Shown here: piece after piece, positions 1 through 64,000 of the stretch
Numbering within the stretch: the first letter of the stretch is position 1
Layout: each line of letters opens with the position of its first letter
Source: Escherichia coli
Lineage (GTDB): Bacteria > Pseudomonadota > Gammaproteobacteria > Enterobacterales > Enterobacteriaceae
NCBI RefSeq assembly: GCF_024223415.1
Contig: NZ_CP100500.1
Reading direction: 5' to 3' (one strand)
DNA: 64,000 bases
The notes under the pieces: generated by a model
The model's database searches: none
What the model was told of the DNA's origin: nothing
Seen by the model: only the letters and a program-made list of their open reading frames with translations
Position numbers and translations under genes: made by a program

Positions 1-18
1 GACCAGGAGTCTGTACGA

Positions 19-1071
19 TTGAGTAAAAATAAACTCTCCAAAGGCCAGCAGCGCCGCGTGAACGCCAATCACCAGCGTCGTCTTAAAACGTCTAAGGAGA
101 AGTCCGACTACGACGACAATCTGTTTGGCGAGCCTGATGAAGGTATCGTCATCAGCCGCTTTGGTATGCACGCTGATGTGGAATCCGCCGATGGCGACGT
201 TCACCGCTGCAATATTCGCCGCACCATCCGTTCACTGGTAACCGGCGACCGCGTAGTCTGGCGTCCGGGTAAACCGGCGGCGGAAGGCGTAAATGTCAAA
301 GGCATCGTGGAAGCGGTGCATGAGCGCACCTCGGTGTTAACACGCCCGGATTTCTATGACGGCGTGAAACCCATCGCCGCCAACATCGACCAGATTGTCA
401 TTGTCTCCGCCATTTTGCCGGAGCTGTCACTCAATATTATCGACCGTTACCTGGTGGCCTGCGAAACCTTGCAGATTGAGCCGATTATTGTGCTCAACAA
501 GATAGACCTGCTGGACGACGAAGGTATGGAGTTCGTCAACGAGCAGATGGATATCTACCGCAATATCGGTTATCGCGTATTGATGGTTTCCAGCCATACT
601 CAGGATGGGCTAAAACCGCTGGAAGAGGCGTTGACCGGGCGCATCAGCATTTTTGCCGGGCAGTCTGGCGTTGGTAAATCCAGCCTGCTGAACGCGTTGC
701 TGGGGCTGCAAAAAGAGATCCTGACCAACGATGTCTCTGACAACTCGGGGCTCGGTCAGCACACCACGACCGCCGCTCGGCTGTATCACTTCCCGCACGG
801 CGGTGATGTGATTGATTCCCCTGGTGTGCGTGAGTTCGGCCTCTGGCACCTGGAGCCGGAACAAATCACTCAGGGCTTTGTCGAATTCCATGACTATTTA
901 GGTCTGTGTAAATATCGCGATTGCAAACACGATACCGATCCGGGCTGCGCTATCCGGGAAGCGGTTGAGGAAGGGAAAATCGCGGAAACCCGTTTCGAAA
1001 ACTATCACCGTATTCTGGAAAGCATGGCGCAGGTAAAAACGCGTAAAAACTTTTCTGATACGGATGACTGA
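19..1071 (+). CDS. rsgA: Small-subunit ribosome biogenesis GTPase RsgA (YjeQ)
   Basis: 350-aa ORF with P-loop GQSGVGKSS and C-terminal Cys cluster; matches recalled E. coli RsgA; TTG start as given by ORF track. Confidence 0.93.
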
Positions 1072-1167
1072 CAATTAAGCTAACCGTCGTTAGAATCGTC
1101 CCCTTTTTTTCAGGATCCGGCATGTAGGCCGGATCAGGAACGACAAAACAATGGCCTGGAGGCTACC

Positions 1168-2136
1168 TTGTTAAATTCATTTAAACTTTCGCTACAGTAC
1201 ATTCTGCCGAAACTATGGCTTACTCGCCTGGCGGGTTGGGGCGCAAGCAAGCGGGCAGGATGGCTGACAAAACTGGTTATCGATCTGTTCGTTAAATACT
1301 ACAAGGTCGACATGAAAGAGGCGCAAAAGCCGGACACCGCCAGCTACCGCACCTTTAACGAATTCTTTGTCCGTCCGCTGCGTGACGAAGTACGCCCAAT
1401 CGATACCGATCCGAATGTCCTGGTTATGCCTGCCGATGGCGTTATCAGCCAGTTGGGTAAAATCGAAGAAGATAAAATCCTGCAAGCCAAAGGCCACAAC
1501 TACAGCCTCGAAGCCCTGCTGGCAGGCAACTATCTGATGGCGGACCTGTTCCGCAACGGTACGTTTGTGACCACTTACCTCTCCCCGCGTGACTACCACC
1601 GCGTACACATGCCGTGCAACGGTATTCTGCGTGAGATGATCTACGTGCCGGGCGATCTCTTCTCCGTTAACCATCTCACGGCTCAGAACGTGCCGAATCT
1701 GTTTGCCCGTAACGAACGCGTGATCTGCCTGTTCGATACCGAATTTGGCCCAATGGCGCAGATTCTGGTCGGTGCGACGATTGTAGGCAGCATTGAGACT
1801 GTCTGGGCGGGCACCATTACGCCGCCGCGCGAAGGCATCATCAAGCGCTGGACCTGGCCTGCCGGGGAAAACGACGGTTCTGTGGCACTGCTGAAAGGCC
1901 AGGAAATGGGTCGTTTTAAACTCGGTTCCACCGTTATCAACCTGTTTGCACCGGGTAAAGTGAATCTGGTTGAGCAACTGGAAAGCCTGTCTGTCACGAA
2001 AATTGGCCAGCCGCTGGCAGTATCTACCGAAACCTTTGTTACGCCAGACGCTGAACCAGCTCCACTTCCTGCTGAAGAGATCGAAGCAGAACACGACGCC
2101 AGCCCATTGGTTGACGATAAAAAAGACCAGGTCTAA
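1168..2136 (+). CDS. psd: Phosphatidylserine decarboxylase proenzyme
   Basis: 322-aa ORF, matches recalled E. coli Psd (322 aa); conserved position after rsgA. Confidence 0.93.
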
Positions 2137-2157
2137 TCCATCAAAGGAAACGCTGAC

Positions 2158-5100
2158 GTGCGCCTGATTATCACTTTTCTGATGGCCTGGTGCCTCAGTT
2201 GGGGGGCGTACGCCGCGACGGCCCCCGATAGCAAACAAATCTCACAAGAACTGGAGCAGGCAAAAGCGGCGAAACCCGCACAGCCGGAAGTCGTAGAGGC
2301 GCTCCAGTCTGCCTTAAATGCGCTTGAGGAACGAAAAGGTTCCCTTGAGCGCATCAAGCAATATCAAGAAGTCATTGATAATTATCCGAAACTCTCCGCT
2401 ACTCTGCGCGCACAATTAAACAACATGCGTGACGAGCCGCGCAGCGTGTCGCCGGGGATGTCTACCGACGCGCTGAATCAGGAAATTCTCCAGGTCAGCA
2501 GTCAGTTGCTGGATAAAAGCCGTCAGGCCCAGCAAGAGCAGGAGCGCGCCCGCGAGATTGCCGATTCGCTGAATCAACTGCCGCAACAGCAAACCGACGC
2601 CCGCCGTCAGTTAAACGAGATCGAGCGCCGCCTGGGAACGCTTACCGGCAATACTCCGCTCAATCAGGCACAAAATTTCGCGTTGCAGTCTGACTCCGCA
2701 CGTCTTAAGGCGCTCGTTGATGAACTGGAGCTGGCGCAGCTGTCTGCCAATAACCGCCAGGAATTAGCGCGCTTGCGCTCAGAGCTGGCGGAAAAAGAGA
2801 GCCAGCAACTGGATGCGTATTTGCAGGCCTTGCGTAATCAATTGAACAGCCAACGCCAGCTTGAGGCAGAGCGGGCGCTGGAAAGTACCGAATTACTAGC
2901 AGAAAACAGTGCCGATTTGCCGAAAGATATCGTCGCGCAATTCAAAATTAACCGCGAACTATCGGCGGCTTTGAATCAACAGGCGCAGCGGATGGATCTC
3001 GTTGCCTCGCAACAGCGTCAGGCTGCCAGCCAGACGTTACAGGTCCGGCAGGCGTTGAATACGCTGCGTGAACAGTCGCAATGGCTGGGATCGTCCAATC
3101 TGCTCGGCGAAGCGTTGCGGGCGCAGGTGGCACGGCTGCCGGAAATGCCGAAACCACAACAGCTTGATACCGAAATGGCGCAGTTGCGTGTGCAACGGTT
3201 ACGTTATGAGGATCTGCTTAATAAACAGCCGCTGCTACGGCAAATTCATCAGGCCGACGGTCAGCCGCTGACTGCCGAGCAAAACCGTATTCTGGAAGCA
3301 CAGCTACGCACTCAGCGTGAGTTGCTGAACTCATTGTTGCAGGGTGGCGACACGCTACTGCTGGAACTGACCAAGCTGAAAGTCTCCAACGGGCAACTGG
3401 AAGATGCGCTGAAAGAAGTGAACGAAGCGACGCACCGCTATCTGTTCTGGACCTCTGACGTGCGCCCGATGACCATCGCCTGGCCGCTGGAAATCGCCCA
3501 GGATCTGCGTCGTCTCATTTCGCTGGACACCTTCAGTCAGTTGGGCAAAGCCAGTGTGATGATGCTGACCAGCAAAGAGACGATTTTGCCGCTGTTTGGC
3601 GCGTTGATTCTGGTCGGTTGCAGTATTTACTCGCGCCGCTATTTTACCCGTTTTCTTGAACGTTCGGCGGCGAAAGTCGGTAAAGTGACTCAGGATCACT
3701 TCTGGCTGACGTTACGCACTCTTTTCTGGTCGATTCTCGTCGCGTCACCGCTGCCGGTGCTGTGGATGACGCTGGGTTACGGCTTGCGCGAGGCGTGGCC
3801 TTATCCGCTGGCGGTCGCGATTGGCGATGGTGTAACGGCCACCGTGCCGCTGCTGTGGGTAGTGATGATTTGCGCCACCTTTGCCCGCCCGAACGGCTTG
3901 TTTATCGCTCATTTTGGCTGGCCGCGCGAACGTGTTTCTCGTGGGATGCGCTACTACCTGATGAGCATCGGGCTTATTGTGCCACTGATTATGGCGCTGA
4001 TGATGTTCGATAACCTCGACGACCGCGAATTTTCCGGTTCGCTGGGACGGCTTTGCTTTATCCTCATTTGCGGTGCGCTGGCGGTGGTCACCCTCAGCCT
4101 GAAAAAGGCCGGGATCCCGCTGTATCTCAACAAAGAGGGCAGCGGCGACAACATTACCAACCATATGCTGTGGAACATGATGATTGGCGCGCCACTGGTT
4201 GCCATTCTGGCGTCGGCGGTGGGTTATCTGGCAACGGCGCAGGCACTGTTAGCGAGGCTTGAAACCTCGGTTGCCATCTGGTTCCTGCTACTGGTGGTTT
4301 ATCACGTTATCCGCCGCTGGATGCTGATCCAACGACGCAGGCTGGCGTTTGACCGGGCGAAGCATCGCCGGGCAGAGATGTTAGCGCAACGTGCGCGTGG
4401 CGAAGAGGAAGCACATCATCACAGTAGCCCGGAAGGGGCAATTGAAGTCGATGAAAGCGAAGTCGATCTCGATGCCATCAGTGCGCAGTCCTTGCGGCTG
4501 GTGCGCTCAATTTTGATGTTGATCGCCCTGCTTTCGGTCATTGTGCTGTGGTCAGAAATCCATTCCGCTTTCGGCTTCCTCGAAAATATTTCGCTGTGGG
4601 ATGTCACCTCCACGGTACAGGGCGTAGAAAGTCTGGAGCCGATTACCCTCGGTGCGGTGCTGATTGCCATTCTGGTGTTTATCATCACCACGCAGCTGGT
4701 GCGCAATCTGCCCGCGCTGCTGGAACTGGCGATTTTGCAGCACCTGGATTTAACGCCGGGTACCGGCTACGCCATCACCACCATCACCAAATATCTGCTG
4801 ATGCTGATTGGCGGGCTGGTCGGCTTCTCGATGATTGGTATTGAGTGGTCGAAATTGCAGTGGCTGGTCGCCGCGCTCGGTGTTGGTCTCGGTTTTGGTT
4901 TGCAGGAAATTTTCGCCAACTTTATCTCTGGCCTGATCATCCTGTTCGAAAAACCGATTCGCATTGGCGATACGGTAACGATCCGCGATCTTACTGGTAG
5001 CGTGACAAAAATTAACACCCGCGCCACCACCATCAGCGACTGGGACCGTAAAGAGATAATCGTGCCGAACAAGGCGTTTATTACCGAGCAGTTTATCAAC

Positions 5101-5481
5101 TGGTCGCTCTCTGACTCGGTCACGCGCGTGGTGTTGACGATTCCGGCCCCTGCCGATGCCAACAGTGAAGAAGTGACGGAAATCCTGCTCACCGCAGCGC
5201 GTCGCTGCTCGCTGGTGATCGACAACCCGGCACCGGAAGTCTTCCTGGTGGATCTGCAACAGGGGATTCAGATTTTCGAGCTGCGTATTTACGCCGCTGA
5301 GATGGGTCACCGTATGCCGCTACGCCATGAGATCCACCAGCTGATTCTGGCTGGCTTCCATGCCCACGGTATCGATATGCCATTCCCGCCCTTCCAGATG
5401 CGTCTGGAAAGCCTCAACGGTAAACAAACGGGGAGAACGCTGACGTCTGCGGGCAAAGGTCGTCAGGCGGGAAGTTTGTAA
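2158..5481 (+). CDS. mscM: Miniconductance mechanosensitive channel MscM (YjeP)
   Basis: 1107-aa ORF: signal peptide, long coiled-coil periplasmic region rich in Q/E/R, multiple TM helices and MscS-like C-terminal domain; GTG start. Confidence 0.9.
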   Translation: MRLIITFLMAWCLSWGAYAATAPDSKQISQELEQAKAAKPAQPEVVEALQSALNALEERKGSLERIKQYQEVIDNYPKLSATLRAQLNNMRDEPRSVSPGMSTDALNQEILQVSSQLLDKSRQAQQEQERAREIADSLNQLPQQQTDARRQLNEIERRLGTLTGNTPLNQAQNFALQSDSARLKALVDELELAQLSANNRQELARLRSELAEKESQQLDAYLQALRNQLNSQRQLEAERALESTELLAENSADLPKDIVAQFKINRELSAALNQQAQRMDLVASQQRQAASQTLQVRQALNTLREQSQWLGSSNLLGEALRAQVARLPEMPKPQQLDTEMAQLRVQRLRYEDLLNKQPLLRQIHQADGQPLTAEQNRILEAQLRTQRELLNSLLQGGDTLLLELTKLKVSNGQLEDALKEVNEATHRYLFWTSDVRPMTIAWPLEIAQDLRRLISLDTFSQLGKASVMMLTSKETILPLFGALILVGCSIYSRRYFTRFLERSAAKVGKVTQDHFWLTLRTLFWSILVASPLPVLWMTLGYGLREAWPYPLAVAIGDGVTATVPLLWVVMICATFARPNGLFIAHFGWPRERVSRGMRYYLMSIGLIVPLIMALMMFDNLDDREFSGSLGRLCFILICGALAVVTLSLKKAGIPLYLNKEGSGDNITNHMLWNMMIGAPLVAILASAVGYLATAQALLARLETSVAIWFLLLVVYHVIRRWMLIQRRRLAFDRAKHRRAEMLAQRARGEEEAHHHSSPEGAIEVDESEVDLDAISAQSLRLVRSILMLIALLSVIVLWSEIHSAFGFLENISLWDVTSTVQGVESLEPITLGAVLIAILVFIITTQLVRNLPALLELAILQHLDLTPGTGYAITTITKYLLMLIGGLVGFSMIGIEWSKLQWLVAALGVGLGFGLQEIFANFISGLIILFEKPIRIGDTVTIRDLTGSVTKINTRATTISDWDRKEIIVPNKAFITEQFINWSLSDSVTRVVLTIPAPADANSEEVTEILLTAARRCSLVIDNPAPEVFLVDLQQGIQIFELRIYAAEMGHRMPLRHEIHQLILAGFHAHGIDMPFPPFQMRLESLNGKQTGRTLTSAGKGRQAGSL

Positions 5482-5631
5482 TGCATGAAGCTGCCAAATG
5501 ATGTCAACGTGGCTCATTTAGCAGCTTAACATCATCTTCAGTTATCACCGGCCCTGGAGAGTATCATCCATACGCATTACTTCCTGACAACTCATCGCCG
5601 GAGAGACGATGAGTTGCAGGATTTCATATGA

Positions 5632-7134
5632 TCAGTCGAGAGCTAACTCAGGTTTATTCGCCATGCGACTGCAATAGTTCTGGTAAATCGCCATCGCTAA
5701 CAGCGAGAAGAAGACAGGGCCGCCAATCATCCACAATGTGCTGTCCCAGTCTCCGGCTTCAACCACAGGCTGAATGATGGTGAAGACGTTCGCAAATGTC
5801 ACCACCAGTACGACAACCACTGTCGCAATCATTGCCGACAAATGCGTTTTGAAAATCACAAATGGTCTGTCGAGATCCTGACGTGCTTTAAAGAATGGGA
5901 AAGCCAGCGCGAGGAACAGGTAAGGAAGCGTCATAGACACGTTCGCCATCAGCGTCAGCTTGTTAAAGAACGCCGATGCGGTACCGCCACCAAACGAAAC
6001 CAGCAGGATGAAGACAGTAACCAACCCGCACTGCATCCACATGGCGATAGACGGCATCCCCATCGCATTCAGGCGCGTCATCGGTTCCGGCCACAACGCT
6101 TTCGGCGTCCCCTGGATGATGGCTTTCAGCGGTGAATAGCAAAGCGTAAAGAACGCACCGGTATAAGCGAGGAACATCGAAAGTCCGGTAATACGCGCAA
6201 ACCATACGCCCAGCGACAATGACGCTTCAGGTGACAAATGCAGTGCGTTACCCAGCGTCACCCCGAGGCTCTTCATCAGCACATAGGTAATATTGCCAAG
6301 GTTAACGGAACCATTACTTAATACCTGCTGCCAGTTTGTGCTGACGCCCCATAAAAATATTGCCAGCGAATAACCGATTGAAATAACAATAGCGGCAAAA
6401 ACAATACCTTTGGCAAAGTTCTTTTCTGGATTTTCCGTTTTATCGACCAGACCACCAACCGCTTCAATTCCGCCATAGGCAAAAATAGCAAATACCACAA
6501 ACGATAGCATTGCCAGACCGGACTGATAACCCGGGTTCGGCGATGCAAGGAAATTAATATCCTGCGCGAAATGCCCACCATTTAATAACAAAATAGTAAT
6601 GCTTACTAACAGCAATACTAAATTCAGACACATTACTGCAATACCGCCCACCGCAGTAATGCGGGCAATTTTATTAATCCCCTTAGAAGCAACGACGGTG
6701 ACCAGAATCATCCATGCCACTGCCAGCAGACCAACCACCTGCGTAGGCTCCAGTCCGGCAATACGCCAGTGCTGGGTCATGTCGCTACCATAGAGGAATG
6801 TTGAGAACGGTACCCAAACTTTCGCGGAGGTACTCACCATCCAGATGATATAAGAGGAAAACCACATAAACGTACCAATGAAGGCAAAACGTGGTCCGAC
6901 ACTATTATTCATCCAGGAATAGATACCACCTTCTTCTTTGCGATAAGCAGCTCCCATTTCAGCCATCATTAAGGCGAATGGAATAAAGAATAACAATGCA
7001 GAAAATATATAAAAGGGAATCGCACTATAACCCATTAAGTAATAAGCCGATGGGCTATTGGCAAATCCAAATACGGAAGTAAAGATCATCAATATGAGTC
7101 CTATCAGACTCATCTTTTTTATCGTGTGAGGCAT
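5632..7134 (-). CDS. yjeM: Inner-membrane amino acid/polyamine transporter family protein YjeM
   Basis: ORF 5632..7176 trimmed to internal Met (MPHTIKKMSLIG...) giving 500 aa; polytopic membrane protein; conserved K-12 neighbour. Confidence 0.85.
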   Translation of the reverse strand: MPHTIKKMSLIGLILMIFTSVFGFANSPSAYYLMGYSAIPFYIFSALLFFIPFALMMAEMGAAYRKEEGGIYSWMNNSVGPRFAFIGTFMWFSSYIIWMVSTSAKVWVPFSTFLYGSDMTQHWRIAGLEPTQVVGLLAVAWMILVTVVASKGINKIARITAVGGIAVMCLNLVLLLVSITILLLNGGHFAQDINFLASPNPGYQSGLAMLSFVVFAIFAYGGIEAVGGLVDKTENPEKNFAKGIVFAAIVISIGYSLAIFLWGVSTNWQQVLSNGSVNLGNITYVLMKSLGVTLGNALHLSPEASLSLGVWFARITGLSMFLAYTGAFFTLCYSPLKAIIQGTPKALWPEPMTRLNAMGMPSIAMWMQCGLVTVFILLVSFGGGTASAFFNKLTLMANVSMTLPYLFLALAFPFFKARQDLDRPFVIFKTHLSAMIATVVVVLVVTFANVFTIIQPVVEAGDWDSTLWMIGGPVFFSLLAMAIYQNYCSRMANKPELALD

Positions 7135-7352
7135 GAAACCATCCTTCATTTCAGCGCGTGTATAAAACGCGCCCACTGAACTGCACTGCCCAACATTGAG
7201 CGGGCAGCGTAAAAACCAATACAGAATTGATACCTGGATGATATCAAATATCCAGTCTTAAATTGTGGCCTTTAGCGGAAAAATGAAAACATATGCTACA
7301 GAATGGCGCTTATCACGCCATTCTTCGCTGTTAATTCAGTAATTTTTCAGAA

Positions 7353-8330
7353 TTATGCCCGGTCAACGCTAAAGGCGATGACTTCAGCCAGTGTCTCCGC
7401 ACCCAGCGCCAACATCACCAGACGATCAACACCTAATGCCACGCCGGAACAGTCAGGCATACCGACTTTCAAGGCTTCAATCAGATTCTGGTCAATGGGG
7501 TGCTGCGGCAAACCGCGCGCCGCGCGCTTACGGTTATCTTGTTCAAAGCGTTGTTGCTGCTCACGGGCATCCGTCAATTCATGGAAACCATTCGCCAGCT
7601 CAATACCTTTATAATAAACCTCAAAGCGTTCAGCGACCCGATGATCTTCGGTACTGATTTGCGCCAGTGATGCCTGGCTGGCTGGAAAGTGGTACACAAA
7701 GGTCGGTTTTTCTTTACCAATATTTGGCTCTACGCCAAAGGTAAACAGCAATTGTAGCAACGTGTCGCGGTCTTCTTCGGTATCAGCAACATTGCTCAAA
7801 TCCAGTTTCGCTGCCACTTCCCGCAGTTGCGTTTTGTCGGCAGAGAGTGGGTCAATTTCCAGATAACGCAAGAAAGCTTGTTGATAAGAAAGGCTTTCTG
7901 CTGCCGGGCAGTCCAGCACCTGTTGTAAGAGATCGTCCACCTCGTTCATCAACCGGTACATATCATAGTGCGGTCGATACCACTCCAGCATAGTGAACTC
8001 AGGGTTGTGATAACGCCCCATCTCTTCATTACGGAAACTGCGGCACAGCTGGAATACCGGCCCGCAACCGGCAACCAGCAGGCGTTTCATATGGTATTCC
8101 GGGCTGGTCATTAACCAGAGATTCATCCCCTGCGAATGCCCGGGGCCAACGAAACGTGTCTCAAACGGGACCAAATGAATATCGGTTACCGTCGCCTGGC
8201 TCATACAAGGCGTCTCCACCTCCAGCACTCCACGATCGGCAAAGAAACGACGGATCTCCGCCATAATCGCCGCGCGTTTTAATAAGTTAGGAATGGATGC
8301 GCTCGGCTGCCAGGATGCCGTTTCGCTCAT
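7353..8330 (-). CDS. epmA: Elongation factor P lysine(34) lysyltransferase EpmA (PoxA/GenX)
   Basis: ORF trimmed to Met giving 325 aa starting MSETASWQP; class-II aaRS-like (LysRS paralogue) sequence. Confidence 0.9.
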
Positions 8331-8508
8331 AGTTAAATCTCCAGTTTTTGACAAGGGCACGAAGTCTACTCGCAACGCGACGGCGAGACAAATTTTACGC
8401 AGGAATAAAACAACGGTGGGCAGTGACTAAAAAAAGCACGATCTGATGGTTTAGTAATTAAATTAATCATCTTCAGTGATAATTTAGCCCTCTTGCGCAC
8501 TAAAAAAA

Positions 8509-8522
8509 TCGATCTCGTCAAA
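8509..8522 (+). promoter_or_regulatory. Putative FNR-type dyad in frdA promoter region
   Basis: tcgatctcgtcaaa about 130 bp upstream of frdA start; resembles TTGAT-N4-ATCAA; frd operon is known FNR-activated. Confidence 0.35.
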
Positions 8523-8654
8523 TTTCAGACTTATCCATCAGACTATACTGTTGTACCTATAAAGGAGCAGTGGAATAGCGTTCGCAGACCGTAACTTTCA
8601 GGCACTTACCCTGAAGTACGGGGCTGTGGGATAAAAACAATCTGGAGGAATGTC

Positions 8655-10455
8655 GTGCAAACCTTTCAAGCCGATCTTGCCATTGTAGGCGCCGGTGGCG
8701 CGGGATTACGTGCTGCAATTGCTGCCGCGCAGGCAAATCCAAATGCAAAAATCGCACTAATCTCAAAAGTATACCCGATGCGTAGCCATACCGTTGCTGC
8801 AGAAGGGGGCTCCGCCGCTGTCGCGCAGGATCATGACAGCTTCGAATATCACTTTCACGATACAGTAGCGGGTGGCGACTGGTTGTGTGAGCAGGATGTC
8901 GTGGATTATTTCGTCCACCACTGCCCAACCGAAATGACCCAACTGGAACTGTGGGGATGCCCATGGAGCCGTCGCCCGGATGGTAGCGTCAACGTACGTC
9001 GCTTCGGCGGCATGAAAATCGAGCGTACCTGGTTCGCCGCCGATAAGACCGGCTTCCATATGCTGCACACGCTGTTCCAGACCTCTCTGCAATTCCCGCA
9101 GATCCAGCGTTTTGACGAACATTTCGTGCTGGATATTCTGGTTGATGATGGTCATGTTCGCGGCCTGGTAGCAATGAACATGATGGAAGGCACGCTGGTG
9201 CAGATCCGTGCTAACGCGGTCGTTATGGCTACTGGCGGTGCGGGTCGCGTTTATCGTTACAACACCAACGGCGGCATCGTTACCGGTGACGGTATGGGTA
9301 TGGCGCTAAGCCACGGCGTTCCGCTGCGTGACATGGAGTTCGTTCAGTATCACCCAACCGGTCTGCCAGGTTCCGGTATCCTGATGACCGAAGGTTGCCG
9401 TGGCGAAGGCGGTATTCTGGTCAATAAAAATGGCTACCGTTATCTGCAAGATTACGGCATGGGCCCGGAAACTCCGCTGGGCGAGCCGAAAAACAAATAT
9501 ATGGAACTGGGTCCACGCGACAAAGTCTCTCAGGCCTTCTGGCACGAATGGCGTAAAGGCAACACCATCTCCACGCCGCGTGGCGATGTGGTTTATCTCG
9601 ACCTGCGTCACCTCGGCGAGAAAAAACTGCATGAACGTCTGCCGTTCATCTGCGAACTGGCGAAAGCGTACGTTGGCGTCGATCCGGTTAAAGAACCGAT
9701 TCCGGTACGTCCGACCGCACACTACACCATGGGCGGTATCGAAACCGATCAGAACTGTGAAACCCGCATTAAAGGTCTGTTCGCCGTGGGTGAATGTTCC
9801 TCTGTTGGTCTGCACGGTGCAAACCGTCTGGGTTCTAACTCCCTGGCGGAACTGGTGGTCTTCGGCCGTCTGGCCGGTGAACAAGCGACAGAGCGTGCAG
9901 CAACTGCCGGTAATGGCAACGAAGCGGCAATTGAAGCGCAGGCAGCTGGCGTTGAACAACGTCTGAAAGATCTGGTTAACCAGGATGGCGGCGAAAACTG
10001 GGCGAAGATCCGCGACGAAATGGGCCTGGCTATGGAAGAAGGCTGCGGTATCTACCGTACGCCGGAACTGATGCAGAAAACCATCGACAAGCTGGCAGAG
10101 CTGCAGGAACGCTTCAAGCGCGTGCGCATCACCGACACTTCCAGCGTGTTCAACACCGACCTGCTCTACACCATTGAACTGGGCCACGGTCTGAACGTTG
10201 CTGAATGTATGGCGCACTCCGCAATGGCACGTAAAGAGTCCCGCGGCGCACACCAGCGTCTGGACGAAGGTTGCACCGAGCGTGACGACGTCAACTTCCT
10301 CAAACACACCCTCGCCTTCCGCGATGCTGATGGCACGACTCGCCTGGAGTACAGCGACGTGAAGATTACTACGCTGCCGCCAGCTAAACGCGTTTACGGT
10401 GGCGAAGCGGATGCAGCCGATAAGGCGGAAGCAGCCAATAAGAAGGAGAAGGCGA

Positions 10456-10463
<8 letters not shown>
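8655..10463 (+). CDS. frdA: Fumarate reductase flavoprotein subunit
   Basis: 602 aa, N-terminal FAD-binding GAGGAG motif; matches recalled FrdA. Confidence 0.97.
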
Positions 10464-11596
<1,133 letters not shown>

Positions 11597-11606
11597 GGAG
11601 CCTGAG

Positions 11607-13162
<1,556 letters not shown>

Positions 13163-13250
13163 AATTTCATCGGGTCCGAATTTTCGGACCTTTTCTCCGC
13201 TTTTCCTTGCTGTCATCTACACTTAGAAAAAAACCAGTAAGGAAACATTT

Positions 13251-13784
13251 ATGCGCCTGCTCCCTCTCGTTGCCGCAGCGACAGCTGCATTTCTGGTCGT
13301 TGCCTGCAGTTCTCCTACGCCGCCGCGTGGCGTGACCGTAGTGAATAATTTCGACGCTAAACGCTATCTCGGTACCTGGTATGAGATTGCCCGTTTTGAT
13401 CACCGCTTTGAACGTGGACTGGAAAAAGTCACCGCAACATACAGCCTGAGGGATGATGGCGGCCTGAATGTCATTAATAAAGGCTATAACCCTGACAGAG
13501 AAATGTGGCAGCAGAGTGAAGGGAAAGCGTACTTTACCGGCGCACCAACTCGCGCTGCGCTGAAAGTGTCATTCTTTGGTCCTTTCTATGGCGGTTATAA
13601 CGTTATTGCACTCGATCGGGAATACCGCCATGCGCTGGTTTGCGGCCCGGACCGCGACTACCTGTGGATACTCTCCCGCACGCCAACCATTTCTGACGAA
13701 GTGAAACAGGAGATGCTGGCAGTCGCGACCCGGGAAGGGTTTGATGTCAGTAAGTTTATTTGGGTACAGCAGCCCGGTAGTTAG
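13251..13784 (+). CDS. blc: Outer-membrane lipocalin Blc
   Basis: 177 aa, lipobox LVVAC, lipocalin GTWYEIA motif. Confidence 0.93.
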
Positions 13785-14098
13785 TGAGTGCTGAGTTTCA
13801 GACCAATAATCCCCAATACGATTAACGCCAGACTCGCCAGACGCATCGGGTTAGCGGACTCACCGAGCAGCACAATGCCGGTGATGGCCGCGCCGACTGC
13901 GCCAATACCCGTCCACACGGCATAAGCCGTCCCTACTGGTAACGATTTCATCGCCCAGGCAAGTAGCGCCATACTGACAATCATCGCCGTCACGGTAATA
14001 ACACTCGGCGTCAAACGACTAAAGCCGTGGGTATATTTCAGGCCAACGGCCCATACCACTTCCAGCAGACCAGCAATAACTAAGATAATCCAGGACAT
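13781..14098 (-). CDS. gdx: Guanidinium exporter Gdx (SugE), SMR family
   Basis: ORF trimmed to Met ([14 protein letters not shown]...), 105 aa, four-TM SMR protein. Confidence 0.92.
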
Positions 14099-14116
14099 AT
14101 CAGGCTCCGGAGAATT

Positions 14117-14162
14117 GGGGCCGTCCCCGGTGAAAAGAGGCGTTTGCAGGTCGTCCTGCAAA
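14117..14162 (-). promoter_or_regulatory. Guanidine-II riboswitch (mini-ykkC) in gdx leader
   Basis: On the gdx sense strand two short hairpins uugcagg-ACGA-ccugcaa and ccgggg-ACGG-cccc, each with an ACGR tetraloop, just upstream of the gdx start. Confidence 0.8.
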
Positions 14163-14230
14163 GCTGATGGTTGAACGGATATTTTGCCAGGTGGCAGAGG
14201 AATTTCAACTATTACCTTTGTGACTATCGC

Positions 14231-14267
14231 AAAAAAACAAACGGCACGACACAGCTGTCGTACCGTT
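14231..14267 (-). terminator. Rho-independent terminator after ecnB
   Basis: Near-perfect inverted repeat acggcacgaca-cagctg-tcgtaccgt followed (on minus strand) by U-run. Confidence 0.6.
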
Positions 14268-14278
14268 ATTGCTTATTG

Positions 14279-14425
14279 CTATTGCTGCGCTTTCGTTGCT
14301 GCGCCAGAAATCGCGTTACCGCCATCAGAAATGTCTTCACCAACGCCACGCGTAGTGTTGCAGGCAGTTAATACTGTTGAAAGCACCAGAACAGAAAAGA
14401 TCGCTGCAATTGTCTTCTTCACCAT
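14279..14425 (-). CDS. ecnB: Entericidin B lipoprotein
   Basis: 48-aa [51 protein letters not shown], lipobox LTAC; not in ORF track because short. Confidence 0.85.
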
Positions 14426-14535
14426 AACGTCTTCCTTTTAGGTAATGTTATTTATGTTTGCCTATAGCAAATTAATAATAGACAACATCGCCAAAAATGA
14501 TGGAAATCTGATGATTTTTCGGAAGAGAAGAAAAA

Positions 14536-14661
14536 TTAGCTGGCAGCGCGGGAGATGGAGTTGCCGAGATGTTTGATATCTTCGCCGAAACCGCGAGCGG
14601 TGTTACAGCCCGTGAGCAGCGTGCTGGCAAGCAAAACAAGAACGATAAGGCGTTTCATCAT
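14536..14661 (-). CDS. ecnA: Entericidin A lipoprotein
   Basis: 41-aa [44 protein letters not shown], lipobox LTGC. Confidence 0.85.
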
Positions 14662-14712
14662 CTCTGACCTGAATAAGTGATGGTGCAGCCTGCAGGCCGC
14701 ACCACAACCGCA

Positions 14713-15279
14713 TTACTTCACGCGAGAGACGTATTCACCAGAGCGGGTATCCACTTTGATGACTTCGCCGATTTGTACGAACAGCGGAACTTTAACCACA
14801 GCGCCAGTAGACAGGGTAGCCGGTTTGCCGCCAGTACCTGCGGTATCACCTTTCAGGCCCGGATCGGTATCAACGATTTCCAGTTCAACGAAGTTCGGCG
14901 GAGTAACGGAGATCGGCTGACCATTCCACAGAGTTACGATACACTCTGCCTGATCCAGCAGCCATTTCGCGTTGTCGCCAATTGCTTTTGCATCAGCAGA
15001 CAGCTGCTCGAAAGTTTCGTTGTTCATGAAGTGCCAGAACTCACCGTCGTTGTACAGGTAAGTCAGGTTCATATCGACAACATCAGCGCCTTCAGCGGAG
15101 TCAGTAGATTTGAAGGTTTTTTCTACGCGAGTACCGGTCAGCAGACGACGCAGTTTAACGCGAGCAAATGCCTGGCCTTTACCCGGTTTTACGAATTCAC
15201 TCGCTTCAACCGCGTAAGGTTCGCCGTCTAACATGATTTTAAGACCAGCACGAAAATCGTTGCTATAGTACGTTGCCAT
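14713..15279 (-). CDS. efp: Elongation factor P
   Basis: 188 aa, matches recalled E. coli EF-P including KPGKG loop carrying modified Lys34. Confidence 0.97.
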
Positions 15280-15320
15280 AAGGCCCTCTGAAATTTGTTA
15301 ATTGGTAGCTAAGCCACAAA

Positions 15321-16349
15321 ATGGCGCATATTGTAACCCTAAATACCCCATCCAGAGAAGATTGGTTAACGCAACTTGCCGATGTTGTGACCGATCCTGA
15401 TGAACTTCTGCGTCTTTTGAATATAGACGCGGACGAAAAACTGTTGGCCGGACGCAACGCCAAAAAGCTGTTTGCCCTGCGTGTGCCCCGCTCATTTATC
15501 GAGCGCATGGAGAAAGGCAATCCGGACGATCCGCTTTTGCGTCAGGTACTTACCTCGCAAGATGAGTTTGTCGTCGCGCCCGGATTCTCCACCGACCCGC
15601 TGGAAGAACAGCACAGCGTAGTGCCTGGTTTGTTGCATAAATACCACAACCGGGCGCTTTTGCTGGTCAAAGGCGGCTGCGCGGTAAATTGCCGTTATTG
15701 CTTCCGTCGCCACTTCCCTTATGCCGAAAATCAGGGCAACAAGCGTAACTGGCAAACTGCACTTGAGTATGTTGCTGCGCATCCGGAACTGGACGAGATG
15801 ATTTTCTCCGGCGGCGATCCGCTGATGGCGAAAGATCACGAGCTGGACTGGTTGCTCACACAACTGGAAGCCATCCCGCATATCAAACGTCTGCGGATTC
15901 ACAGTCGTCTGCCGATTGTGATCCCGGCACGCATCACAGATGCGCTGGTTGAACGCTTTTCACATTCTACGCTGCAAATCTTGCTGGTGAATCACATCAA
16001 CCATGCCAATGAGATAGATGAAACATTCCGTCAGGCGATGGCTAAGTTGCGCCGGGCGGGCGTTACTTTGCTGAACCAGAGCGTTCTGTTACGTGGTGTG
16101 AACGATAACGCACAAACGCTGGCAAACCTGAGTAATGCGTTGTTCGATGCAGGCGTGATGCCGTATTACCTGCATGTGCTCGATAAAGTACAGGGCGCGG
16201 CGCATTTTATGGTGAGTGATGACGAAGCACGGCAGATTATGCGTGAGTTGCTGACACTGGTGTCGGGATATCTGGTGCCGAAACTGGCGCGAGAAATTGG
16301 CGGCGAACCCAGCAAAACGCCGCTGGATCTCCAGCTACGCCAGCAGTAA
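15321..16349 (+). CDS. epmB: EF-P beta-lysylation protein EpmB (lysine 2,3-aminomutase-like, YjeK)
   Basis: 342 aa, radical-SAM CxxxCxxC (CAVNCRYCFRRH); divergent from efp. Confidence 0.93.
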   Translation: MAHIVTLNTPSREDWLTQLADVVTDPDELLRLLNIDADEKLLAGRNAKKLFALRVPRSFIERMEKGNPDDPLLRQVLTSQDEFVVAPGFSTDPLEEQHSVVPGLLHKYHNRALLLVKGGCAVNCRYCFRRHFPYAENQGNKRNWQTALEYVAAHPELDEMIFSGGDPLMAKDHELDWLLTQLEAIPHIKRLRIHSRLPIVIPARITDALVERFSHSTLQILLVNHINHANEIDETFRQAMAKLRRAGVTLLNQSVLLRGVNDNAQTLANLSNALFDAGVMPYYLHVLDKVQGAAHFMVSDDEARQIMRELLTLVSGYLVPKLAREIGGEPSKTPLDLQLRQQ

Positions 16350-16400
16350 CTGATTAAACAGGGAAGTTAAACATTAAAATTGAATGGATTTTCAATGAAC

Positions 16401-16436
<36 letters not shown>

Positions 16437-16698
16437 AGAGCAACCAACGCAAGTACAGCAACCTGCCATTAAACAGGGAAGTTTAATCTTTGCCCGTTGC
16501 ATAACCTTTAATTATTCATATACATTGCTGTTGTTACTCTTTATATAGCTAACACCAATAATTAACCTTTCTTTTCTGTTTATATAGAGTGAGCACGGCT
16601 ACTTATGTTATTTTAACAACTATTATTACCAAGCCCATTCATCTGGCTTATAAATTAAAATTAATTATTTAATTGAGAAATGGTTAGGGAGAACCTAC

Positions 16699-17568
16699 AT
16701 GGCCATAAGCATCAAGGGTGTTAATACCGGTGTTATTCGCAAGAGTAATAATTTCATTGCACTGGCGCTGAAAATTAAGGAACCTCGCAATAAAGAATCG
16801 TTGTTCTTTATGTCTGTCATGGAACTGCGCGACCTGCTGATTGCGCTGGAAAGTCGTCTGCATCAAAAGCATAAACTGGATGCTGCTACACGCCTTCAGT
16901 ATGAGCAAGCTCGCGATAAAGTCATTAAGAAAATGGCAGAAAATATCCCAGAAATTCTGGTTGATGAGCTTAAAAATGCCGATATTAATCGTCGGGTTAA
17001 CACGCTGGAACTTACCGATAATCAAGGCGAAAATCTTACCTTCGTATTAACGCTACATGACGGTAGCAAATGTGAGTTAGTCGTCAATGAGTTGCAGATT
17101 GAAATGCTGGCGCGAGCAATCATTCATGCAATTAATAATGCAGAAATGCGCGAACTGGCATTACGTATTACCTCACTGTTAGATTTCCTGCCGTTATACG
17201 ACGTTGACTGCCAGGAAAATGGCAATCTGGAATATGACACCTATTCCCAACCGGAATGGAAACATAACTTGTTCGACCATTATCTGGCGGTGCTTTACCG
17301 CTTTAAAGATGAAAGTGGCAAAGAACAATTTAGCGGCGCAGTGGTGAAAACGCGTGAAGCAACGCCGGGTAAAGAAATAGAGGCGATCACTCGCCGAATG
17401 CTTGATTTCAGCCCACGACTGAAAAAACTCGCGGGTGTGCCATGTCAGGTCTATGTTCGCACCGTAGCGGCGAATAACGCCCAACCGCTAACCCAGGATC
17501 AATGCTTACGCGCGCTGCATCACTTACGTGTTCAATCCACCAGCAAAACTGCACCACAGGCGAAATAA
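16699..17568 (+). CDS. yjeJ: Uncharacterized protein YjeJ
   Basis: 289-aa ORF in conserved position between epmB and yjeI; AT-rich. Confidence 0.75.
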   Translation: MAISIKGVNTGVIRKSNNFIALALKIKEPRNKESLFFMSVMELRDLLIALESRLHQKHKLDAATRLQYEQARDKVIKKMAENIPEILVDELKNADINRRVNTLELTDNQGENLTFVLTLHDGSKCELVVNELQIEMLARAIIHAINNAEMRELALRITSLLDFLPLYDVDCQENGNLEYDTYSQPEWKHNLFDHYLAVLYRFKDESGKEQFSGAVVKTREATPGKEIEAITRRMLDFSPRLKKLAGVPCQVYVRTVAANNAQPLTQDQCLRALHHLRVQSTSKTAPQAK

Positions 17569-17636
17569 TCTCATCTTTGCTAATGCGAGGCTGGAGCCAT
17601 CCAGCCTGAAATGACTGATAACGTGATCGTTGGTCA

Positions 17637-17740
<104 letters not shown>

Positions 17741-17760
17741 ATACGTTTGTCACCATCACA

Positions 17761-18114
17761 TCAGTTCGGGCACTTATATACCTGGCCGATAATCTGGCTA
17801 TCCGTCGGGACAAAACTGGACAACATTCCCTGCGACGGGCTACTGATGCCATAAATCACGTTACCGCCCATTGCAGCCGCCTGGTTGCGCAGATCGTTTG
17901 CTGCGCCGCGCATAGAACCGCCCTCTTCTCCGTGTTGCCCGGAAAGCCAGTTGCTTTGCTTACCTGTCGCAGTACCAATCAGCTGGCACTCTGCGCCTGG
18001 CTGCTCGTCCACAATGCGTACACTCTGACCGGCAGCACTCAATTCGTTGCTGGAGCTACAACCCGCCATCAGTAGCGCGGCACCGACAATCCCTGCTAAG
18101 TATTTTACGTGCAT
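17761..18114 (-). CDS. yjeI: Lipoprotein YjeI (DUF4156-like)
   Basis: ORF trimmed to Met (MHVKYLAGIVGAALLMAGCSSS...), 117 aa with lipobox. Confidence 0.8.
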   Translation of the reverse strand: MHVKYLAGIVGAALLMAGCSSSNELSAAGQSVRIVDEQPGAECQLIGTATGKQSNWLSGQHGEEGGSMRGAANDLRNQAAAMGGNVIYGISSPSQGMLSSFVPTDSQIIGQVYKCPN

Positions 18115-18251
18115 GTTATTCCCCATAATCAATGAGCTGGACGCCACTCGCGTCGTCCGTGTCTGAATCTTATACTAGAAAGATGACCAAAAGAAAAACC
18201 CCCAGACATTTCTGCCCGGGGGTTTGTTTATTTCTGCGAGGTGCAGGGCAA

Positions 18252-19910
<1,659 letters not shown>

Positions 19911-19941
19911 TTAAATTCGTATGTTCAGTGTCGTGCGAGGA

Positions 19942-20286
<345 letters not shown>

Positions 20287-20314
20287 TTACGTGGTTTCCC
20301 GGCTGGTGACCAGA

Positions 20315-20348
20315 GAAATGGGGATGAGGCTTCGCCCCTTCAAGGGGG
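20315..20348 (-). promoter_or_regulatory. Sigma-32 heat-shock promoter of groSL
   Basis: On the groS sense strand cccccttgaa (-35) then 14-15 nt spacer then ccccatttc (-10), matching the sigma-32 consensus CTTGAA / CCCCATNT, about 80 nt upstream of groS. Confidence 0.7.
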
Positions 20349-20510
20349 AAAAAGAAAAAAAATTCTGATCAGCACAAAATCGGGTGAAAACCCTGATTCA
20401 CCTCACATTTCATCGCAATTTCTTCATCGCCGTCATAAGCGAATCTGATTGTGCTACCATCGAAAATCTACGCAGTTGCCCAAAATTTGGGCGCAATCGG
20501 ACATCAACCC

Positions 20511-21767
20511 ATGAGTGGACTCAAACAAGAACTGGGGCTGGCCCAGGGCATTGGCCTGCTATCGACGTCATTATTAGGCACTGGTGTGTTTGCCGTTCCT
20601 GCGTTAGCTGCACTGGTAGCAGGCAATAACAGCCTATGGGCGTGGCCCGTTTTGATTATCTTAGTGTTCCCGATTGCGATTGTGTTTGCGATTCTGGGTC
20701 GCCACTATCCCAGCGCAGGCGGCGTCGCGCACTTCGTCGGTATGGCGTTTGGTTCGCGGCTTGAGCGAGTCACCGGCTGGCTGTTTTTATCAGTCATTCC
20801 CGTGGGTTTGCCTGCCGCGCTACAAATTGCAGCCGGATTCGGCCAGGCGATGTTTGGCTGGCATAGCTGGCAACTGTTGTTGGCAGAACTCGGTACGCTG
20901 GCGTTGGTATGGTATATCGGTACTCGCGGTGCCAGTTCCAGTGCAAATCTACAAACCGTTATTGCCGGACTTATCGTCGCACTGATTGTCGCTATCTGGC
21001 GGGCGGGCGATATCAAACCTGCGAGTATCCCCTTCCCCGCGCCAGGAAATATCGAACTTACCGGGTTATTTGCTGCGTTATCAGTGATGTTCTGGTGTTT
21101 TGTCGGTCTTGAAGCATTTGCCCATCTTGCCTCGGAATTTAAAAATCCAGAACGTGATTTTCCTCGTGCTTTGATGATTGGTCTGCTGCTGGCAGGATTA
21201 GTCTACTGGGGCTGTACGGTAGTCGTCTTACACTTCGACGCCTATGGTGAACAAATGGCCGCGGCAGCATCGCTTCCAAAAATTGTAGTGCAACTGTTCG
21301 GTGTAGGAGCGTTATGGATTGCCTGCGTAATTGGCTATCTGGCCTGCTTTGCCAGTCTCAACATTTATATACAGAGCTTCGCCCGCCTGGTCTGGTCGCA
21401 GGCGCAACATAATCCTGACCACTACCTGGCACGCCTCTCTTCTCGCCATATCCCGAATAATGCCCTCAATGCGGTGCTCGGCTGCTGCGTGGTGAGCACG
21501 TTGGTGATTCATGCTTTAGAGATCAATCTGGACGCTCTTATTATTTATGCCAATGGCATCTTTATTATGATTTATCTGTTATGCATGCTGGCAGGCTGTA
21601 AATTATTGCAAGGTCGTTATCGACTACTGGCGGTGGTTGGCGGGCTGTTATGCGTTCTGTTACTGGCAATGGTCGGCTGGAAAAGTCTCTATGCGCTGAT
21701 CATGCTGGCGGGGTTATGGCTGTTTCTGCCAAAACGAAAAACGCCGGAAAATGGCATAACCACATAA
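20511..21767 (+). CDS. yjeH: L-methionine/branched-chain amino acid exporter YjeH (APC family)
   Basis: ORF trimmed to ATG 20511 (MSGLKQELGLAQGIG...), 418 aa, 12-TM transporter. Confidence 0.88.
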   Translation: MSGLKQELGLAQGIGLLSTSLLGTGVFAVPALAALVAGNNSLWAWPVLIILVFPIAIVFAILGRHYPSAGGVAHFVGMAFGSRLERVTGWLFLSVIPVGLPAALQIAAGFGQAMFGWHSWQLLLAELGTLALVWYIGTRGASSSANLQTVIAGLIVALIVAIWRAGDIKPASIPFPAPGNIELTGLFAALSVMFWCFVGLEAFAHLASEFKNPERDFPRALMIGLLLAGLVYWGCTVVVLHFDAYGEQMAAAASLPKIVVQLFGVGALWIACVIGYLACFASLNIYIQSFARLVWSQAQHNPDHYLARLSSRHIPNNALNAVLGCCVVSTLVIHALEINLDALIIYANGIFIMIYLLCMLAGCKLLQGRYRLLAVVGGLLCVLLLAMVGWKSLYALIMLAGLWLFLPKRKTPENGITT

Positions 21768-21782
21768 TCCGGCGTTTCGACA

Positions 21783-22259
21783 TTAATCCTGGCGATCGTC
21801 TTTATGATCAAGGCGGTCGCGCTCATCATCCTTTCGCTGGTACTCACCATCAAAAGTATTACCGCCACCGGTCCCGGCGCTAAAACCGCCGCCTGGCATG
21901 CGAGAAAAGCGCAAATGTGGCATCAACTTCACTGTCAGATGCTTTTGCACCGGCGGCAATAAAAGCAGAAGACCGAGGAAGTCGGTGAAAAAGCCCGGTA
22001 ATAAAAGCAGCAAACCGGCAATGATCAGCGAAACACTTTTAATCATCTCCGCCGCAGGGTTTTCACCCGCCGCCATTTTTTGCTGCATCAGCACGAAATT
22101 CTTAAAGCCCTGGTTACGTACCAGTGACATACCGATAACTGACGTGAATATAACCAGCACGAGGGTCAACAATACCCCCAATACATGGGCAACCTGAATA
22201 AAGATTGAAATCTCAATATAGACATAAAGGAAAATGACAATAAAAGGTAACCAGCGCAA
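21783..22259 (-). CDS. fxsA: Inner-membrane protein FxsA
   Basis: 158 aa, N-terminal TM helices, acidic/basic C-terminal tail; conserved neighbour of aspA. Confidence 0.9.
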   Translation of the reverse strand: MRWLPFIVIFLYVYIEISIFIQVAHVLGVLLTLVLVIFTSVIGMSLVRNQGFKNFVLMQQKMAAGENPAAEMIKSVSLIIAGLLLLLPGFFTDFLGLLLLLPPVQKHLTVKLMPHLRFSRMPGGGFSAGTGGGNTFDGEYQRKDDERDRLDHKDDRQD

Positions 22260-22595
22260 AGGTTTCTCCTGTAATAGCAGCCGGTTAACCCCGGCTACCT
22301 GAATGGGTTGCGAATCGCGTTCAGCTTATATTGTGGTCATTAGCAAAATTTCAAGATGTTTGCGCAACTATTTTTGGTAGTAATCCCAAAGCGGTGATCT
22401 ATTTCACAAATTAATAATTAAGGGGTAAAAACCGACACTTAAAGTGATCCAGATTACGGTAGAAATCCTCAAGCAGCATATGATCTCGGGTATTCGGTCG
22501 ATGCAGGGGATAATCGTCGGTCGAAAAACATTCGAAACCACATATATTCTGTGTGTTTAAAGCAAATCATTGGCAGCTTGAAAAAGAAGGTTCAC

Positions 22596-24032
22596 ATGTC
22601 AAACAACATTCGTATCGAAGAAGATCTGTTGGGTACCAGGGAAGTTCCAGCTGATGCCTACTATGGTGTTCACACTCTGAGAGCGATTGAAAACTTCTAT
22701 ATCAGCAACAACAAAATCAGTGATATTCCTGAATTTGTTCGCGGTATGGTAATGGTTAAAAAAGCCGCAGCTATGGCAAACAAAGAGCTGCAAACCATTC
22801 CTAAAAGTGTAGCGAATGCCATCATTGCCGCATGTGATGAAGTCCTGAACAACGGAAAATGCATGGATCAGTTCCCGGTAGACGTCTACCAGGGCGGCGC
22901 AGGTACTTCCGTAAACATGAACACCAACGAAGTGCTGGCCAATATCGGTCTGGAACTGATGGGTCACCAGAAAGGTGAATATCAGTACCTGAACCCGAAC
23001 GACCATGTTAACAAATGTCAGTCCACTAACGACGCCTACCCGACCGGTTTCCGTATCGCAGTTTACTCTTCCCTGATTAAGCTGGTAGATGCGATTAACC
23101 AACTGCGTGAAGGCTTTGAACGTAAAGCTGTCGAATTCCAGGACATCCTGAAAATGGGTCGTACCCAGCTGCAGGACGCAGTACCGATGACCCTCGGTCA
23201 GGAATTCCGCGCTTTCAGCATCCTGCTGAAAGAAGAAGTGAAAAACATCCAACGTACCGCTGAACTGCTGCTGGAAGTTAACCTTGGCGCAACAGCAATC
23301 GGTACTGGTCTGAACACGCCGAAAGAGTACTCTCCGCTGGCAGTGAAAAAACTGGCTGAAGTTACTGGCTTCCCATGCGTACCGGCTGAAGACCTGATCG
23401 AAGCGACCTCTGACTGCGGCGCTTATGTTATGGTTCACGGCGCGCTGAAACGCCTGGCTGTGAAGATGTCCAAAATCTGTAACGACCTGCGCTTGCTCTC
23501 TTCTGGTCCACGTGCCGGCCTGAACGAGATCAACCTGCCGGAACTGCAGGCGGGCTCTTCCATCATGCCAGCTAAAGTAAACCCGGTTGTTCCGGAAGTG
23601 GTTAACCAGGTATGCTTCAAAGTCATCGGTAACGACACCACTGTTACCATGGCAGCAGAAGCAGGTCAGCTGCAGTTGAACGTTATGGAGCCGGTCATTG
23701 GCCAGGCCATGTTCGAATCCGTTCACATTCTGACCAACGCTTGCTACAACCTGCTGGAAAAATGCATTAACGGCATCACAGCTAACAAAGAAGTGTGCGA
23801 AGGTTACGTTTACAACTCTATCGGTATCGTTACTTACCTGAACCCGTTCATCGGTCACCACAACGGTGACATCGTGGGTAAAATCTGTGCCGAAACCGGT
23901 AAGAGTGTACGTGAAGTCGTTCTGGAACGCGGTCTGTTGACTGAAGCGGAACTTGACGATATTTTCTCCGTACAGAATCTGATGCACCCGGCTTACAAAG
24001 CAAAACGCTATACTGATGAAAGCGAACAGTAA
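22596..24032 (+). CDS. aspA: Aspartate ammonia-lyase
   Basis: ORF trimmed to ATG 22596 ([18 protein letters not shown]...), 478 aa; fumarase/aspartase family signature [10 protein letters not shown]. Confidence 0.97.
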
Positions 24033-24056
24033 TCGTACAGGGTAGTACAAATAAAG

Positions 24057-24087
24057 AAGGCACGTCAGATGACGTGCCTTTTTTCTT
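24057..24087 (+). terminator. Rho-independent terminator after aspA
   Basis: aaggcacgtcagatgacgtgcctt hairpin followed by tttttt. Confidence 0.75.
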
Positions 24088-24149
24088 GTGAGCAGTAACT
24101 TAAAAATAACAATCTAATATCAACTTGTTAAAAAACAAGGAAGGCTAAT

Positions 24150-25451
24150 ATGCTAGTTGTAGAACTCATCATAGTTTTGCTGGCGATCTTCTTGGGCGCC
24201 AGATTGGGGGGAATAGGTATTGGTTTTGCAGGCGGATTGGGGGTGCTGGTTCTTGCCGCTATTGGCGTTAAACCCGGTAACATCCCGTTCGATGTCATTT
24301 CCATTATCATGGCGGTTATCGCCGCTATTTCTGCCATGCAGGTTGCTGGCGGTCTGGACTATCTGGTTCATCAGACAGAAAAGCTGCTGCGCCGTAACCC
24401 GAAATACATCACGATCCTCGCACCGATCGTGACCTATTTCCTGACTATCTTTGCTGGTACTGGCAACATCTCTCTGGCGACACTGCCAGTTATCGCTGAA
24501 GTTGCGAAGGAACAAGGCGTTAAACCTTGCCGTCCGCTGTCTACTGCAGTGGTATCCGCTCAGATTGCGATCACCGCATCGCCAATCTCAGCGGCAGTGG
24601 TTTACATGTCTTCCGTGATGGAAGGTCATGGCATCAGCTACCTCCATCTGCTCTCCGTGGTCATCCCGTCCACCCTGCTGGCGGTTCTGGTGATGTCCTT
24701 CCTGGTCACTATGCTGTTCAACTCCAAACTCTCTGACGATCCGATTTATCGCAAGCGTCTGGAAGAGGGCCTGGTTGAACTGCGCGGTGAAAAGCAGATT
24801 GAAATCAAATCCGGTGCAAAAACGTCCGTCTGGCTGTTCCTGCTGGGCGTAGTTGGCGTGGTTATCTATGCAATCATCAACAGCCCAAGCATGGGTCTGG
24901 TTGAAAAACCGCTGATGAACACCACCAACGCAATCCTGATCATCATGCTCAGCGTTGCAACTCTGACCACCGTTATCTGTAAAGTCGATACCGACAACAT
25001 CCTCAACTCCAGCACCTTCAAAGCAGGTATGAGCGCCTGTATTTGTATCCTGGGTGTTGCGTGGCTGGGCGATACTTTCGTTTCCAACAACATCGACTGG
25101 ATCAAAGATACCGCTGGTGAAGTGATTCAGGGTCATCCGTGGCTGCTGGCCGTCATCTTCTTCTTTGCTTCTGCTCTGCTGTACTCTCAGGCTGCAACCG
25201 CAAAAGCACTGATGCCGATGGCTCTGGCACTGAACGTTTCTCCGCTGACCGCTGTTGCTTCTTTCGCTGCGGTGTCTGGTCTGTTCATTCTGCCGACCTA
25301 CCCGACGCTGGTTGCTGCGGTACAGATGGATGACACGGGTACTACCCGTATCGGTAAATTCGTCTTCAACCATCCGTTCTTCATCCCGGGTACTCTGGGT
25401 GTTGCCCTGGCCGTTTGCTTCGGCTTCGTGCTGGGTAGCTTCATGCTGTAA
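24150..25451 (+). CDS. dcuA: Anaerobic C4-dicarboxylate transporter DcuA
   Basis: 433 aa polytopic membrane protein MLVVELIIVLLAIFLGARLGGIGIG... Confidence 0.95.
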   Translation: MLVVELIIVLLAIFLGARLGGIGIGFAGGLGVLVLAAIGVKPGNIPFDVISIIMAVIAAISAMQVAGGLDYLVHQTEKLLRRNPKYITILAPIVTYFLTIFAGTGNISLATLPVIAEVAKEQGVKPCRPLSTAVVSAQIAITASPISAAVVYMSSVMEGHGISYLHLLSVVIPSTLLAVLVMSFLVTMLFNSKLSDDPIYRKRLEEGLVELRGEKQIEIKSGAKTSVWLFLLGVVGVVIYAIINSPSMGLVEKPLMNTTNAILIIMLSVATLTTVICKVDTDNILNSSTFKAGMSACICILGVAWLGDTFVSNNIDWIKDTAGEVIQGHPWLLAVIFFFASALLYSQAATAKALMPMALALNVSPLTAVASFAAVSGLFILPTYPTLVAAVQMDDTGTTRIGKFVFNHPFFIPGTLGVALAVCFGFVLGSFML

Positions 25452-25566
25452 TGACCAATCGCGGGGCGTTCACGCCCCGCTTTCTTTCCCGCCGACTAAC
25501 ATCCTTCCCCCGTCCGTTGTATAGTGACCTCTCTCTTGCGGTTCCATCTGTTCTTGCGAGGTGTTT

Positions 25567-25905
25567 ATGCTTGATGAAAAAAGTTCGAATACCGCGTCTG
25601 TCGTGGTGCTATGTACCGCACCGGATGAAGCGACAGCCCAGGATTTAGCCGCCAAAGTGCTGGCGGAAAAACTGGCGGCCTGCGCGACCTTGATCCCCGG
25701 CGCTACCTCTCTCTATTACTGGGAAGGTAAGCTGGAGCAAGAATACGAAGTGCAGATGATTTTAAAAACTACCGTATCTCACCAGCAGGCACTGCTGGAA
25801 TGCCTGAAGTCTCATCATCCATATCAAACCCCGGAACTTCTGGTTTTACCTGTTACACACGGAGACACAGATTACCTCTCATGGCTCAACGCATCTTTAC
25901 GCTGA
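25567..25905 (+). CDS. cutA: Divalent-cation tolerance protein CutA
   Basis: ORF trimmed to ATG 25567 ([21 protein letters not shown]...), 112 aa. Confidence 0.92.
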
Positions 25906-27578
25906 TCCTGCTACTTTGCAGCACTTCCGTTTTTGCCGGATTATTCGACGCGCCGGGACGTTCACAATTTGTCCCCGCGGATCAAGCCTTTGCTTTTGAT
26001 TTTCAGCAAAACCAACATGACCTTAATCTGACCTGGCAGATCAAAGACGGTTACTACCTCTACCGTAAACAGATCCGCATTACGCCGGAACACGCGAAAA
26101 TTGCCGACGTGCAGCTGCCGCAAGGCGTCTGGCATGAAGATGAGTTTTACGGCAAAAGTGAGATTTACCGCGATCGGCTGACGCTTCCCGTAACCATCAA
26201 CCAGGCGAGTGCGGGAGCGACGTTAACTGTCACCTACCAGGGCTGTGCTGATGCCGGTTTCTGTTATCCGCCAGAAACCAAAACCGTTCCGTTAAGCGAA
26301 GTGGTCGCCAACAACGCAGCGTCACAGCCTGTGTCTGTTCCGCAGCAAGAGCAGCACACCGCGCAATTGCCCTTTTCCGCGCTCTGGGCGTTGTTGATCG
26401 GTATTGGTATCGCCTTTACGCCATGCGTGCTGCCAATGTACCCACTGATTTCTGGCATCGTGCTGGGTGGTAAACAGCGGCTCTCCACTGCCAGAGCATT
26501 GTTGCTGACCTTTATTTATGTGCAGGGGATGGCTCTGACTTACACGGCGCTGGGTCTGGTAGTTGCCGCCGCAGGGTTACAGTTCCAGGCGGCGCTACAG
26601 CACCCATACGTGCTCATTGGCCTCGCCATCGTCTTTACCTTGCTGGCGATGTCAATGTTTGGCTTGTTTACTCTACAACTCCCCTCCTCGCTGCAAACGC
26701 GCCTCACGCTGATGAGCAATCGCCAACAGGGCGGCTCACCCGGCGGAGTGTTTATTATGGGGGCGATTGCCGGACTGATCTGTTCACCATGCACCACCGC
26801 ACCGCTTAGCGCGATTCTGCTGTATATCGCCCAAAGCGGGAACATGTGGCTGGGCGGCGGCACGCTTTATCTCTATGCGTTGGGCATGGGCCTGCCGCTG
26901 ATGCTAATTACCGTCTTTGGTAACCGCTTGCTGCCGAAAAGCGGCCCGTGGATGGAACAAGTCAAAACCGCGTTTGGTTTTGTGATCCTCGCACTGCCGG
27001 TCTTCCTGCTGGAGCGAGTGATTGGTGATATATGGGGATTACGCTTGTGGTCGGCGCTTGGTGTCGCATTCTTTGGCTGGGCCTTTATCACCAGCCTACA
27101 GGCCAAACGCGGCTGGATGCGCGTGGTGCAAATAATCCTGCTTGCAGCGGCATTGGTTAGCGTGCGCCCACTTCAGGATTGGGCATTTGGTGCGACGCAT
27201 ACCGCGCAAACTCAGACGCATCTCAACTTTACACAAATCAAAACGGTAGATGAGTTAAATCAGGCGCTCGTTGAAGCCAAAGGCAAACCGGTGATGTTAG
27301 ATCTTTATGCCGACTGGTGCGTCGCCTGTAAAGAGTTTGAGAAATACACCTTCAGCGACCCGCAGGTGCAAAAAGCGTTAGCTGACACGGTCTTACTTCA
27401 GGCCAACGTCACGGCCAACGACGCACAAGATGTGGCGCTGTTAAAGCATCTTAATGTCCTTGGCCTACCGACAATTCTCTTTTTTGACGGACAAGGCCAG
27501 GAGCATCCACAAGCACGCGTCACGGGCTTTATGGATGCTGAAACCTTCAGCGCACATTTGCGCGATCGCCAACCGTGA
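25881..27578 (+). CDS. dsbD: Thiol:disulfide interchange protein DsbD (DipZ)
   Basis: ORF trimmed to ATG 25881 ([19 protein letters not shown]...), 565 aa; signal peptide, central TM domain with CxxC, C-terminal thioredoxin-like domain (WCVACK); overlaps cutA 3' end. Confidence 0.95.
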
Positions 27579-27614
27579 ACGACACTTGCAGTGGGAAAGA
27601 CGGAGGAAAATAGC

Positions 27615-28190
27615 GTGCAACGTGAAGATGTACTGGGAGAAGCCCTGAAATTATTAGAATTACAAGGGATTGCCTACACCACGCTGGAGATGGTTGCTGA
27701 ACGTGTGGATTATCCACTGGACGAGCTGCGCCGCTTCTGGCCAGACAAAGAGGCAATCCTCTACGATGCGCTGCGTTATCTTAGCCAACAGATAGATGTC
27801 TGGCGTCGTCAGCTGATGCTGGACGAAACGCAAACCGCCGAACAAAAGCTGCTGGCACGTTATCAGGCGTTATCGGAGTGCGTTAAAAACAACCGCTATC
27901 CGGGCTGTCTATTTATCGCTGCCTGTACGTTTTATCCCGATCCTGGCCACCCTATTCATCAACTGGCCGATCAGCAAAAAAGCGCGGCCTACGATTTCAC
28001 CCACGAACTGTTAACCACGTTGGAAGTTGACGATCCGGCGATGGTAGCAAAGCAGATGGAACTGGTGCTGGAAGGCTGTTTAAGCCGAATGCTGGTAAAT
28101 CGTAGCCAGGCGGATGTCGACACTGCACATCGGCTGGCGGAAGATATCCTGCGCTTCGCCCGCTGCCGCCAGGGTGGCGCATTGACCTGA
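27615..28190 (+). CDS. yjdC: TetR-family transcriptional regulator YjdC
   Basis: GTG start at 27615 ([28 protein letters not shown]...), 191 aa, N-terminal HTH. Confidence 0.85.
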
Positions 28191-28296
28191 CAGAAACACA
28201 GAAAAGAAGCGATTTGCCGCAATCTTAAGCAGTTGAATCGCTTTTACTGAAATTAGGTTGACGAGATGTGCAGATTACGGTTTAATGCGCCCCGTT

Positions 28297-28372
28297 GCCC
28301 GGATAGCTCAGTCGGTAGAGCAGGGGATTGAAAATCCCCGTGTCCTTGGTTCGATTCCGAGTCCGGGCACCA
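28297..28372 (+). tRNA. pheU: tRNA-Phe (anticodon GAA), pheU-type
   Basis: 76-nt cloverleaf GCCCGGATAGCTCAGTCGGTAGAGCAGGGGATTGAAAATCCCC...GGTTCGATTCCGAGTCCGGGCACCA with encoded CCA; sits where pheU lies relative to yjdC. Confidence 0.97.
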
Positions 28373-28381
28373 AATTCATAT

Positions 28382-28409
28382 AAACGGACCTCCACGGAGG
28401 TCCGTTTTT
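28382..28409 (+). terminator. Rho-independent terminator after tRNA-Phe
   Basis: aaacggacctcc-acgg-aggtccgttttt hairpin with T-run. Confidence 0.8.
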
Positions 28410-28569
28410 CGTTTCAGGACGCCACGATTTAAGCGTCCTGCCGCCAAATCAATTCTACCGAACTCAACCAGACTCCCCCCACATCAACCCCATTGTGTGG
28501 GTATAATTGCGGGTATACCCCAGTTCGACAGAATTTGTACCCTCTTTAACGCATTCAGAAGGCTGAACT

Positions 28570-29832
28570 ATGGCACTGACTGACGCAAAAATCCGGGCTG
28601 CAAAGCACACTGACAAGGCTTATAAACTCACTGACGGGGCTGGCATGTTCCTGCTGGTACATCCTAATGGTTCCCGTTACTGGCGTCTCCGTTATCGCAT
28701 TCTGGGTAAGGAGAAAACTCTGGCACTTGGTGTATACCCGGAGGTTTCTCTCTCCGAAGCTCGTACAAAACGGGATGAGGCCCGAAAACTGATTTCGGAG
28801 GGGATTGACCCTTGCGAACAGAAAAGAGCTAAAAAAGTAGTCCCTGATTTACAACTCTCTTTTGAACATATTGCACGACGCTGGCATGCCAGTAATAAAC
28901 AATGGGCACAATCACACAGCGATAAGGTACTCAAAAGCCTCGAAACACACGTTTTCCCCTTTATCGGCAACCGGAACATCACAACACTCAATACCCCGGA
29001 CCTGCTTATCCCTGTTCGTGCTGCAGAAGCTAAACAAATTTATGAAATCGCCAGTCGTCTGCAGCAAAGAATATCTGCTGTAATGCGTTATGCCGTACAG
29101 TCTGGCATCATCAGATATAATCCTGCTCTGGATATGGCTGGCGCATTGACTACGGTAAAACGCCAGCATCGCCCCGCTCTTGATCTTTCTCGCCTGCCTG
29201 AACTTTTGTCGCGTATTGGCAGTTACAAGGGGCAACCTGTCACCCAGCTTGCCGTTATGCTGAATTTACTGGTTTTTATTCGTTCCAGTGAACTCAGATA
29301 CGCCCGCTGGTCTGAAATTGATATTGACAATGCCATGTGGACTATTCCAGCCGAACGCGAACCCCTGCCAGGCGTAAAATTCTCACACCGGGGCTCCAAG
29401 ATGCGAACACCACATCTTGTGCCACTCAGCAAACAGGCTGTAGCCATACTGACAGAACTACAGACATGGGCTGGTGAAAATGGTCTGATCTTTACGGGAG
29501 CACATGACCCGCGTAAACCAATCAGTGAAAATACTGTAAATAAAGCCCTGAGGGTGATGGGGTATGACACAACCCAGGATGTCTGTGGCCATGGATTCCG
29601 GGCGATGGCGTGCAGTGCATTGATTGAATCAGGTTTGTGGTCCCGCGATGCTGTGGAACGTCAGATGAGCCATCAGGAGCGTAATGGTGTACGTGCTGCG
29701 TATATCCATAAAGCAGAACATCTGGAAGAACGTCGACTGATGCTACAGTGGTGGGCAGATTTTCTGGATGCGAACAGAGATAAGGGTATCAGCCCGTTTG
29801 AATATGCAAAGATTAACAATCCATTAAAATAG
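28570..29832 (+). CDS. int: P4-type tyrosine integrase (island integrase)
   Basis: 420 aa; N-terminal MALTDAKIRAAK...YWRLRYR typical of P4-like integrases; C-terminal catalytic region with R...HGFR...Y; first gene 3' of tRNA-Phe. Confidence 0.9.
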   Translation: MALTDAKIRAAKHTDKAYKLTDGAGMFLLVHPNGSRYWRLRYRILGKEKTLALGVYPEVSLSEARTKRDEARKLISEGIDPCEQKRAKKVVPDLQLSFEHIARRWHASNKQWAQSHSDKVLKSLETHVFPFIGNRNITTLNTPDLLIPVRAAEAKQIYEIASRLQQRISAVMRYAVQSGIIRYNPALDMAGALTTVKRQHRPALDLSRLPELLSRIGSYKGQPVTQLAVMLNLLVFIRSSELRYARWSEIDIDNAMWTIPAEREPLPGVKFSHRGSKMRTPHLVPLSKQAVAILTELQTWAGENGLIFTGAHDPRKPISENTVNKALRVMGYDTTQDVCGHGFRAMACSALIESGLWSRDAVERQMSHQERNGVRAAYIHKAEHLEERRLMLQWWADFLDANRDKGISPFEYAKINNPLK

Positions 29833-30097
29833 TAAGCAGTCCGGGCTGATTGCCCGGACTGCTTTAACTGATTATTTTTCTTTGTAAATGATGACGAAGA
29901 TTGATGTTCTGGCAAGTTACTCCGGCTTCCATTAAAGTCCCTTCGTCATGTTCTTCAGGCTATTTATGACTGTGATTAGCACCAGGAATATCTGGTTTCC
30001 ATGAGAGCAGGTAATAACCCCCGGTGTTTTCGGCTGTTCTGGTATCCTTGTCCAACACAGGCAGTCATTATAAACGGTAAAAAATGTGGATTTGCCC

Positions 30098-31003
30098 CTA
30101 TATTTCCAGACATCTGTTATCACTTAACCCATTACAGGCCCGCTGCCGCAGATATTCCCGTGGCGAGCGATAACCCAACGCACTATGCGGATGCCATTCG
30201 TTATAATGCTCGAACGCCTCTGCAAGGTTCTTTGCTGCCGTTAACCCGTCTGGTTTGGGCATGACACTGATGTAGTCACGCTTTATCGTTTTCACGAAGC
30301 TCTCTGCTATGCCGTTACTCTCCGGACTCCGCACCGCCGTGTTCTTCGGTTCAAGCCCCAACATCCGGGCAAACTGCCGTGTTTCATTAGCCCGGTAGCA
30401 TGAACCATTATCCGTCAGCCACTCTACTGGAGACGCCGGAAGCTCGTTGCCGAAGCGGCGTTCCACCGCTCCTGGCATGACGTCCTGTACTGTTTCACTG
30501 TTGAAGCCGCCCGTAGTGACCGCCCAGTGCAGTGCCTCACGGTCACAGCAGTCCAGCGCGAACGTGACTCGCAGTTTTTCTCCGTTATCACAGCGGAACT
30601 CGAACCCGTCAGAGCACCATCGCTGATTACTTTCTTTCACAGCCACTCTGCCGGTATGTGCCCGTTTCGATGGCGGTACAGCGGTTTTTCGCTCAAGCAA
30701 CAGCGCATTCTGGCGCATGATCCGGTAAATACGTTTGGCATTGATCGCAGGCATACCATCAAGTTCTGTTTGTCTGCGAAGCAGCGCCCATACCCGACAA
30801 TAACCATATGTGGGTAGCTCTCCGATAACATGGTGTATACGGCGAAGCACATCCGTATCATCCGTGTGACGGCTGCGGCGGCCGTCCTTCCAGTCATCGG
30901 CTCGTCTGAGAATGACGTGCAACTGCGCACGCGACACCCGGAGACAACGGCTGACGAAGCTTACTCCCCATCCCCGGGCAATAAGGGCGCGTGCGCTATC
31001 CAC
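30098..31003 (-). CDS. insD: IS2 transposase InsD (OrfB)
   Basis: 301 aa, near-identical to recalled IS2 InsD ([34 protein letters not shown]...). Confidence 0.92.
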
Positions 31004-31326
31004 TTTTTTGCTCGCCCATATTCAACGGCTTCTTTAAGGAGTTCATTTTCCATCGTTTTTTTGCCGAGCAGACGCTGGAGTTCTTTAATCTGCTTCATGG
31101 CGGCAGCAAGTTCAGAGGCAGGAACGACCTGTTCTCCGGCAGCCACAGCAGTAAGACTTCCCTCCTGGTATTGCTTACGCCAGAGAAATAGCTGGCTGGC
31201 TGCCACACCATGTTGCCGGGCAACAAGGGAGACCGTCATTCCCGGTTCAAAGCTCTGCTGAACGATAGCGATCTTTTCCTGTGTAGTACGCCGTCTGCGT
31301 TTCTCCGGCCCTAAGACATCAATCAT
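30961..31326 (-). CDS. insC: IS2 InsC (OrfA, HTH regulator)
   Basis: ORF trimmed to Met ([26 protein letters not shown]...), 121 aa; overlaps insD as expected for frameshift fusion. Confidence 0.9.
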
Positions 31327-31543
31327 CTGTTCTCCAATGACTAGTCTAAAAACTAGTATTAAGACTATCACTTATTTAAGTGATATTGGTTGTCTGGAGA
31401 TTCAGGGGGCCAGTCTAAAATGTATTCACTGTTATGAAATCAATAGTTCTGACGTACTGTTGAATGTGCTTGCGTTCTGAACCTTGTACAACCAGTACAT
31501 TTGATACCGAATTATAAACAAAACATTGCATCCAACTTTTTCA

Positions 31544-31566
31544 ATATGGACAATAGTTGTCCATAT
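31544..31566. promoter_or_regulatory. Perfect 10-3-10 palindrome (operator-like) in leader of helicase-nuclease gene
   Basis: atatggacaa-tag-ttgtccatat, perfect inverted repeat 54 bp upstream of the ATG at 31620. Confidence 0.4.
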
Positions 31567-31619
31567 GGTGGTTTTATATTCGATAAATCAATGGATTTCA
31601 TTGAGTCATAGGACTGGTA

Positions 31620-34600
31620 ATGGATGAAAATGCTTTAGGGTTTGCCTCATACTGGCGCAACTCGCTTGCGGATGCTGAGTCAGGAAAGGGCAGTTTTGAA
31701 CGGAAAGACGCCAAAAATTTCACTCATTGGCATGGGATAGCGGCGGGACGTCTTGACGAAGCGATTGTCAGTAAATTTTTTAAGGGAGAAAAAGACGATG
31801 TCGAAACGGTCGATGTCATCTTGCGCCCAAAAGTTTATTTCCGGTTACTGCAGCATGGTAAGGACCGTTCTGCAGGTGCGCCTGATATTGTTACCCCGAT
31901 AGTGACGCCAGCCTTGCTAAGCCGTGAGGGTTTTTTATATCCGACGCCAGCGACCTCCATTCCCAGAGACCTGCTTGAACCTTTGCCAAAAGGAGCATTT
32001 TCGATTGGTGAGATTGGGCAGTATGACAAATACAAGACGACCCATACCACGTTCTCTATCAACTTTGATGACAGCGTTGATAAGACTGCCGAAACGCATG
32101 AAGAACGGGAAGCACGATATGCCGCCTTGCAGCAGGAGTGGCGTCAATATCTGTATGACTCAGAGAGGCTACTGAAGAGCGTTGCCAGCGACTGGATTGA
32201 AAAACCTGAGCAATATGAACTCGCTGAGCACGGTTATATTGTTAAAACGGCGCAATCTGGCGGTGCCAGTTTCCATATCCTTTCTCTTTATGATCACCTG
32301 CTTGTTTGCAATAAGGATGTGCCGCTCTTCAATCGATTCGCCTCGCGAGAGGTTCATGCTGCAGAGTCTTTGCTGGCCCCTGGAGCAAAATTCAGCGACA
32401 GGCTTGGACACTCCGGAGATAAGTTTCCGCTGGCAAAGGCTCAGCGCGATGCCTTAAGCCATTTTCTGGATGCTAAACATGGCGATATCCTTGCTGTTAA
32501 TGGCCCTCCTGGAACCGGAAAAACCACGCTGGTGCTTTCTATCATCGCCACGCAGTGGGCCAGAGCGGCTCTCGAAAAATCTGAGCCTCCGGTTATTATC
32601 GCGACTTCAACGAATAACCAGGCTGTAACGAACATTATTGAGGCATTCGGGAAAGACTTTTCGCAAGGTTCAGGTGCGATGGCCGGGCGATGGTTGCCAG
32701 AGCTGAAAAGCTTCGGCGCTTATTTTCCCTCAAGCAGCCGTAAAGCTGAAGCAGCCAAAAAATATCAAACTGAAGATTTCTTCAACCAGGTTGAGTCAAA
32801 AGAGTATGTAGAAGATGCACTGCTGTTTTATCTGGAAAAGGCTAAGGCAGCCTTTCCTGAAAAAGAGTGTTCATCCCCTGAAAAGGTCATTGAACTCCTG
32901 CATGGTCAGTTGGCAGCAAAATCCGAGCAACTGATAAGACTGAACGCAACATGGCAAACGTTAAGCCAGATTCGGGCTGCGCGTGAGCTTATTGCTAATG
33001 ATATTGAGCAATATCTCAATAATTTAAATAAATTACTTTCCGGACAAGAACAAAAAATCACTCTACTGAAGAGTGCTAAAACGGAATGGAAAAAATATCG
33101 CGCCGGTGAATCACTGATCTATTCATTATTTTCCTGGCTTCCGGCGGTTCGCAGTAAGCGACAGTACCAAATACAGCTGTTTCTCGAAGATAAATTAGGT
33201 GCGCTGATTGCAGGAAATCAATGGTCTGATCCTGAAACTATCGAAAGTAATATTGATGGGCTGCTCAATTCCGCTGAGCGCGAGCAAACAACATACCGGC
33301 AGCAGATTGACTCCGCCCATGAAATCATTCTTAAAGAACAGCAGGCGGTTCAGGAGTGGCAGAGACTGGCTCTTGATTTAGGGTATGAGGGCGACGAGGA
33401 ACTGAGCTTCTCACAGGCCGATGAACTGGCTGATACGCAGATTCGCTTCCCTGCATTTTTACTGACGACTCACTACTGGGAAGGTCGTTGGCTGATGGAT
33501 ATGGCCAGCATTGATGATCTGCAGGAAGAGAAGAAGAAAAAAGGCGCTAAAGGGGTAACCGCCCGTTGGCAACGTCGAATGAAACTCACTCCATGTGTGG
33601 TGATGACATGCTATATGCTGCCCGGCAATATGCAGATAAGTGAGCACAAAGGACAGCGTAAATTCGAGAAAAGTTATTTGTATGATTTTGCCGATTTACT
33701 CATTGTCGATGAAGCCGGGCAGGTGCTTCCTGAAGTGGCTGCTGCCTCGTTTGCATTAGCTAAGAAGGCATTAGTGATTGGCGATACGGAGCAGATCCCG
33801 CCAATATGGAGTATTGCTCCTGCGATTGATATCGGTAACATGCTGGCGGAAAAAATTCTGTCTGGCAGTACGCAAGAAGAGATTACCGAGAAATATACGG
33901 CAATCGCAGACCTTGGTAAAAGTGCCGCATCTGGCAGCGTTATGAAAATAGCGCAGTTTGCTTCGCGCTATCAATATGATCCCGAACTGGCTCGTGGTAT
34001 GTACCTATATGAACACCGCCGGTGCTACGACAATATTATTGGATACTGTAATACGCTCTGCTATCACGGTAAGTTGTTGCCTAAAAGAGGGCGTGAAGAG
34101 AGCAATTTAATGCCCGCAATGGGGTATCTCCATATTGATGGTAAAGGAGAGCTGGCAAGTAGTGGAAGTCGATATAATTTGCTTGAGGCTGAAACGATAG
34201 CGGTCTGGTTGGCAGAGAACCAGCAAAATATTGAAGCGCATTACGGTAAATCGCTTCATGAAGTTGTCGGTATTGTGACGCCTTTTAGCGCTCAGGTATC
34301 CACTATCAAACAGGTGCTGGGCAAACAAGGTATCAGTACAGGCACGAATGAAAAGTCGCTCACAGTGGGCACCGTGCACTCTCTTCAGGGAGCGGAAAGA
34401 GCGATTGTGATATTCTCGCCAGTCTATTCAAAACATGAAGACGGCGGGTTTATTGATAGCGATAACAGCATGCTGAATGTTGCAGTCTCCCGTGCGAAGG
34501 ACAGTTTTCTGGTCTTCGGCGATATGGACCTGTTTGAGGTCCAGCCAGCCTCATCGCCACGGGGATTACTGGCAAAATACCTCTTTGAGTCAGAGAAGAA

Positions 34601-35135
34601 TGCGCTCTCTTTTGATTATAAAGAGCGTAAGGATTTAAAAACCGCCGGGACCAAAATCTACACACTTCATGGTGTGGAGCAACATGATAATTTCCTGAAT
34701 CAGACATTTGAAAATACCAGTAAACACATCACGATAGTTTCTCCATGGCTGACCTGGCAAAGGCTGGAGCAAACCGGTTTTCTTGATTCCATGATTGCGG
34801 CGTGTTCACGTGGAATTAACGTCACGATAGTCACTGACAGAAGCTACAACACTGAACATAATGATTTTGAGAAGCGAAAAGAGAAGCAGCAGAACTTTAA
34901 AGCGGCGCTGGAGAAACTGAATGCGCTGGGTATTGCTACAAAGCTGGTAAACCGTGTTCATAGCAAAATTGTTATTGGTGATGATGGTTTGCTGTGCGTG
35001 GGATCGTTCAACTGGTTTAGTGCGACACGGGAAGCGCGATATGAACGATACGATACATCAATGGTTTATTGCGGTGATAACCTGAAGGGTGAGATTGAGG
35101 CTATTTATAATAGTCTTGAGAGGCGGCAGGTTTAG
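31620..35135 (+). CDS. Superfamily-1 (Upf1/DNA2-like) helicase fused to C-terminal PLD-family (HKD) nuclease domain; candidate single-gene defence protein
   Basis: 1171 aa. Walker [10 protein letters not shown] (nt 32502-32528, aa 295-303); Walker B/motif II DEAGQ (nt 33708-33722, aa 697-701); SF1 motifs [18 protein letters not shown] and [16 protein letters not shown]; C-terminal HSKIVIGDD...GSFNWF = HxK(x4)D(x6)GSxN PLD signature (nt 34959-35030). About 290-aa N-terminal region and about 390-aa insert between Walker A and B have no motif I recognise. Confidence 0.75.
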
Positions 35136-35243
35136 AGCAGGAATGGTGAGTAGCCATCTTACCGATCGTTTTCGAGCGTAAGATGGCTGAATGGAATGGC
35201 TATTATTGCACAGTCCTTAATTATAACATTCATACCGACATGA

Positions 35244-36743
35244 TTATCTTCTGTCCGGAAGAATCAGAGGCTGTGGTTTCAGACTGTCTGCCGGTACATT
35301 CCTGTCTCCGTTAAAAACAATAACGGGTTCATTATCTTCGTCTGTCAGCGGATTGAATGGCGGTATATTTTCAGTACGAATGCCGGTCAGCCACTGAAAA
35401 ATACCTGCGAAATGACGGGCACTGATTTTTCTGCTGACGGACTGATGAGACGTGATGTCACTGGCGGTAATAATCAGGGGAACGCTGTAGCCTCCTTGTA
35501 TATGGCCATCATGATGAACAGGATTAGCACTGTCGCTGACCGACAGACCATGGTCAGAAAAGTAAAGCATGGCAAAATGACGGGAGTGCCGGCGAAGGAT
35601 ACCATCAAGCTGACCGAGAAAGTTATCCAGTTTACTGATGCTGGCGAGGTAACAGGCAATCTTTCGGGGATACTGCTCCAGGTAATGATTCGGCCAGGAG
35701 TTAAGTCGGTCACACGGATTCGGATGAGAGCCAATCATGTGCAGGAATATCACCTTCGGAGAGGATTTATCCGCCAGTGCACGTTCTGTTTCCTGTAACA
35801 ACAACATGTCATCCGTTTTACGGGAAGCAAAGCTGCCTTTCTTGAGGAAAACGGTATGCTCCGCATCAGAAGCAATAACAGAGATGCGTGTATCATGCTC
35901 CCCCAGTTTTCCCTGATTGGATATCCACCATGTGCTGTATCCTGCTTTTGCTGCCAGCGCCACCACGTTGTTGCCGGAGTCAGGGTTCTGCTCATAGTCA
36001 TAAATCAATGTCCGGCTCAGGGAAGGTACGGTACTGGCTGCTGCCGATGTATAGCCGTCAATAAATAAACCGGGAGCCGTATTCAGCCATGGTGTGGTTG
36101 GCACGGGATAGCCATATACCGACATATAATCCCTGCGCACACTCTCACCAGTAACGATAACAATCGTGTCATACAACGGTGTTCCCGGCAGGATTTTCCA
36201 GTTGTCAGCCCCGTGCTGACTCAGTTGTTTATAACGCTGCATTTCACGCAATGTGTCAGTTGTTCCCACAACAATTCCTTTAACCATCCGCAACGGCCAG
36301 CTGTTTACAGAGCATAATACGAACAGCAGCAGTGCCAGCCAGTTACGGTGACCGCGGTGGTGTGTCCGCCAGAAAATCACCATGAATACCAGAATCGCGG
36401 CACTGACCAGAAAATGATAAACAGGAATCATCCCGGTAAACTCTGCAGCCTCATCAGCCGTGGTCTGCAGCAACGCGACAATAAAACTGTTGTTGATTTT
36501 ACCGTACGTCATACCCGCAGGCGCATACAGTGCACAACAGAACAGAAATAACAGCGTTGTAATGGATGTGAGGGTATTTCTGTGTGCAAGGAGCAGAAGG
36601 AGAAACAGAAGCAGCACATTTCCTGTGGCATTCTTCTCAGTGTATCCGCATGCAATTGTGATTATCACAGAAATAACAAAAAAGAATAAAAACAATAAAA
36701 TCCGGGGTGTGTCGCCCGGACAAAACAGTTTTCTGATATTCAT
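35244..36743 (-). CDS. Sulfatase-family inner-membrane protein, probable phosphoethanolamine transferase (YhbX/YbiP/OpgE-like)
   Basis: 499 aa; N-terminal multi-TM region then periplasmic domain with alkaline-phosphatase-superfamily motifs (VTGESVRRDY, HMIGSHPNPCD, YFSDHG); AT-rich flanks. Confidence 0.6.
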   Translation of the reverse strand: MNIRKLFCPGDTPRILLFLFFFVISVIITIACGYTEKNATGNVLLLFLLLLLAHRNTLTSITTLLFLFCCALYAPAGMTYGKINNSFIVALLQTTADEAAEFTGMIPVYHFLVSAAILVFMVIFWRTHHRGHRNWLALLLFVLCSVNSWPLRMVKGIVVGTTDTLREMQRYKQLSQHGADNWKILPGTPLYDTIVIVTGESVRRDYMSVYGYPVPTTPWLNTAPGLFIDGYTSAAASTVPSLSRTLIYDYEQNPDSGNNVVALAAKAGYSTWWISNQGKLGEHDTRISVIASDAEHTVFLKKGSFASRKTDDMLLLQETERALADKSSPKVIFLHMIGSHPNPCDRLNSWPNHYLEQYPRKIACYLASISKLDNFLGQLDGILRRHSRHFAMLYFSDHGLSVSDSANPVHHDGHIQGGYSVPLIITASDITSHQSVSRKISARHFAGIFQWLTGIRTENIPPFNPLTDEDNEPVIVFNGDRNVPADSLKPQPLILPDRR

Positions 36744-36924
36744 CGGAGTATATCGACAACATTATTATGAAGAGAACAGGATAATAAAAATCAGAAATTA
36801 TCTGTAAAACAGATAACAGACAACCCTGCAGCAATAGACTGCAGGGTGTTTCTGTTTAATTGCAGAAGATATACAATTATATTAATTACAGAATATTCGT
36901 GATTATCTCTCAGGAACAGTGTTG

Positions 36925-37665
36925 TCAGAAGTTATAAGTCACACCAAGCATGATGTCATGACTTTTAACATCAACTTCTGACTTATATTTATCGCCCCAC
37001 TCGTCCTTGTAACTCACACTGCTGTCACCTGCATCAAGATAGCGATAGCTGAGGTCCAGAGCGATATCCGGGGTTACGTCATAGCGGACACCCGCGCCAA
37101 GGTTCCATGCGAAGTTGTCAGCAGAGCCTGAACGTGACAACGATTCGCGACCACTGCTTCCGTACTCATAATCCCAGGTACTGATACCGGTTGTTTTCTG
37201 GTGAATTCTGGCGTAGCCAATCCCTGCAGATATCCAAGGTGTGAATGCGCTGTCATTCCGGAAGTCATAGTACGCATTCAGCATTAGTGTGTTGACTGAC
37301 ACCTCATTCTTCAGGTCATCACGCCAGTAACCACCTGACCAACTGTCTTTATCTACGTTATACTTCGAATCAGCTTTTCCACGAGCGTAAAACTCCAGTT
37401 CTGTACGAACCGGAATACTGAACTGCGGATAAAAATCATAACCAGCCGCGATACCACCACTGAATACCGTATCATGGTCATCGCCGCCTTTATACTTTGA
37501 CGTTTCTTCCTCATCTCCTGACAGGAAACGCTGGTCTGAAAGTGACACCACAGAGGTACCGGCTTTACCGGTCAGATAAAAACCGCTTTTACCTTCCTCA
37601 GCACCTGCATTTGCTGCAAATACACAGGCTGCGGCCACCACTGAAACAGCAAAAACCTTTTTCAT
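36925..37665 (-). CDS. Outer-membrane beta-barrel protein, MipA/OmpV-like
   Basis: 246 aa; signal peptide MKKVFAVSVVAAACVFAANA, alternating amphipathic strands, C-terminal ...GVTYNF with terminal Phe; resembles MipA family but unverified. Confidence 0.5.
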   Translation of the reverse strand: MKKVFAVSVVAAACVFAANAGAEEGKSGFYLTGKAGTSVVSLSDQRFLSGDEEETSKYKGGDDHDTVFSGGIAAGYDFYPQFSIPVRTELEFYARGKADSKYNVDKDSWSGGYWRDDLKNEVSVNTLMLNAYYDFRNDSAFTPWISAGIGYARIHQKTTGISTWDYEYGSSGRESLSRSGSADNFAWNLGAGVRYDVTPDIALDLSYRYLDAGDSSVSYKDEWGDKYKSEVDVKSHDIMLGVTYNF

Positions 37666-37741
37666 TTCAATTATCTCCGTTATTGCTCCGTTGCTGCAAG
37701 CAGTACTCAGTGCATTTTAAAACCCGCCATGCGATAGCCTC

Positions 37742-37782
37742 AATCGAATAAAATCGATCGAATCGATCGATGATATCGATCG
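37742..37782. repeat. Short tandem/palindromic ATCGATCG repeat tract
   Basis: caatcgaataaaatcgatcgaatcgatcgatgatatcgatcg: three or four copies of atcgatcg immediately upstream of the MipA-like gene. Confidence 0.6.
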
Positions 37783-38152
37783 TCATTAACCAGAAATTTT
37801 TATCGTATTCAGTCAGCACAGACACAACAAATGCATGCCATGCAGGCAGCCATGCCCCGTCGCGACAGATGGTAGCAGTGGGCTGGCGAAGAGCAGAATT
37901 AATAAAATTTGTTTATTCTGTCAGGAGATAAGGTGTCACCTGTTCATGAACACAATTAAGGAAGAGACATACATGAGCTGACTGGCAGTCCAGAGTGCAT
38001 GCGGTTACAAGCCGGAAAGGTGAACCGGTATAACCAGTGAGCAGAGTTTGTGAAGGGGGGATATAAAAAAGCCCACTGCATGGCAGCGGGTAAAGAGTCA
38101 GTTATTTCCGGCGTTTTTCAAGGTAGTTGTCGCCTGATGTAATAAAATTACG

Positions 38153-38524
38153 TTATGCCGCTTCTTTTTCTGGATTCAGATAAACTGCCTGAATGAGTTC
38201 CCAGTCACGCAACTGTTTGCTCCAGCGCTCAGGATGACGCTTGCGAGCTTCGCGATAAACTTTTTTTCTGGCTTCCAGTATTTGTGCATCAATTCCGCGA
38301 TGGCGTTCATCCGGAGTAACATACTTAATACCGCTGTGCTTGTGTTCCAGGTTGTACCATTGCGTGAACTTGCTTAACCAACTTCTGGCTTCATCTATGG
38401 TTCGAAAACCATTCTCCGGCCACCATGAACAATACTTAATCGTCCGGAAGAGCGATTCGGAATAAAGAAGTGTTACTGGCAGTTCTTTCATCGCATCAGT
38501 GAAAACCAGCAGGGCACTGCTCAC
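38153..38524 (-). pseudogene. Transposase C-terminal fragment (DDE integrase core, IS3/IS481-like)
   Basis: 123-aa ORF with ...WYNLEHKHSGIKYVTPDERHRG... typical of transposase C-termini; lacks N-terminal domain. Confidence 0.45.
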
Positions 38525-38942
38525 CAGAGCAACACAGGAAAGTGAACCCGAACAAAAGTTCCTGTACCATTTTCTCCCAGCAGACGTGAGGCTTGTTCCA
38601 GTGACTCTGGTATACGTCCCAGCCGGACATCAAGTGCGCCGATGGCTATTGCCTGAAATCGCATCGTACAGCAAATCACCAACAGGACACCGACAGACAT
38701 TAAAGGTAACCCCCTGTAATCCAGTAGTTCCGACAGCCAGCGGTCATTTAGGGAGTCAGAAAACCAATCGCCAGAATCGTGCCCGGAAAGGCATAACCCA
38801 GCGACGCCACTCTCATCACACCGCGCCTGAACAGTGGCATAGCGTTGAGGAATTCCGGGCATTCCAGACTACGAGCAGACTGACAAAAATTACGACAAAG
38901 CGTTGAAGGAAGCCAGCGCGCGGACTGACAGGACTTTACCAT
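38521..38942 (-). pseudogene. ABC-transporter permease fragment (ThiP/FbpB-like), frameshifted
   Basis: Two overlapping short ORFs containing permease-like segments LGYAFPGTILAIGFLTP and ...IPESLEQASRLLGENGTGTFVRVHFPVL; far too short for an intact permease. Confidence 0.35.
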
Positions 38943-38991
38943 AAAAACACAGGCTAACCGCGCCTGCGTTTTTAATGACGGATAAACAGAA

Positions 38992-40971
38992 TCAGGTGCC
39001 GATTATGCCGCCGTCGGCTTTTACGATAACGACAGTTGAGGAGCGCGGACGACCAGCCTTATCGCCGTCAGGCCAGCTTGATACTGCCGTCGGATGCTGC
39101 GGATCGCTAAGCCCTTCGCTTGGCTCGCCAGGGTGCTGGATGTTAATAAACAGCGTCCGGTTATCCGGAGTGAACGCGATGCCGGTGATTTCGCAGCCGC
39201 GCGGGCCGGTCAGGAAGCGGCGGAACTCATTGGTACCGGGGATCGTCGCCACCATCTGGTTGTTGCCCATGCCTTTGTAATCTTTAATATTTATGGTTGA
39301 TGACGACACGTCGGTCTGGATCCATAGCACGCCGCGGTGATCGAAGCTCAGGCCATCGGCGCTGCCGAATTCCGCACCCTTCATGCTGCCTTTGGTTTCC
39401 GGTTTGTCTGTATCGGTGCGACCGCCCATCACAAGAATATCCCAGGCAAACTGCAGCGCGGTCGGGTCACCGTTATGCTCCAACCAGTGAATGATGTGGC
39501 CGTAAACGTTTTTGGCGCGCGGGTTGGCCGCATCCACTGGCGCTTTTCCTTCCGTACCGCGATCGCTGTTGTTGGTGAGCGTGCAGTAAACGCTGCCGGC
39601 GTGATATGGATCGACCGCAATCCACTCCGGGCGGTCCATTTTAGTGGCCCCCACGGCGTCTGCCGCCAGACGGGTTTTAATCAACAGGTCGCCCTGGTTT
39701 TCAAACCCTTTACTGGCGTCGAGCCCATTTTGTCCGAACACCAGCGGTAGCCACTCGCCTTTGCCGTCGTCGTTAAATTTCGCCACGTACAGAGTGCCTT
39801 TTTCCAGCAGGTGCATGTTGGCTTTGCGATCCTGCGGGTTGAATTTTCCTTCCGAGACAAATTTATATATGTATTCGAATTTCTGGTCATCGCCCATATA
39901 GACCACAACGCGGTTATCCGGGGCAATTGTCACCGCTGCGCCTTCGTGTTTGATGCGACCAAGCGCGGTGTGCTTGCGCGGCACTGAATGCGGATCGTAT
40001 GGATCGATTTCCACCACCCAGCCGAAGCGGTTCGGCTCGTTCGGCGTGGCGTCGACGCTGAACCTTTTATCCACTTCGTTCCAGCGGTAAGAGTCGTCGC
40101 TCCCGCTGATACCGTAACGTTTTTCCAGCGGGTTCATCTCTGCTTTTTTTACGAAAATATCGGACCAGTTCTCTTCACACGTCAGATAGGTGCCCCACGG
40201 CGTAAATCCGTTGGCACAGTTCTGCATGGTGCCGAGAATGATTTCGCCTTTCGGATCGTCAACTGTTTGCATCAGTGGGTTATGCAGCGCCGGACCGGTG
40301 ATTTTCATCGGCGTGTTAACGGTGATGCGGCGTGCGAACGATGACGGGCGCACCACTTCCCAGCCCAGGGGCACTTTTTTTACTTCAATGACCGACACGC
40401 CCATCGCGTTCTGGCCTTTAAGAGCTTTATCGGCGCTCCAGTTGGCATCGCCATCTTTAAACAGTAGACCGTTATCGATGTATTCATGGTTTATGGCAAG
40501 CAGGCCGTGATCGGAGCTGTTCCCGCCCTGCGGCAGGCTAAACCACGCCATGCCGTCGTGGTGCATCCCGGCCTGCGCCGCCTGTTCTTCCGTGGTGTTG
40601 CTACCGTCGGTTTTAAAAACCGGCAGATTTCCGGCAATCCCGGTGGCGTCGCCCCATTTGTAGAAGGGCTTCGCGATGTATCCTTCCGGCACGATAACGG
40701 TATCTTCCGTGGAAACCGGCAGGCTGGTGAAACCGAGCGTCGTCGCTTTGCCGAGGTTACCGCTTGCTTTGGAGACCACTTTCGCCAGCGCGTTTTCCTG
40801 TTTCAGCAGAAATGGGAACGCTGCCGCGGCACCGGCGACCGTGCCTGCCTGTAACAGACGGCGGCGTGACAAATAGACTTCCGCCACCTGCGAAAACGCG
40901 CGGTTATCGCTCGGGTTACTGATTTCTTCACTATGCTCACGTTTGAATAAAGTTTTTAACGGTCTGCCCAT
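38992..40971 (-). CDS. Tat-exported PhoX-family alkaline phosphatase (DUF839-like)
   Basis: 659 aa; twin-arginine signal SRRRLLQAGTVAGAAAAFPFL; length and composition as recalled for PhoX family; not part of K-12 core. Confidence 0.6.
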   Translation of the reverse strand: MGRPLKTLFKREHSEEISNPSDNRAFSQVAEVYLSRRRLLQAGTVAGAAAAFPFLLKQENALAKVVSKASGNLGKATTLGFTSLPVSTEDTVIVPEGYIAKPFYKWGDATGIAGNLPVFKTDGSNTTEEQAAQAGMHHDGMAWFSLPQGGNSSDHGLLAINHEYIDNGLLFKDGDANWSADKALKGQNAMGVSVIEVKKVPLGWEVVRPSSFARRITVNTPMKITGPALHNPLMQTVDDPKGEIILGTMQNCANGFTPWGTYLTCEENWSDIFVKKAEMNPLEKRYGISGSDDSYRWNEVDKRFSVDATPNEPNRFGWVVEIDPYDPHSVPRKHTALGRIKHEGAAVTIAPDNRVVVYMGDDQKFEYIYKFVSEGKFNPQDRKANMHLLEKGTLYVAKFNDDGKGEWLPLVFGQNGLDASKGFENQGDLLIKTRLAADAVGATKMDRPEWIAVDPYHAGSVYCTLTNNSDRGTEGKAPVDAANPRAKNVYGHIIHWLEHNGDPTALQFAWDILVMGGRTDTDKPETKGSMKGAEFGSADGLSFDHRGVLWIQTDVSSSTINIKDYKGMGNNQMVATIPGTNEFRRFLTGPRGCEITGIAFTPDNRTLFINIQHPGEPSEGLSDPQHPTAVSSWPDGDKAGRPRSSTVVIVKADGGIIGT

Positions 40972-41393
40972 TGCGGTTTCCTTTCAAAAAATCGATTTCA
41001 AGGGGAATCATTTTTATGCACGTGAGTCTACGGAAAGATTGTTACGGAAATATAACAATTGTCATAAAAAACCGGCGATAAAATCATCTATGGTCGGGAC
41101 GCGGTTTCAGGTATGATGTGAGGCTAGAATTCTGAACGCTCTCTTTTGTTGAGCATATATGGACGTCCCGGGTGAGGCAAGTACTGGTTCGATGCGGTTT
41201 GCGACCATATATCCGGCGTCGTTAGTAGGTTCAATGACCTGCGCCATGATGTTATCCGGGCCCTATTTCCTAATCACTACACCGGTATTTGATTACCCAG
41301 GTCAACTTCAGACTGTTACAGGGGCGGTAGCCGTTATCTCATCAGTGAATGTAAACTCAGTTAAAAATATTTTCTATAACTTACTGTTTTTAT

Positions 41394-41603
41394 TTAATTC
41401 ATCACAACGGCCTTCTGCATATTAAAATCAATACTATCGCTCAAAACACGCCAGATGATTCTTGTCAGCTTGTTCGCCAGCGCACCAGTGGTTTTCAGGA
41501 ACCCTCGACGGGCTTCCATCCTTTGCAGACAAATACTCAGACTGTCAGTGAGCTTTTTCACACAGCGCATTACAGACTGAAATGGCACACTGAATTTGGT
41601 CAC
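41394..41603 (-). pseudogene. Transposase C-terminal fragment (IS110-family-like)
   Basis: 69-aa ORF ending ...ALANKLTRIIWRVLSD..., resembling IS110-family transposase C-termini. Confidence 0.3.
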
Positions 41604-41649
41604 CTGAACAGAGGTGATATGCTCACCTCAGAACAAGACTGGTGCCCTA

Positions 41650-42350
<701 letters not shown>

Positions 42351-42356
42351 CTAGCT

Positions 42357-42393
<37 letters not shown>

Positions 42394-42732
42394 TAATTAC
42401 ACTGTGGGTTGACGCCGGAAGAATCAGAGAACAGATACCGTTCTTACTGTAAAACGTGGCTAATATTAATTGAGCACTGCAGTGTTCAGAGCACAAAGAA
42501 GAAAAAAGATGTGTGCGAATGCCTGTAATGTGTTAAAAGAATGTTCCGCGTTTCCGGTACGCTTTTCGTAACTAACAATGCAGGGTGACGTAACGCTGGT
42601 TGTGCCGGAAACGCGTCCCTCCCCCTATCTTTCCTGTTTGGATTTGCCCCTATATTTCTGGATTATCCGACAAAACCGGCGTGAAGTATTACTCTCGTCG
42701 CCCAGCACCATAAGGATAACGCCCATAAAATC

Positions 42733-43098
42733 ATGAAACTTTTCTTCCAGATTGGATACAATCAGGCCGTATCCCGTATTACAGGCTTATCACGTGTGAC
42801 AGTCAGTCTCTGGGTGTGTTCAGGAACATTCCCTGAAATGTCAACCCGGCCTCCAGAGCGAGGACTTCTGGACCCATGGAGGGAGTGGTTAAAAGAGCAA
42901 CGAGAAAGTGGTAACTTCGGCGCGTGGCTGCAAGGATGGCAGCTGATGCTGCGGCTATATGTGAGGCAATCAGCAGTCGCTGGAATAATGGGGGTTGTCG
43001 AAAGTCATGTAAATCGACTAAAAATGCTGAAAGGCCAGATGTATGGTCGAGCCGGATTTGAACTACTCAGGCAGAGGGTCATGAGTCCACTGGCATGA
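42733..43098 (+). CDS. Hypothetical protein with AlpA-like HTH N-terminus
   Basis: 121-aa ORF; N-terminal ...AVSRITGLSRVTVSLWVCSGTFPE resembles AlpA-family phage/ICE regulators; weak. Confidence 0.3.
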   Translation: MKLFFQIGYNQAVSRITGLSRVTVSLWVCSGTFPEMSTRPPERGLLDPWREWLKEQRESGNFGAWLQGWQLMLRLYVRQSAVAGIMGVVESHVNRLKMLKGQMYGRAGFELLRQRVMSPLA

Positions 43099-43306
43099 AA
43101 ATCTCCATCCAGGTTGCGTAAGAGCCACTTTTCATCCGTCGTCGATATCTGGGATAGCCATAGTGAAATAAAAAGCTGTCTGAATTAAATTATTTTGCAC
43201 ATATATTTTAATCCTGCACTGAATTAAGAATGGGTAATCAGTGACCGCTTGGACGGTCACTTTTAAGAGAAGGCATTAACAGAGAATGGTAAACAGGCTC
43301 AATATA

Positions 43307-43757
43307 TTATGTTGTTGGCACTACAGATGAATGATGGGATGATATTTTCCAATCCTTTCCATCCCACTCATAAGCGAAACTATAGCGTGCTGAAACTTGT
43401 TTTTTATCTTCAAAAGTAAACGTGTAATTCCCTGTATCAAGAGCCATATTGCATCCAATGCGAATAGTTCTGAAGTTTATTTCTCCAACAGTTTTTTTTT
43501 CAAAAAATGCTCAAAATAGTCAACTCTTTCTGCATCTGTAATCCTAATTTTTTTTGATACTGTGGGCAGTAAGATCGCATCACTTAAATAGTTATCAGCA
43601 ACCTTCTTGGCATCACCTGTTTTTAATGATTCATTCCAGCGATCGAATAACCTTTCAATGTCTTTACTATCTACCCGAATACACTTAACATTATCTACGT
43701 CACTTGCCCACGACGCTCCAGAAAACAGACACAGAATTAAAATATTTATTTTTTCAT
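43307..43757 (-). pseudogene. Small secreted NTF2-like (SnoaL/DUF4440-like) protein gene interrupted at two homopolymer tracts
   Basis: AGGAGG then ATG at 43755-43757 followed by A6 and immediate stop; +1 frame encodes signal peptide KINILILCLFSGASWASD...; second shift at A9 tract (plus-strand T9, 43492-43500); restoring A7 and A10 gives about 150-aa ORF ending ...WDGKDWKISSHHSSVVPTT. Confidence 0.5.
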
Positions 43758-43991
43758 AACTCCTCCTGATCAGCCTGAAACTTTTTTAAAGTTTAATCAT
43801 ATTAATACAGTGCAACTATTTGATAGTAAAAACGATGTTCTCTATTTTGTTAATAGATACTTCCTATTGTGTATATATTATGAGATTATTAAGAATAATA
43901 CTCTCTGGGTCGTAGAGACAGGGTATAAGTCACAGGCTGGTGTGGTTCGGATGTTCTTGCCCCCTCAATATCAGACTGCTATTGTATCTTA

Positions 43992-44370
43992 AGTTAACGT
44001 TATCCGCTGACGTCGATATTCCCGTGGTGAGAGATAACCTAACGCACTATGCGGATGGTTTTCATTGTAATGCTCGAACGCCTCTGCAAGGTTATGCAAT
44101 GCCGTTATTACATTCAGTTTCGGCATGAACGCGATGTAGTCTTCATTCACGTTTTCACGAACCTTTCTGCCATTCTATTGCTCTGAGGGCTACTGACTGC
44201 CGTCGTGCAGGGCTCCAGATTCAACTCTCTGGCGAATTGCCGTGTTTCATGAGCCGTATAAGCCGAACCGTTATCCGTCCGCCACTGGATTGCTCGTTCC
44301 GGTCCTTTATCGCCAAAGCGTTTTTCTATCGCTCCTAACATCACATCCTGCACTGTCGGCTTTATCGTAA
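43992..44370 (-). pseudogene. Diverged IS2-group 3' fragment (partial InsD-like orfB plus terminal repeat)
   Basis: About 80% nucleotide similarity to the IS2 3' region at 30120-30520; encodes ...[45 protein letters not shown] similar to InsD. Confidence 0.7.
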
Positions 44371-44655
44371 CCTCCCGTACTGGTCACGGGCAGACTGTTC
44401 ATCATGTTAAACCCAGCCGCTGTCAGATCATGCACCGGCCGGATGGCGGGCTGACCTGCCCCGCCGCGCTGCTGCCCGCCAATCCATTTCTTACCTTCCT
44501 TCCCGGTGGCCTGACGTCCGGCCTCGTCCCCTTTCACCGCATCACCGTCACCGCTGTTCACCACCTTCTTGTACTCTTCCAGCATCGCTGGCCTGCGTCC
44601 ATTTGCTGCGATCAGAAAAGTCCATCATCCGTTTTGCCATGTTCTGGCAGTTCAG

Positions 44656-45117
44656 TTACGCCTTGTCGAAAGCCACATTCGCCTGCAGCACACCGTTGGT
44701 GATCATGTCGTACAGGCCGGGGTTGGCACGCTGTATCACCATCGCCGGCAGACTGGCAGCGGCGCCGGTCGCCCCCTGAATCACATCCCCCATCAGATTT
44801 TTAAAGCCGTCGGTCAATCCGTTAAGATGATTACCCACCGTGGTCTTCAGGTCAAAGTTGCCGCACATCAGATCGCTGCTCCAGCCCAGGTCCATACCCA
44901 GCTTCTGCATGTTGCTGCGCGTGGCCAACTGTGAGATCACCGAGCCGCCACCCAGCGTATAGAACAGTTTGTCGGATACGGCGCCATCCACGGATTTCCC
45001 GTAACCGAACGTGCTGTCATTCAGTTTCGGCAGGGAAAGAAGATCAGCCATCGCCGGAATACTGCAGTACAGCATCACACTCAGTGCCACCATACCTGTT
45101 TTCATCTTCATCATCAT
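44656..45117 (-). pseudogene. Conjugative-element transfer protein fragment (TraH-like?), 3'-truncated
   Basis: 153-aa ORF with signal peptide MMMKMKTGMVALSVMLYCSIPAMA; reading frame breaks downstream and abuts the IS2-like fragment; family assignment tentative. Confidence 0.3.
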
Positions 45118-45123
45118 GGTTCC

Positions 45124-46098
45124 TTAAAAATTCGTACTGCCAAGGAATCGCTGCCCGCGCTTTTCGAAGCAGCTGTAAGGCTGCCACAGTGCAAAGGCTG
45201 CATTACCGTTCTCCGCTGCCTGGTGTTCACCATCCGGGAAAACGGCACAGGAACGCGACACTGACGGCGTCAGTCGCTGCCATTTGTGATTGCGGGTGCC
45301 GGTGTTTTCCTCCACCGCCTCCGGGGGCCACTAGCCGTCACGTTTCACGCCCTTAACCTCCCTGTAGACATGCGACTCCCCCATCCGCGTGATAATGTCG
45401 GCCACCCGCTGAGCCCCCACCGCCGCGGCCCGGTCATCATCGGTCTGCATCACAAAACCACTCCGGTGATAAACGCTCCCCCACATGTTTTTATCGGCCT
45501 AGCTGCCAATCTCGCGTTTGCCGGGAACCTGTGCCTCTGGATACAGGGATTCAGGTAATCCCGTTCGCTAGACGATGCTGTCCAGGGTACTGAGGAAATA
45601 GGCCATGGCCGGTGTCACCGGTGAATCACAGCTGAATCCGGGTACCATCCCGCCGATAAGCTGTGTGGCCGGATGACCCAGCGCATCTGCGTATTTGAAA
45701 CGAATGGCTGAACGGCGCTTCCCCTGTATTTTCATATCCGCCGGATTTCCCCCGCCGGCACTCAGCCCGGACAGGCCGTCAGTGATGGCATTCTCCGGGC
45801 CACCTGCGGTCCGGCTGACCAGCGACATCTCTTTCCAGGGATTACCACCCGGTGCCGTATAGGTGGAAATAACCACTTCCGGGATGAAATGTGTCACCTT
45901 CACGGAAATTCTGACCGTACAGCCAGACGCGCTGCAGTAAAGCCAGTAACAAATCCCGCTGACACGCCAGCTGATATAGTCCGGTGCCGCAGTACTGGCG
46001 ATAATGCTGGCGGTGTTCAGTGATACAGACGCCAGGGGCAGTGATGCCACACTCAGTAACAGCACGCCGGTACGCAGACGACATTTCAGGGACATCAT
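45124..46098 (-). pseudogene. Conjugative-element transfer protein (TraU-like?) split by frameshifts/stops
   Basis: 176-aa N-terminal ORF with signal peptide and Cys-rich segment (ICYWLYCSASGC), continued in other frames to about 45124; total about TraU size. Confidence 0.3.
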
Positions 46099-46211
46099 GG
46101 CTGCACTCCTCCCTCAGCACGGATTTTCCCGGCCATCACCACATCCATGGTGCCGTAAACCACCTCACTGTCATCAAACACCACGGCAGGGTATTTCTTC
46201 ACGCCCAGCGA

Positions 46212-46490
46212 CTAGGCATGTGCCACATCGCGGTAATGACCGGCCAGTTCCGCCTGCATCGTCTGCCATTCGGGAGACTTCATACGTACCCTGACCACCG
46301 ATTCAGCCTCACCCGCATCAGCAGGCAACAGGCCCCAAAAGCGGCTCTGAAGCTGCTCAGGCGCATCCAGCAGAACCACCCTGACACCATCAGGAGGATT
46401 AACGGGAAGATGCTGAGAATCGGTATAAATTGTTGTGCCGGCAGACGCTGCCAGCGGCAGGAAAAACAGGGAACAGAAAATCCGGTACAT
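46212..46490 (-). CDS. Small secreted protein of conjugative-element remnant
   Basis: 92-aa ORF with signal peptide MYRIFCSLFFLPLAASA; upstream of the TraU-like fragment on same strand. Confidence 0.3.
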   Translation of the reverse strand: MYRIFCSLFFLPLAASAGTTIYTDSQHLPVNPPDGVRVVLLDAPEQLQSRFWGLLPADAGEAESVVRVRMKSPEWQTMQAELAGHYRDVAHA

Positions 46491-46686
46491 CGCACGCTGT
46501 CAGTCAGATATTATCTGACTGACAGCGTGCGAAGAAAGCGCTCATTTATCAGCAATAAATTAAAAACGGGATTAAAAAATTACGGTGGGATCCGGGGAAG
46601 TGTATCTGCCAAGCATAACAGACAGTCTGTGATTATACCCGGCCTTTCACAAAGCCGGGGAACTGATTCATACCAAGTGGTGATTT

Positions 46687-46938
46687 TCAACAATAAGTAT
46701 AATGAGGTTGTCCCGGCACCGGTGGCAGTGGTTCGAGATAGACGTCATCAACAAAAACACAGGGGAATTTTTCAACTGCACATCCAGCACGCTCAGACAT
46801 TACCTTCAGACTGATACCATGTTTCTCAGCATCAATAAAGAGGACATCTGCCCCTGTTTCATCCCGGAGATTTGTCGCATGATGCATGATCCGGTGTACT
46901 GAAGGACATGTTTTGTAACCAAAAACACATATACGCAT
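46687..46938 (-). CDS. Small thioredoxin-fold/glutaredoxin-like protein (monothiol CPS motif)
   Basis: ORF trimmed to Met (MRICVFGYKTCPSVHRIMHH...), 83 aa; beta-alpha-beta start with CP motif; weak. Confidence 0.3.
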   Translation of the reverse strand: MRICVFGYKTCPSVHRIMHHATNLRDETGADVLFIDAEKHGISLKVMSERAGCAVEKFPCVFVDDVYLEPLPPVPGQPHYTYC

Positions 46939-47424
46939 GTTGCACCTCCTGATCACTGGTTGACGCCGATAATAAAACAATAATGTGAGCGTAAAAAATG
47001 CACCTCATACCACATTTCTGTAAAAGGCTCTGGCTATCACTGCAAAAAGCAAAATCTTAATTCCAGCATCACTTGTTACTCTCATTCCGTCACTTATATT
47101 TACCCACATGGCGATGTATTTAATTACTGCCCATAAGAATAAAAGCCGCTGGCGGATTATTTCTTTATTACCCGGATGCGGTCACAAGCCCACACATCGT
47201 CAACTACCTGCCGGTAATATTAACTGTCAGAAGAACGCATACATCCGGATGTTTACAGAGTCGCGCGCCTGGTCACAGGTGACAACAGAAGTATGCCATA
47301 CTAAAGGAGTAAACGGCGGGTCACTGGTGATCAAACACCTGCATCGTGTGTTGCTGCCACTGCCCTCAGGTGACAGAGGCAGCATCTTTACGTATTATAA
47401 TGCGTTATATCGGGTTTGTTGTTA

Positions 47425-49512
47425 TCAGAACTGATAGTTCAGCGACATCCAGTAATTTCTCTCAGGTATCACATAACCCGTTGTCGATGCCCCCGTCTGG
47501 AAGTAATCACCCGCATAAAGCGTACCACTGCCGGCACGATACAGACTTACGTCACTGTAATCCTTGTTAAGCACATTATTCACCGCTGCATTCAGCATCA
47601 GTGCATCCGTCACTTTCCACGACATGCCCGCATCCAGTACCGTCCAGGCTTTCAGATATTCACCTTTCTCATCATACACTTTCTTCTGTACAGCTGAGAG
47701 TGACGAATAATTCTGGGTGAAACGTGGCGTTTTCCCGCGGTAACGGGCACCCAGCCATGATGTCACCTCTTCAGTAATCTGCCAGTTCAGTTTCGCATTC
47801 ACCATATGCTCAGGGGTGTAACTCAGTGGTGCACCTTTATTATCCCCATCCCGTTGTTCACTCTGCGTCCAGGTATAATTCAGAGACAGAGTCACATCCT
47901 CTGACAACAGAGGCAGTGTGCCGGCAAATTCCACGCCCTGAGTCCTGGCCTTTCCGCTGTTTGTGTAGCTGCGGGTATTATCATCAATGGAATAAGATAC
48001 GATCTTGTTGGAGAATTCTGTCATAAAGCCCGTGATATTGGCGTTCAGACCGGCATGATTATCGTAATACACGCCCGCTTCATAACTGACACTCTCCTCC
48101 GGCTTCAGGTCCGGGTTACCGAGAAGATTCGTACGCCCCTGACCGGACACACCGCTGATCCCCTTATGTAACTGCCCCATGCTGGGCGCCTTATATCCCG
48201 TGGTCACCCCACCTTTCAGCGTCCACGCATCAGTCACATCCCAGACCATATATGCCCGGGGACTGAAGTGTCCTCCGAACACCTCATAGCGTTCATAGCG
48301 GCTACCCGCAGTCAGTGCAAATGCATCCGTGATATACCACTCATCCTCAACAAATGCCGACCAGCTTTTCTGACGGAAGGTTTCACCAGTACTGGCGAGA
48401 ACAACCCCGTCTTTCATGGAGGAGTTCTGATACTCACCACCGACGGTAACCTTGTGTGATTCCCCCAGAGGTGCAAACAGTAATGAGCTCAGGATAAGAT
48501 TCGACTCCTTAAGCTCCCTCGGCTGGCCGGCAAGCCCCCATTTATCACGCTGCAGTACGCTACGTACAAGCTGACGGCCTTTATTTTCCGTCTCATTCCA
48601 GTTCAGGGATGACTTCCAGGCTCCGAAGGTGAATGTATGATCATAGCCTGCTGAAATTTTATTACGCTCATAGCGCAGGGTGCGATCATAACCGCCCGTC
48701 AGACTGCCCAGCTGGCCATCTCGGTTATCATAACGCTGCCGGGCGATATCCATATCAATCCAGAGTACATCCTTGTCCGTCGCTTTCCAGTCAAGACGAC
48801 CACCTGCATTATAATTCTGTGATTCCGTGGGATAAGGGATACGCGTAGCTGAGGTGTCGCTCAGTGATGTGACCGATGAGCCCTGACGCTGCTGTGTGCT
48901 GCCACGTACCTGAAGGCTGAGTGAATCATCCACAAGGGGACCGCTGCTCCAGAAATTAAACTGGCTGCTGTTCCCCCATTTGTTACTTTCCTGCAGGTTC
49001 AGCCCGGCATTAACCGAAGAGCGCCATTTGTCTGCATTCTTTTTGGTGATGATATTCACCACGCCCCCCATGGCATCAGAGCCGTACAGAGTGGACATGG
49101 GGCCCCTGATAATCTCAATACGTTCGATGGCGGCCAGAGGTGGCATAAAACCCGTATTCATGGCAGCATAACCGTTTGGGGTTACGTCACTGCTCCCGCC
49201 CTGACGGACACCATCGATCAGTATCAGCGTATAACTGGCAGGCATTCCGCGGATGCTGATTTCCAGCCCACCTGTTTTACCCGTACCGCTTTCAACATCC
49301 ACCCCCTCTACGGATCTCAGTGCCTCCCCCAGATCATGATACTGGCTGGATCGCAAATCCTCCTGGCTGATCACTGAAACACTCGCAGCTGCACTGGTTA
49401 ATTTTTTTTCATAGCCAGACGCCGTGACTACCATCACATCTTCCGCAGCCATACTGCTGACTGAAAACCCGAGACAAGGGATGGCTACTGAAGCCAGAGT
49501 GGTTACTCGCAT
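47425..49512 (-). CDS. iha: TonB-dependent outer-membrane siderophore receptor/adhesin, IrgA homologue (Iha-like)
   Basis: 695 aa; signal peptide, TonB box region (DVMVVTAS), plug motif IERIEIIRGPMSTLYGSDAMGGVVNIITKK, C-terminal ...WMSLNYQF; closely resembles recalled IrgA/Iha. Confidence 0.7.
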   Translation of the reverse strand: MRVTTLASVAIPCLGFSVSSMAAEDVMVVTASGYEKKLTSAAASVSVISQEDLRSSQYHDLGEALRSVEGVDVESGTGKTGGLEISIRGMPASYTLILIDGVRQGGSSDVTPNGYAAMNTGFMPPLAAIERIEIIRGPMSTLYGSDAMGGVVNIITKKNADKWRSSVNAGLNLQESNKWGNSSQFNFWSSGPLVDDSLSLQVRGSTQQRQGSSVTSLSDTSATRIPYPTESQNYNAGGRLDWKATDKDVLWIDMDIARQRYDNRDGQLGSLTGGYDRTLRYERNKISAGYDHTFTFGAWKSSLNWNETENKGRQLVRSVLQRDKWGLAGQPRELKESNLILSSLLFAPLGESHKVTVGGEYQNSSMKDGVVLASTGETFRQKSWSAFVEDEWYITDAFALTAGSRYERYEVFGGHFSPRAYMVWDVTDAWTLKGGVTTGYKAPSMGQLHKGISGVSGQGRTNLLGNPDLKPEESVSYEAGVYYDNHAGLNANITGFMTEFSNKIVSYSIDDNTRSYTNSGKARTQGVEFAGTLPLLSEDVTLSLNYTWTQSEQRDGDNKGAPLSYTPEHMVNAKLNWQITEEVTSWLGARYRGKTPRFTQNYSSLSAVQKKVYDEKGEYLKAWTVLDAGMSWKVTDALMLNAAVNNVLNKDYSDVSLYRAGSGTLYAGDYFQTGASTTGYVIPERNYWMSLNYQF

Positions 49513-49561
49513 ATCTTCTCTCCGATTATATTAATCAGAGAGAAGATAAACAAACGCAAGA

Positions 49562-49580
49562 GATAATGAGAATGATTTGC
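49562..49580. promoter_or_regulatory. Fur box upstream of iha-like receptor
   Basis: gataatgagaatgatttgc, 15/19 match to Fur consensus GATAATGATAATCATTATC, about 50 bp upstream of the receptor start. Confidence 0.65.
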
Positions 49581-49824
49581 TTTTGGTTTTTACATAAAAA
49601 AGTAAAAAATTACAAAATATTACATAAGGTTCTACTATACCCCGAATTTCAGTTGAGGACGTTCTTTTCTCTAGGGGAAAGTAACGGATAGCAATCGTTG
49701 ACGATCCATATCGGATTTTTGCACTATGGGTATTTATCCAATCTTTATCAGTTTCTTGTCCTTGGATATGTTAATCATACACTATCGGATATTTCGTACA
49801 TCAGACAGGTGAATATAATTAATA

Positions 49825-50109
49825 ATGAGGAGTTTTATGGACAATAGAACAATTACTCTGCAGGAATTACTCGAGTACATGTCAATGCTTCGAGACGACA
49901 TGAATGCTCTCACGGTTGCATTTTCATATCTGGCTTCATCGCTTCCTAAGGAACAGATGATACAAATACTGGCATTCATTCATTTTGAATCAAATAATTC
50001 CAGATGGTCTTCAGAACAGCAGAAATCTTTCAAATGGCTAGCATCACTACTGGAGGGCTGTTATACAGTTCACACAAACATTTTTGATATACCATCAAAG
50101 AACCACTAG
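49825..50109 (+). CDS. Hypothetical small protein (AT-rich, island cargo)
   Basis: 94-aa ORF with ATG start, divergent from iha-like gene; no recognisable motif. Confidence 0.3.
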   Translation: MRSFMDNRTITLQELLEYMSMLRDDMNALTVAFSYLASSLPKEQMIQILAFIHFESNNSRWSSEQQKSFKWLASLLEGCYTVHTNIFDIPSKNH

Positions 50110-50432
50110 TACATTATGATACATTCCCTCTGAAATATATTTCTACTTTGAGCGCCTCTGACTTTATGAGGCGCTTTGTCCAGCAAACCAAACATACTCG
50201 CTGGAAACAGAGTAAAGTATTATTATCCCCGATACATCTATATTTTACAACAGCGCATCCATATATTAATTAACGATGCAGTTAAGTTCCCCATTCTACC
50301 CAATTTACTGTTTTTGTTGTTTGAAAGAAGACTCTCATTAAGTGAGAGCCATCTGTAAGTATCCCGCATAATCGCTCCATTCATATTTAGAGATCATCCG
50401 GAATAATCAATCTGATAACGAAGAAAATCGCT

Positions 50433-50558
50433 ATGCGTAAAGCCCGTATTACTGAGTATTAGATCATCGCTGTAATTAAATCGGTTGAAACCGGACGAAC
50501 AATTAAAGATGTTTGTCGGGAAGCCGGTATTTCTGAAGCCACTTACTACATCTATTGA
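50433..50558 (+). pseudogene. IS3-family orfA fragment with in-frame stops
   Basis: MRKARITEY*IIAVIKSVETGRTIKDVCREAGISEATYY - HTH region typical of IS3-family OrfA. Confidence 0.5.
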
Positions 50559-50773
50559 CTACCTCAGTTTTGCAAGCACTGATTCTGGTTTTGGATTGTT
50601 GCTTACATCTATCCGGCATCAGGAAAACCTGTGCCCAAATAGGGAATCCACACACAATCGCCTCTACAACTGGACGACCTCTGAGGCCAGTACAAAAATC
50701 AGGTTCCGATTGTGCAGGTGCAACCCGTCACCATTTCTCAGTACGCTGCAACTTTTGCTGAAAGAGATTAACT

Positions 50774-51250
50774 TCACACTGCCTGATATTCTGTATCATT
50801 TATCAGCATCGACCAGATTATTCTCGCGTATTTGTTAGCAATCTCCACAGTAGTTTTATTAAATTCGCGACTCTCCTTTAACTGCTTAACCCACTGATTT
50901 AGGTATACATCATTATTATTCGTAGCAACTCTAACGACAGCACGGACGCCATGAATAAAAAGTGTTTGCAGATGCTTGTCGCCTTTTTTCGTTATATTCA
51001 TGAGAACTTACCTGCAGCAACTCTAGTGCAGGCATGGAAGCAGACCAAGCCATGCAGCACAGTGACGATCATTCTTAAATTCAGTGCCTTTGCCAATAAT
51101 AACAGCAACAACGCTCGTGACAATTTCAGGACCAATGCCTTTAGCTTTTGCAATACGCTGACAGCATTCAGATTACCTGGACAGGTCTCTATTTATTTAT
51201 CAAAAAAGTTTATACTACGACCGAGATCGTTAAAGAGATCATCTAAATAG
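50774..51250 (-). pseudogene. IS110-family transposase C-terminal fragment with internal stop
   Basis: ...AKAKGIGPEIVTSVVAVIIGKGTEFKNDRHCAAWLGLLP... then ...KKGDKHLQTLFIHGVRAVVRV...ANKYARIIWSMLIND. Confidence 0.55.
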
Positions 51251-52380
51251 CTGCGCCTAATACCACTACACTTTTGCCAGCCCATGTTTGCCTCCGGGGA
51301 ACGGGCTGATGGTTTCCATAAAATGGCGAATTTTTTTCAACAGTTGCCACATTGAGCGGCACTGATGATTACGCGTTATTGTGTCGTGAAGTGCCTGCCA
51401 TAGCCGTTCAACATGATTCACCCATGGCAAGTAAACCGGCTGATAAATGACCCTGAACTTCGGGTTCTCCTTCAACCAGCGCTGTGTTTCCCGGCTTTTG
51501 TGGATAATGTAGTTGTCCACGATCAGTGTGATGGTTTTCACCCGAAGGTATGTCGCTTTAAGCCGCTTCAGCAGGCTGATGAACAGCGCCGAACTTTTGC
51601 TGTTGCCGCCCACATAGCTGACTTTACCTGTCCCGCTGTGCAGCGCTCCGGCCAGATCATATTTTTCATTCTGTCCCGGCGTGACCACCCGTTTTTGCTG
51701 TCCGCGCAGTTGCCAGTCCGCACCGATTTTGGGATTAAGATGGATATCCACTTCATCTTCATAAAAGACCGGATGCTCTGTGCTGCATTCGTCCAGTGCT
51801 TTATGGATTGCTGCCATCTTTTCATCTTTATGCGGGTCACGGATACGCAGAGTTGGCGCAGCCCTTCGCCACACAATCCCCGCAGACGGCAACCAGCGGC
51901 GAACGGTTCCGGCATTTAACTGGCAATCGGTTATCTCATTGATTTTTATTGCCAGCAGTTCTGTACTCCAGCGTGAACGCTGGTAGCCAAAGTCGCCGGG
52001 AGAATGTTTTACCAGCTCACGTAACAGTGTGCAGATATGCTCAAACGACCAGAGACGGGCTCGCCCGGCAGGTAATGATTTCAGTCCCTCAACACCCGAC
52101 TGCGTGAACCAGTTAATCCAACATCCAACAGAGGAACGGGCGCAGCAGAGCGTTCTGGCAACGTCGCTGACACGGTCGCCCCGGTGCAGCATCAGCATGG
52201 CAGTCAGTCTGCGGGCATAATTTTTATCGTGTGTTTTATGGATGGCTTTCTGCATCAGGCGTCGTTCGTCACGGGAAATTGGTGCTATGATCGGCATTGC
52301 TCAGTCCGGTTGGTGATTTGTTTTGATTTGGCGATTGATCAGATCGCACAATCCAGGCTGAGCTCCCTCAAAGTGATCTA
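51230..52380 (-). mobile_element. IS630 copy (boundaries approximate)
   Basis: Contains intact 343-aa transposase matching recalled IS630; element is about 1.15 kb; exact ends and TA duplication not resolved. Confidence 0.7.
51266..52297 (-). CDS. IS630 transposase
   Basis: 343 aa MPIIAPISRDERRLMQKAIHKTHDKNYARRL...HGLAKV. Confidence 0.9.
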   Translation of the reverse strand: MPIIAPISRDERRLMQKAIHKTHDKNYARRLTAMLMLHRGDRVSDVARTLCCARSSVGCWINWFTQSGVEGLKSLPAGRARLWSFEHICTLLRELVKHSPGDFGYQRSRWSTELLAIKINEITDCQLNAGTVRRWLPSAGIVWRRAAPTLRIRDPHKDEKMAAIHKALDECSTEHPVFYEDEVDIHLNPKIGADWQLRGQQKRVVTPGQNEKYDLAGALHSGTGKVSYVGGNSKSSALFISLLKRLKATYLRVKTITLIVDNYIIHKSRETQRWLKENPKFRVIYQPVYLPWVNHVERLWQALHDTITRNHQCRSMWQLLKKIRHFMETISPFPGGKHGLAKV

Positions 52381-52639
52381 CTATTCCGCGCAGCTATTTA
52401 GTTCCGCTATCGTTCTGCACATACAAGCTCTTAACTCGTTTATGCATCCTCAAGGCTCAGCAGAATAGCTGTCAGCGCCAATGATATAAGACAGTAATGG
52501 GGATGCGGACGATTTCCTGGACTCTCAGGAGATGAAACATGTTTACTGAAGAAGAAAAAATCCGCGCCATTGAGCTTTATTTCAAATATGTGACCCGTCC
52601 TGAATAGCGTTGACACGTTCCTACTTAAATCCGGAGAAC

Positions 52640-53870
52640 GTAATGATGACTTAGCTCAAACGCACCCAACGTGATTATCCTCTATCCTTTAAAATAGCTG
52701 TTGTTGAGCAGGTTGAAAAAGGCGAGATGACTTATAAACAGGCCCAGCAGCGGTATGGCATTCAGGGGCGCTCCACCGTTCTTGTCTGGTTACGTAAATA
52801 TCCTGGACTTCCTGAGCTGGTGAAGAGGAAACTGCCTGTGACTCAGACAACTATCCCGCTCACACCCGAGCAAAGAATCAGGGAACTTGAAACGTAGCTT
52901 GAGCTGGCGAACCAGAAAGCTACGTTTTTTGAGTCAGTTATCAATGTCCTGAAAAATGATTACGGGGTGAGTATCGTAAAAAGCGGCCCGGCAAGTCCTC
53001 GCGCAAAGTCCGGTCCCCAAAATAACTGTGACGCGTGCAGTCTGTTCCTGGGACACAGCAGACAGGCATGGTATCAGGACAATGCAAGGCGCAGAAAACG
53101 GCAGGAACATCATGCTCAGGTTCTTGATTTTGTTGCCCGTGTCAGATGTCGTCAGCCCCGAATCGGTGCGCGTAAGCTGCACTATCTGCTGAACACTCAG
53201 GCCGATAAAAGGCTGAATATCGGGCGAGACCGCCTGTTTAACCTGCCCGATGAATACCGACTCCTGGTGCCAGTAAAACGGTCATATCACAAAACTACCA
53301 ACAGCCATCATCGCTTCTACCGACATCCAAACCTGCTTAAACCAGGCCCTGAACAGGTTACTGCTCTTGAACCAGAACAGGTCCGGGTCGCCGATATTAC
53401 TTACCTTCCACTGCGCAATAGTTCGGCCTATCTGAGTCTGGTCACCGATGCCTGCTCCAGAAAAATTATGGGCTACCATGTTGGGGAAAACCTGCAGACA
53501 GAAAATGTGGTAAAAGCGTTCAGACAGGTGCTGAAGCTGAGAAAAACGACGAGTCCCCTGGTGCATCATTCTGGCAGGGGCTGCAATACTGTTCAGCGCT
53601 CTATCAGTCAGTTCATGAAAGAAATGAAATAACCTGTTCAATGACTGATGGTTATGACTGCTACCAGCATTGGCTGAGTGAATAAATGGTACCCTGAAAA
53701 ATGAGTTTTTACTCTCGCGTCCTGCAGACCTGGCTCAGGCCCGGGAAATGGTCCAAGAGTCCGTGGCAATTTATAACCATGAGCGGCCACACCTGGCTCT
53801 GAAATACAAAACGCCCTATGACGTTCATCAGGCGTTTTACAGACAGAAAAGTGTCAACTTATACCAAGAC
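52640..53870 (+). pseudogene. IS3-family element, orfA/orfB broken by stops and frameshifts
   Basis: Segments ...RDYPLSFKIAVVEQVEKGEMTYKQAQQRYGIQGRSTVLVWLRKY..., ...RIGARKLHYLL..., ...VAIYNHERPHLALKYKTPYDVHQAF... Confidence 0.6.
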
Positions 53871-53876
53871 TAGTCA

Positions 53877-54493
53877 ATGGTAAGAAGCTGGCTCCCGTCG
53901 TACGCGAACTGGGCTACCCTTCGAAAAGAAATCTGCGGCGTTGGATCCGTTCATAGGAATCAGGTGGCGGAGCAAAAGAATCCATTCGCCATAAGCCCCG
54001 TTACACAGATGAGCAAAAACAAGTTGCCGTTGAACATTATCTTAACCACGGCTGCTGCCTAGCGTTTACCAGTAGAACTCTGGGTTATCCCTGTACCGAT
54101 GTGCTCGCTCGCTGGGTTAATGAACGTTACCCCGGCAGACGACGTATATTTACCAGTAAGACCAGTCCGGTTGCGCCCTTTGAACCAGAAGTCAAACGTC
54201 AGGCTGTCATGGCATTCTGTACACGACAAATATCAGCCAGTGAAATCTCTAGGCGTATTGGTGTCAGTCGTGCGGTATTGTATAAATGGAAAGATGAAAT
54301 TATCGGCAACAGTGCTTACCAGACTATGCGTAAACATAACGAACCTTCCCTGGAGGCAGAACGCGATGCGTTGCGGGAGGAAGTCGCCCGACTGAATCAG
54401 GAAATACGCCGCCGGCAGATGGAACTGGATATTCTGAAAAAAGCGGAGGAAATCATAAAAAATCTATGGTCACCCCCGTTTTTGCTACACTGA
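53877..54493 (+). pseudogene. IS3-family orfA (HTH + leucine-zipper), one internal stop, truncated at slippery site
   Basis: ...VAPFEPEVKRQAVMAFCTRQISASEISRRIGVSRAVLYKWKDEI...EVARLNQEIRRRQMELDILKKAEEII then non-IS sequence. Confidence 0.6.
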
Positions 54494-54895
54494 TTTTTGA
54501 TTAATGGTGGGCTTGCTTAAATCTATCCGGCGTCTCTGTGGACAAGGAGACCCGCGCCTCGATGAGTTCCGCACCTGATAATCCTAAAAAGACCCTCGGC
54601 TTCAGTGAGCCATTTTTTCTGTCAGGTTTTTAATCAGGTCTATTTGCCGTTCATGTCATCAATAATCAGTCTTCGCAAAACCAGACAGGTAACTTGTATC
54701 TTATTTTTTAAAATAAGCTAATTGAGTTTTGTCAGTATCTATATCAGGCCTGATATTCTTTGTGCAGAGCAGTGATTGCCCAGGCTATTCGGGCCAGTTT
54801 ATTTGCCAGAGCGCAGGCGACAATATTTGAATGCTTATTGTCGAGTTGCTTTTGAACCCATTCAGCAACTCTGCCCTATTGATGCTCCAGCCGCA

Positions 54896-55740
54896 TCATG
54901 AACGAGCGGGCGTACAGAACAAGTAACCGACTCGTTTGCTGATCCCCAGCAGCATTGATTTACCACCGGTACTGTATTGTCGGGGAACAAGTCCTGTGGA
55001 TGCTGCAAAATCCCTACTGCACGAAAATTGTTTACCATCACCAAGCTGGGATGATAGCAGGCTGGCCGTCATCGGCCCAACACCGGGGATTGTCATGATT
55101 CGTTGCACAGTAGCGTCAGCTTTGATTGACTGGTTTAACTCTGATTCCAGTTCTGTTATTTGCTCAATACGATAAAGATAGTGAGCATGTAATTTCATCA
55201 GCAAGCGACTCAGATATTCAGGTATTTCGTGTTCAGCTAACGCCAGAGACAACCATTTTATTGCGGCATCCCCTGTCGGCAGTCTGATTCCAAATTCCAG
55301 CAAGAAACCGTGGATCTGGTTGGTTTTTTTCACCTTATCTCTGATGAGCGATTCTCTGACCCGGTGTAATGCCCTCATTGCCTGCTGGGTTTCTGTTCTG
55401 GGCTGGACAAAACGCATTGATGGTCGTGAAGCCGCTTTGCATATGGCTTCTGCATCAATAAAATCATTCTTATTACCTTTGACAAACGGACGCACGAATT
55501 ACGGAGAGATAAGTTTTTCTTCATGACCGATGTCGCTGATACGCCGGGCCATAAAATGCGTACCAGCGCAGGCTTCCATAACAACTACTGAGGATGGACA
55601 TGTTGCCAGAAACTGCATCAGCTTCGTACGCGTAAACTTTTTACGCAAAAGCGCATTGCCAGATTTATCTTGACAATGAATATGGAAAGAATGTTTACCG
55701 AGATCGATACCAATAAGCGCAACGTTTTACATGATGGTGC
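54896..55740 (-). pseudogene. IS110-family transposase (N-terminal and central parts), frameshifted and 3'-truncated; inserted between orfA and orfB of an IS3-family element
   Basis: 199-aa ORF with ...MTIPGVGPMTASLLSSQLGDGKQFSCSRDFAASTGLVPRQYSTGGKSMLLGISKR... plus upstream N-terminal piece in another frame. Confidence 0.6.
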
Positions 55741-55780
55741 CCTCTAAAATAACCCACCCTGTCAGCGTACCGCTCACAGG

Positions 55781-56689
55781 GTGGGGGTGACCATCTCATT
55801 AGACCCGGGCATCAGTATCAGTCACCTAAACAACAGAGAAAAAACAAATATCGCTGATGCCCTGAGACAAACATATCCCCTGACAGAATTACTGCATGTT
55901 CTGGGCCTTGCCCGTAGCAGTTATTTTTATCACCGGGCTGCACTGAAAGCCGGTGATAAATACGCCACGATACGTACGATGCTGACAGATATAGTTAACA
56001 GTAATTACCAGTGTTATGGCTATCGTCGCCTGCATGCGATGCTCAGGCATGAGGGGGTCAGCTATCAGAAAAGGTTGTAAGCAGACTTATGGTGAAGGAA
56101 CAGCTTGTCGTCAGCCGTAACCGTCGTCGCCGCTACAGCTCATATTGCGGAGAAATCGGACCGGATCCGGATAACCTTATCGCCAGAGATTTTAAGGAGG
56201 ACCAACCTAATCAGAAATGGCTGACAGATATAACGGAGTTCCAGCTTCCTGCAGGAAAAGTCTGGCTGTCACAGGTGGTGGACTGCTTCGATGGAAAAGT
56301 TGTGAGCTGGTCTCTCAGTACACGCCCCGACGCAGAACTGGTTAACGCTATGCTGGATAACGCTGTCAAAACGTTAAATGCTGGCGAACGACCGATGATA
56401 CACAGTGGCAGAGGTGGGCATTATCGCTGGCCAGGCTGGCTGGCTGGAAAGAGTTAATGCCGCAGGTCTTATTCACTCAATGTCCCGTAAGGATGATGCC
56501 GCATGCGAAGGCTTTTTCGGCAGACTGAAAACGGAAATGTATTATGGGCGTAAATGGTCGGGCATCATGCCGGAAAAGTTCATGCAGCATGTGGATGCTT
56601 ACATCAGAGGGTATAACGAGCGGCGTATAAAATTATCGCTGGGTGAAGACAGCCCTGAAATGTACCGCCAACAATGTAGGCTGGCATAA
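55781..56689 (+). pseudogene. IS3-family orfB split into three frames
   Basis: ORFs 55781-56080, 56089-56457, 56405-56689 together give a DDE transposase (...WLTDITEF..., ...SMSRKDDAACEGFFGRLKTEMYYGRKW..., ...YIRGYNERRIKLSLGEDSPEMYRQQ). Confidence 0.65.
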
Positions 56690-57279
56690 TAAAGAAGTCC
56701 AGGAAATCGTCCGCATCCCCAAAACGGCCAATAATCTTGGCGTTGACATAGCACGACGATCTCTTGAAACTACCGCGCCGATAGTTATTCCCCAATCAAG
56801 CAACAGTCCCCTGATTTGACAAACGGTCACATTAACAATATGCTGCCTTGCCCGGTGCAAAGCGTAGATATCCTGTTGTTCCGAGCTTTTTGGAGGCATG
56901 AACAGCATTGTCGGTTACATCAGAAGCACTGCGATGGCCTGTGCATCATTACCGTCATTTTTTGCCCACAGACAAAGGGAGTTACATACTGTGGGTTGAG
57001 GACCTTTACGTTATGCCCCAGTTTTTTAAATTCACTCTGCCAGTAAAATTCCCATGTGGATGCCCTACATCAATTAGGAAGGCCGGAATATTCGCCACTA
57101 TTTGGAGTAATTCTTTTCGGCCAATACGTTTTGAATAAACCGGATTACCGACCTAATTTAACCCGCAGAGCTGAAAGATATTTTTATCCAGATCAACACC
57201 CAGGAATACGATATTCATTGTGATTCCCCTGCTGAGTGAGTGCATTTCGTACAGTTAACCGCAGAAGGAGGGGGTACTC

Positions 57280-57980
57280 CATTCCATGAACTGGAAGCCC
57301 AGATACGATGCATAGAGTCACCTGATATTAAAAAGAACGAGGATCTTGAGGACGAGAACCGACGTCCAAAACAGATGCTTGCCGACCTTAGCCTAGAGAA
57401 CCGGCATTGAAAGACATTATCGAAAAAAGCTTTAAAACCAGCCTGTAAGCGTGAGCTTGTTACTCATCAGATAACGACATTTGGACTCAGTGTCCATCAG
57501 GCCTGCCGGAGTCTGAACCAGAGCAGAACGGTTTCCCATTACCGTCCGGATACCACGTGGTACGACCCCGTTATTGTGGTGGTGCAGGCAGTGGACGAGC
57601 GATATCCTCGATACGGTTTTTCAAAACTTTTTCAGGTTCTGAGGCAGCAGGTTCGCGGCAAATCGCAGTTATCCGGTCATGCTGCGCATAGATAATGGTT
57701 CGGAATTTATCTCTCTAACGCTGGCTGAATGGGCTGATATACACGCAGTAAAACGGGAGTTTATCCAGCCGGGTAAGCTGACGTAGAACGCTTTTATTGG
57801 GCGTTTTAACAGGACACACCGTACAGAAATACTCGATTTTTATCTGTTCAGAACGCTGAATGAAGTTCTAGAAATTACGGAGAAATGGTTATCAGAATAT
57901 AGCTATGAACGCACACATGAATCACTGAACAATAAGACGCTGGAAGAATATCGACGACACCATTATTTGACCAAGATATA
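57280..57980 (+). pseudogene. IS3-family transposase remnants (heavily degraded)
   Basis: Fragments ...LTLAEWADIHAVKREFIQPGKLT.NAFIGRFNRTHRTEILDFYLFRTLNEVLEITEKWLSEYSYERTHESLNNKTLEEY... across several frames. Confidence 0.5.
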
Positions 57981-58140
57981 AAAATGCATGGAATTAAAAC
58001 GGGGCATATTTATATATGAATAACACAACTATATCGCTAAGGTAAAGGTGTATCCAAACGGAAAATACAGCACTAACAGCATATATTCATCCAAATTAAT
58101 AAAATATGACCGAGAACATAGAATATTAAACATTTTTAAA

Positions 58141-59400
58141 TTATGCTTTTCTCGCTAACGCTTCTATATCCGAAAAATACTCTTTAATTCCCTCTAGGAT
58201 AGATTCTGCCACTTGTTGTTGGAATCTTGCCGTTTTCAGTTTGCGCTCTTCCTCAACGTTACTGATAAACGCCGTTTCGACCAGAATGGAGGGAATATCA
58301 GGTGCTTTCAGCACGGCAAACCCGGCCTGTTCAACCTGATTTTTATGCAGCTTGTTGATTTTACCGAGCTTATTCAGCACCGCTTTACCCAACTTCAGGC
58401 TGTCGGCAATGGTCAGAGACTGCACCATATCGAACATGGTGTGGTCGACATAGCGGTCACCGCTTTTGCTCACGCCGCCAATCAAGTCCGAGGCGTTCTG
58501 GGTTTGTGCCAGATATTTTGCCGCAGTACTTGTCGCGCCTTTGGTCGAAAGCGCAAACACGGAAGAACCGCTCGGCTGGCGACTGGTAAAGGCATCAGCA
58601 TGGATAGAAACAAAAAGGTCAGCACGTTGTTTCTGTGCTTTTGCTACACGCACTTGCAACGGAATGAAGATGTCTTCATTGCGCGTCATGTACACCTTCA
58701 TATTACCCTCTTTTTCGATCAGAGAGCGCAGACGGCGAGCTATTTGCAATACCACGTCTTTTTCGCGTGTTTTGTATTTCCCCACCGCACCGGGGTCTTC
58801 GCCACCGTGGCCGGGGTCAAGCATAATGACAATCGGACGATCACGCCCTGCTTTACCCGGTTGTGGACCACTTTGTGCTGGCGGCACCTGCTTTTCGAGG
58901 TCGCCTTTGTTGTAATCCTCCAGCAGCGCCAGCAGCGGGTCCTGCATATCCTGTGCATTGGCCGGATAGAGGTCCATCACCAGACGCTCTTTAAACCCGG
59001 CGACCGGCGCAAGGGCAAACAGCTGCGGTTTTACGTTTTGCTTTAATTCAAAAACCATGCGTACGGTTTGCGGGTCAAATTGCCCGACGCGCGCCGACTT
59101 GATGAACGGGTCGTCTGCACGAATTTGTGCCGCCATCCCCTTGAGTACCGAGTTCAGGTTTACATCTTCGATATCCACCACCACACGTTCAGGGTTACTT
59201 AACGCGAACTGCTTATATTGCAGCTGACGATTTGATTCTACCGTCACGCGGGTGTAGCTGGACGCAGGCCAGACGCGTACCGCCACGACCTGGCTGACCG
59301 CAGCCAGGCTGACCTGACTTACGCTCAATAGCCACATGGCGCCCGCACCTTGCAGTAAACGACGACGGCTGATTACATAATTATAGTTAGATACCAGCAT
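58141..59400 (-). CDS. amiC: AmiC-family N-acetylmuramoyl-L-alanine amidase (Tat signal, AMIN domain, Amidase_3 domain)
   Basis: 419 aa; twin-arginine motif [24 protein letters not shown]; catalytic-domain segments [18 protein letters not shown] and SIHADAF; close to recalled AmiC but N-terminal residues differ; ATG at 59398-59400. Confidence 0.75.
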
Positions 59401-60054
59401 ACCTTACCTAAGCAATACAATGTTCAATAATATAACTATGCTCTAATAAATTTTTACAGGTGTTTAAAGAAATAATCACACGTATTCTTATCTTTGCAAT
59501 CTAATCTAATTTTAAATAAAGGTCAATATCTTATTTTTTTGATATAAGTTTTCTTAAATACCACGATATAAAAACATTTTATTTAAGTGATTTCTTTTAG
59601 TTTGCTTTTCAAATAAAAGGGATGTACTCATGACATTTTAAATATGTACATCATGCACAGCAATATTATAGTTTTTTATCTGATTACTGAGAAGTATCTA
59701 TCAATAGAACAATGTTTTTTAGTTTGTATAGGGAAGAGTTGGGTTGAATTGAGAATAAAAACTAGAGATTACTGGGGAAGGAACTTTTCAAATCCGAAAT
59801 CATGGTCTACAATGAAAAAATGATGTTCTAAGTATTCCTATCATGAATAAGAATGCACCATATTTTGAATAGTATAATTTTATATTTATATATCCTTTAC
59901 TGTACGATGATGATATTTTATACCTGAATGACAAGGGTGTTATTTTATACCACATATAAATTTGCAGAAAATATAAAATGAGAAGCACTGAATAATCGCG
60001 GCTTCTGGCTATGATTTAAATGCTTTTACATTTTTTCAAAGTAAATTCAGTTCA

Positions 60055-60265
<211 letters not shown>

Positions 60266-61342
60266 TCAAGCAGTTATCGGGGTGCTGTTGATCTGCCTGT
60301 TTTGATTACGCAGTAATGTATAAACTTCGTGTGAGATATAGCGCTTCAGGCTGCGTATTGTTTCCATTTTTGTATGCCCTTCCGCTACTCGTCTGGCGAC
60401 ATATTCCTTCGTTTTATCGTCAGTTCGCAAACGTCCGATGGAAATGATGTGAAGTGCACTATTTGCAGCACGATCTCCACCCCGGTTAAGTCGATAACGA
60501 TTCGTTTTTCCTGAAGATACGGGAACAGGGCTGACACCACACAGTGCCGCAAAACCTGATTCTGATCTTAATCGTTGGGGATTGTCTCCGGCAGTGATCA
60601 GCAACTGTGAAGCGCTTTCGTATCCAATAGCATTACGTTTAATCAGTGCAGGTGCCAGCTCATCCACAATTGCCGCAATCATAACATCCAAATCAGCGAT
60701 TTCGTCATGTAACTCGAGATAGCGTCGGGCAAGGGACTTTAATGAAATACGATAAACGTTGGTAACATTGAGCTATTCACTGGCATCAGGCCGCCAGGAT
60801 CTCAGAGTCCTGATGAGCTGCATGCGCGTCATATTTCTGAGCTGTTCACGTAATTCATCCGGGGCAGAGATAATATTGGAATGGTTAATCTGGAGAGCGA
60901 CTCAGCGGGCTGATATTGCTGTTTTTCGGCAAGTTTTTAATACCCGCAGAGACTCAATCATACCATTGCGCGTTTTGGGTGTGACAGTTCTTATTCCGGA
61001 GCATGCGGCGTGAGCGGCACATTCAGCATCAATCGTGTCACTTTTACCCCGTTTGCGTCGCTCCATCCGATCTGGCACAGCCACCTCAAGAACTTCTAAC
61101 CCGGCATTCTGTAAATAGCGAAGCAGACCTGATCCATAGGTGCCTGTACACTCAACACCAATTCGCTTTAATGCCCCAAACGAAGCCATCCATGCCAGCA
61201 TCTGCCGGTAACCTTGCCGTGTTGTGGAGAAAAACGGGGTCCCCAGAACTTTATTGTTCTGATCTACGACAGCGGCAACGTGCAGATCTTTATGTATATC
61301 CACGCCACCCACAACAGCGGTTTCCGTAACTTTACCTGCCAT
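60266..61342 (-). pseudogene. IS110-family transposase in two pieces (frameshift in 60692-60901)
   Basis: N-terminal ORF 60902-61342 (MAGKVTETAVVGGVDIHKDLHVAAVV...) and C-terminal ORF 60266-60691 (...LCGVSPVPVSSGKTNRYRLNRGGDRAANSALH...). Confidence 0.6.
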
Positions 61343-62010
61343 AACAGAGCTCCTGTGAGGAAACAGAGTTGAATCTCCAGACAGATAACCCGGACAGGAC
61401 AGTAACGAGACAAGCCGTCAGGCCCTTCTTGAGTCACGCGCATCGGTGAGGAGACGCCTCGCATGAAGGCGTTTCCGACATCCTCTCTGTTCATCGGCAG
61501 ATAGCCTATTTCATCCAGGATCAACACCCGGGCATAACTCAGTTGCTGTAGCTGACGCTCCAGCCGGTTTTCCTGTTTCGCTTTCATCAGTGTCGCGATC
61601 AGTCTGTCCAGTGGCATAAACAGTACCCGATGTCCCGCATCCACCGCTTTCACGCCAAGAGCTATGGCCAGATGAGTTTTTCCGACACCAGGAGGTCCCA
61701 GCAGGATCACGTTTTCGCTGCGCTCCACGAACGCCAGACCAGCCAGTTCCCGGACAACCTTACGGTAGATGCCCGGCTGGAAGGTAAAGTCGAACTGCTC
61801 CAGCGTTTTGACCCACGGCAGACGAGCCTGCTTCAGCCTGGACTCCATACCGCGCTGATGCCTGCCGTTCCATTCCTGCTGTAGCGCCATGCACAGGAAC
61901 TCCCGGTAGTTCAGCTCTTTTTTAGCTGCCTGTTCCAGCAGGCTTTCAACGTGATAACTCAGATGCTCCATTTTCAGGCGACTCAGCAGGACTTCCAGCT
62001 CATGCATCAC
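61264..62010 (-). pseudogene. istB: IS100 (IS21 family) IstB ATP-binding helper, C-terminus replaced after DEIGYLPMNRE
   Basis: N-terminal 170 aa match recalled IS100 IstB incl. Walker A GPPGVGKTH; downstream sequence unrelated, coinciding with the adjacent IS110-family element. Confidence 0.7.
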
Positions 62011-63179
62011 AACAGCTCCTCATAGGCACTCAGTAGTCGATGTTCCACCTGACTGACCTGCTGCCAGAGCGGGGTGTGATGCTCCGGCACTGTCTGCCAG
62101 CCAGACGATGCCGAACAGAGGCGATGTGAGGCCACCAGTTTCTCATTACTGTAGATCCGCAACTCGTCATCCAGCGATATTCGTATCGATACCGGCTGAC
62201 CACACAGCGCTTCGGGAACGCTGTAACGATTACCACCAACCTCGATATAGCTGTCCCAGGACACATGGCGGATGTCAAAGTAACTGGTATCGAAGTCCGT
62301 ATCCGGTAACGGCTGCAGATATTCCTGCTCCAGCGCGAAGCGCTGTTCCGGCGTTTCTTTGAACTGACGAAGCTCCCGTTTGTCAGCCACATCGGCTATC
62401 CATTGCTCCAGTTGTTGATTGACATGAGTGAAGCTGTCGAACCTGCGGTACCGGACGAAGAAGTTCTCCTTGAGGTATTTCACCATCCGCTCAACCTTAC
62501 CTTTTGTTCTGGCCCTGCGTGGACGGCATGCCCGTGGCAGGAAGTTATAGTGGTCAGCCAGCAACAGAAATCCGGAGTTGAACACGACTTTCCCGTTGTT
62601 ATTCTTCAGCACCGCAGCCTTCTGGTTATCAACCAGCACCGTTTTCACACAACCACCGAAGTAGCGGAAGGCGCGAACCAGTGATTCGTAGGTATTCTCA
62701 GCATCCTGTTTTGGGGCAGCGAAGACATGAAAGCGGCGGGAGAACCCCAGCGCATTAACCGCAAAGTTAACTTTGCACGGTTGCCCGGCAACTTCCACCT
62801 CAACTTCGCCCCAGTCGTGCTGGAGCTGGTATCCAGGCTGAGTTTCGAAGCGAACTGTTCTTTTTGACGGACGCATTTTACGTTTGGGCTGGATGTAGTA
62901 ACGCAGCATGGAACGTCCGCCCGTATAGCCCATTGCCTTAATCTCCGCGAAGATAACCGCGCTATTCCAGACATTCTCTGCCAGGCGCATGTCGATGTAA
63001 TCCATAAACGGTTTCAGCTTAACCATTTTGTGGCGGGTCCTTCTGGCTGGCGGTTCAGGGTATTTGAGGTAGCGTCTGACCGTTCGTTCAGAGCAACCAA
63101 TCTGAGTCACAATATCGACAATGTACGCGCCCTGCTGGCGCATTTGCTTTATCATGTAAAAGTCCTCTCTGCTCAGCAT
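62007..63179 (-). CDS. istA: IS100 (IS21 family) transposase IstA
   Basis: 390 aa MLSREDFYMIKQMRQQGAYIVDI...; near-identical to recalled IS100 IstA. Confidence 0.9.
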   Translation of the reverse strand: MLSREDFYMIKQMRQQGAYIVDIVTQIGCSERTVRRYLKYPEPPARRTRHKMVKLKPFMDYIDMRLAENVWNSAVIFAEIKAMGYTGGRSMLRYYIQPKRKMRPSKRTVRFETQPGYQLQHDWGEVEVEVAGQPCKVNFAVNALGFSRRFHVFAAPKQDAENTYESLVRAFRYFGGCVKTVLVDNQKAAVLKNNNGKVVFNSGFLLLADHYNFLPRACRPRRARTKGKVERMVKYLKENFFVRYRRFDSFTHVNQQLEQWIADVADKRELRQFKETPEQRFALEQEYLQPLPDTDFDTSYFDIRHVSWDSYIEVGGNRYSVPEALCGQPVSIRISLDDELRIYSNEKLVASHRLCSASSGWQTVPEHHTPLWQQVSQVEHRLLSAYEELL

Positions 63180-63226
63180 GTTGATGTCCTTTCTGGTGTG
63201 AGAACCTTAAGGAAACAACATGTTGG

Positions 63227-63565
63227 GTGGAGCGGACAATCCAAATGGTGAATTACCGTCTTATATCACTGGCGCTGACAGGCTTTAACGGCCTGTCCTC
63301 AAAAGTTCAGAACGTCCTGAAGGATGACCCGTTCTCCGGGCATATCTTCGTCTTCCGGGGCCGCAGTGGCAAAATGGTGAAAATACTGTGGGCCGATCGT
63401 GATGGGTTATGCCTGTTCGCCAAACGCCTGGAACGGGGCCGCTTCATCTGGCCGGTGACCCGGGAAGGGAAAGTGCACCTGACGCCAGCTCAGTTATCCA
63501 TGCTACTGGAGGGGATCGCGTGGCAACATCCCAAACGGACAGAACGGCCTGGCATCCGGATATAA
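63227..63565 (+). pseudogene. IS66-family TnpB (orf2), probably 5'-truncated by IS100
   Basis: ...FNGLSSKVQNVLKDDPFSGHIFVFRGRSGKMVKILWADRDGLCLFAKRLERGRFIWP... matches IS66 TnpB core; N-terminal residues do not. Confidence 0.65.
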
Positions 63566-63584
63566 CCCGTTGCAAAGCGAGTAT

Positions 63585-64000
63585 ATGGACACCTCACTTG
63601 CTCATGAGAATCCCCGCCTGCGGGCACTGTTGCAGACGCAACAGGACACCATCCGCCAGATGGCTGAATACAACCGCCTGCTCTCACAGAGGGTGGCGGC
63701 TTATGCTTCTGAAATCAACCGGCTGAAGGCGCTGGTTGCGAAACTGCAACGTATGCATTTCGGTAAAAGCTCAGAAAAACTTCGCGCAAAAACCGAACGA
63801 CAGATACAGGAAGCACAGGAGAGAATCAGCACACTTCAGGAAGAAATGGCGGAAACGCTGGGTGAGCAATATGACCCGGTACTGCCATCCGCCGCCCTGC
63901 GTCAGTCTTCAGCCTGTAAACAGTTACCGGCCTCACTTCCCCGTGAAACCCGGGTTATCCGGCCAGAAGAGGAATGCTGTCCTGCCTGTGGTGGTGAACT
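63585..64000 (+). CDS. IS66-family transposase TnpC, 5' part (runs off window)
   Basis: MDTSLAHENPRLRALLQTQQDTIRQMAEYNRL...leucine-zipper-like N-terminus then CPACGGE zinc-finger start, typical of IS66 transposase; ORF open to window end. Confidence 0.75.
   Translation, partial: MDTSLAHENPRLRALLQTQQDTIRQMAEYNRLLSQRVAAYASEINRLKALVAKLQRMHFGKSSEKLRAKTERQIQEAQERISTLQEEMAETLGEQYDPVLPSAALRQSSACKQLPASLPRETRVIRPEEECCPACGGE

What the first reader, a model, noticed from the sequence alone, without database searches (positions are those of the whole stretch)
50400..57980. IS graveyard with nested insertions
Within 8 kb lie an IS3-family orfA fragment, an IS110-family fragment, an intact IS630, a degenerate IS3-family element, and an IS3-family element whose orfA and orfB are separated by an IS110-family insertion at the slippery site. 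A second cluster at 60090-64000 holds IS3, IS110-family, IS100 and IS66 copies inserted into one another. Such density marks a recombination hotspot and explains loss of island cargo.
Basis: partly seen in the sequence, partly recalled or inferred. Interest (0 to 1): 0.4.

Follow-up and report, generated by a model that had tools for sequence, protein, structure and literature searches.

The report
Nested insertion sequences, partly RNA-guided
This stretch of an E. coli genomic island is a dead "Russian doll" of jumping genes inserted into one another up to five levels deep, and three of the insertions are by elements that home in on conserved sequences of other jumping genes; this is an ordinary kind of structure and not a demonstrated recombination hotspot.

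Summary
85% of window 50356-64000 is IS-derived, and 55 complete E. coli genomes carry the same 14 kb at ≥99.8% identity.

Cluster 1 (50356-58014) is not a row of fragments. It is one five-level nest: IS3-family E contains IS1111-type C. C contains IS630 and a 55-bp IS21-type mini-element G. G contains IS3-family B. B contains IS3-family A and IS1111-type D. Removing each inferred insert restores a sequence that exists uninterrupted elsewhere.

Cluster 2 (60112-64000) holds an IS3 orfB stub, an ISEc21-type element, a truncated IS21-family element and an IS66 fragment. The IS21-family element is ISEc62-like, not IS100. Cluster 2 contains one real deletion scar.

All three IS110/IS1111-type elements sit in conserved IS3 gene sites:
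- C sits at the orfA "ATYY^NWK" codons.
- D sits in the A-run at the orfA/orfB boundary.
- F sits at the "HSD-GSQY" catalytic codons, which is the published ISEc21 target.

The non-coding regions of C and D carry copies of their own targets, and these copies change with the target in relatives. That fits the published seekRNA/bridge-RNA mechanism.

"Recombination hotspot" is not supported. The structure is stable, has no internal repeats, and in two related strains has only gained inserts. Ordinary overall; C's IS3-orfA specificity appears unreported.

The parts
50356..50550 (+). E, left arm. Outermost IS3-family element: IRL (TGTAAGTATCCCGC...) plus orfA up to the '...EATYY' codons.
   Evidence: The healed E (left arm joined to 57290 onward) aligns end to end with an intact ~1170-bp IS3 relative at 87% identity, reading straight through the C insertion point.
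57290..58014 (+). E, right arm: the rest of orfA ('NWKPRYD...'), orfB with a ~281-nt internal deletion, and the right end. It contains the Rfam isrN match at 57434-57576 on the minus strand.
   Evidence: Alignment with L015. isrN scores 138 bits here and 159 bits inside the intact relative's transposase gene. No target duplication is seen: CATC on the left versus TATG on the right.
50551..51245 (-). C, piece 1. IS1111-type IS110-family element: right end, ~230-nt downstream non-coding region and the C-terminal part of the transposase. The guide-like segment S2 lies at 50664-50674 (CTACA|ACTGGA on the + strand).
   Evidence: The healed C (1360 nt) matches ~1305-bp elements at 81% identity in one place in 90 records. 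A transposase alignment is colinear in one frame across the healed junctions. S2 is an 11-nt exact copy of C's own target.
52401..52469 (-). C, piece 2, lying between IS630 and G. It ends with the TAGC copy at 52466-52469.
   Evidence: It aligns contiguously with C relatives L010 and L011, which lack both IS630 and G.
56749..57289 (-). C, piece 3: the second TAGC copy (56749-52), the N-terminal part of the transposase, and the left end with its sub-terminal repeat and 7-nt extension (...GGGGGTACTCCAT + TCCATGA on the + strand).
   Evidence: junction comparison with L010-L014.
51246..52398 (-). IS630-family element, 1153 bp, with an intact 343-aa transposase ORF (51266-52297). It is inserted in C at CTAG, with TA duplicated (51244-45 and 52399-400).
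   Evidence: Inverted repeats I3. Pfam DDE_3 and NCBIfam NF033545 over the full length. C relatives read through the site.
52470..52497 (+). G, left half. A 55-bp mini-element made of IS21-family termini (TGTCAGCGCCAATGATATAAGACAGTAA), inserted in C with the 4-bp duplication TAGC.
   Evidence: It is absent from C relatives. It matches 28 of 30 nt of the IRL of the IS21-family element at 63252-63281. A contiguous 51-bp copy exists in plasmid NZ_CP159687.1.
56722..56748 (+). G, right half (AAACGGCCAATAATCTTGGCGTTGACA).
   Evidence: It is identical to the right terminus of ISEc62 in L004.
52498..52590 (+). B, piece 1. IS3-family element with a long orfA: IRL (TGGGGATGCGGACGATTTCCTGGACT) and the start of orfA.
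   Evidence: A 26-nt perfect inverted repeat pairs it with 56696-56721. The healed B (1596 nt) matches contiguous ~1606-bp copies at 94% identity in 858 records. An intact relative reads through both junctions.
53877..54462 (+). B, piece 2: the second ATG copy and the rest of orfA, up to the A-run at the orfA/orfB boundary (A6 at 54457-54462).
55802..56721 (+). B, piece 3: orfB (integrase core) and IRR.
52591..53876 (+). A. IS3-family element of 1286 bp, degenerate (frameshift and stop codons), inserted in B's orfA with a 3-bp duplication ATG (52588-90 and 53877-79).
   Evidence: Terminal inverted repeats TGACCCGTCC... / ...GACTAGTCA read from the sequence. An intact B relative has ...AAATATGGTAAG... 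uninterrupted. Pfam rve hit.
54463..55801 (-). D. IS1111-type IS110-family element, 84% identical to ISSfl8 and 95% to unnamed E. coli copies, with the transposase a pseudogene. It has 12-bp sub-terminal repeats (ATGGTCACCCCC) with 3-nt and 7-nt extensions, and no duplication. Guide-like segments are S1 (54613-54621) and S2 (54586-54595).
60112..60246 (-). H. An IS3-family orfB stub ('GSHYT...NEW') that forms the right-hand half of F's target. It is truncated on its left.
   Evidence: 97% identity to the IS3 fragment flanking ISEc21 copies elsewhere. Pfam rve_3 hit.
60247..61483 (-). F. An ISEc21-type IS110-family element, 97% identical to annotated ISEc21 copies, with an internal stop. It retains 1237 of ~1375 bp; the outer 138 bp of the upstream non-coding region are missing.
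   Evidence: The published ISEc21 seekRNA region is bp 8-179 (PMC11187229).
61481..63280 (-). IS21-family element, 84% identical to ISEc62 and not IS100. istA is intact (390 aa, 62007-63179). istB is cut after nt 527 of 795, and the right end is missing. IRL lies at 63252-63280.
   Evidence: The 3-nt overlap with F at 61481-61483 marks a deletion scar, because both partners are truncated.
63281..64000 (+). IS66-family fragment: tnpB from about codon 15 onward, followed by the start of tnpC. It runs off the window. Its left end and tnpA are absent.
   Evidence: Pfam TnpB_IS66 hit. The annotation of the identical locus continues into an IS100 insertion beyond the window.

Best explanation
**What it is.** The region is an old, inherited and largely dead pile of insertion sequences, built by successive precise insertions of one element into another.

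**Order of events, inferred from the nesting.** An IS3-family element (E) landed in the island. An IS1111-type element (C) inserted into E's orfA. IS630 and a 55-bp IS21-type mini-element (G) inserted into C. An IS3-family element (B) inserted into G. Another IS3 element (A) and a second IS1111-type element (D) inserted into B.

**Two processes explain why the elements pile up here.**

1. *Targeted insertion.* This step is inferred from sequence and from published experiments on relatives. The three IS110/IS1111-family elements (C, D and F) are site-specific. Each encodes a DEDD recombinase and a non-coding guide RNA (seekRNA / bridge RNA) that pairs with both strands of a short target. Their targets are conserved stretches of IS3-family transposase genes:
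   - C targets the orfA codons ATYY^NWK.
   - D targets a CATAAAAA^GnCCC-like motif, which B carries at its orfA/orfB A-run.
   - F (ISEc21) targets the codons around the second catalytic D (HSD-GSQY).

   An IS3 element therefore attracts these elements.

2. *Neutral survival.* This step is inferred. The DDE-type insertions (IS630 into a CTAG site; A, B and G) landed in DNA that was already non-functional. They cost the host nothing and so persisted.

**Current state.** Apart from IS630 and one istA ORF, every transposase gene is now a pseudogene. Cluster 2 additionally suffered at least one deletion, which fused a truncated ISEc21-type element to a truncated IS21-family element.
For: **Nest anatomy (shown directly)**
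- Each healed element matches uninterrupted copies elsewhere: B in 858 records (alignment), C in 90 records (alignment) and E.
- A transposase alignment is colinear in one frame across C's healed junctions.
- Target duplications are ATG for A, TA in CTAG for IS630 and TAGC for G.

**Site-specificity (shown directly)**
- D-type copies of 95% and 84% identity sit at the identical position in B-type IS3 elements. Chromosomal copies sit in look-alike sites.
- C-type copies in 5 E. coli loci, plus all 10 elements with the C-type end found in a one-genome-per-species scan of other genera, split GIS(E/D)A(T/S)(Y/F)Y^NWK in IS3 hosts with different sequences.
- L010 and L011 elements are 86% identical, but their hosts share no nucleotide similarity. 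L007's D-type element is 84% identical to D while its host is 92-94% identical. These arrangements are independent events.
- F-type copies flank CAY AGC GAT AG|GGC AGT CA in different IS3 hosts. This matches the experimentally shown ISEc21 target (PMC11187229).

**Guide RNA (sequence evidence)**
- At one conserved position in the non-coding region, each element carries a junction-spanning copy of its own target:

| Element | Segment S2 |
|---|---|
| D, L006 | GGGTC^TTTTT |
| L005 | GGGCC^TTTTT |
| L008 | GGGGA^TTT |
| L009 | GGGGC^TT |
| C | TCCAGT^TGTAG |

- The two variable columns track the target in 4 of 5 D-type variants.
- Matches of 8-11 nt were reached by 3-99 of 5000 shuffles.
- RNAalifold places S1 and S2 on opposite sides of one internal loop, and the variable columns cluster at the guide segments.
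- The order of the segments and the downstream position of the non-coding region fit the published IS1111-type seekRNA.
- End structure fits as well: sub-terminal repeats, a 7-nt extension and no duplication.

**Stability and additive growth**
- 55 genomes carry the region at ≥99.8% identity. Two strains have extra nested inserts and no annotated loss.
Against: - No RNA or transposition data exist for C- or D-type elements. The guide role of S1-S4 is inferred by analogy with ISEc11, ISPa11, ISKpn4 and ISEc21.
- S1 lies in an A-rich stretch, and its register shifts by 1-3 nt between relatives, so its covariation is ambiguous.
- L007's S2 has one mismatch to its target.
- The consensus fold has almost no compensatory changes (1 pair), because the sequences are too similar.
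- The D-type clade is not IS3-specific. Most relatives sit at CATAAAAA-like sites outside IS elements. For D, 'targeting of IS3' means that B happens to carry a matching site.
- L006 and the window's B::D could descend from one event (95% versus 95% identity).
- The 'neutral sink' component cannot be tested with these data.
- E lacks a target duplication, and cluster 2 has a deletion scar. Not everything here is clean insertion.
Confidence: 0.8

Rival explanations
1. One reading: the IS density marks an active recombination hotspot. Homologous or transposase-mediated recombination among these copies repeatedly rearranges the island and has removed its cargo.
For: - Cluster 2 contains a junction at which both partners are truncated: F has lost 138 bp of its left end, and istB is cut at nt 527, with a 3-nt overlap.
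- H and the IS66 element each lack one side.
- E has no target duplication.
- The same nest module occurs in islands at pheU (this window) and at pheV (SMS-3-5), so the module has moved between islands.
Against: - There are no repeats longer than 30 nt within 49500-64000.
- 55 genomes carry the 14 kb unchanged at ≥99.8% identity.
- The two variants examined are longer, with no annotated loss.
- All six insertions in cluster 1 heal exactly.
- All transposases except IS630 and one istA are pseudogenes.
- All 56 close matches (≥99%) to the F region, and the three that were listed, show the same deletion junction, so it looks like a single old event.
Confidence: 0.12
2. Pure neutral accumulation. 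Insertions land at random across the genome, and only those falling in already dead DNA survive. On this view the nest needs no target specificity.
For: - This plausibly explains A, B, G and IS630, which belong to DDE families with short or weak target preferences (TSDs of 3, about 3, 4 and 2 bp).
- Extra IS3 and group II intron insertions in related strains show that the region tolerates further hits.
Against: It cannot explain why C-, D- and F-type elements recur at the same nucleotide position in unrelated IS3 hosts and genera. It also cannot explain why their non-coding regions contain copies of their own targets that vary along with the target.
Confidence: 0.06
3. The recurrent 'IS110-in-IS3' arrangements are single ancestral composites, such as B::D and E::C, that spread as units. 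They would not be repeated targeted insertions.
For: L006's D-type element and its B flank are both ~95% identical to the window's. That is compatible with one shared event. A disrupted IS3 can be mobilised in trans by intact copies.
Against: - C-type hosts differ completely in DNA and partly in protein sequence (NWKAKFGGME, TWHKKYGGIS, NWRMKTSD...), while the elements themselves are closely related.
- L007's element has diverged about twice as much as its host.
- ISEc21 insertion into this IS3 site has been reproduced experimentally.
Confidence: 0.02

Closest known systems
ISEc21 (IS110 family) and its seekRNA-guided insertion into IS3-family transposase genes (Siddiquee et al. 2024, PMC11187229)
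   Same: F is 97% identical to annotated ISEc21 copies. [quoted passage not shown]
   Different: The window's copy is dead. It has an internal stop and has lost the outer 138 bp of its left end, which is most of the published seekRNA region (bp 8-179). One half of its IS3 target has been replaced by a truncated IS21-family element.
IS1111-family elements with a downstream seekRNA (ISEc11, ISPa11, ISKpn4/ISPst6; the IS4321/IS5075/ISSfl8 clade)
   Same: C and D share these features with the family:
- a DEDD transposase (PF01548 + PF02371);
- a long non-coding region downstream of the gene;
- 12-bp sub-terminal inverted repeats with a 7-nt extension at the left end;
- no target duplication;
- fixed orientation in a specific target;
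- target-matching segments in the non-coding region, in the published order.

 D is 84% identical to ISSfl8, which that paper places in the IS4321/IS5075 clade.
   Different: The targets differ from those published (Tn21-family inverted repeats, attC sites, REP sequences, GTGAAAATACTG).
- C-type elements sit only in the IS3 orfA ATYY^NWK codons (15 of 15 relatives examined, plus the window's own copy).
- D sits in the A-run at the orfA/orfB boundary of one IS3 lineage.

I found no report of either target in the library searched. Both window copies are pseudogenes, and C is itself split into three pieces.
IS621 / IS110 bridge RNA recombinases
   Same: The principle is the same: one structured RNA from the element's non-coding end carries loops that pair with target and donor DNA, giving programmable, duplication-free insertion.
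   Different: In IS621 the RNA is encoded upstream of the gene, and the core dinucleotide is shared between donor and target. For C and D the RNA region is downstream, and I could not identify a shared 2-nt core at the junctions.
IS-rich mosaic regions of tRNA-Phe genomic islands in E. coli (GI-pheV; PMC11537424)
   Same: The setting is the same: a P4-type integrase next to tRNA-Phe, gene modules such as iha separated by insertion sequences, and a mosaic structure. The nest lies within the 91.9-kb island that the paper delimits in SMS-3-5.
   Different: In the window the island is in the dsbD-yjdC (pheU) context, with a different integrase from the SMS-3-5 pheV island. In the passages I read, the paper does not dissect this IS nest.

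Membership tests
IS1111 family (for elements C and D) | A DEDD-type transposase with an N-terminal RuvC-like domain and a C-terminal IS116/IS110/IS902 domain. | tested here: met
   D's ORF fragment hits PF01548 and PF02371. The healed C aligns colinearly with an intact 334-aa IS110-family transposase over residues 60-334. Both are pseudogenes.
IS1111 family (for elements C and D) | The long non-coding region lies downstream of the transposase gene. It lies upstream in IS110 proper. | tested here: met
   D has ~280 nt downstream versus ~60 nt upstream. C has ~230 nt downstream. The criterion is taken from PMC11187229.
IS1111 family (for elements C and D) | Sub-terminal inverted repeats with a 7-bp extension at the left end, and no target-site duplication. 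| tested here: met
   In D, the repeats ATGGTCACCCCC / GGGGGTGACCAT lie 3 nt and 7 nt from the ends (in the transposase orientation, TAATGAG precedes the left repeat). C has the same layout. An intact B relative shows that no bases were duplicated.
IS1111 family (for elements C and D) | Insertion at one specific target, in one orientation. | tested here: met
   C-type: 5 E. coli loci plus 10 of 10 elements from a cross-species scan lie at the same codons. D-type: the identical site in three B-type hosts, and look-alike sites elsewhere.
IS1111 family (for elements C and D) | The non-coding region encodes a seekRNA holding segments that match both strands of the target. The RNA is made, binds the transposase and is required for movement. 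| tested here: inconclusive
   Target-matching segments that vary with the target are present, and the predicted fold places them in one loop. Expression, binding and requirement cannot be tested with these tools. S1 is ambiguous.
ISEc21 (for element F) | High nucleotide identity to ISEc21, and an upstream non-coding region. | tested here: met
   97% identity over 1263-1269 nt to copies annotated 'IS110-like element ISEc21 family transposase'. The upstream region is present but truncated.
ISEc21 (for element F) | [quoted passage not shown] | tested here: met
   Relatives are flanked by ...CAY AGC GAT AG and GGC AGT CA..., which encode H-S-D-R-G-S-Q/H. The window keeps the GGC AGT CA half (H). 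The other half was lost at the scar.
   blastn against the IS100kyp copy of the identical locus gives only a 44-nt match. The element is 84% identical to ISEc62 over 913 nt. IstA is 390 aa.
IS630 (51246-52398) | About 1.15 kb in size, a DDE_3 transposase, terminal inverted repeats, and TA duplication in a CTAG target. | tested here: met
   The element is 1153 bp with a 343-aa uninterrupted ORF that matches NF033545 over its full length. Its 32-nt inverted repeats are 78% complementary. The junction reads ATC[TA]...[TA]GTTCC. Identity to the reference IS630 sequence was not checked.
IS3 family (elements A, B, E, H) | An orfA with a helix-turn-helix motif plus an orfB with an rve integrase core, TG...CA-type inverted repeats and a 3-4 bp duplication. 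| tested here: met
   Pfam HTH_Tnp_1 / HTH_28 and rve / rve_2 / rve_3 hits. Inverted repeats were read for A, B and E. A has the duplication ATG. B's duplication is ambiguous (TAA versus AAA), and E has none.

The most novel reading that the evidence does not exclude
Three separate IS110/IS1111 lineages have each evolved guide RNAs against a different conserved site of IS3-family transposase genes. The sites are the orfA ATYY^NWK codons, the orfA/orfB A-run and the catalytic HSD-GSQY codons. On this reading IS3 elements serve as their preferred landing pads, and these elements act as hyper-parasites that disable IS3 copies. Only the ISEc21 case has been described. The C lineage would be an unreported, apparently obligate IS3-orfA-targeting IS1111 element found across several genera (Escherichia, Dickeya, Edwardsiella, Cedecea, Rouxiella, Mangrovibacter).
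Probability: 0.45. Interest if true: 0.45.

Novelty: new member of a known kind. Interest (0 to 1): 0.3.

Why it matters
As a genome feature this is ordinary. IS-rich mosaic junctions are typical of E. coli tRNA-linked islands, and this one is a stable, dead relic.

Two things make it mildly useful:

1. It is a clean worked example showing that an apparent 'graveyard of fragments' can be a perfectly ordered nest. This matters for annotation. RefSeq lists about ten unrelated partial pseudogenes here, where there are seven elements with exact boundaries.

2. It shows that part of the nesting is caused by guide-RNA-directed IS110/IS1111 elements that home in on IS3 genes, and not by chance. That adds two natural guide-target pairs to the published ISEc21 case. 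One of them (the C lineage, targeting IS3 orfA) is strict across genera. Such natural re-targeting examples help in understanding the guide rules of these recombinases, which are being developed as genome-editing tools.

Tried and rejected
- **Rfam.** Searching the whole window at gathering threshold, and 50300-58100 at E ≤ 0.1, found no curated family for the non-coding regions of C or D. The only hit was isrN, which turned out to be part of E-type IS3 elements.
- **Shared core dinucleotide.** I first read 'CT' on both sides of D as a duplicated core. The intact B relative has no CT at the site, so the CTs belong to D. I could not identify a shared core for C or D.
- **Pre-insertion state.** Joining E's two flanks and searching 5,426 genomes found none with the flanks adjacent. 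E's insertion, and any associated loss, cannot be reconstructed.
- **The 30-nt inverted match between 52469-52498 and 63252-63281.** I first thought it was a chance match or an IS110 feature. It is the IRL of an IS21-type terminus, and it led to recognising G.
- **Cross-species scan.** The end motif I used was broader than intended. It was still decisive for the C-type class.
- **Structure covariation.** RNAalifold on six D-type sequences gave a plausible fold but only one compensatory pair, which is too little divergence to test the structure. The single-sequence fold of C's region was not significantly more stable than shuffled sequence (z = -1.5).
- **Naming.** A, B, C, D, E and G could not be given ISfinder names, because RefSeq product names are family-level only.

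Full report
**Context.** The window is E. coli. Positions 50000-64000 match 55 complete genomes over at least 80% of their length, and the 15 best hits are all 99.8-99.9% identical. A tRNA-Phe gene (28297-28372) follows dsbD and yjdC, which is the pheU neighbourhood in K-12, and is followed by a P4-type integrase gene. The finding therefore lies about 22 kb inside a tRNA-Phe genomic island, just past the siderophore receptor/adhesin gene iha (47425-49512). In strain SMS-3-5 the same IS region lies inside the 91.9-kb island delimited at pheV by PMC11537424. That island has speC-yqgA upstream and a different integrase.

**Check of the observation.** Transposase-derived sequence is present as claimed. 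Pfam and NCBIfam assign ORF fragments to IS3 (HTH + rve), IS110 (PF01548 + PF02371), IS630, IS21 (IstA/IstB) and IS66 (TnpB). RefSeq annotates the identical locus as a string of transposase pseudogenes. IS-derived DNA makes up 11,548 of the 13,645 bp from 50356 to the end of the window.

**Anatomy of cluster 1 (50356-58014).** Reading the junctions suggested that the 'fragments' are the split arms of nested elements. I tested this by deleting each inferred insert and asking whether the healed sequence exists uninterrupted elsewhere. All six tests passed.

| Healed junction | Result |
|---|---|
| A and D removed from B | Healed B (1596 nt) matches contiguous ~1606-bp IS3 copies at 94% in 858 records. 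An intact relative reads ...TTCAAATATGGTAAGAAG... and ...ATCATAAAAAAAGACCCGGGC... across the two junctions. |
| IS630, G and B removed from C | Healed C matches ~1305-bp IS110-family elements at 81%, in one place in 90 records. An intact transposase aligns colinearly in one frame across the junctions. |
| G within C | The C alignment exposed 59 extra nucleotides. They form a 55-bp mini-element with IS21-type ends (TGTCAGCGCCAA...TTGGCGTTGACA) plus a 4-bp duplication TAGC. |
| B removed from G | G's halves match the two termini of an ISEc62-type element. A contiguous 51-bp copy exists in another plasmid. |
| C removed from E | Healed E aligns with an intact IS3 relative straight through the C site. 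E also has a ~281-nt internal deletion. |

The structure is E ⊃ C ⊃ {IS630, G ⊃ B ⊃ {A, D}}. That is seven elements on five levels, with exact coordinates in the parts list. A has a 3-bp duplication (ATG). IS630 duplicated TA in a CTAG site. C and D made no duplication. E has none, and B's is ambiguous.

**Anatomy of cluster 2 (60112-64000).**
- F is 97% identical to annotated ISEc21 copies.
- On F's left is a 135-bp IS3 orfB stub, H.
- On F's right, homology to ISEc21 stops at 61483, 138 bp short of the element's end. Homology to an IS21-family istB begins at 61481, after only 527 of 795 nt. Both partners are truncated, so this junction is a deletion scar.
- The IS21-family element is 84% identical to ISEc62 and has no real similarity to IS100. 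It interrupts an IS66 tnpB near codon 15, and the left part of that IS66 element is absent.
- In the 99.9%-identical E41 locus, a genuine IS100 lies about 190 bp past the point that corresponds to the window's end.

**Why the elements are nested: the IS110/IS1111 insertions are targeted.**
- *D.* Independent D-type copies of 95% and 84% identity sit at exactly the same position in B-type IS3 elements (ATCATAAAAAA|...|GACCCGGGC). Chromosomal copies sit in similar sites: AGAAAAA|GGCCCGC, GATGAAA|TCCCCAC and AAAATAA|GCCCCAC.
- *C.* All five C-type copies examined in E. coli sit at ...TACTACA|...|ACTGGAAG..., the ATYY^NWK codons of IS3 orfA. One of them is in an IS3 host with no nucleotide similarity to the others.
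- *C across genera.* A scan of one genome per bacterial species found ten elements with the C-type end, in Dickeya, Edwardsiella, Cedecea, Rouxiella, Mangrovibacter and others. All ten follow G-I-S-(E/D)-A-(T/S)-(Y/F)-Y codons. Where the other end was present, it was followed by N-W-K-type codons. Synonymous and amino-acid differences between hosts show these are separate events.
- *D's clade.* The same scan showed that D's wider clade follows a general CATAAAAA motif in many non-IS contexts. For D, B simply carries a matching site.
- *F.* ISEc21-type copies sit between CAY AGC GAT AG and GGC AGT CA, the H-S-D-R-G-S-Q codons, in different IS3 hosts. Siddiquee et al. demonstrated exactly this target experimentally (PMC11187229).

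**Guide-RNA evidence.** That paper shows that IS1111-type elements encode, downstream of the transposase gene, a 70-100-nt seekRNA. It has a segment complementary to the target's top strand lying 5' of one complementary to the bottom strand. These elements have sub-terminal repeats with a 7-bp left extension and make no duplication. C and D fit on every structural point.

At one aligned position of the non-coding region, each element carries a junction-spanning copy of its own target (segment S2):

| Element | S2 |
|---|---|
| D, L006 | GGGTC^TTTTT |
| L005 | GGGCC^TTTTT |
| L008 | GGGGA^TTT |
| L009 | GGGGC^TT |
| C | TCCAGT^TGTAG |

The two variable columns track the target in four of five D-type variants. 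Matches of 8-11 nt were reached by 3-99 of 5000 shuffles. A second segment upstream (S1) matches the opposite strand of the right flank. It is A-rich and its register shifts, so I treat it as suggestive only. RNAalifold places S1 and S2 on opposite sides of one internal loop around a conserved hairpin, and the variable columns of the region cluster at the guide segments. There are too few compensatory changes to test the fold. No RNA or transposition data exist for these two lineages, so the mechanism is an inference from close analogy.

- 'Recombination hotspot' is not supported. There are no internal repeats above 30 nt. The 14 kb is near-identical in 55 genomes. All cluster 1 junctions heal.
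- The two longer variants examined gained inserts, with no loss seen in their annotation. Both have an IS3 element carrying a group II intron inside B's orfB, and LR-31 also has an intact IS3 inside D's non-coding region.
- 'Loss of cargo' has only local support: the F/IS21 scar, the one-sided H and IS66 fragments, and E's missing duplication. No pre-insertion state exists in the collection.

**Comparison with known systems, and novelty.** IS-rich mosaic junctions in tRNA-Phe islands are well known (PMC11537424). IS110/IS1111 target specificity and its RNA basis are established, and ISEc21's preference for IS3 genes is published. Two things appear to be new within the literature I could search. 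One is that a second lineage (C) is strictly specific for a different IS3 site across genera. The other is that a third (D) uses the A-run of one IS3 lineage. These are new members of a known kind. ISfinder, which I could not query, may already record them.

**Verdict.** The structure is an ordinary, stable, nested IS relic, and its nesting is partly explained by guide-RNA-directed targeting of IS3 genes. Interest is 0.3.

Noticed in passing
window 57434-57576 (- strand); L015 619-761; L010 2454-2596: The Rfam isrN 'Hfq-binding sRNA' model (RF01396) matches over its full length, inside and antisense to the transposase gene of E-type IS3 elements. It scores higher in an intact relative (159 bits) than in the window (138 bits). 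The family appears to be a segment of this IS3 lineage and not an independent sRNA gene.
   Followed up: partly
window 58141-59400 (- strand): The gene between the two IS clusters is a full-length amiC (a cell-wall amidase) carried on the island. Over the region compared, it is about 93% identical in DNA to the core amiC found in 5425 of 5426 genomes. Only 59 records carry this island allele at ≥99% identity. It is a second, diverged copy of a cell-division amidase gene.
   Followed up: partly
window 52470-52497 + 56722-56748; L016 2501-2553: A 55-bp mini-element consists of just the two termini of an ISEc62-type IS21-family element and is flanked by a 4-bp duplication (TAGC). A contiguous 51-bp copy occurs in an unrelated plasmid. 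It may be a mobile miniature derivative, or a recurrent internal deletion product.
   Followed up: partly
L002 343-1875 (intact relative of element B): In intact B-type IS3 elements, orfA and orfB are fused in frame through an A7 run, giving a 511-aa reading frame with one stop codon in this copy. The 'slippery site' of this lineage may therefore not require frameshifting.
   Followed up: partly
L021 6036-9594; L022 4515-5728 and 7349-10907: In strains L26 and LR-31 the same nest carries further insertions. An IS3 element containing a group II intron lies inside B's orfB. In LR-31 an intact IS3 with a programmed-frameshift pseudoknot lies inside D's non-coding region. Nesting reaches six or seven levels there.
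   Followed up: partly
window 25800-29832 versus L143 (SMS-3-5 3192500-3199500): The nest-bearing module is at a dsbD-yjdC-tRNA-Phe (pheU-type) site in the window, with a 420-aa integrase. In SMS-3-5 it is at a speC-yqgA-tRNA-Phe (pheV) site, with a different 394-aa integrase. The module has been exchanged between islands at the two identical tRNA genes.
   Followed up: partly
loci L023-L142 (cross-species scan): The right-end motif TCTATGGTCNCCC is shared by IS1111-family elements across Photorhabdus, Yersinia, Pseudomonas, Burkholderia, Cupriavidus and others. Most of these copies follow a (C)ATAAAAA-like left flank. This suggests an ancestral target preference from which the B-site use by D is derived.
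   Followed up: no
window 54520-54531 and 50606-50617 (segment S4); 54553-54561 (S3): Two further conserved segments of the non-coding region match the element-end/target junction: GGATAGATTTAAGC in D-type and GGATAGATGTAAGC in C-type, against ATAGA|TTT and ATAGA|TGTA. A third resembles the left target (CGGGTCT). They may recognise the donor ends. Their role was not worked out.
   Followed up: no
window 14116-14162 (- strand): A Guanidine-II (mini-ykkC) riboswitch match, 50 bits against a gathering threshold of 32. It lies in the core-genome part of the window and is unrelated to the finding.
   Followed up: no

Follow-up and report, generated by a model that had tools for sequence, protein, structure and literature searches.

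Two kinds of described system are closest to the locus reported here: the amidases AmiA, AmiB and AmiC of Escherichia coli, and gene conversion between dispersed paralogs of enterobacteria. In the latter, for which tufA and tufB are an example, two copies of a gene on one chromosome swap internal tracts through homologous recombination, and a mosaic with sharp boundaries results. In the amidase family, the AMIN domain provides targeting, a zinc-binding blocking helix autoinhibits the enzyme, and a LytM domain activates it by acting on the interaction helix (PMC10268282). AmiC is exported via Tat and AmiB via Sec, and AmiA has no AMIN domain (PMC10268282).

In this study, we analyzed an amiC gene carried by a genomic island of E. 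coli. The gene lies in a stretch of 64,000 nucleotides (hereafter, the window) from contig NZ_CP100500.1. A literature search on amiC at pheV, in strain SMS-3-5, and as a second island-borne copy found no description of such a gene.

Location and identity of the island gene

The features of the locus in the window are listed below. Several of them were mapped from the RefSeq annotation of genome E41 (NZ_CP069707.1), which matches positions 57700-60200 of the window at 100% and carries the island copy at 863026-864285.

28297-28372, plus strand: tRNA-Phe (GAA), pheV, the attachment site of the island (ARAGORN; sole tRNA in the window)
28570-29832, plus strand: island integrase (tyrosine recombinase) adjoining pheV (ORF; NCBIfam integrase domain, E = 3e-73; E41 annotation)
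57289-58012, plus strand: IS3-family transposase pseudogene and element end, abutting the module (mapped E41 RefSeq annotation; the pseudogene proper extends to ~57997)
58013-58140, minus strand: AT-rich downstream flank of the accessory gene (sequence)
58141-59400, minus strand: accessory (island-borne) amiC CDS, 419 aa, intact (ORF, NCBIfam, Pfam, 4BIN alignment)
59353-59370, minus strand: Tat motif S-R-R-R-L-L, residues 11-16 (read from the translation)
59401-60105, minus strand: AT-rich upstream flank, presumed promoter/5′-UTR region (GC 24-33% to ~60020)
60106-60249, minus strand: IS3-family transposase fragment, the upstream boundary of the module (E41 annotation)
60266-61342, minus strand: IS110-family transposase pseudogene with an internal stop (E41 annotation, split ORFs)
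61465-63179: IS21/IS100-type istB/istA, beyond the IS110 pseudogene, where an IS66 tnpB is also found

The open reading frame of island amiC is uninterrupted and starts with ATG, with an AAGG Shine-Dalgarno-like motif 4 nt upstream. Its product scored 792.6 bits against the NCBIfam model NF038267 "amidase_AmiC" (cutoff 700) and fell below the cutoffs of the AmiA and AmiB models (277/400 and 217/532). Pfam assigned an AMIN domain to residues 40-144 (3e-21) and an Amidase_3 domain to residues 192-406 (1e-51), and residues 36-418 align to E. coli AmiC (PDB 4BIN) with E = 6e-241 and ~97% identity. From residue 11 on, the protein has the signal region of native AmiC, with the Tat motif, the hydrophobic stretch, and SLA/A. 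The predicted end of the signal peptide at SLA/A (residue 33) is transferred from K-12 AmiC and is presumably the same here. RefSeq already names the product AmiC (WP_000961390.1, in E41, or WP_000961389.1). By every sequence criterion tested, the island gene is a bona fide AmiC-type amidase gene. The initial annotation had described an intact AmiC-like Tat amidase at 58141-59400, and the uninterrupted frame, the NF038267 score above cutoff, and the two domains confirm it.

The core of the gene has a GC content of ~50-57% and is embedded in AT-rich DNA, with ~32-38% downstream and 24-33% over ~600 bp upstream. The description of the flanks as IS debris was also accurate, with an IS3 pseudogene on one side and the AT-rich stretch followed by IS3, IS110, and IS21/IS100 remnants on the other. 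The last ~53 nt of the downstream IS3 element (57960-58012) match the ends of IS3-family elements on plasmids, and an ORF at 60052-60210 has an IS3 OrfB-type motif. A repeat search found no convincing terminal repeats or target duplications around the module that would define a composite transposon. The downstream flank has no homology to the downstream region or terminator of native amiC. The upstream flank contains sigma-70-like matches, for example at 59526-59498, which are consensus matches and thus candidate promoters only, and no Rfam match was found in or around it. Searches of plasmid and phage records with the flank and the module returned no true record containing the module; the matches were IS3 ends or mislabelled chromosomal amiC. 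The phage or plasmid occurrence with lysis or transfer neighbors that would mark a phage endolysin or a plasmid-borne amidase was not found.

The amidase gene is located ~30 kb inside an island that also carries the integrase, iha, remnants of ICE genes, and much IS debris. In E41, the neighbors of the tRNA-Phe gene are yqgA, speC, nupG, and mltC. Therefore, this tRNA gene is pheV, on the yqgA/speC side, and not pheU as initially annotated. The annotation and ORFs of the window bear out that there is no argA beside island amiC, and the gene is not situated between the tRNA-Met genes (metZWV) and argA/recD. Because it resides in the pheV island and the native locus is separately present, it is a member of the AmiC family and not the positional orthologue of native amiC.

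A second amiC copy in 57 complete genomes

We surveyed 5,426 complete E. coli genomes, counting an island copy at a match of at least 99%. The amiC gene is present in 5,425 of them, and the island copy in 57 (about 1%). All 57 carriers have amiC at exactly two places, the maximum in any genome surveyed, and retain metZWV-amiC-argA-recD as the native locus. In E41, intact native amiC lies at 1047871-1049124, between three tRNA-Met genes and argA/recD, as in K-12; argA and recD, which the initial annotation had proposed to look for elsewhere, are thus found at the native locus. SMS-3-5 likewise has both the island and the native gene, the latter at an intact locus. Island amiC is a second copy and not a relocated native gene.

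The initial annotation had left two readings, a paralogous amidase carried by the island and a joining of the pheU and amiC regions through IS-mediated rearrangement. The first holds, with two amiC places in every carrier and an intact native gene in E41 and SMS-3-5. The second fails, since the native locus is untouched, no flanks are shared, and the island sits at pheV. Nor are the junctions an assembly artefact, which had been considered as a possibility: the same 2.5-kb arrangement is found at 99.8% identity or more in 57 independent complete genomes. Over these 2.5 kb, the window matches E41 and VTB96933v at 100% and SMS-3-5 at 99.9%.

The 626-bp AT-rich upstream stretch occurs once per genome (at least 99%) in the same 57 carriers and nowhere else in E. 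coli. The exact island AmiC protein occurs on 654 contigs, all under the name E. coli. SMS-3-5 is among the carriers, as are many isolates from poultry and humans. Native amiC of E41 is identical to that of K-12, and the SMS-3-5 native allele differs from the K-12 allele at 32 sites. The unlike native alleles of these two carriers indicate that the island is present in unrelated chromosomal backgrounds. The two amiC copies form a direct repeat with a spacing of ~184 kb in E41 and ~190 kb in SMS-3-5.

Mosaic structure of island amiC

BLAST against the K-12 region aligned only CDS nucleotides ~24-1233, with 94.9% identity, leaving the flanks and the first ~8 codons unaligned. The protein has three substitutions relative to K-12 AmiC before residue 392, and 10 of the last 28 residues differ. 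The gene can be divided into four segments; P0041 is the second accessory gene described in the next section.

59371-59400, minus strand: foreign 5′ end, codons 1-10, GC 0.30 (no K-12 alignment before nt ~24; the P0041 gene aligns from the ATG)
58801-59370, minus strand: core segment 1, CDS nt 31-600, AMIN domain and linker, E. coli-type (dS 0.07 to K-12)
58231-58800, minus strand: core segment 2, CDS nt 601-1170, Escherichia-type, older and patchy (dS 0.31 to K-12)
58141-58230, minus strand: foreign 3′ end, last ~29 codons, GC3 0.28 (27 of 87 nt differ from K-12)

Nucleotide divergence from K-12 is 2.7% and 1.7% in the two 300-nt blocks of segment 1 (dS 0.07). It rises to 7.3% and 4.2% in the 300- and 240-nt blocks of segment 2 (dS 0.31), which comprises most of the Amidase_3 domain, including the regulatory helices, and reaches 31% in the last 84-87 nt, where dS is saturated and dN is 0.21. 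The mosaic statistics were Fisher tests on fixed CDS segments. Synonymous differences from K-12 are heterogeneously distributed along the gene (p = 3e-5 and p = 7e-5), and the Fisher tests support a switch of the nearest relative along the gene with sharp boundaries, the pattern of a gene-conversion mosaic.

In all complete genomes, no native E. coli allele exceeds 98.3% identity to the island gene over nt 27-600, and the native alleles of K-12 and SMS-3-5 differ from each other at 17 of 600 positions. Therefore, segment 1 lies within the native allelic range of E. coli. Escherichia sp. MOD1-EC7003, E. whittamii, and E. albertii are all more distant from the core than E. coli is. The head and the tail, on the other hand, either could not be aligned or were saturated in the comparison with each of the native enterobacterial amiC genes. 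The head has two extra residues relative to native AmiC, and its first 10 codons differ. Native AmiC tails are near-identical across the 14 Enterobacteriaceae genomes tabulated (Escherichia, Citrobacter, Salmonella, Enterobacter, Kluyvera, and Trabulsiella). Since the native tail is almost invariant across genera, the divergent island tail is not explained by ordinary drift of an Escherichia gene. The tails of amiA and amiB were considered as sources and rejected, as they are no closer than the family level.

The composition changes at the same end. GC3 of the tail is 0.28 in both accessory genes versus 0.55 in K-12, and GC3 of the core is 0.54-0.63 in all three genes. The low-GC tail is continuous with flanks of 24-33% GC. 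Judged from these alignments, the gene is neither a simple duplicate nor a simple orthologue, and its mosaic nature and foreign ends had not been noticed in the initial annotation.

An accessory lineage with foreign ends

Screening the termini of retrieved homologues yielded one protein with a similar head, HBT4579491.1 (417 aa, "AMIN domain-containing protein"; hereafter, P0041). It is encoded on a third-party-assembled contig of 5,088 bp labelled Klebsiella pneumoniae (DAGCYQ010000186.1). Its head, MLTSNNVISRRR, is related to that of island AmiC, as is its tail. The accessory-type N-terminus (MLTSNNVI in P0041) contrasts with native MSGSNTAI, and the island 5′ end groups with the accessory type. 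Common features of the two proteins are the N-terminus ML.SN..VISRRR, the GGEDPGA variant, and the C-terminal tail. The P0041 gene (L085 3-1256) aligns over the entire island CDS with 86.7% identity, starting at the ATG and extending 9 nt beyond the stop codon.

The homology to the island locus ends at this point, and the flanking DNA is not common to the two. P0041 neighbors a Colicin_M-domain ORF, a YebF-like ORF, and an IS3 element, unlike the island locus, and its head lacks the 6-nt insertion of the island gene. The P0041 tail differs from the island tail by 10.7%, whereas the island tail differs from native genes by 26-31%. The recent E. coli-type overwrite is missing from the P0041 core, which differs by 12-14% from the island gene and from E. 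coli alike. Escherichia is the genus closest to this core (dS ~0.65, roughly what separates E. coli from E. albertii), and the P0041 tail is ~25% away from every native gene examined.

The distribution of informative sites separates the segments of the island gene. In the core (nt 31-1170), 124 sites are of K-12 type and 19 of P0041 type. In the tail (nt 1171-1257), these numbers are 1 and 19 (Fisher p = 2e-13 versus the core), and in the head, 2 and 4. Within the core, nt 31-600 has 72 K-12-type and 3 P0041-type sites, and nt 601-1170 has 52 and 16, respectively (p = 9e-4 versus nt 31-600). Segment 2 includes a P0041-like patch at about nt 804-867.

The derived 5′ end, the 3′ tail, and the low-GC3 ends are shared by island amiC and P0041, the two members found of what appears to be an accessory lineage; beside the island gene, the lineage rests on one further sequence, a 5-kb contig. 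The original low-GC donor was not found in protein-collection, representative, and metagenome searches. With the last 41 residues as query, the only match in a collection of 5.8 billion proteins was a 44-aa fragment of this gene from E. coli. A coarse search of representative proteins (50% clusters) gave none that resembled the island protein at either terminus. When metagenomes were scanned for a 26-mer specific to the tail, the one contig hit was the same E. coli island. In a scan of 100,044 species-representative genomes, the best 80 loci were all native argA-type amiC of other species.

Proposed history

Island amiC is probably an accessory, AT-rich amiC xenolog on the pheV island, whose core was overwritten in at least two layers by conversion from Escherichia chromosomal amiC and which encodes an AmiC-like product. 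An AT-rich amiC homologue would have become mobile and acquired an Escherichia-type core early, a state common to P0041. In E. coli, the core of the island lineage would then have been overwritten again by E. coli amiC, most fully over the AMIN domain and linker. The older layer would correspond to dS ~0.3 and is patchy, and the younger one to dS ~0.07, inside E. coli diversity. The original AT-rich origin would still be visible in both flanks and at the two ends of the CDS (~10 codons at the start and ~29 at the end). We infer that the direction of conversion was from the Escherichia core into the AT-rich locus, which we regard as the recipient because, in composition, its foreign ends continue into the flanks.

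The core matches no extant E. coli allele exactly, and other alleles are closer to it than the native one resident in SMS-3-5. Together with the best match of 98.3%, this suggests that the conversion donor is unsampled or that conversion took place long ago. Assembly of the mosaic could predate the entry of the island into E. coli. No reverse transfer from the island gene into native amiC was seen in the complete E. coli genomes.

Function and selection

Island AmiC should work like native AmiC, judging from its sequence. Residues 204-336 (island numbering) are identical to 4BIN; this span includes the stretch that aligns to the LLQQVLFDL interaction helix of AmiA, as well as the blocking-helix region. 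F337L is the only change near the regulatory segment, and AmiA also has L there. S203P restores a residue common in the family (AmiB-type GGQDPGA). The protein would be produced from the foreign promoter region, exported by Tat, and targeted by its AMIN domain to septal peptidoglycan, where it would be inactive under the blocking helix. A LytM activator, which for AmiC we take to be NlpD or ActS, would displace this helix, and the active enzyme would cleave stem peptides from glycan strands, leading to daughter-cell separation. Expression, activity, and any benefit to the host are putative.

The alternative that survives best concerns present-day utility only and is compatible with the structural conclusions. 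The gene may be a functionless passenger, silent or redundant, that is intact through youth or through occasional repair by the native gene. This is quite possible, if somewhat the less probable view. The island is heavily decayed, and the AT-rich upstream region, presumably of a type that is typically silenced, could be silenced here. Native AmiC, AmiA, and AmiB already cover the function (PMC10268282). The four CDS SNPs among seven inspected island copies are tiny in number, three nonsynonymous and one synonymous; with this 3:1 ratio, recent purifying selection since the spread of the island is not demonstrated. However, the ORF is intact in all seven copies while neighboring IS genes are frameshifted, and the gene is annotated without a pseudogene flag in the carriers listed. 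Polymorphism among the seven copies is also lower in the CDS (4 SNPs in 1,260 nt) than in the upstream flank (8 variants in 620 nt; p = 0.025), and dN/dS of the tail between the two accessory genes is 0.19. The core has a dN/dS of 0.01-0.07, and dN of the AMIN domain of P0041 is ~10-fold above that of E. albertii at similar dS. These substitution patterns indicate that constraint on the accessory genes is relaxed but real.

A more specific role may be imagined, in which accessory amiC is a mobile, separately regulated septal amidase whose ORF is kept by repeated conversion from the native amiC of its respective Escherichia host. Its foreign promoter and C-terminal helix would make it a stress-inducible or differently activated back-up for cell separation and envelope integrity. 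We consider this role speculative and unlikely. The colicin-M-type, lipid II-degrading toxin module beside P0041 could hint at surviving or exploiting cell-wall attack.

Alternative origins

Instead of a converted xenolog, the gene might be an unconverted whole-gene xenolog from an unsampled Escherichia-like organism that natively has these ends. The absence of the exact core donor allele among the 5,426 E. coli genomes is consistent with such a source. So is P0041, which too combines an Escherichia-like core with the same foreign ends; the shared core type and ends imply that the mosaic arose, at least in part, before the accessory genes diverged. Against such a source stand the three dS strata within one gene of 1.26 kb, and the first 600 nt, which lie inside E. 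coli diversity while P0041 is 14% away there. Native tails are near-invariant in the 14 tabulated genomes, and no island-type copy was among the best 80 loci of the 100,044-genome scan. We therefore regard this origin as unlikely.

That the resident amiC was simply copied into the island not long ago and then drifted is far less probable still. This origin would fit nt 31-600, which are inside E. coli allelic diversity at dS 0.07. It does not fit the native homology that stops abruptly inside the CDS at both ends, the match of both ends to another accessory gene (P0041), or the tail with its saturated dS and GC3 of 0.28. The resident native allele is not the nearest, and divergence is strongly heterogeneous along the gene. 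Such an in-paralog predicts uniform divergence and native-type ends, and neither was observed.

An IS-mediated relocation of the native amiC region to a site beside the tRNA-Phe island, for which the IS3/IS110/IS21/IS66 debris around the gene and the position of native amiC only ~150-190 kb away on the same replichore could speak, deserves practically no credence and is refuted, since every carrier has both loci (two copies in 57 of 57, with metZWV-amiC-argA-recD intact in E41 and SMS-3-5), the island copy being without any native flank and ~5% diverged from every E. coli allele.

The preferred reading, a mobile xenolog with a converted core, would make this locus a clean natural case of a housekeeping cell-division gene recombining with its chromosomal counterpart, and would suggest that conversion can repair or "domesticate" genes carried on islands. 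The two copies form ~95% identical direct repeats ~184-190 kb apart, which could mediate large duplications. Because both are named amiC, pipelines for copy number, orthology, or allele typing can mistake one for the other. If the island gene is expressed, amidase dosage could change, which would matter for chaining, tolerance of envelope stress, and resistance to antimicrobial peptides in poultry-associated E. coli and in extraintestinal strains.

Comparison with known systems

K-12 AmiC (b2817; 4BIN) has the same architecture as the island protein: a Tat signal, an AMIN domain, a linker, and an Amidase_3 domain with blocking and interaction helices. It differs in its location, the metZWV-amiC-argA locus instead of the pheV island, and the promoter regions of the two genes are unrelated. 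AmiA and AmiB (PDB 8C2O; 8C0J/3NE8 homologues) have the same Amidase_3 catalytic and regulatory module as island AmiC, and the island-specific residues L337 and E402 (island numbering) are those of AmiA at the aligned positions. In comparison with conversion of the tufA/tufB type, one partner here is an island xenolog, and the homogenization is partial and layered, with ends that stay foreign.

The island amiC and its accessory relative

The accessory amiC copy of the pheV island carries a 6-nt in-frame insertion (within window 59371-59400) relative to P0041 (HBT4579491.1), with which it makes up the known accessory lineage. The insertion falls within the Tat signal peptide, in its n-region, where the island gene aligns as AAC-TATAAT-TATGTA against AAC-AATGTA in P0041, and adds Tyr-Asn ahead of the twin-arginine motif.

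On its own contig (DAGCYQ010000186.1), the P0041 amiC is located 1.3 kb upstream of an ORF with a Colicin_M domain. The stretch at contig positions 2581-3444 has this ORF (151 aa) and, beside it, a convergent ORF of 135 aa; an IS3 and a DUF4376 ORF lie beyond the pair. The 135-aa product is membrane/YebF-like, and its gene is a plausible candidate for an immunity gene. The position of a cell-wall amidase beside a lipid II-degrading toxin module may reflect a functional link or a coincidence.

Two amiC copies on one chromosome

In both E. coli genomes E41 (NZ_CP069707.1) and SMS-3-5, the island and native copies are in direct orientation, approximately 184-190 kb apart, and share approximately 95% identity across 1.2 kb.

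E41, island copy: 863026-864285
E41, native copy: 1047871-1049124
SMS-3-5, island copy: 3227446-3228705
SMS-3-5, native copy: 3036388-3037641

As direct repeats, the two copies could undergo unequal crossing-over or give rise to a large tandem duplication. As for replicon type, a single amiC match within the E. coli genome set falls on a plasmid-typed record, and the plasmid collection includes several E. coli chromosomes of 4.8-4.9 Mb; both are labelling artefacts that bear on counts of "plasmid-borne" amiC.

Cargo of the pheV island

The pheV tRNA gene at window 28297-28372 (E41 894051-894126) is 3 nt off the position projected from the amiC region; therefore, the window and E41 differ by an indel of at least 3 nt between the tRNA and the amiC region, and the window may derive from a near relative of E41 instead of that strain. 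Further genes of the island include the following, the last three according to the E41 annotation.

31620-35135 (+): SF1-helicase/AAA protein, 1171 aa, just inside the island
35244-36743 (-): sulfatase-type phosphoethanolamine transferase, 499 aa
36925-37665: Adr-like outer-membrane protein, adjoining the transferase gene
38992-40971 (-): PhoX-family protein
about 45129-46495: ICE-type TIGR03756/TIGR03757 pseudogenes
47425-49512 (-): iha, siderophore receptor/adhesin gene

The helicase gene could have a defence role; the protein gives weak, far sub-threshold matches to the anti-phage helicase models PLuB, ProA, and Hhe. The phosphoethanolamine transferase is distant kin of the CptA, EptA, and MCR models, with every score far under the cutoff. 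The pheV island resembles a decayed integrative element carrying ExPEC-type cargo.
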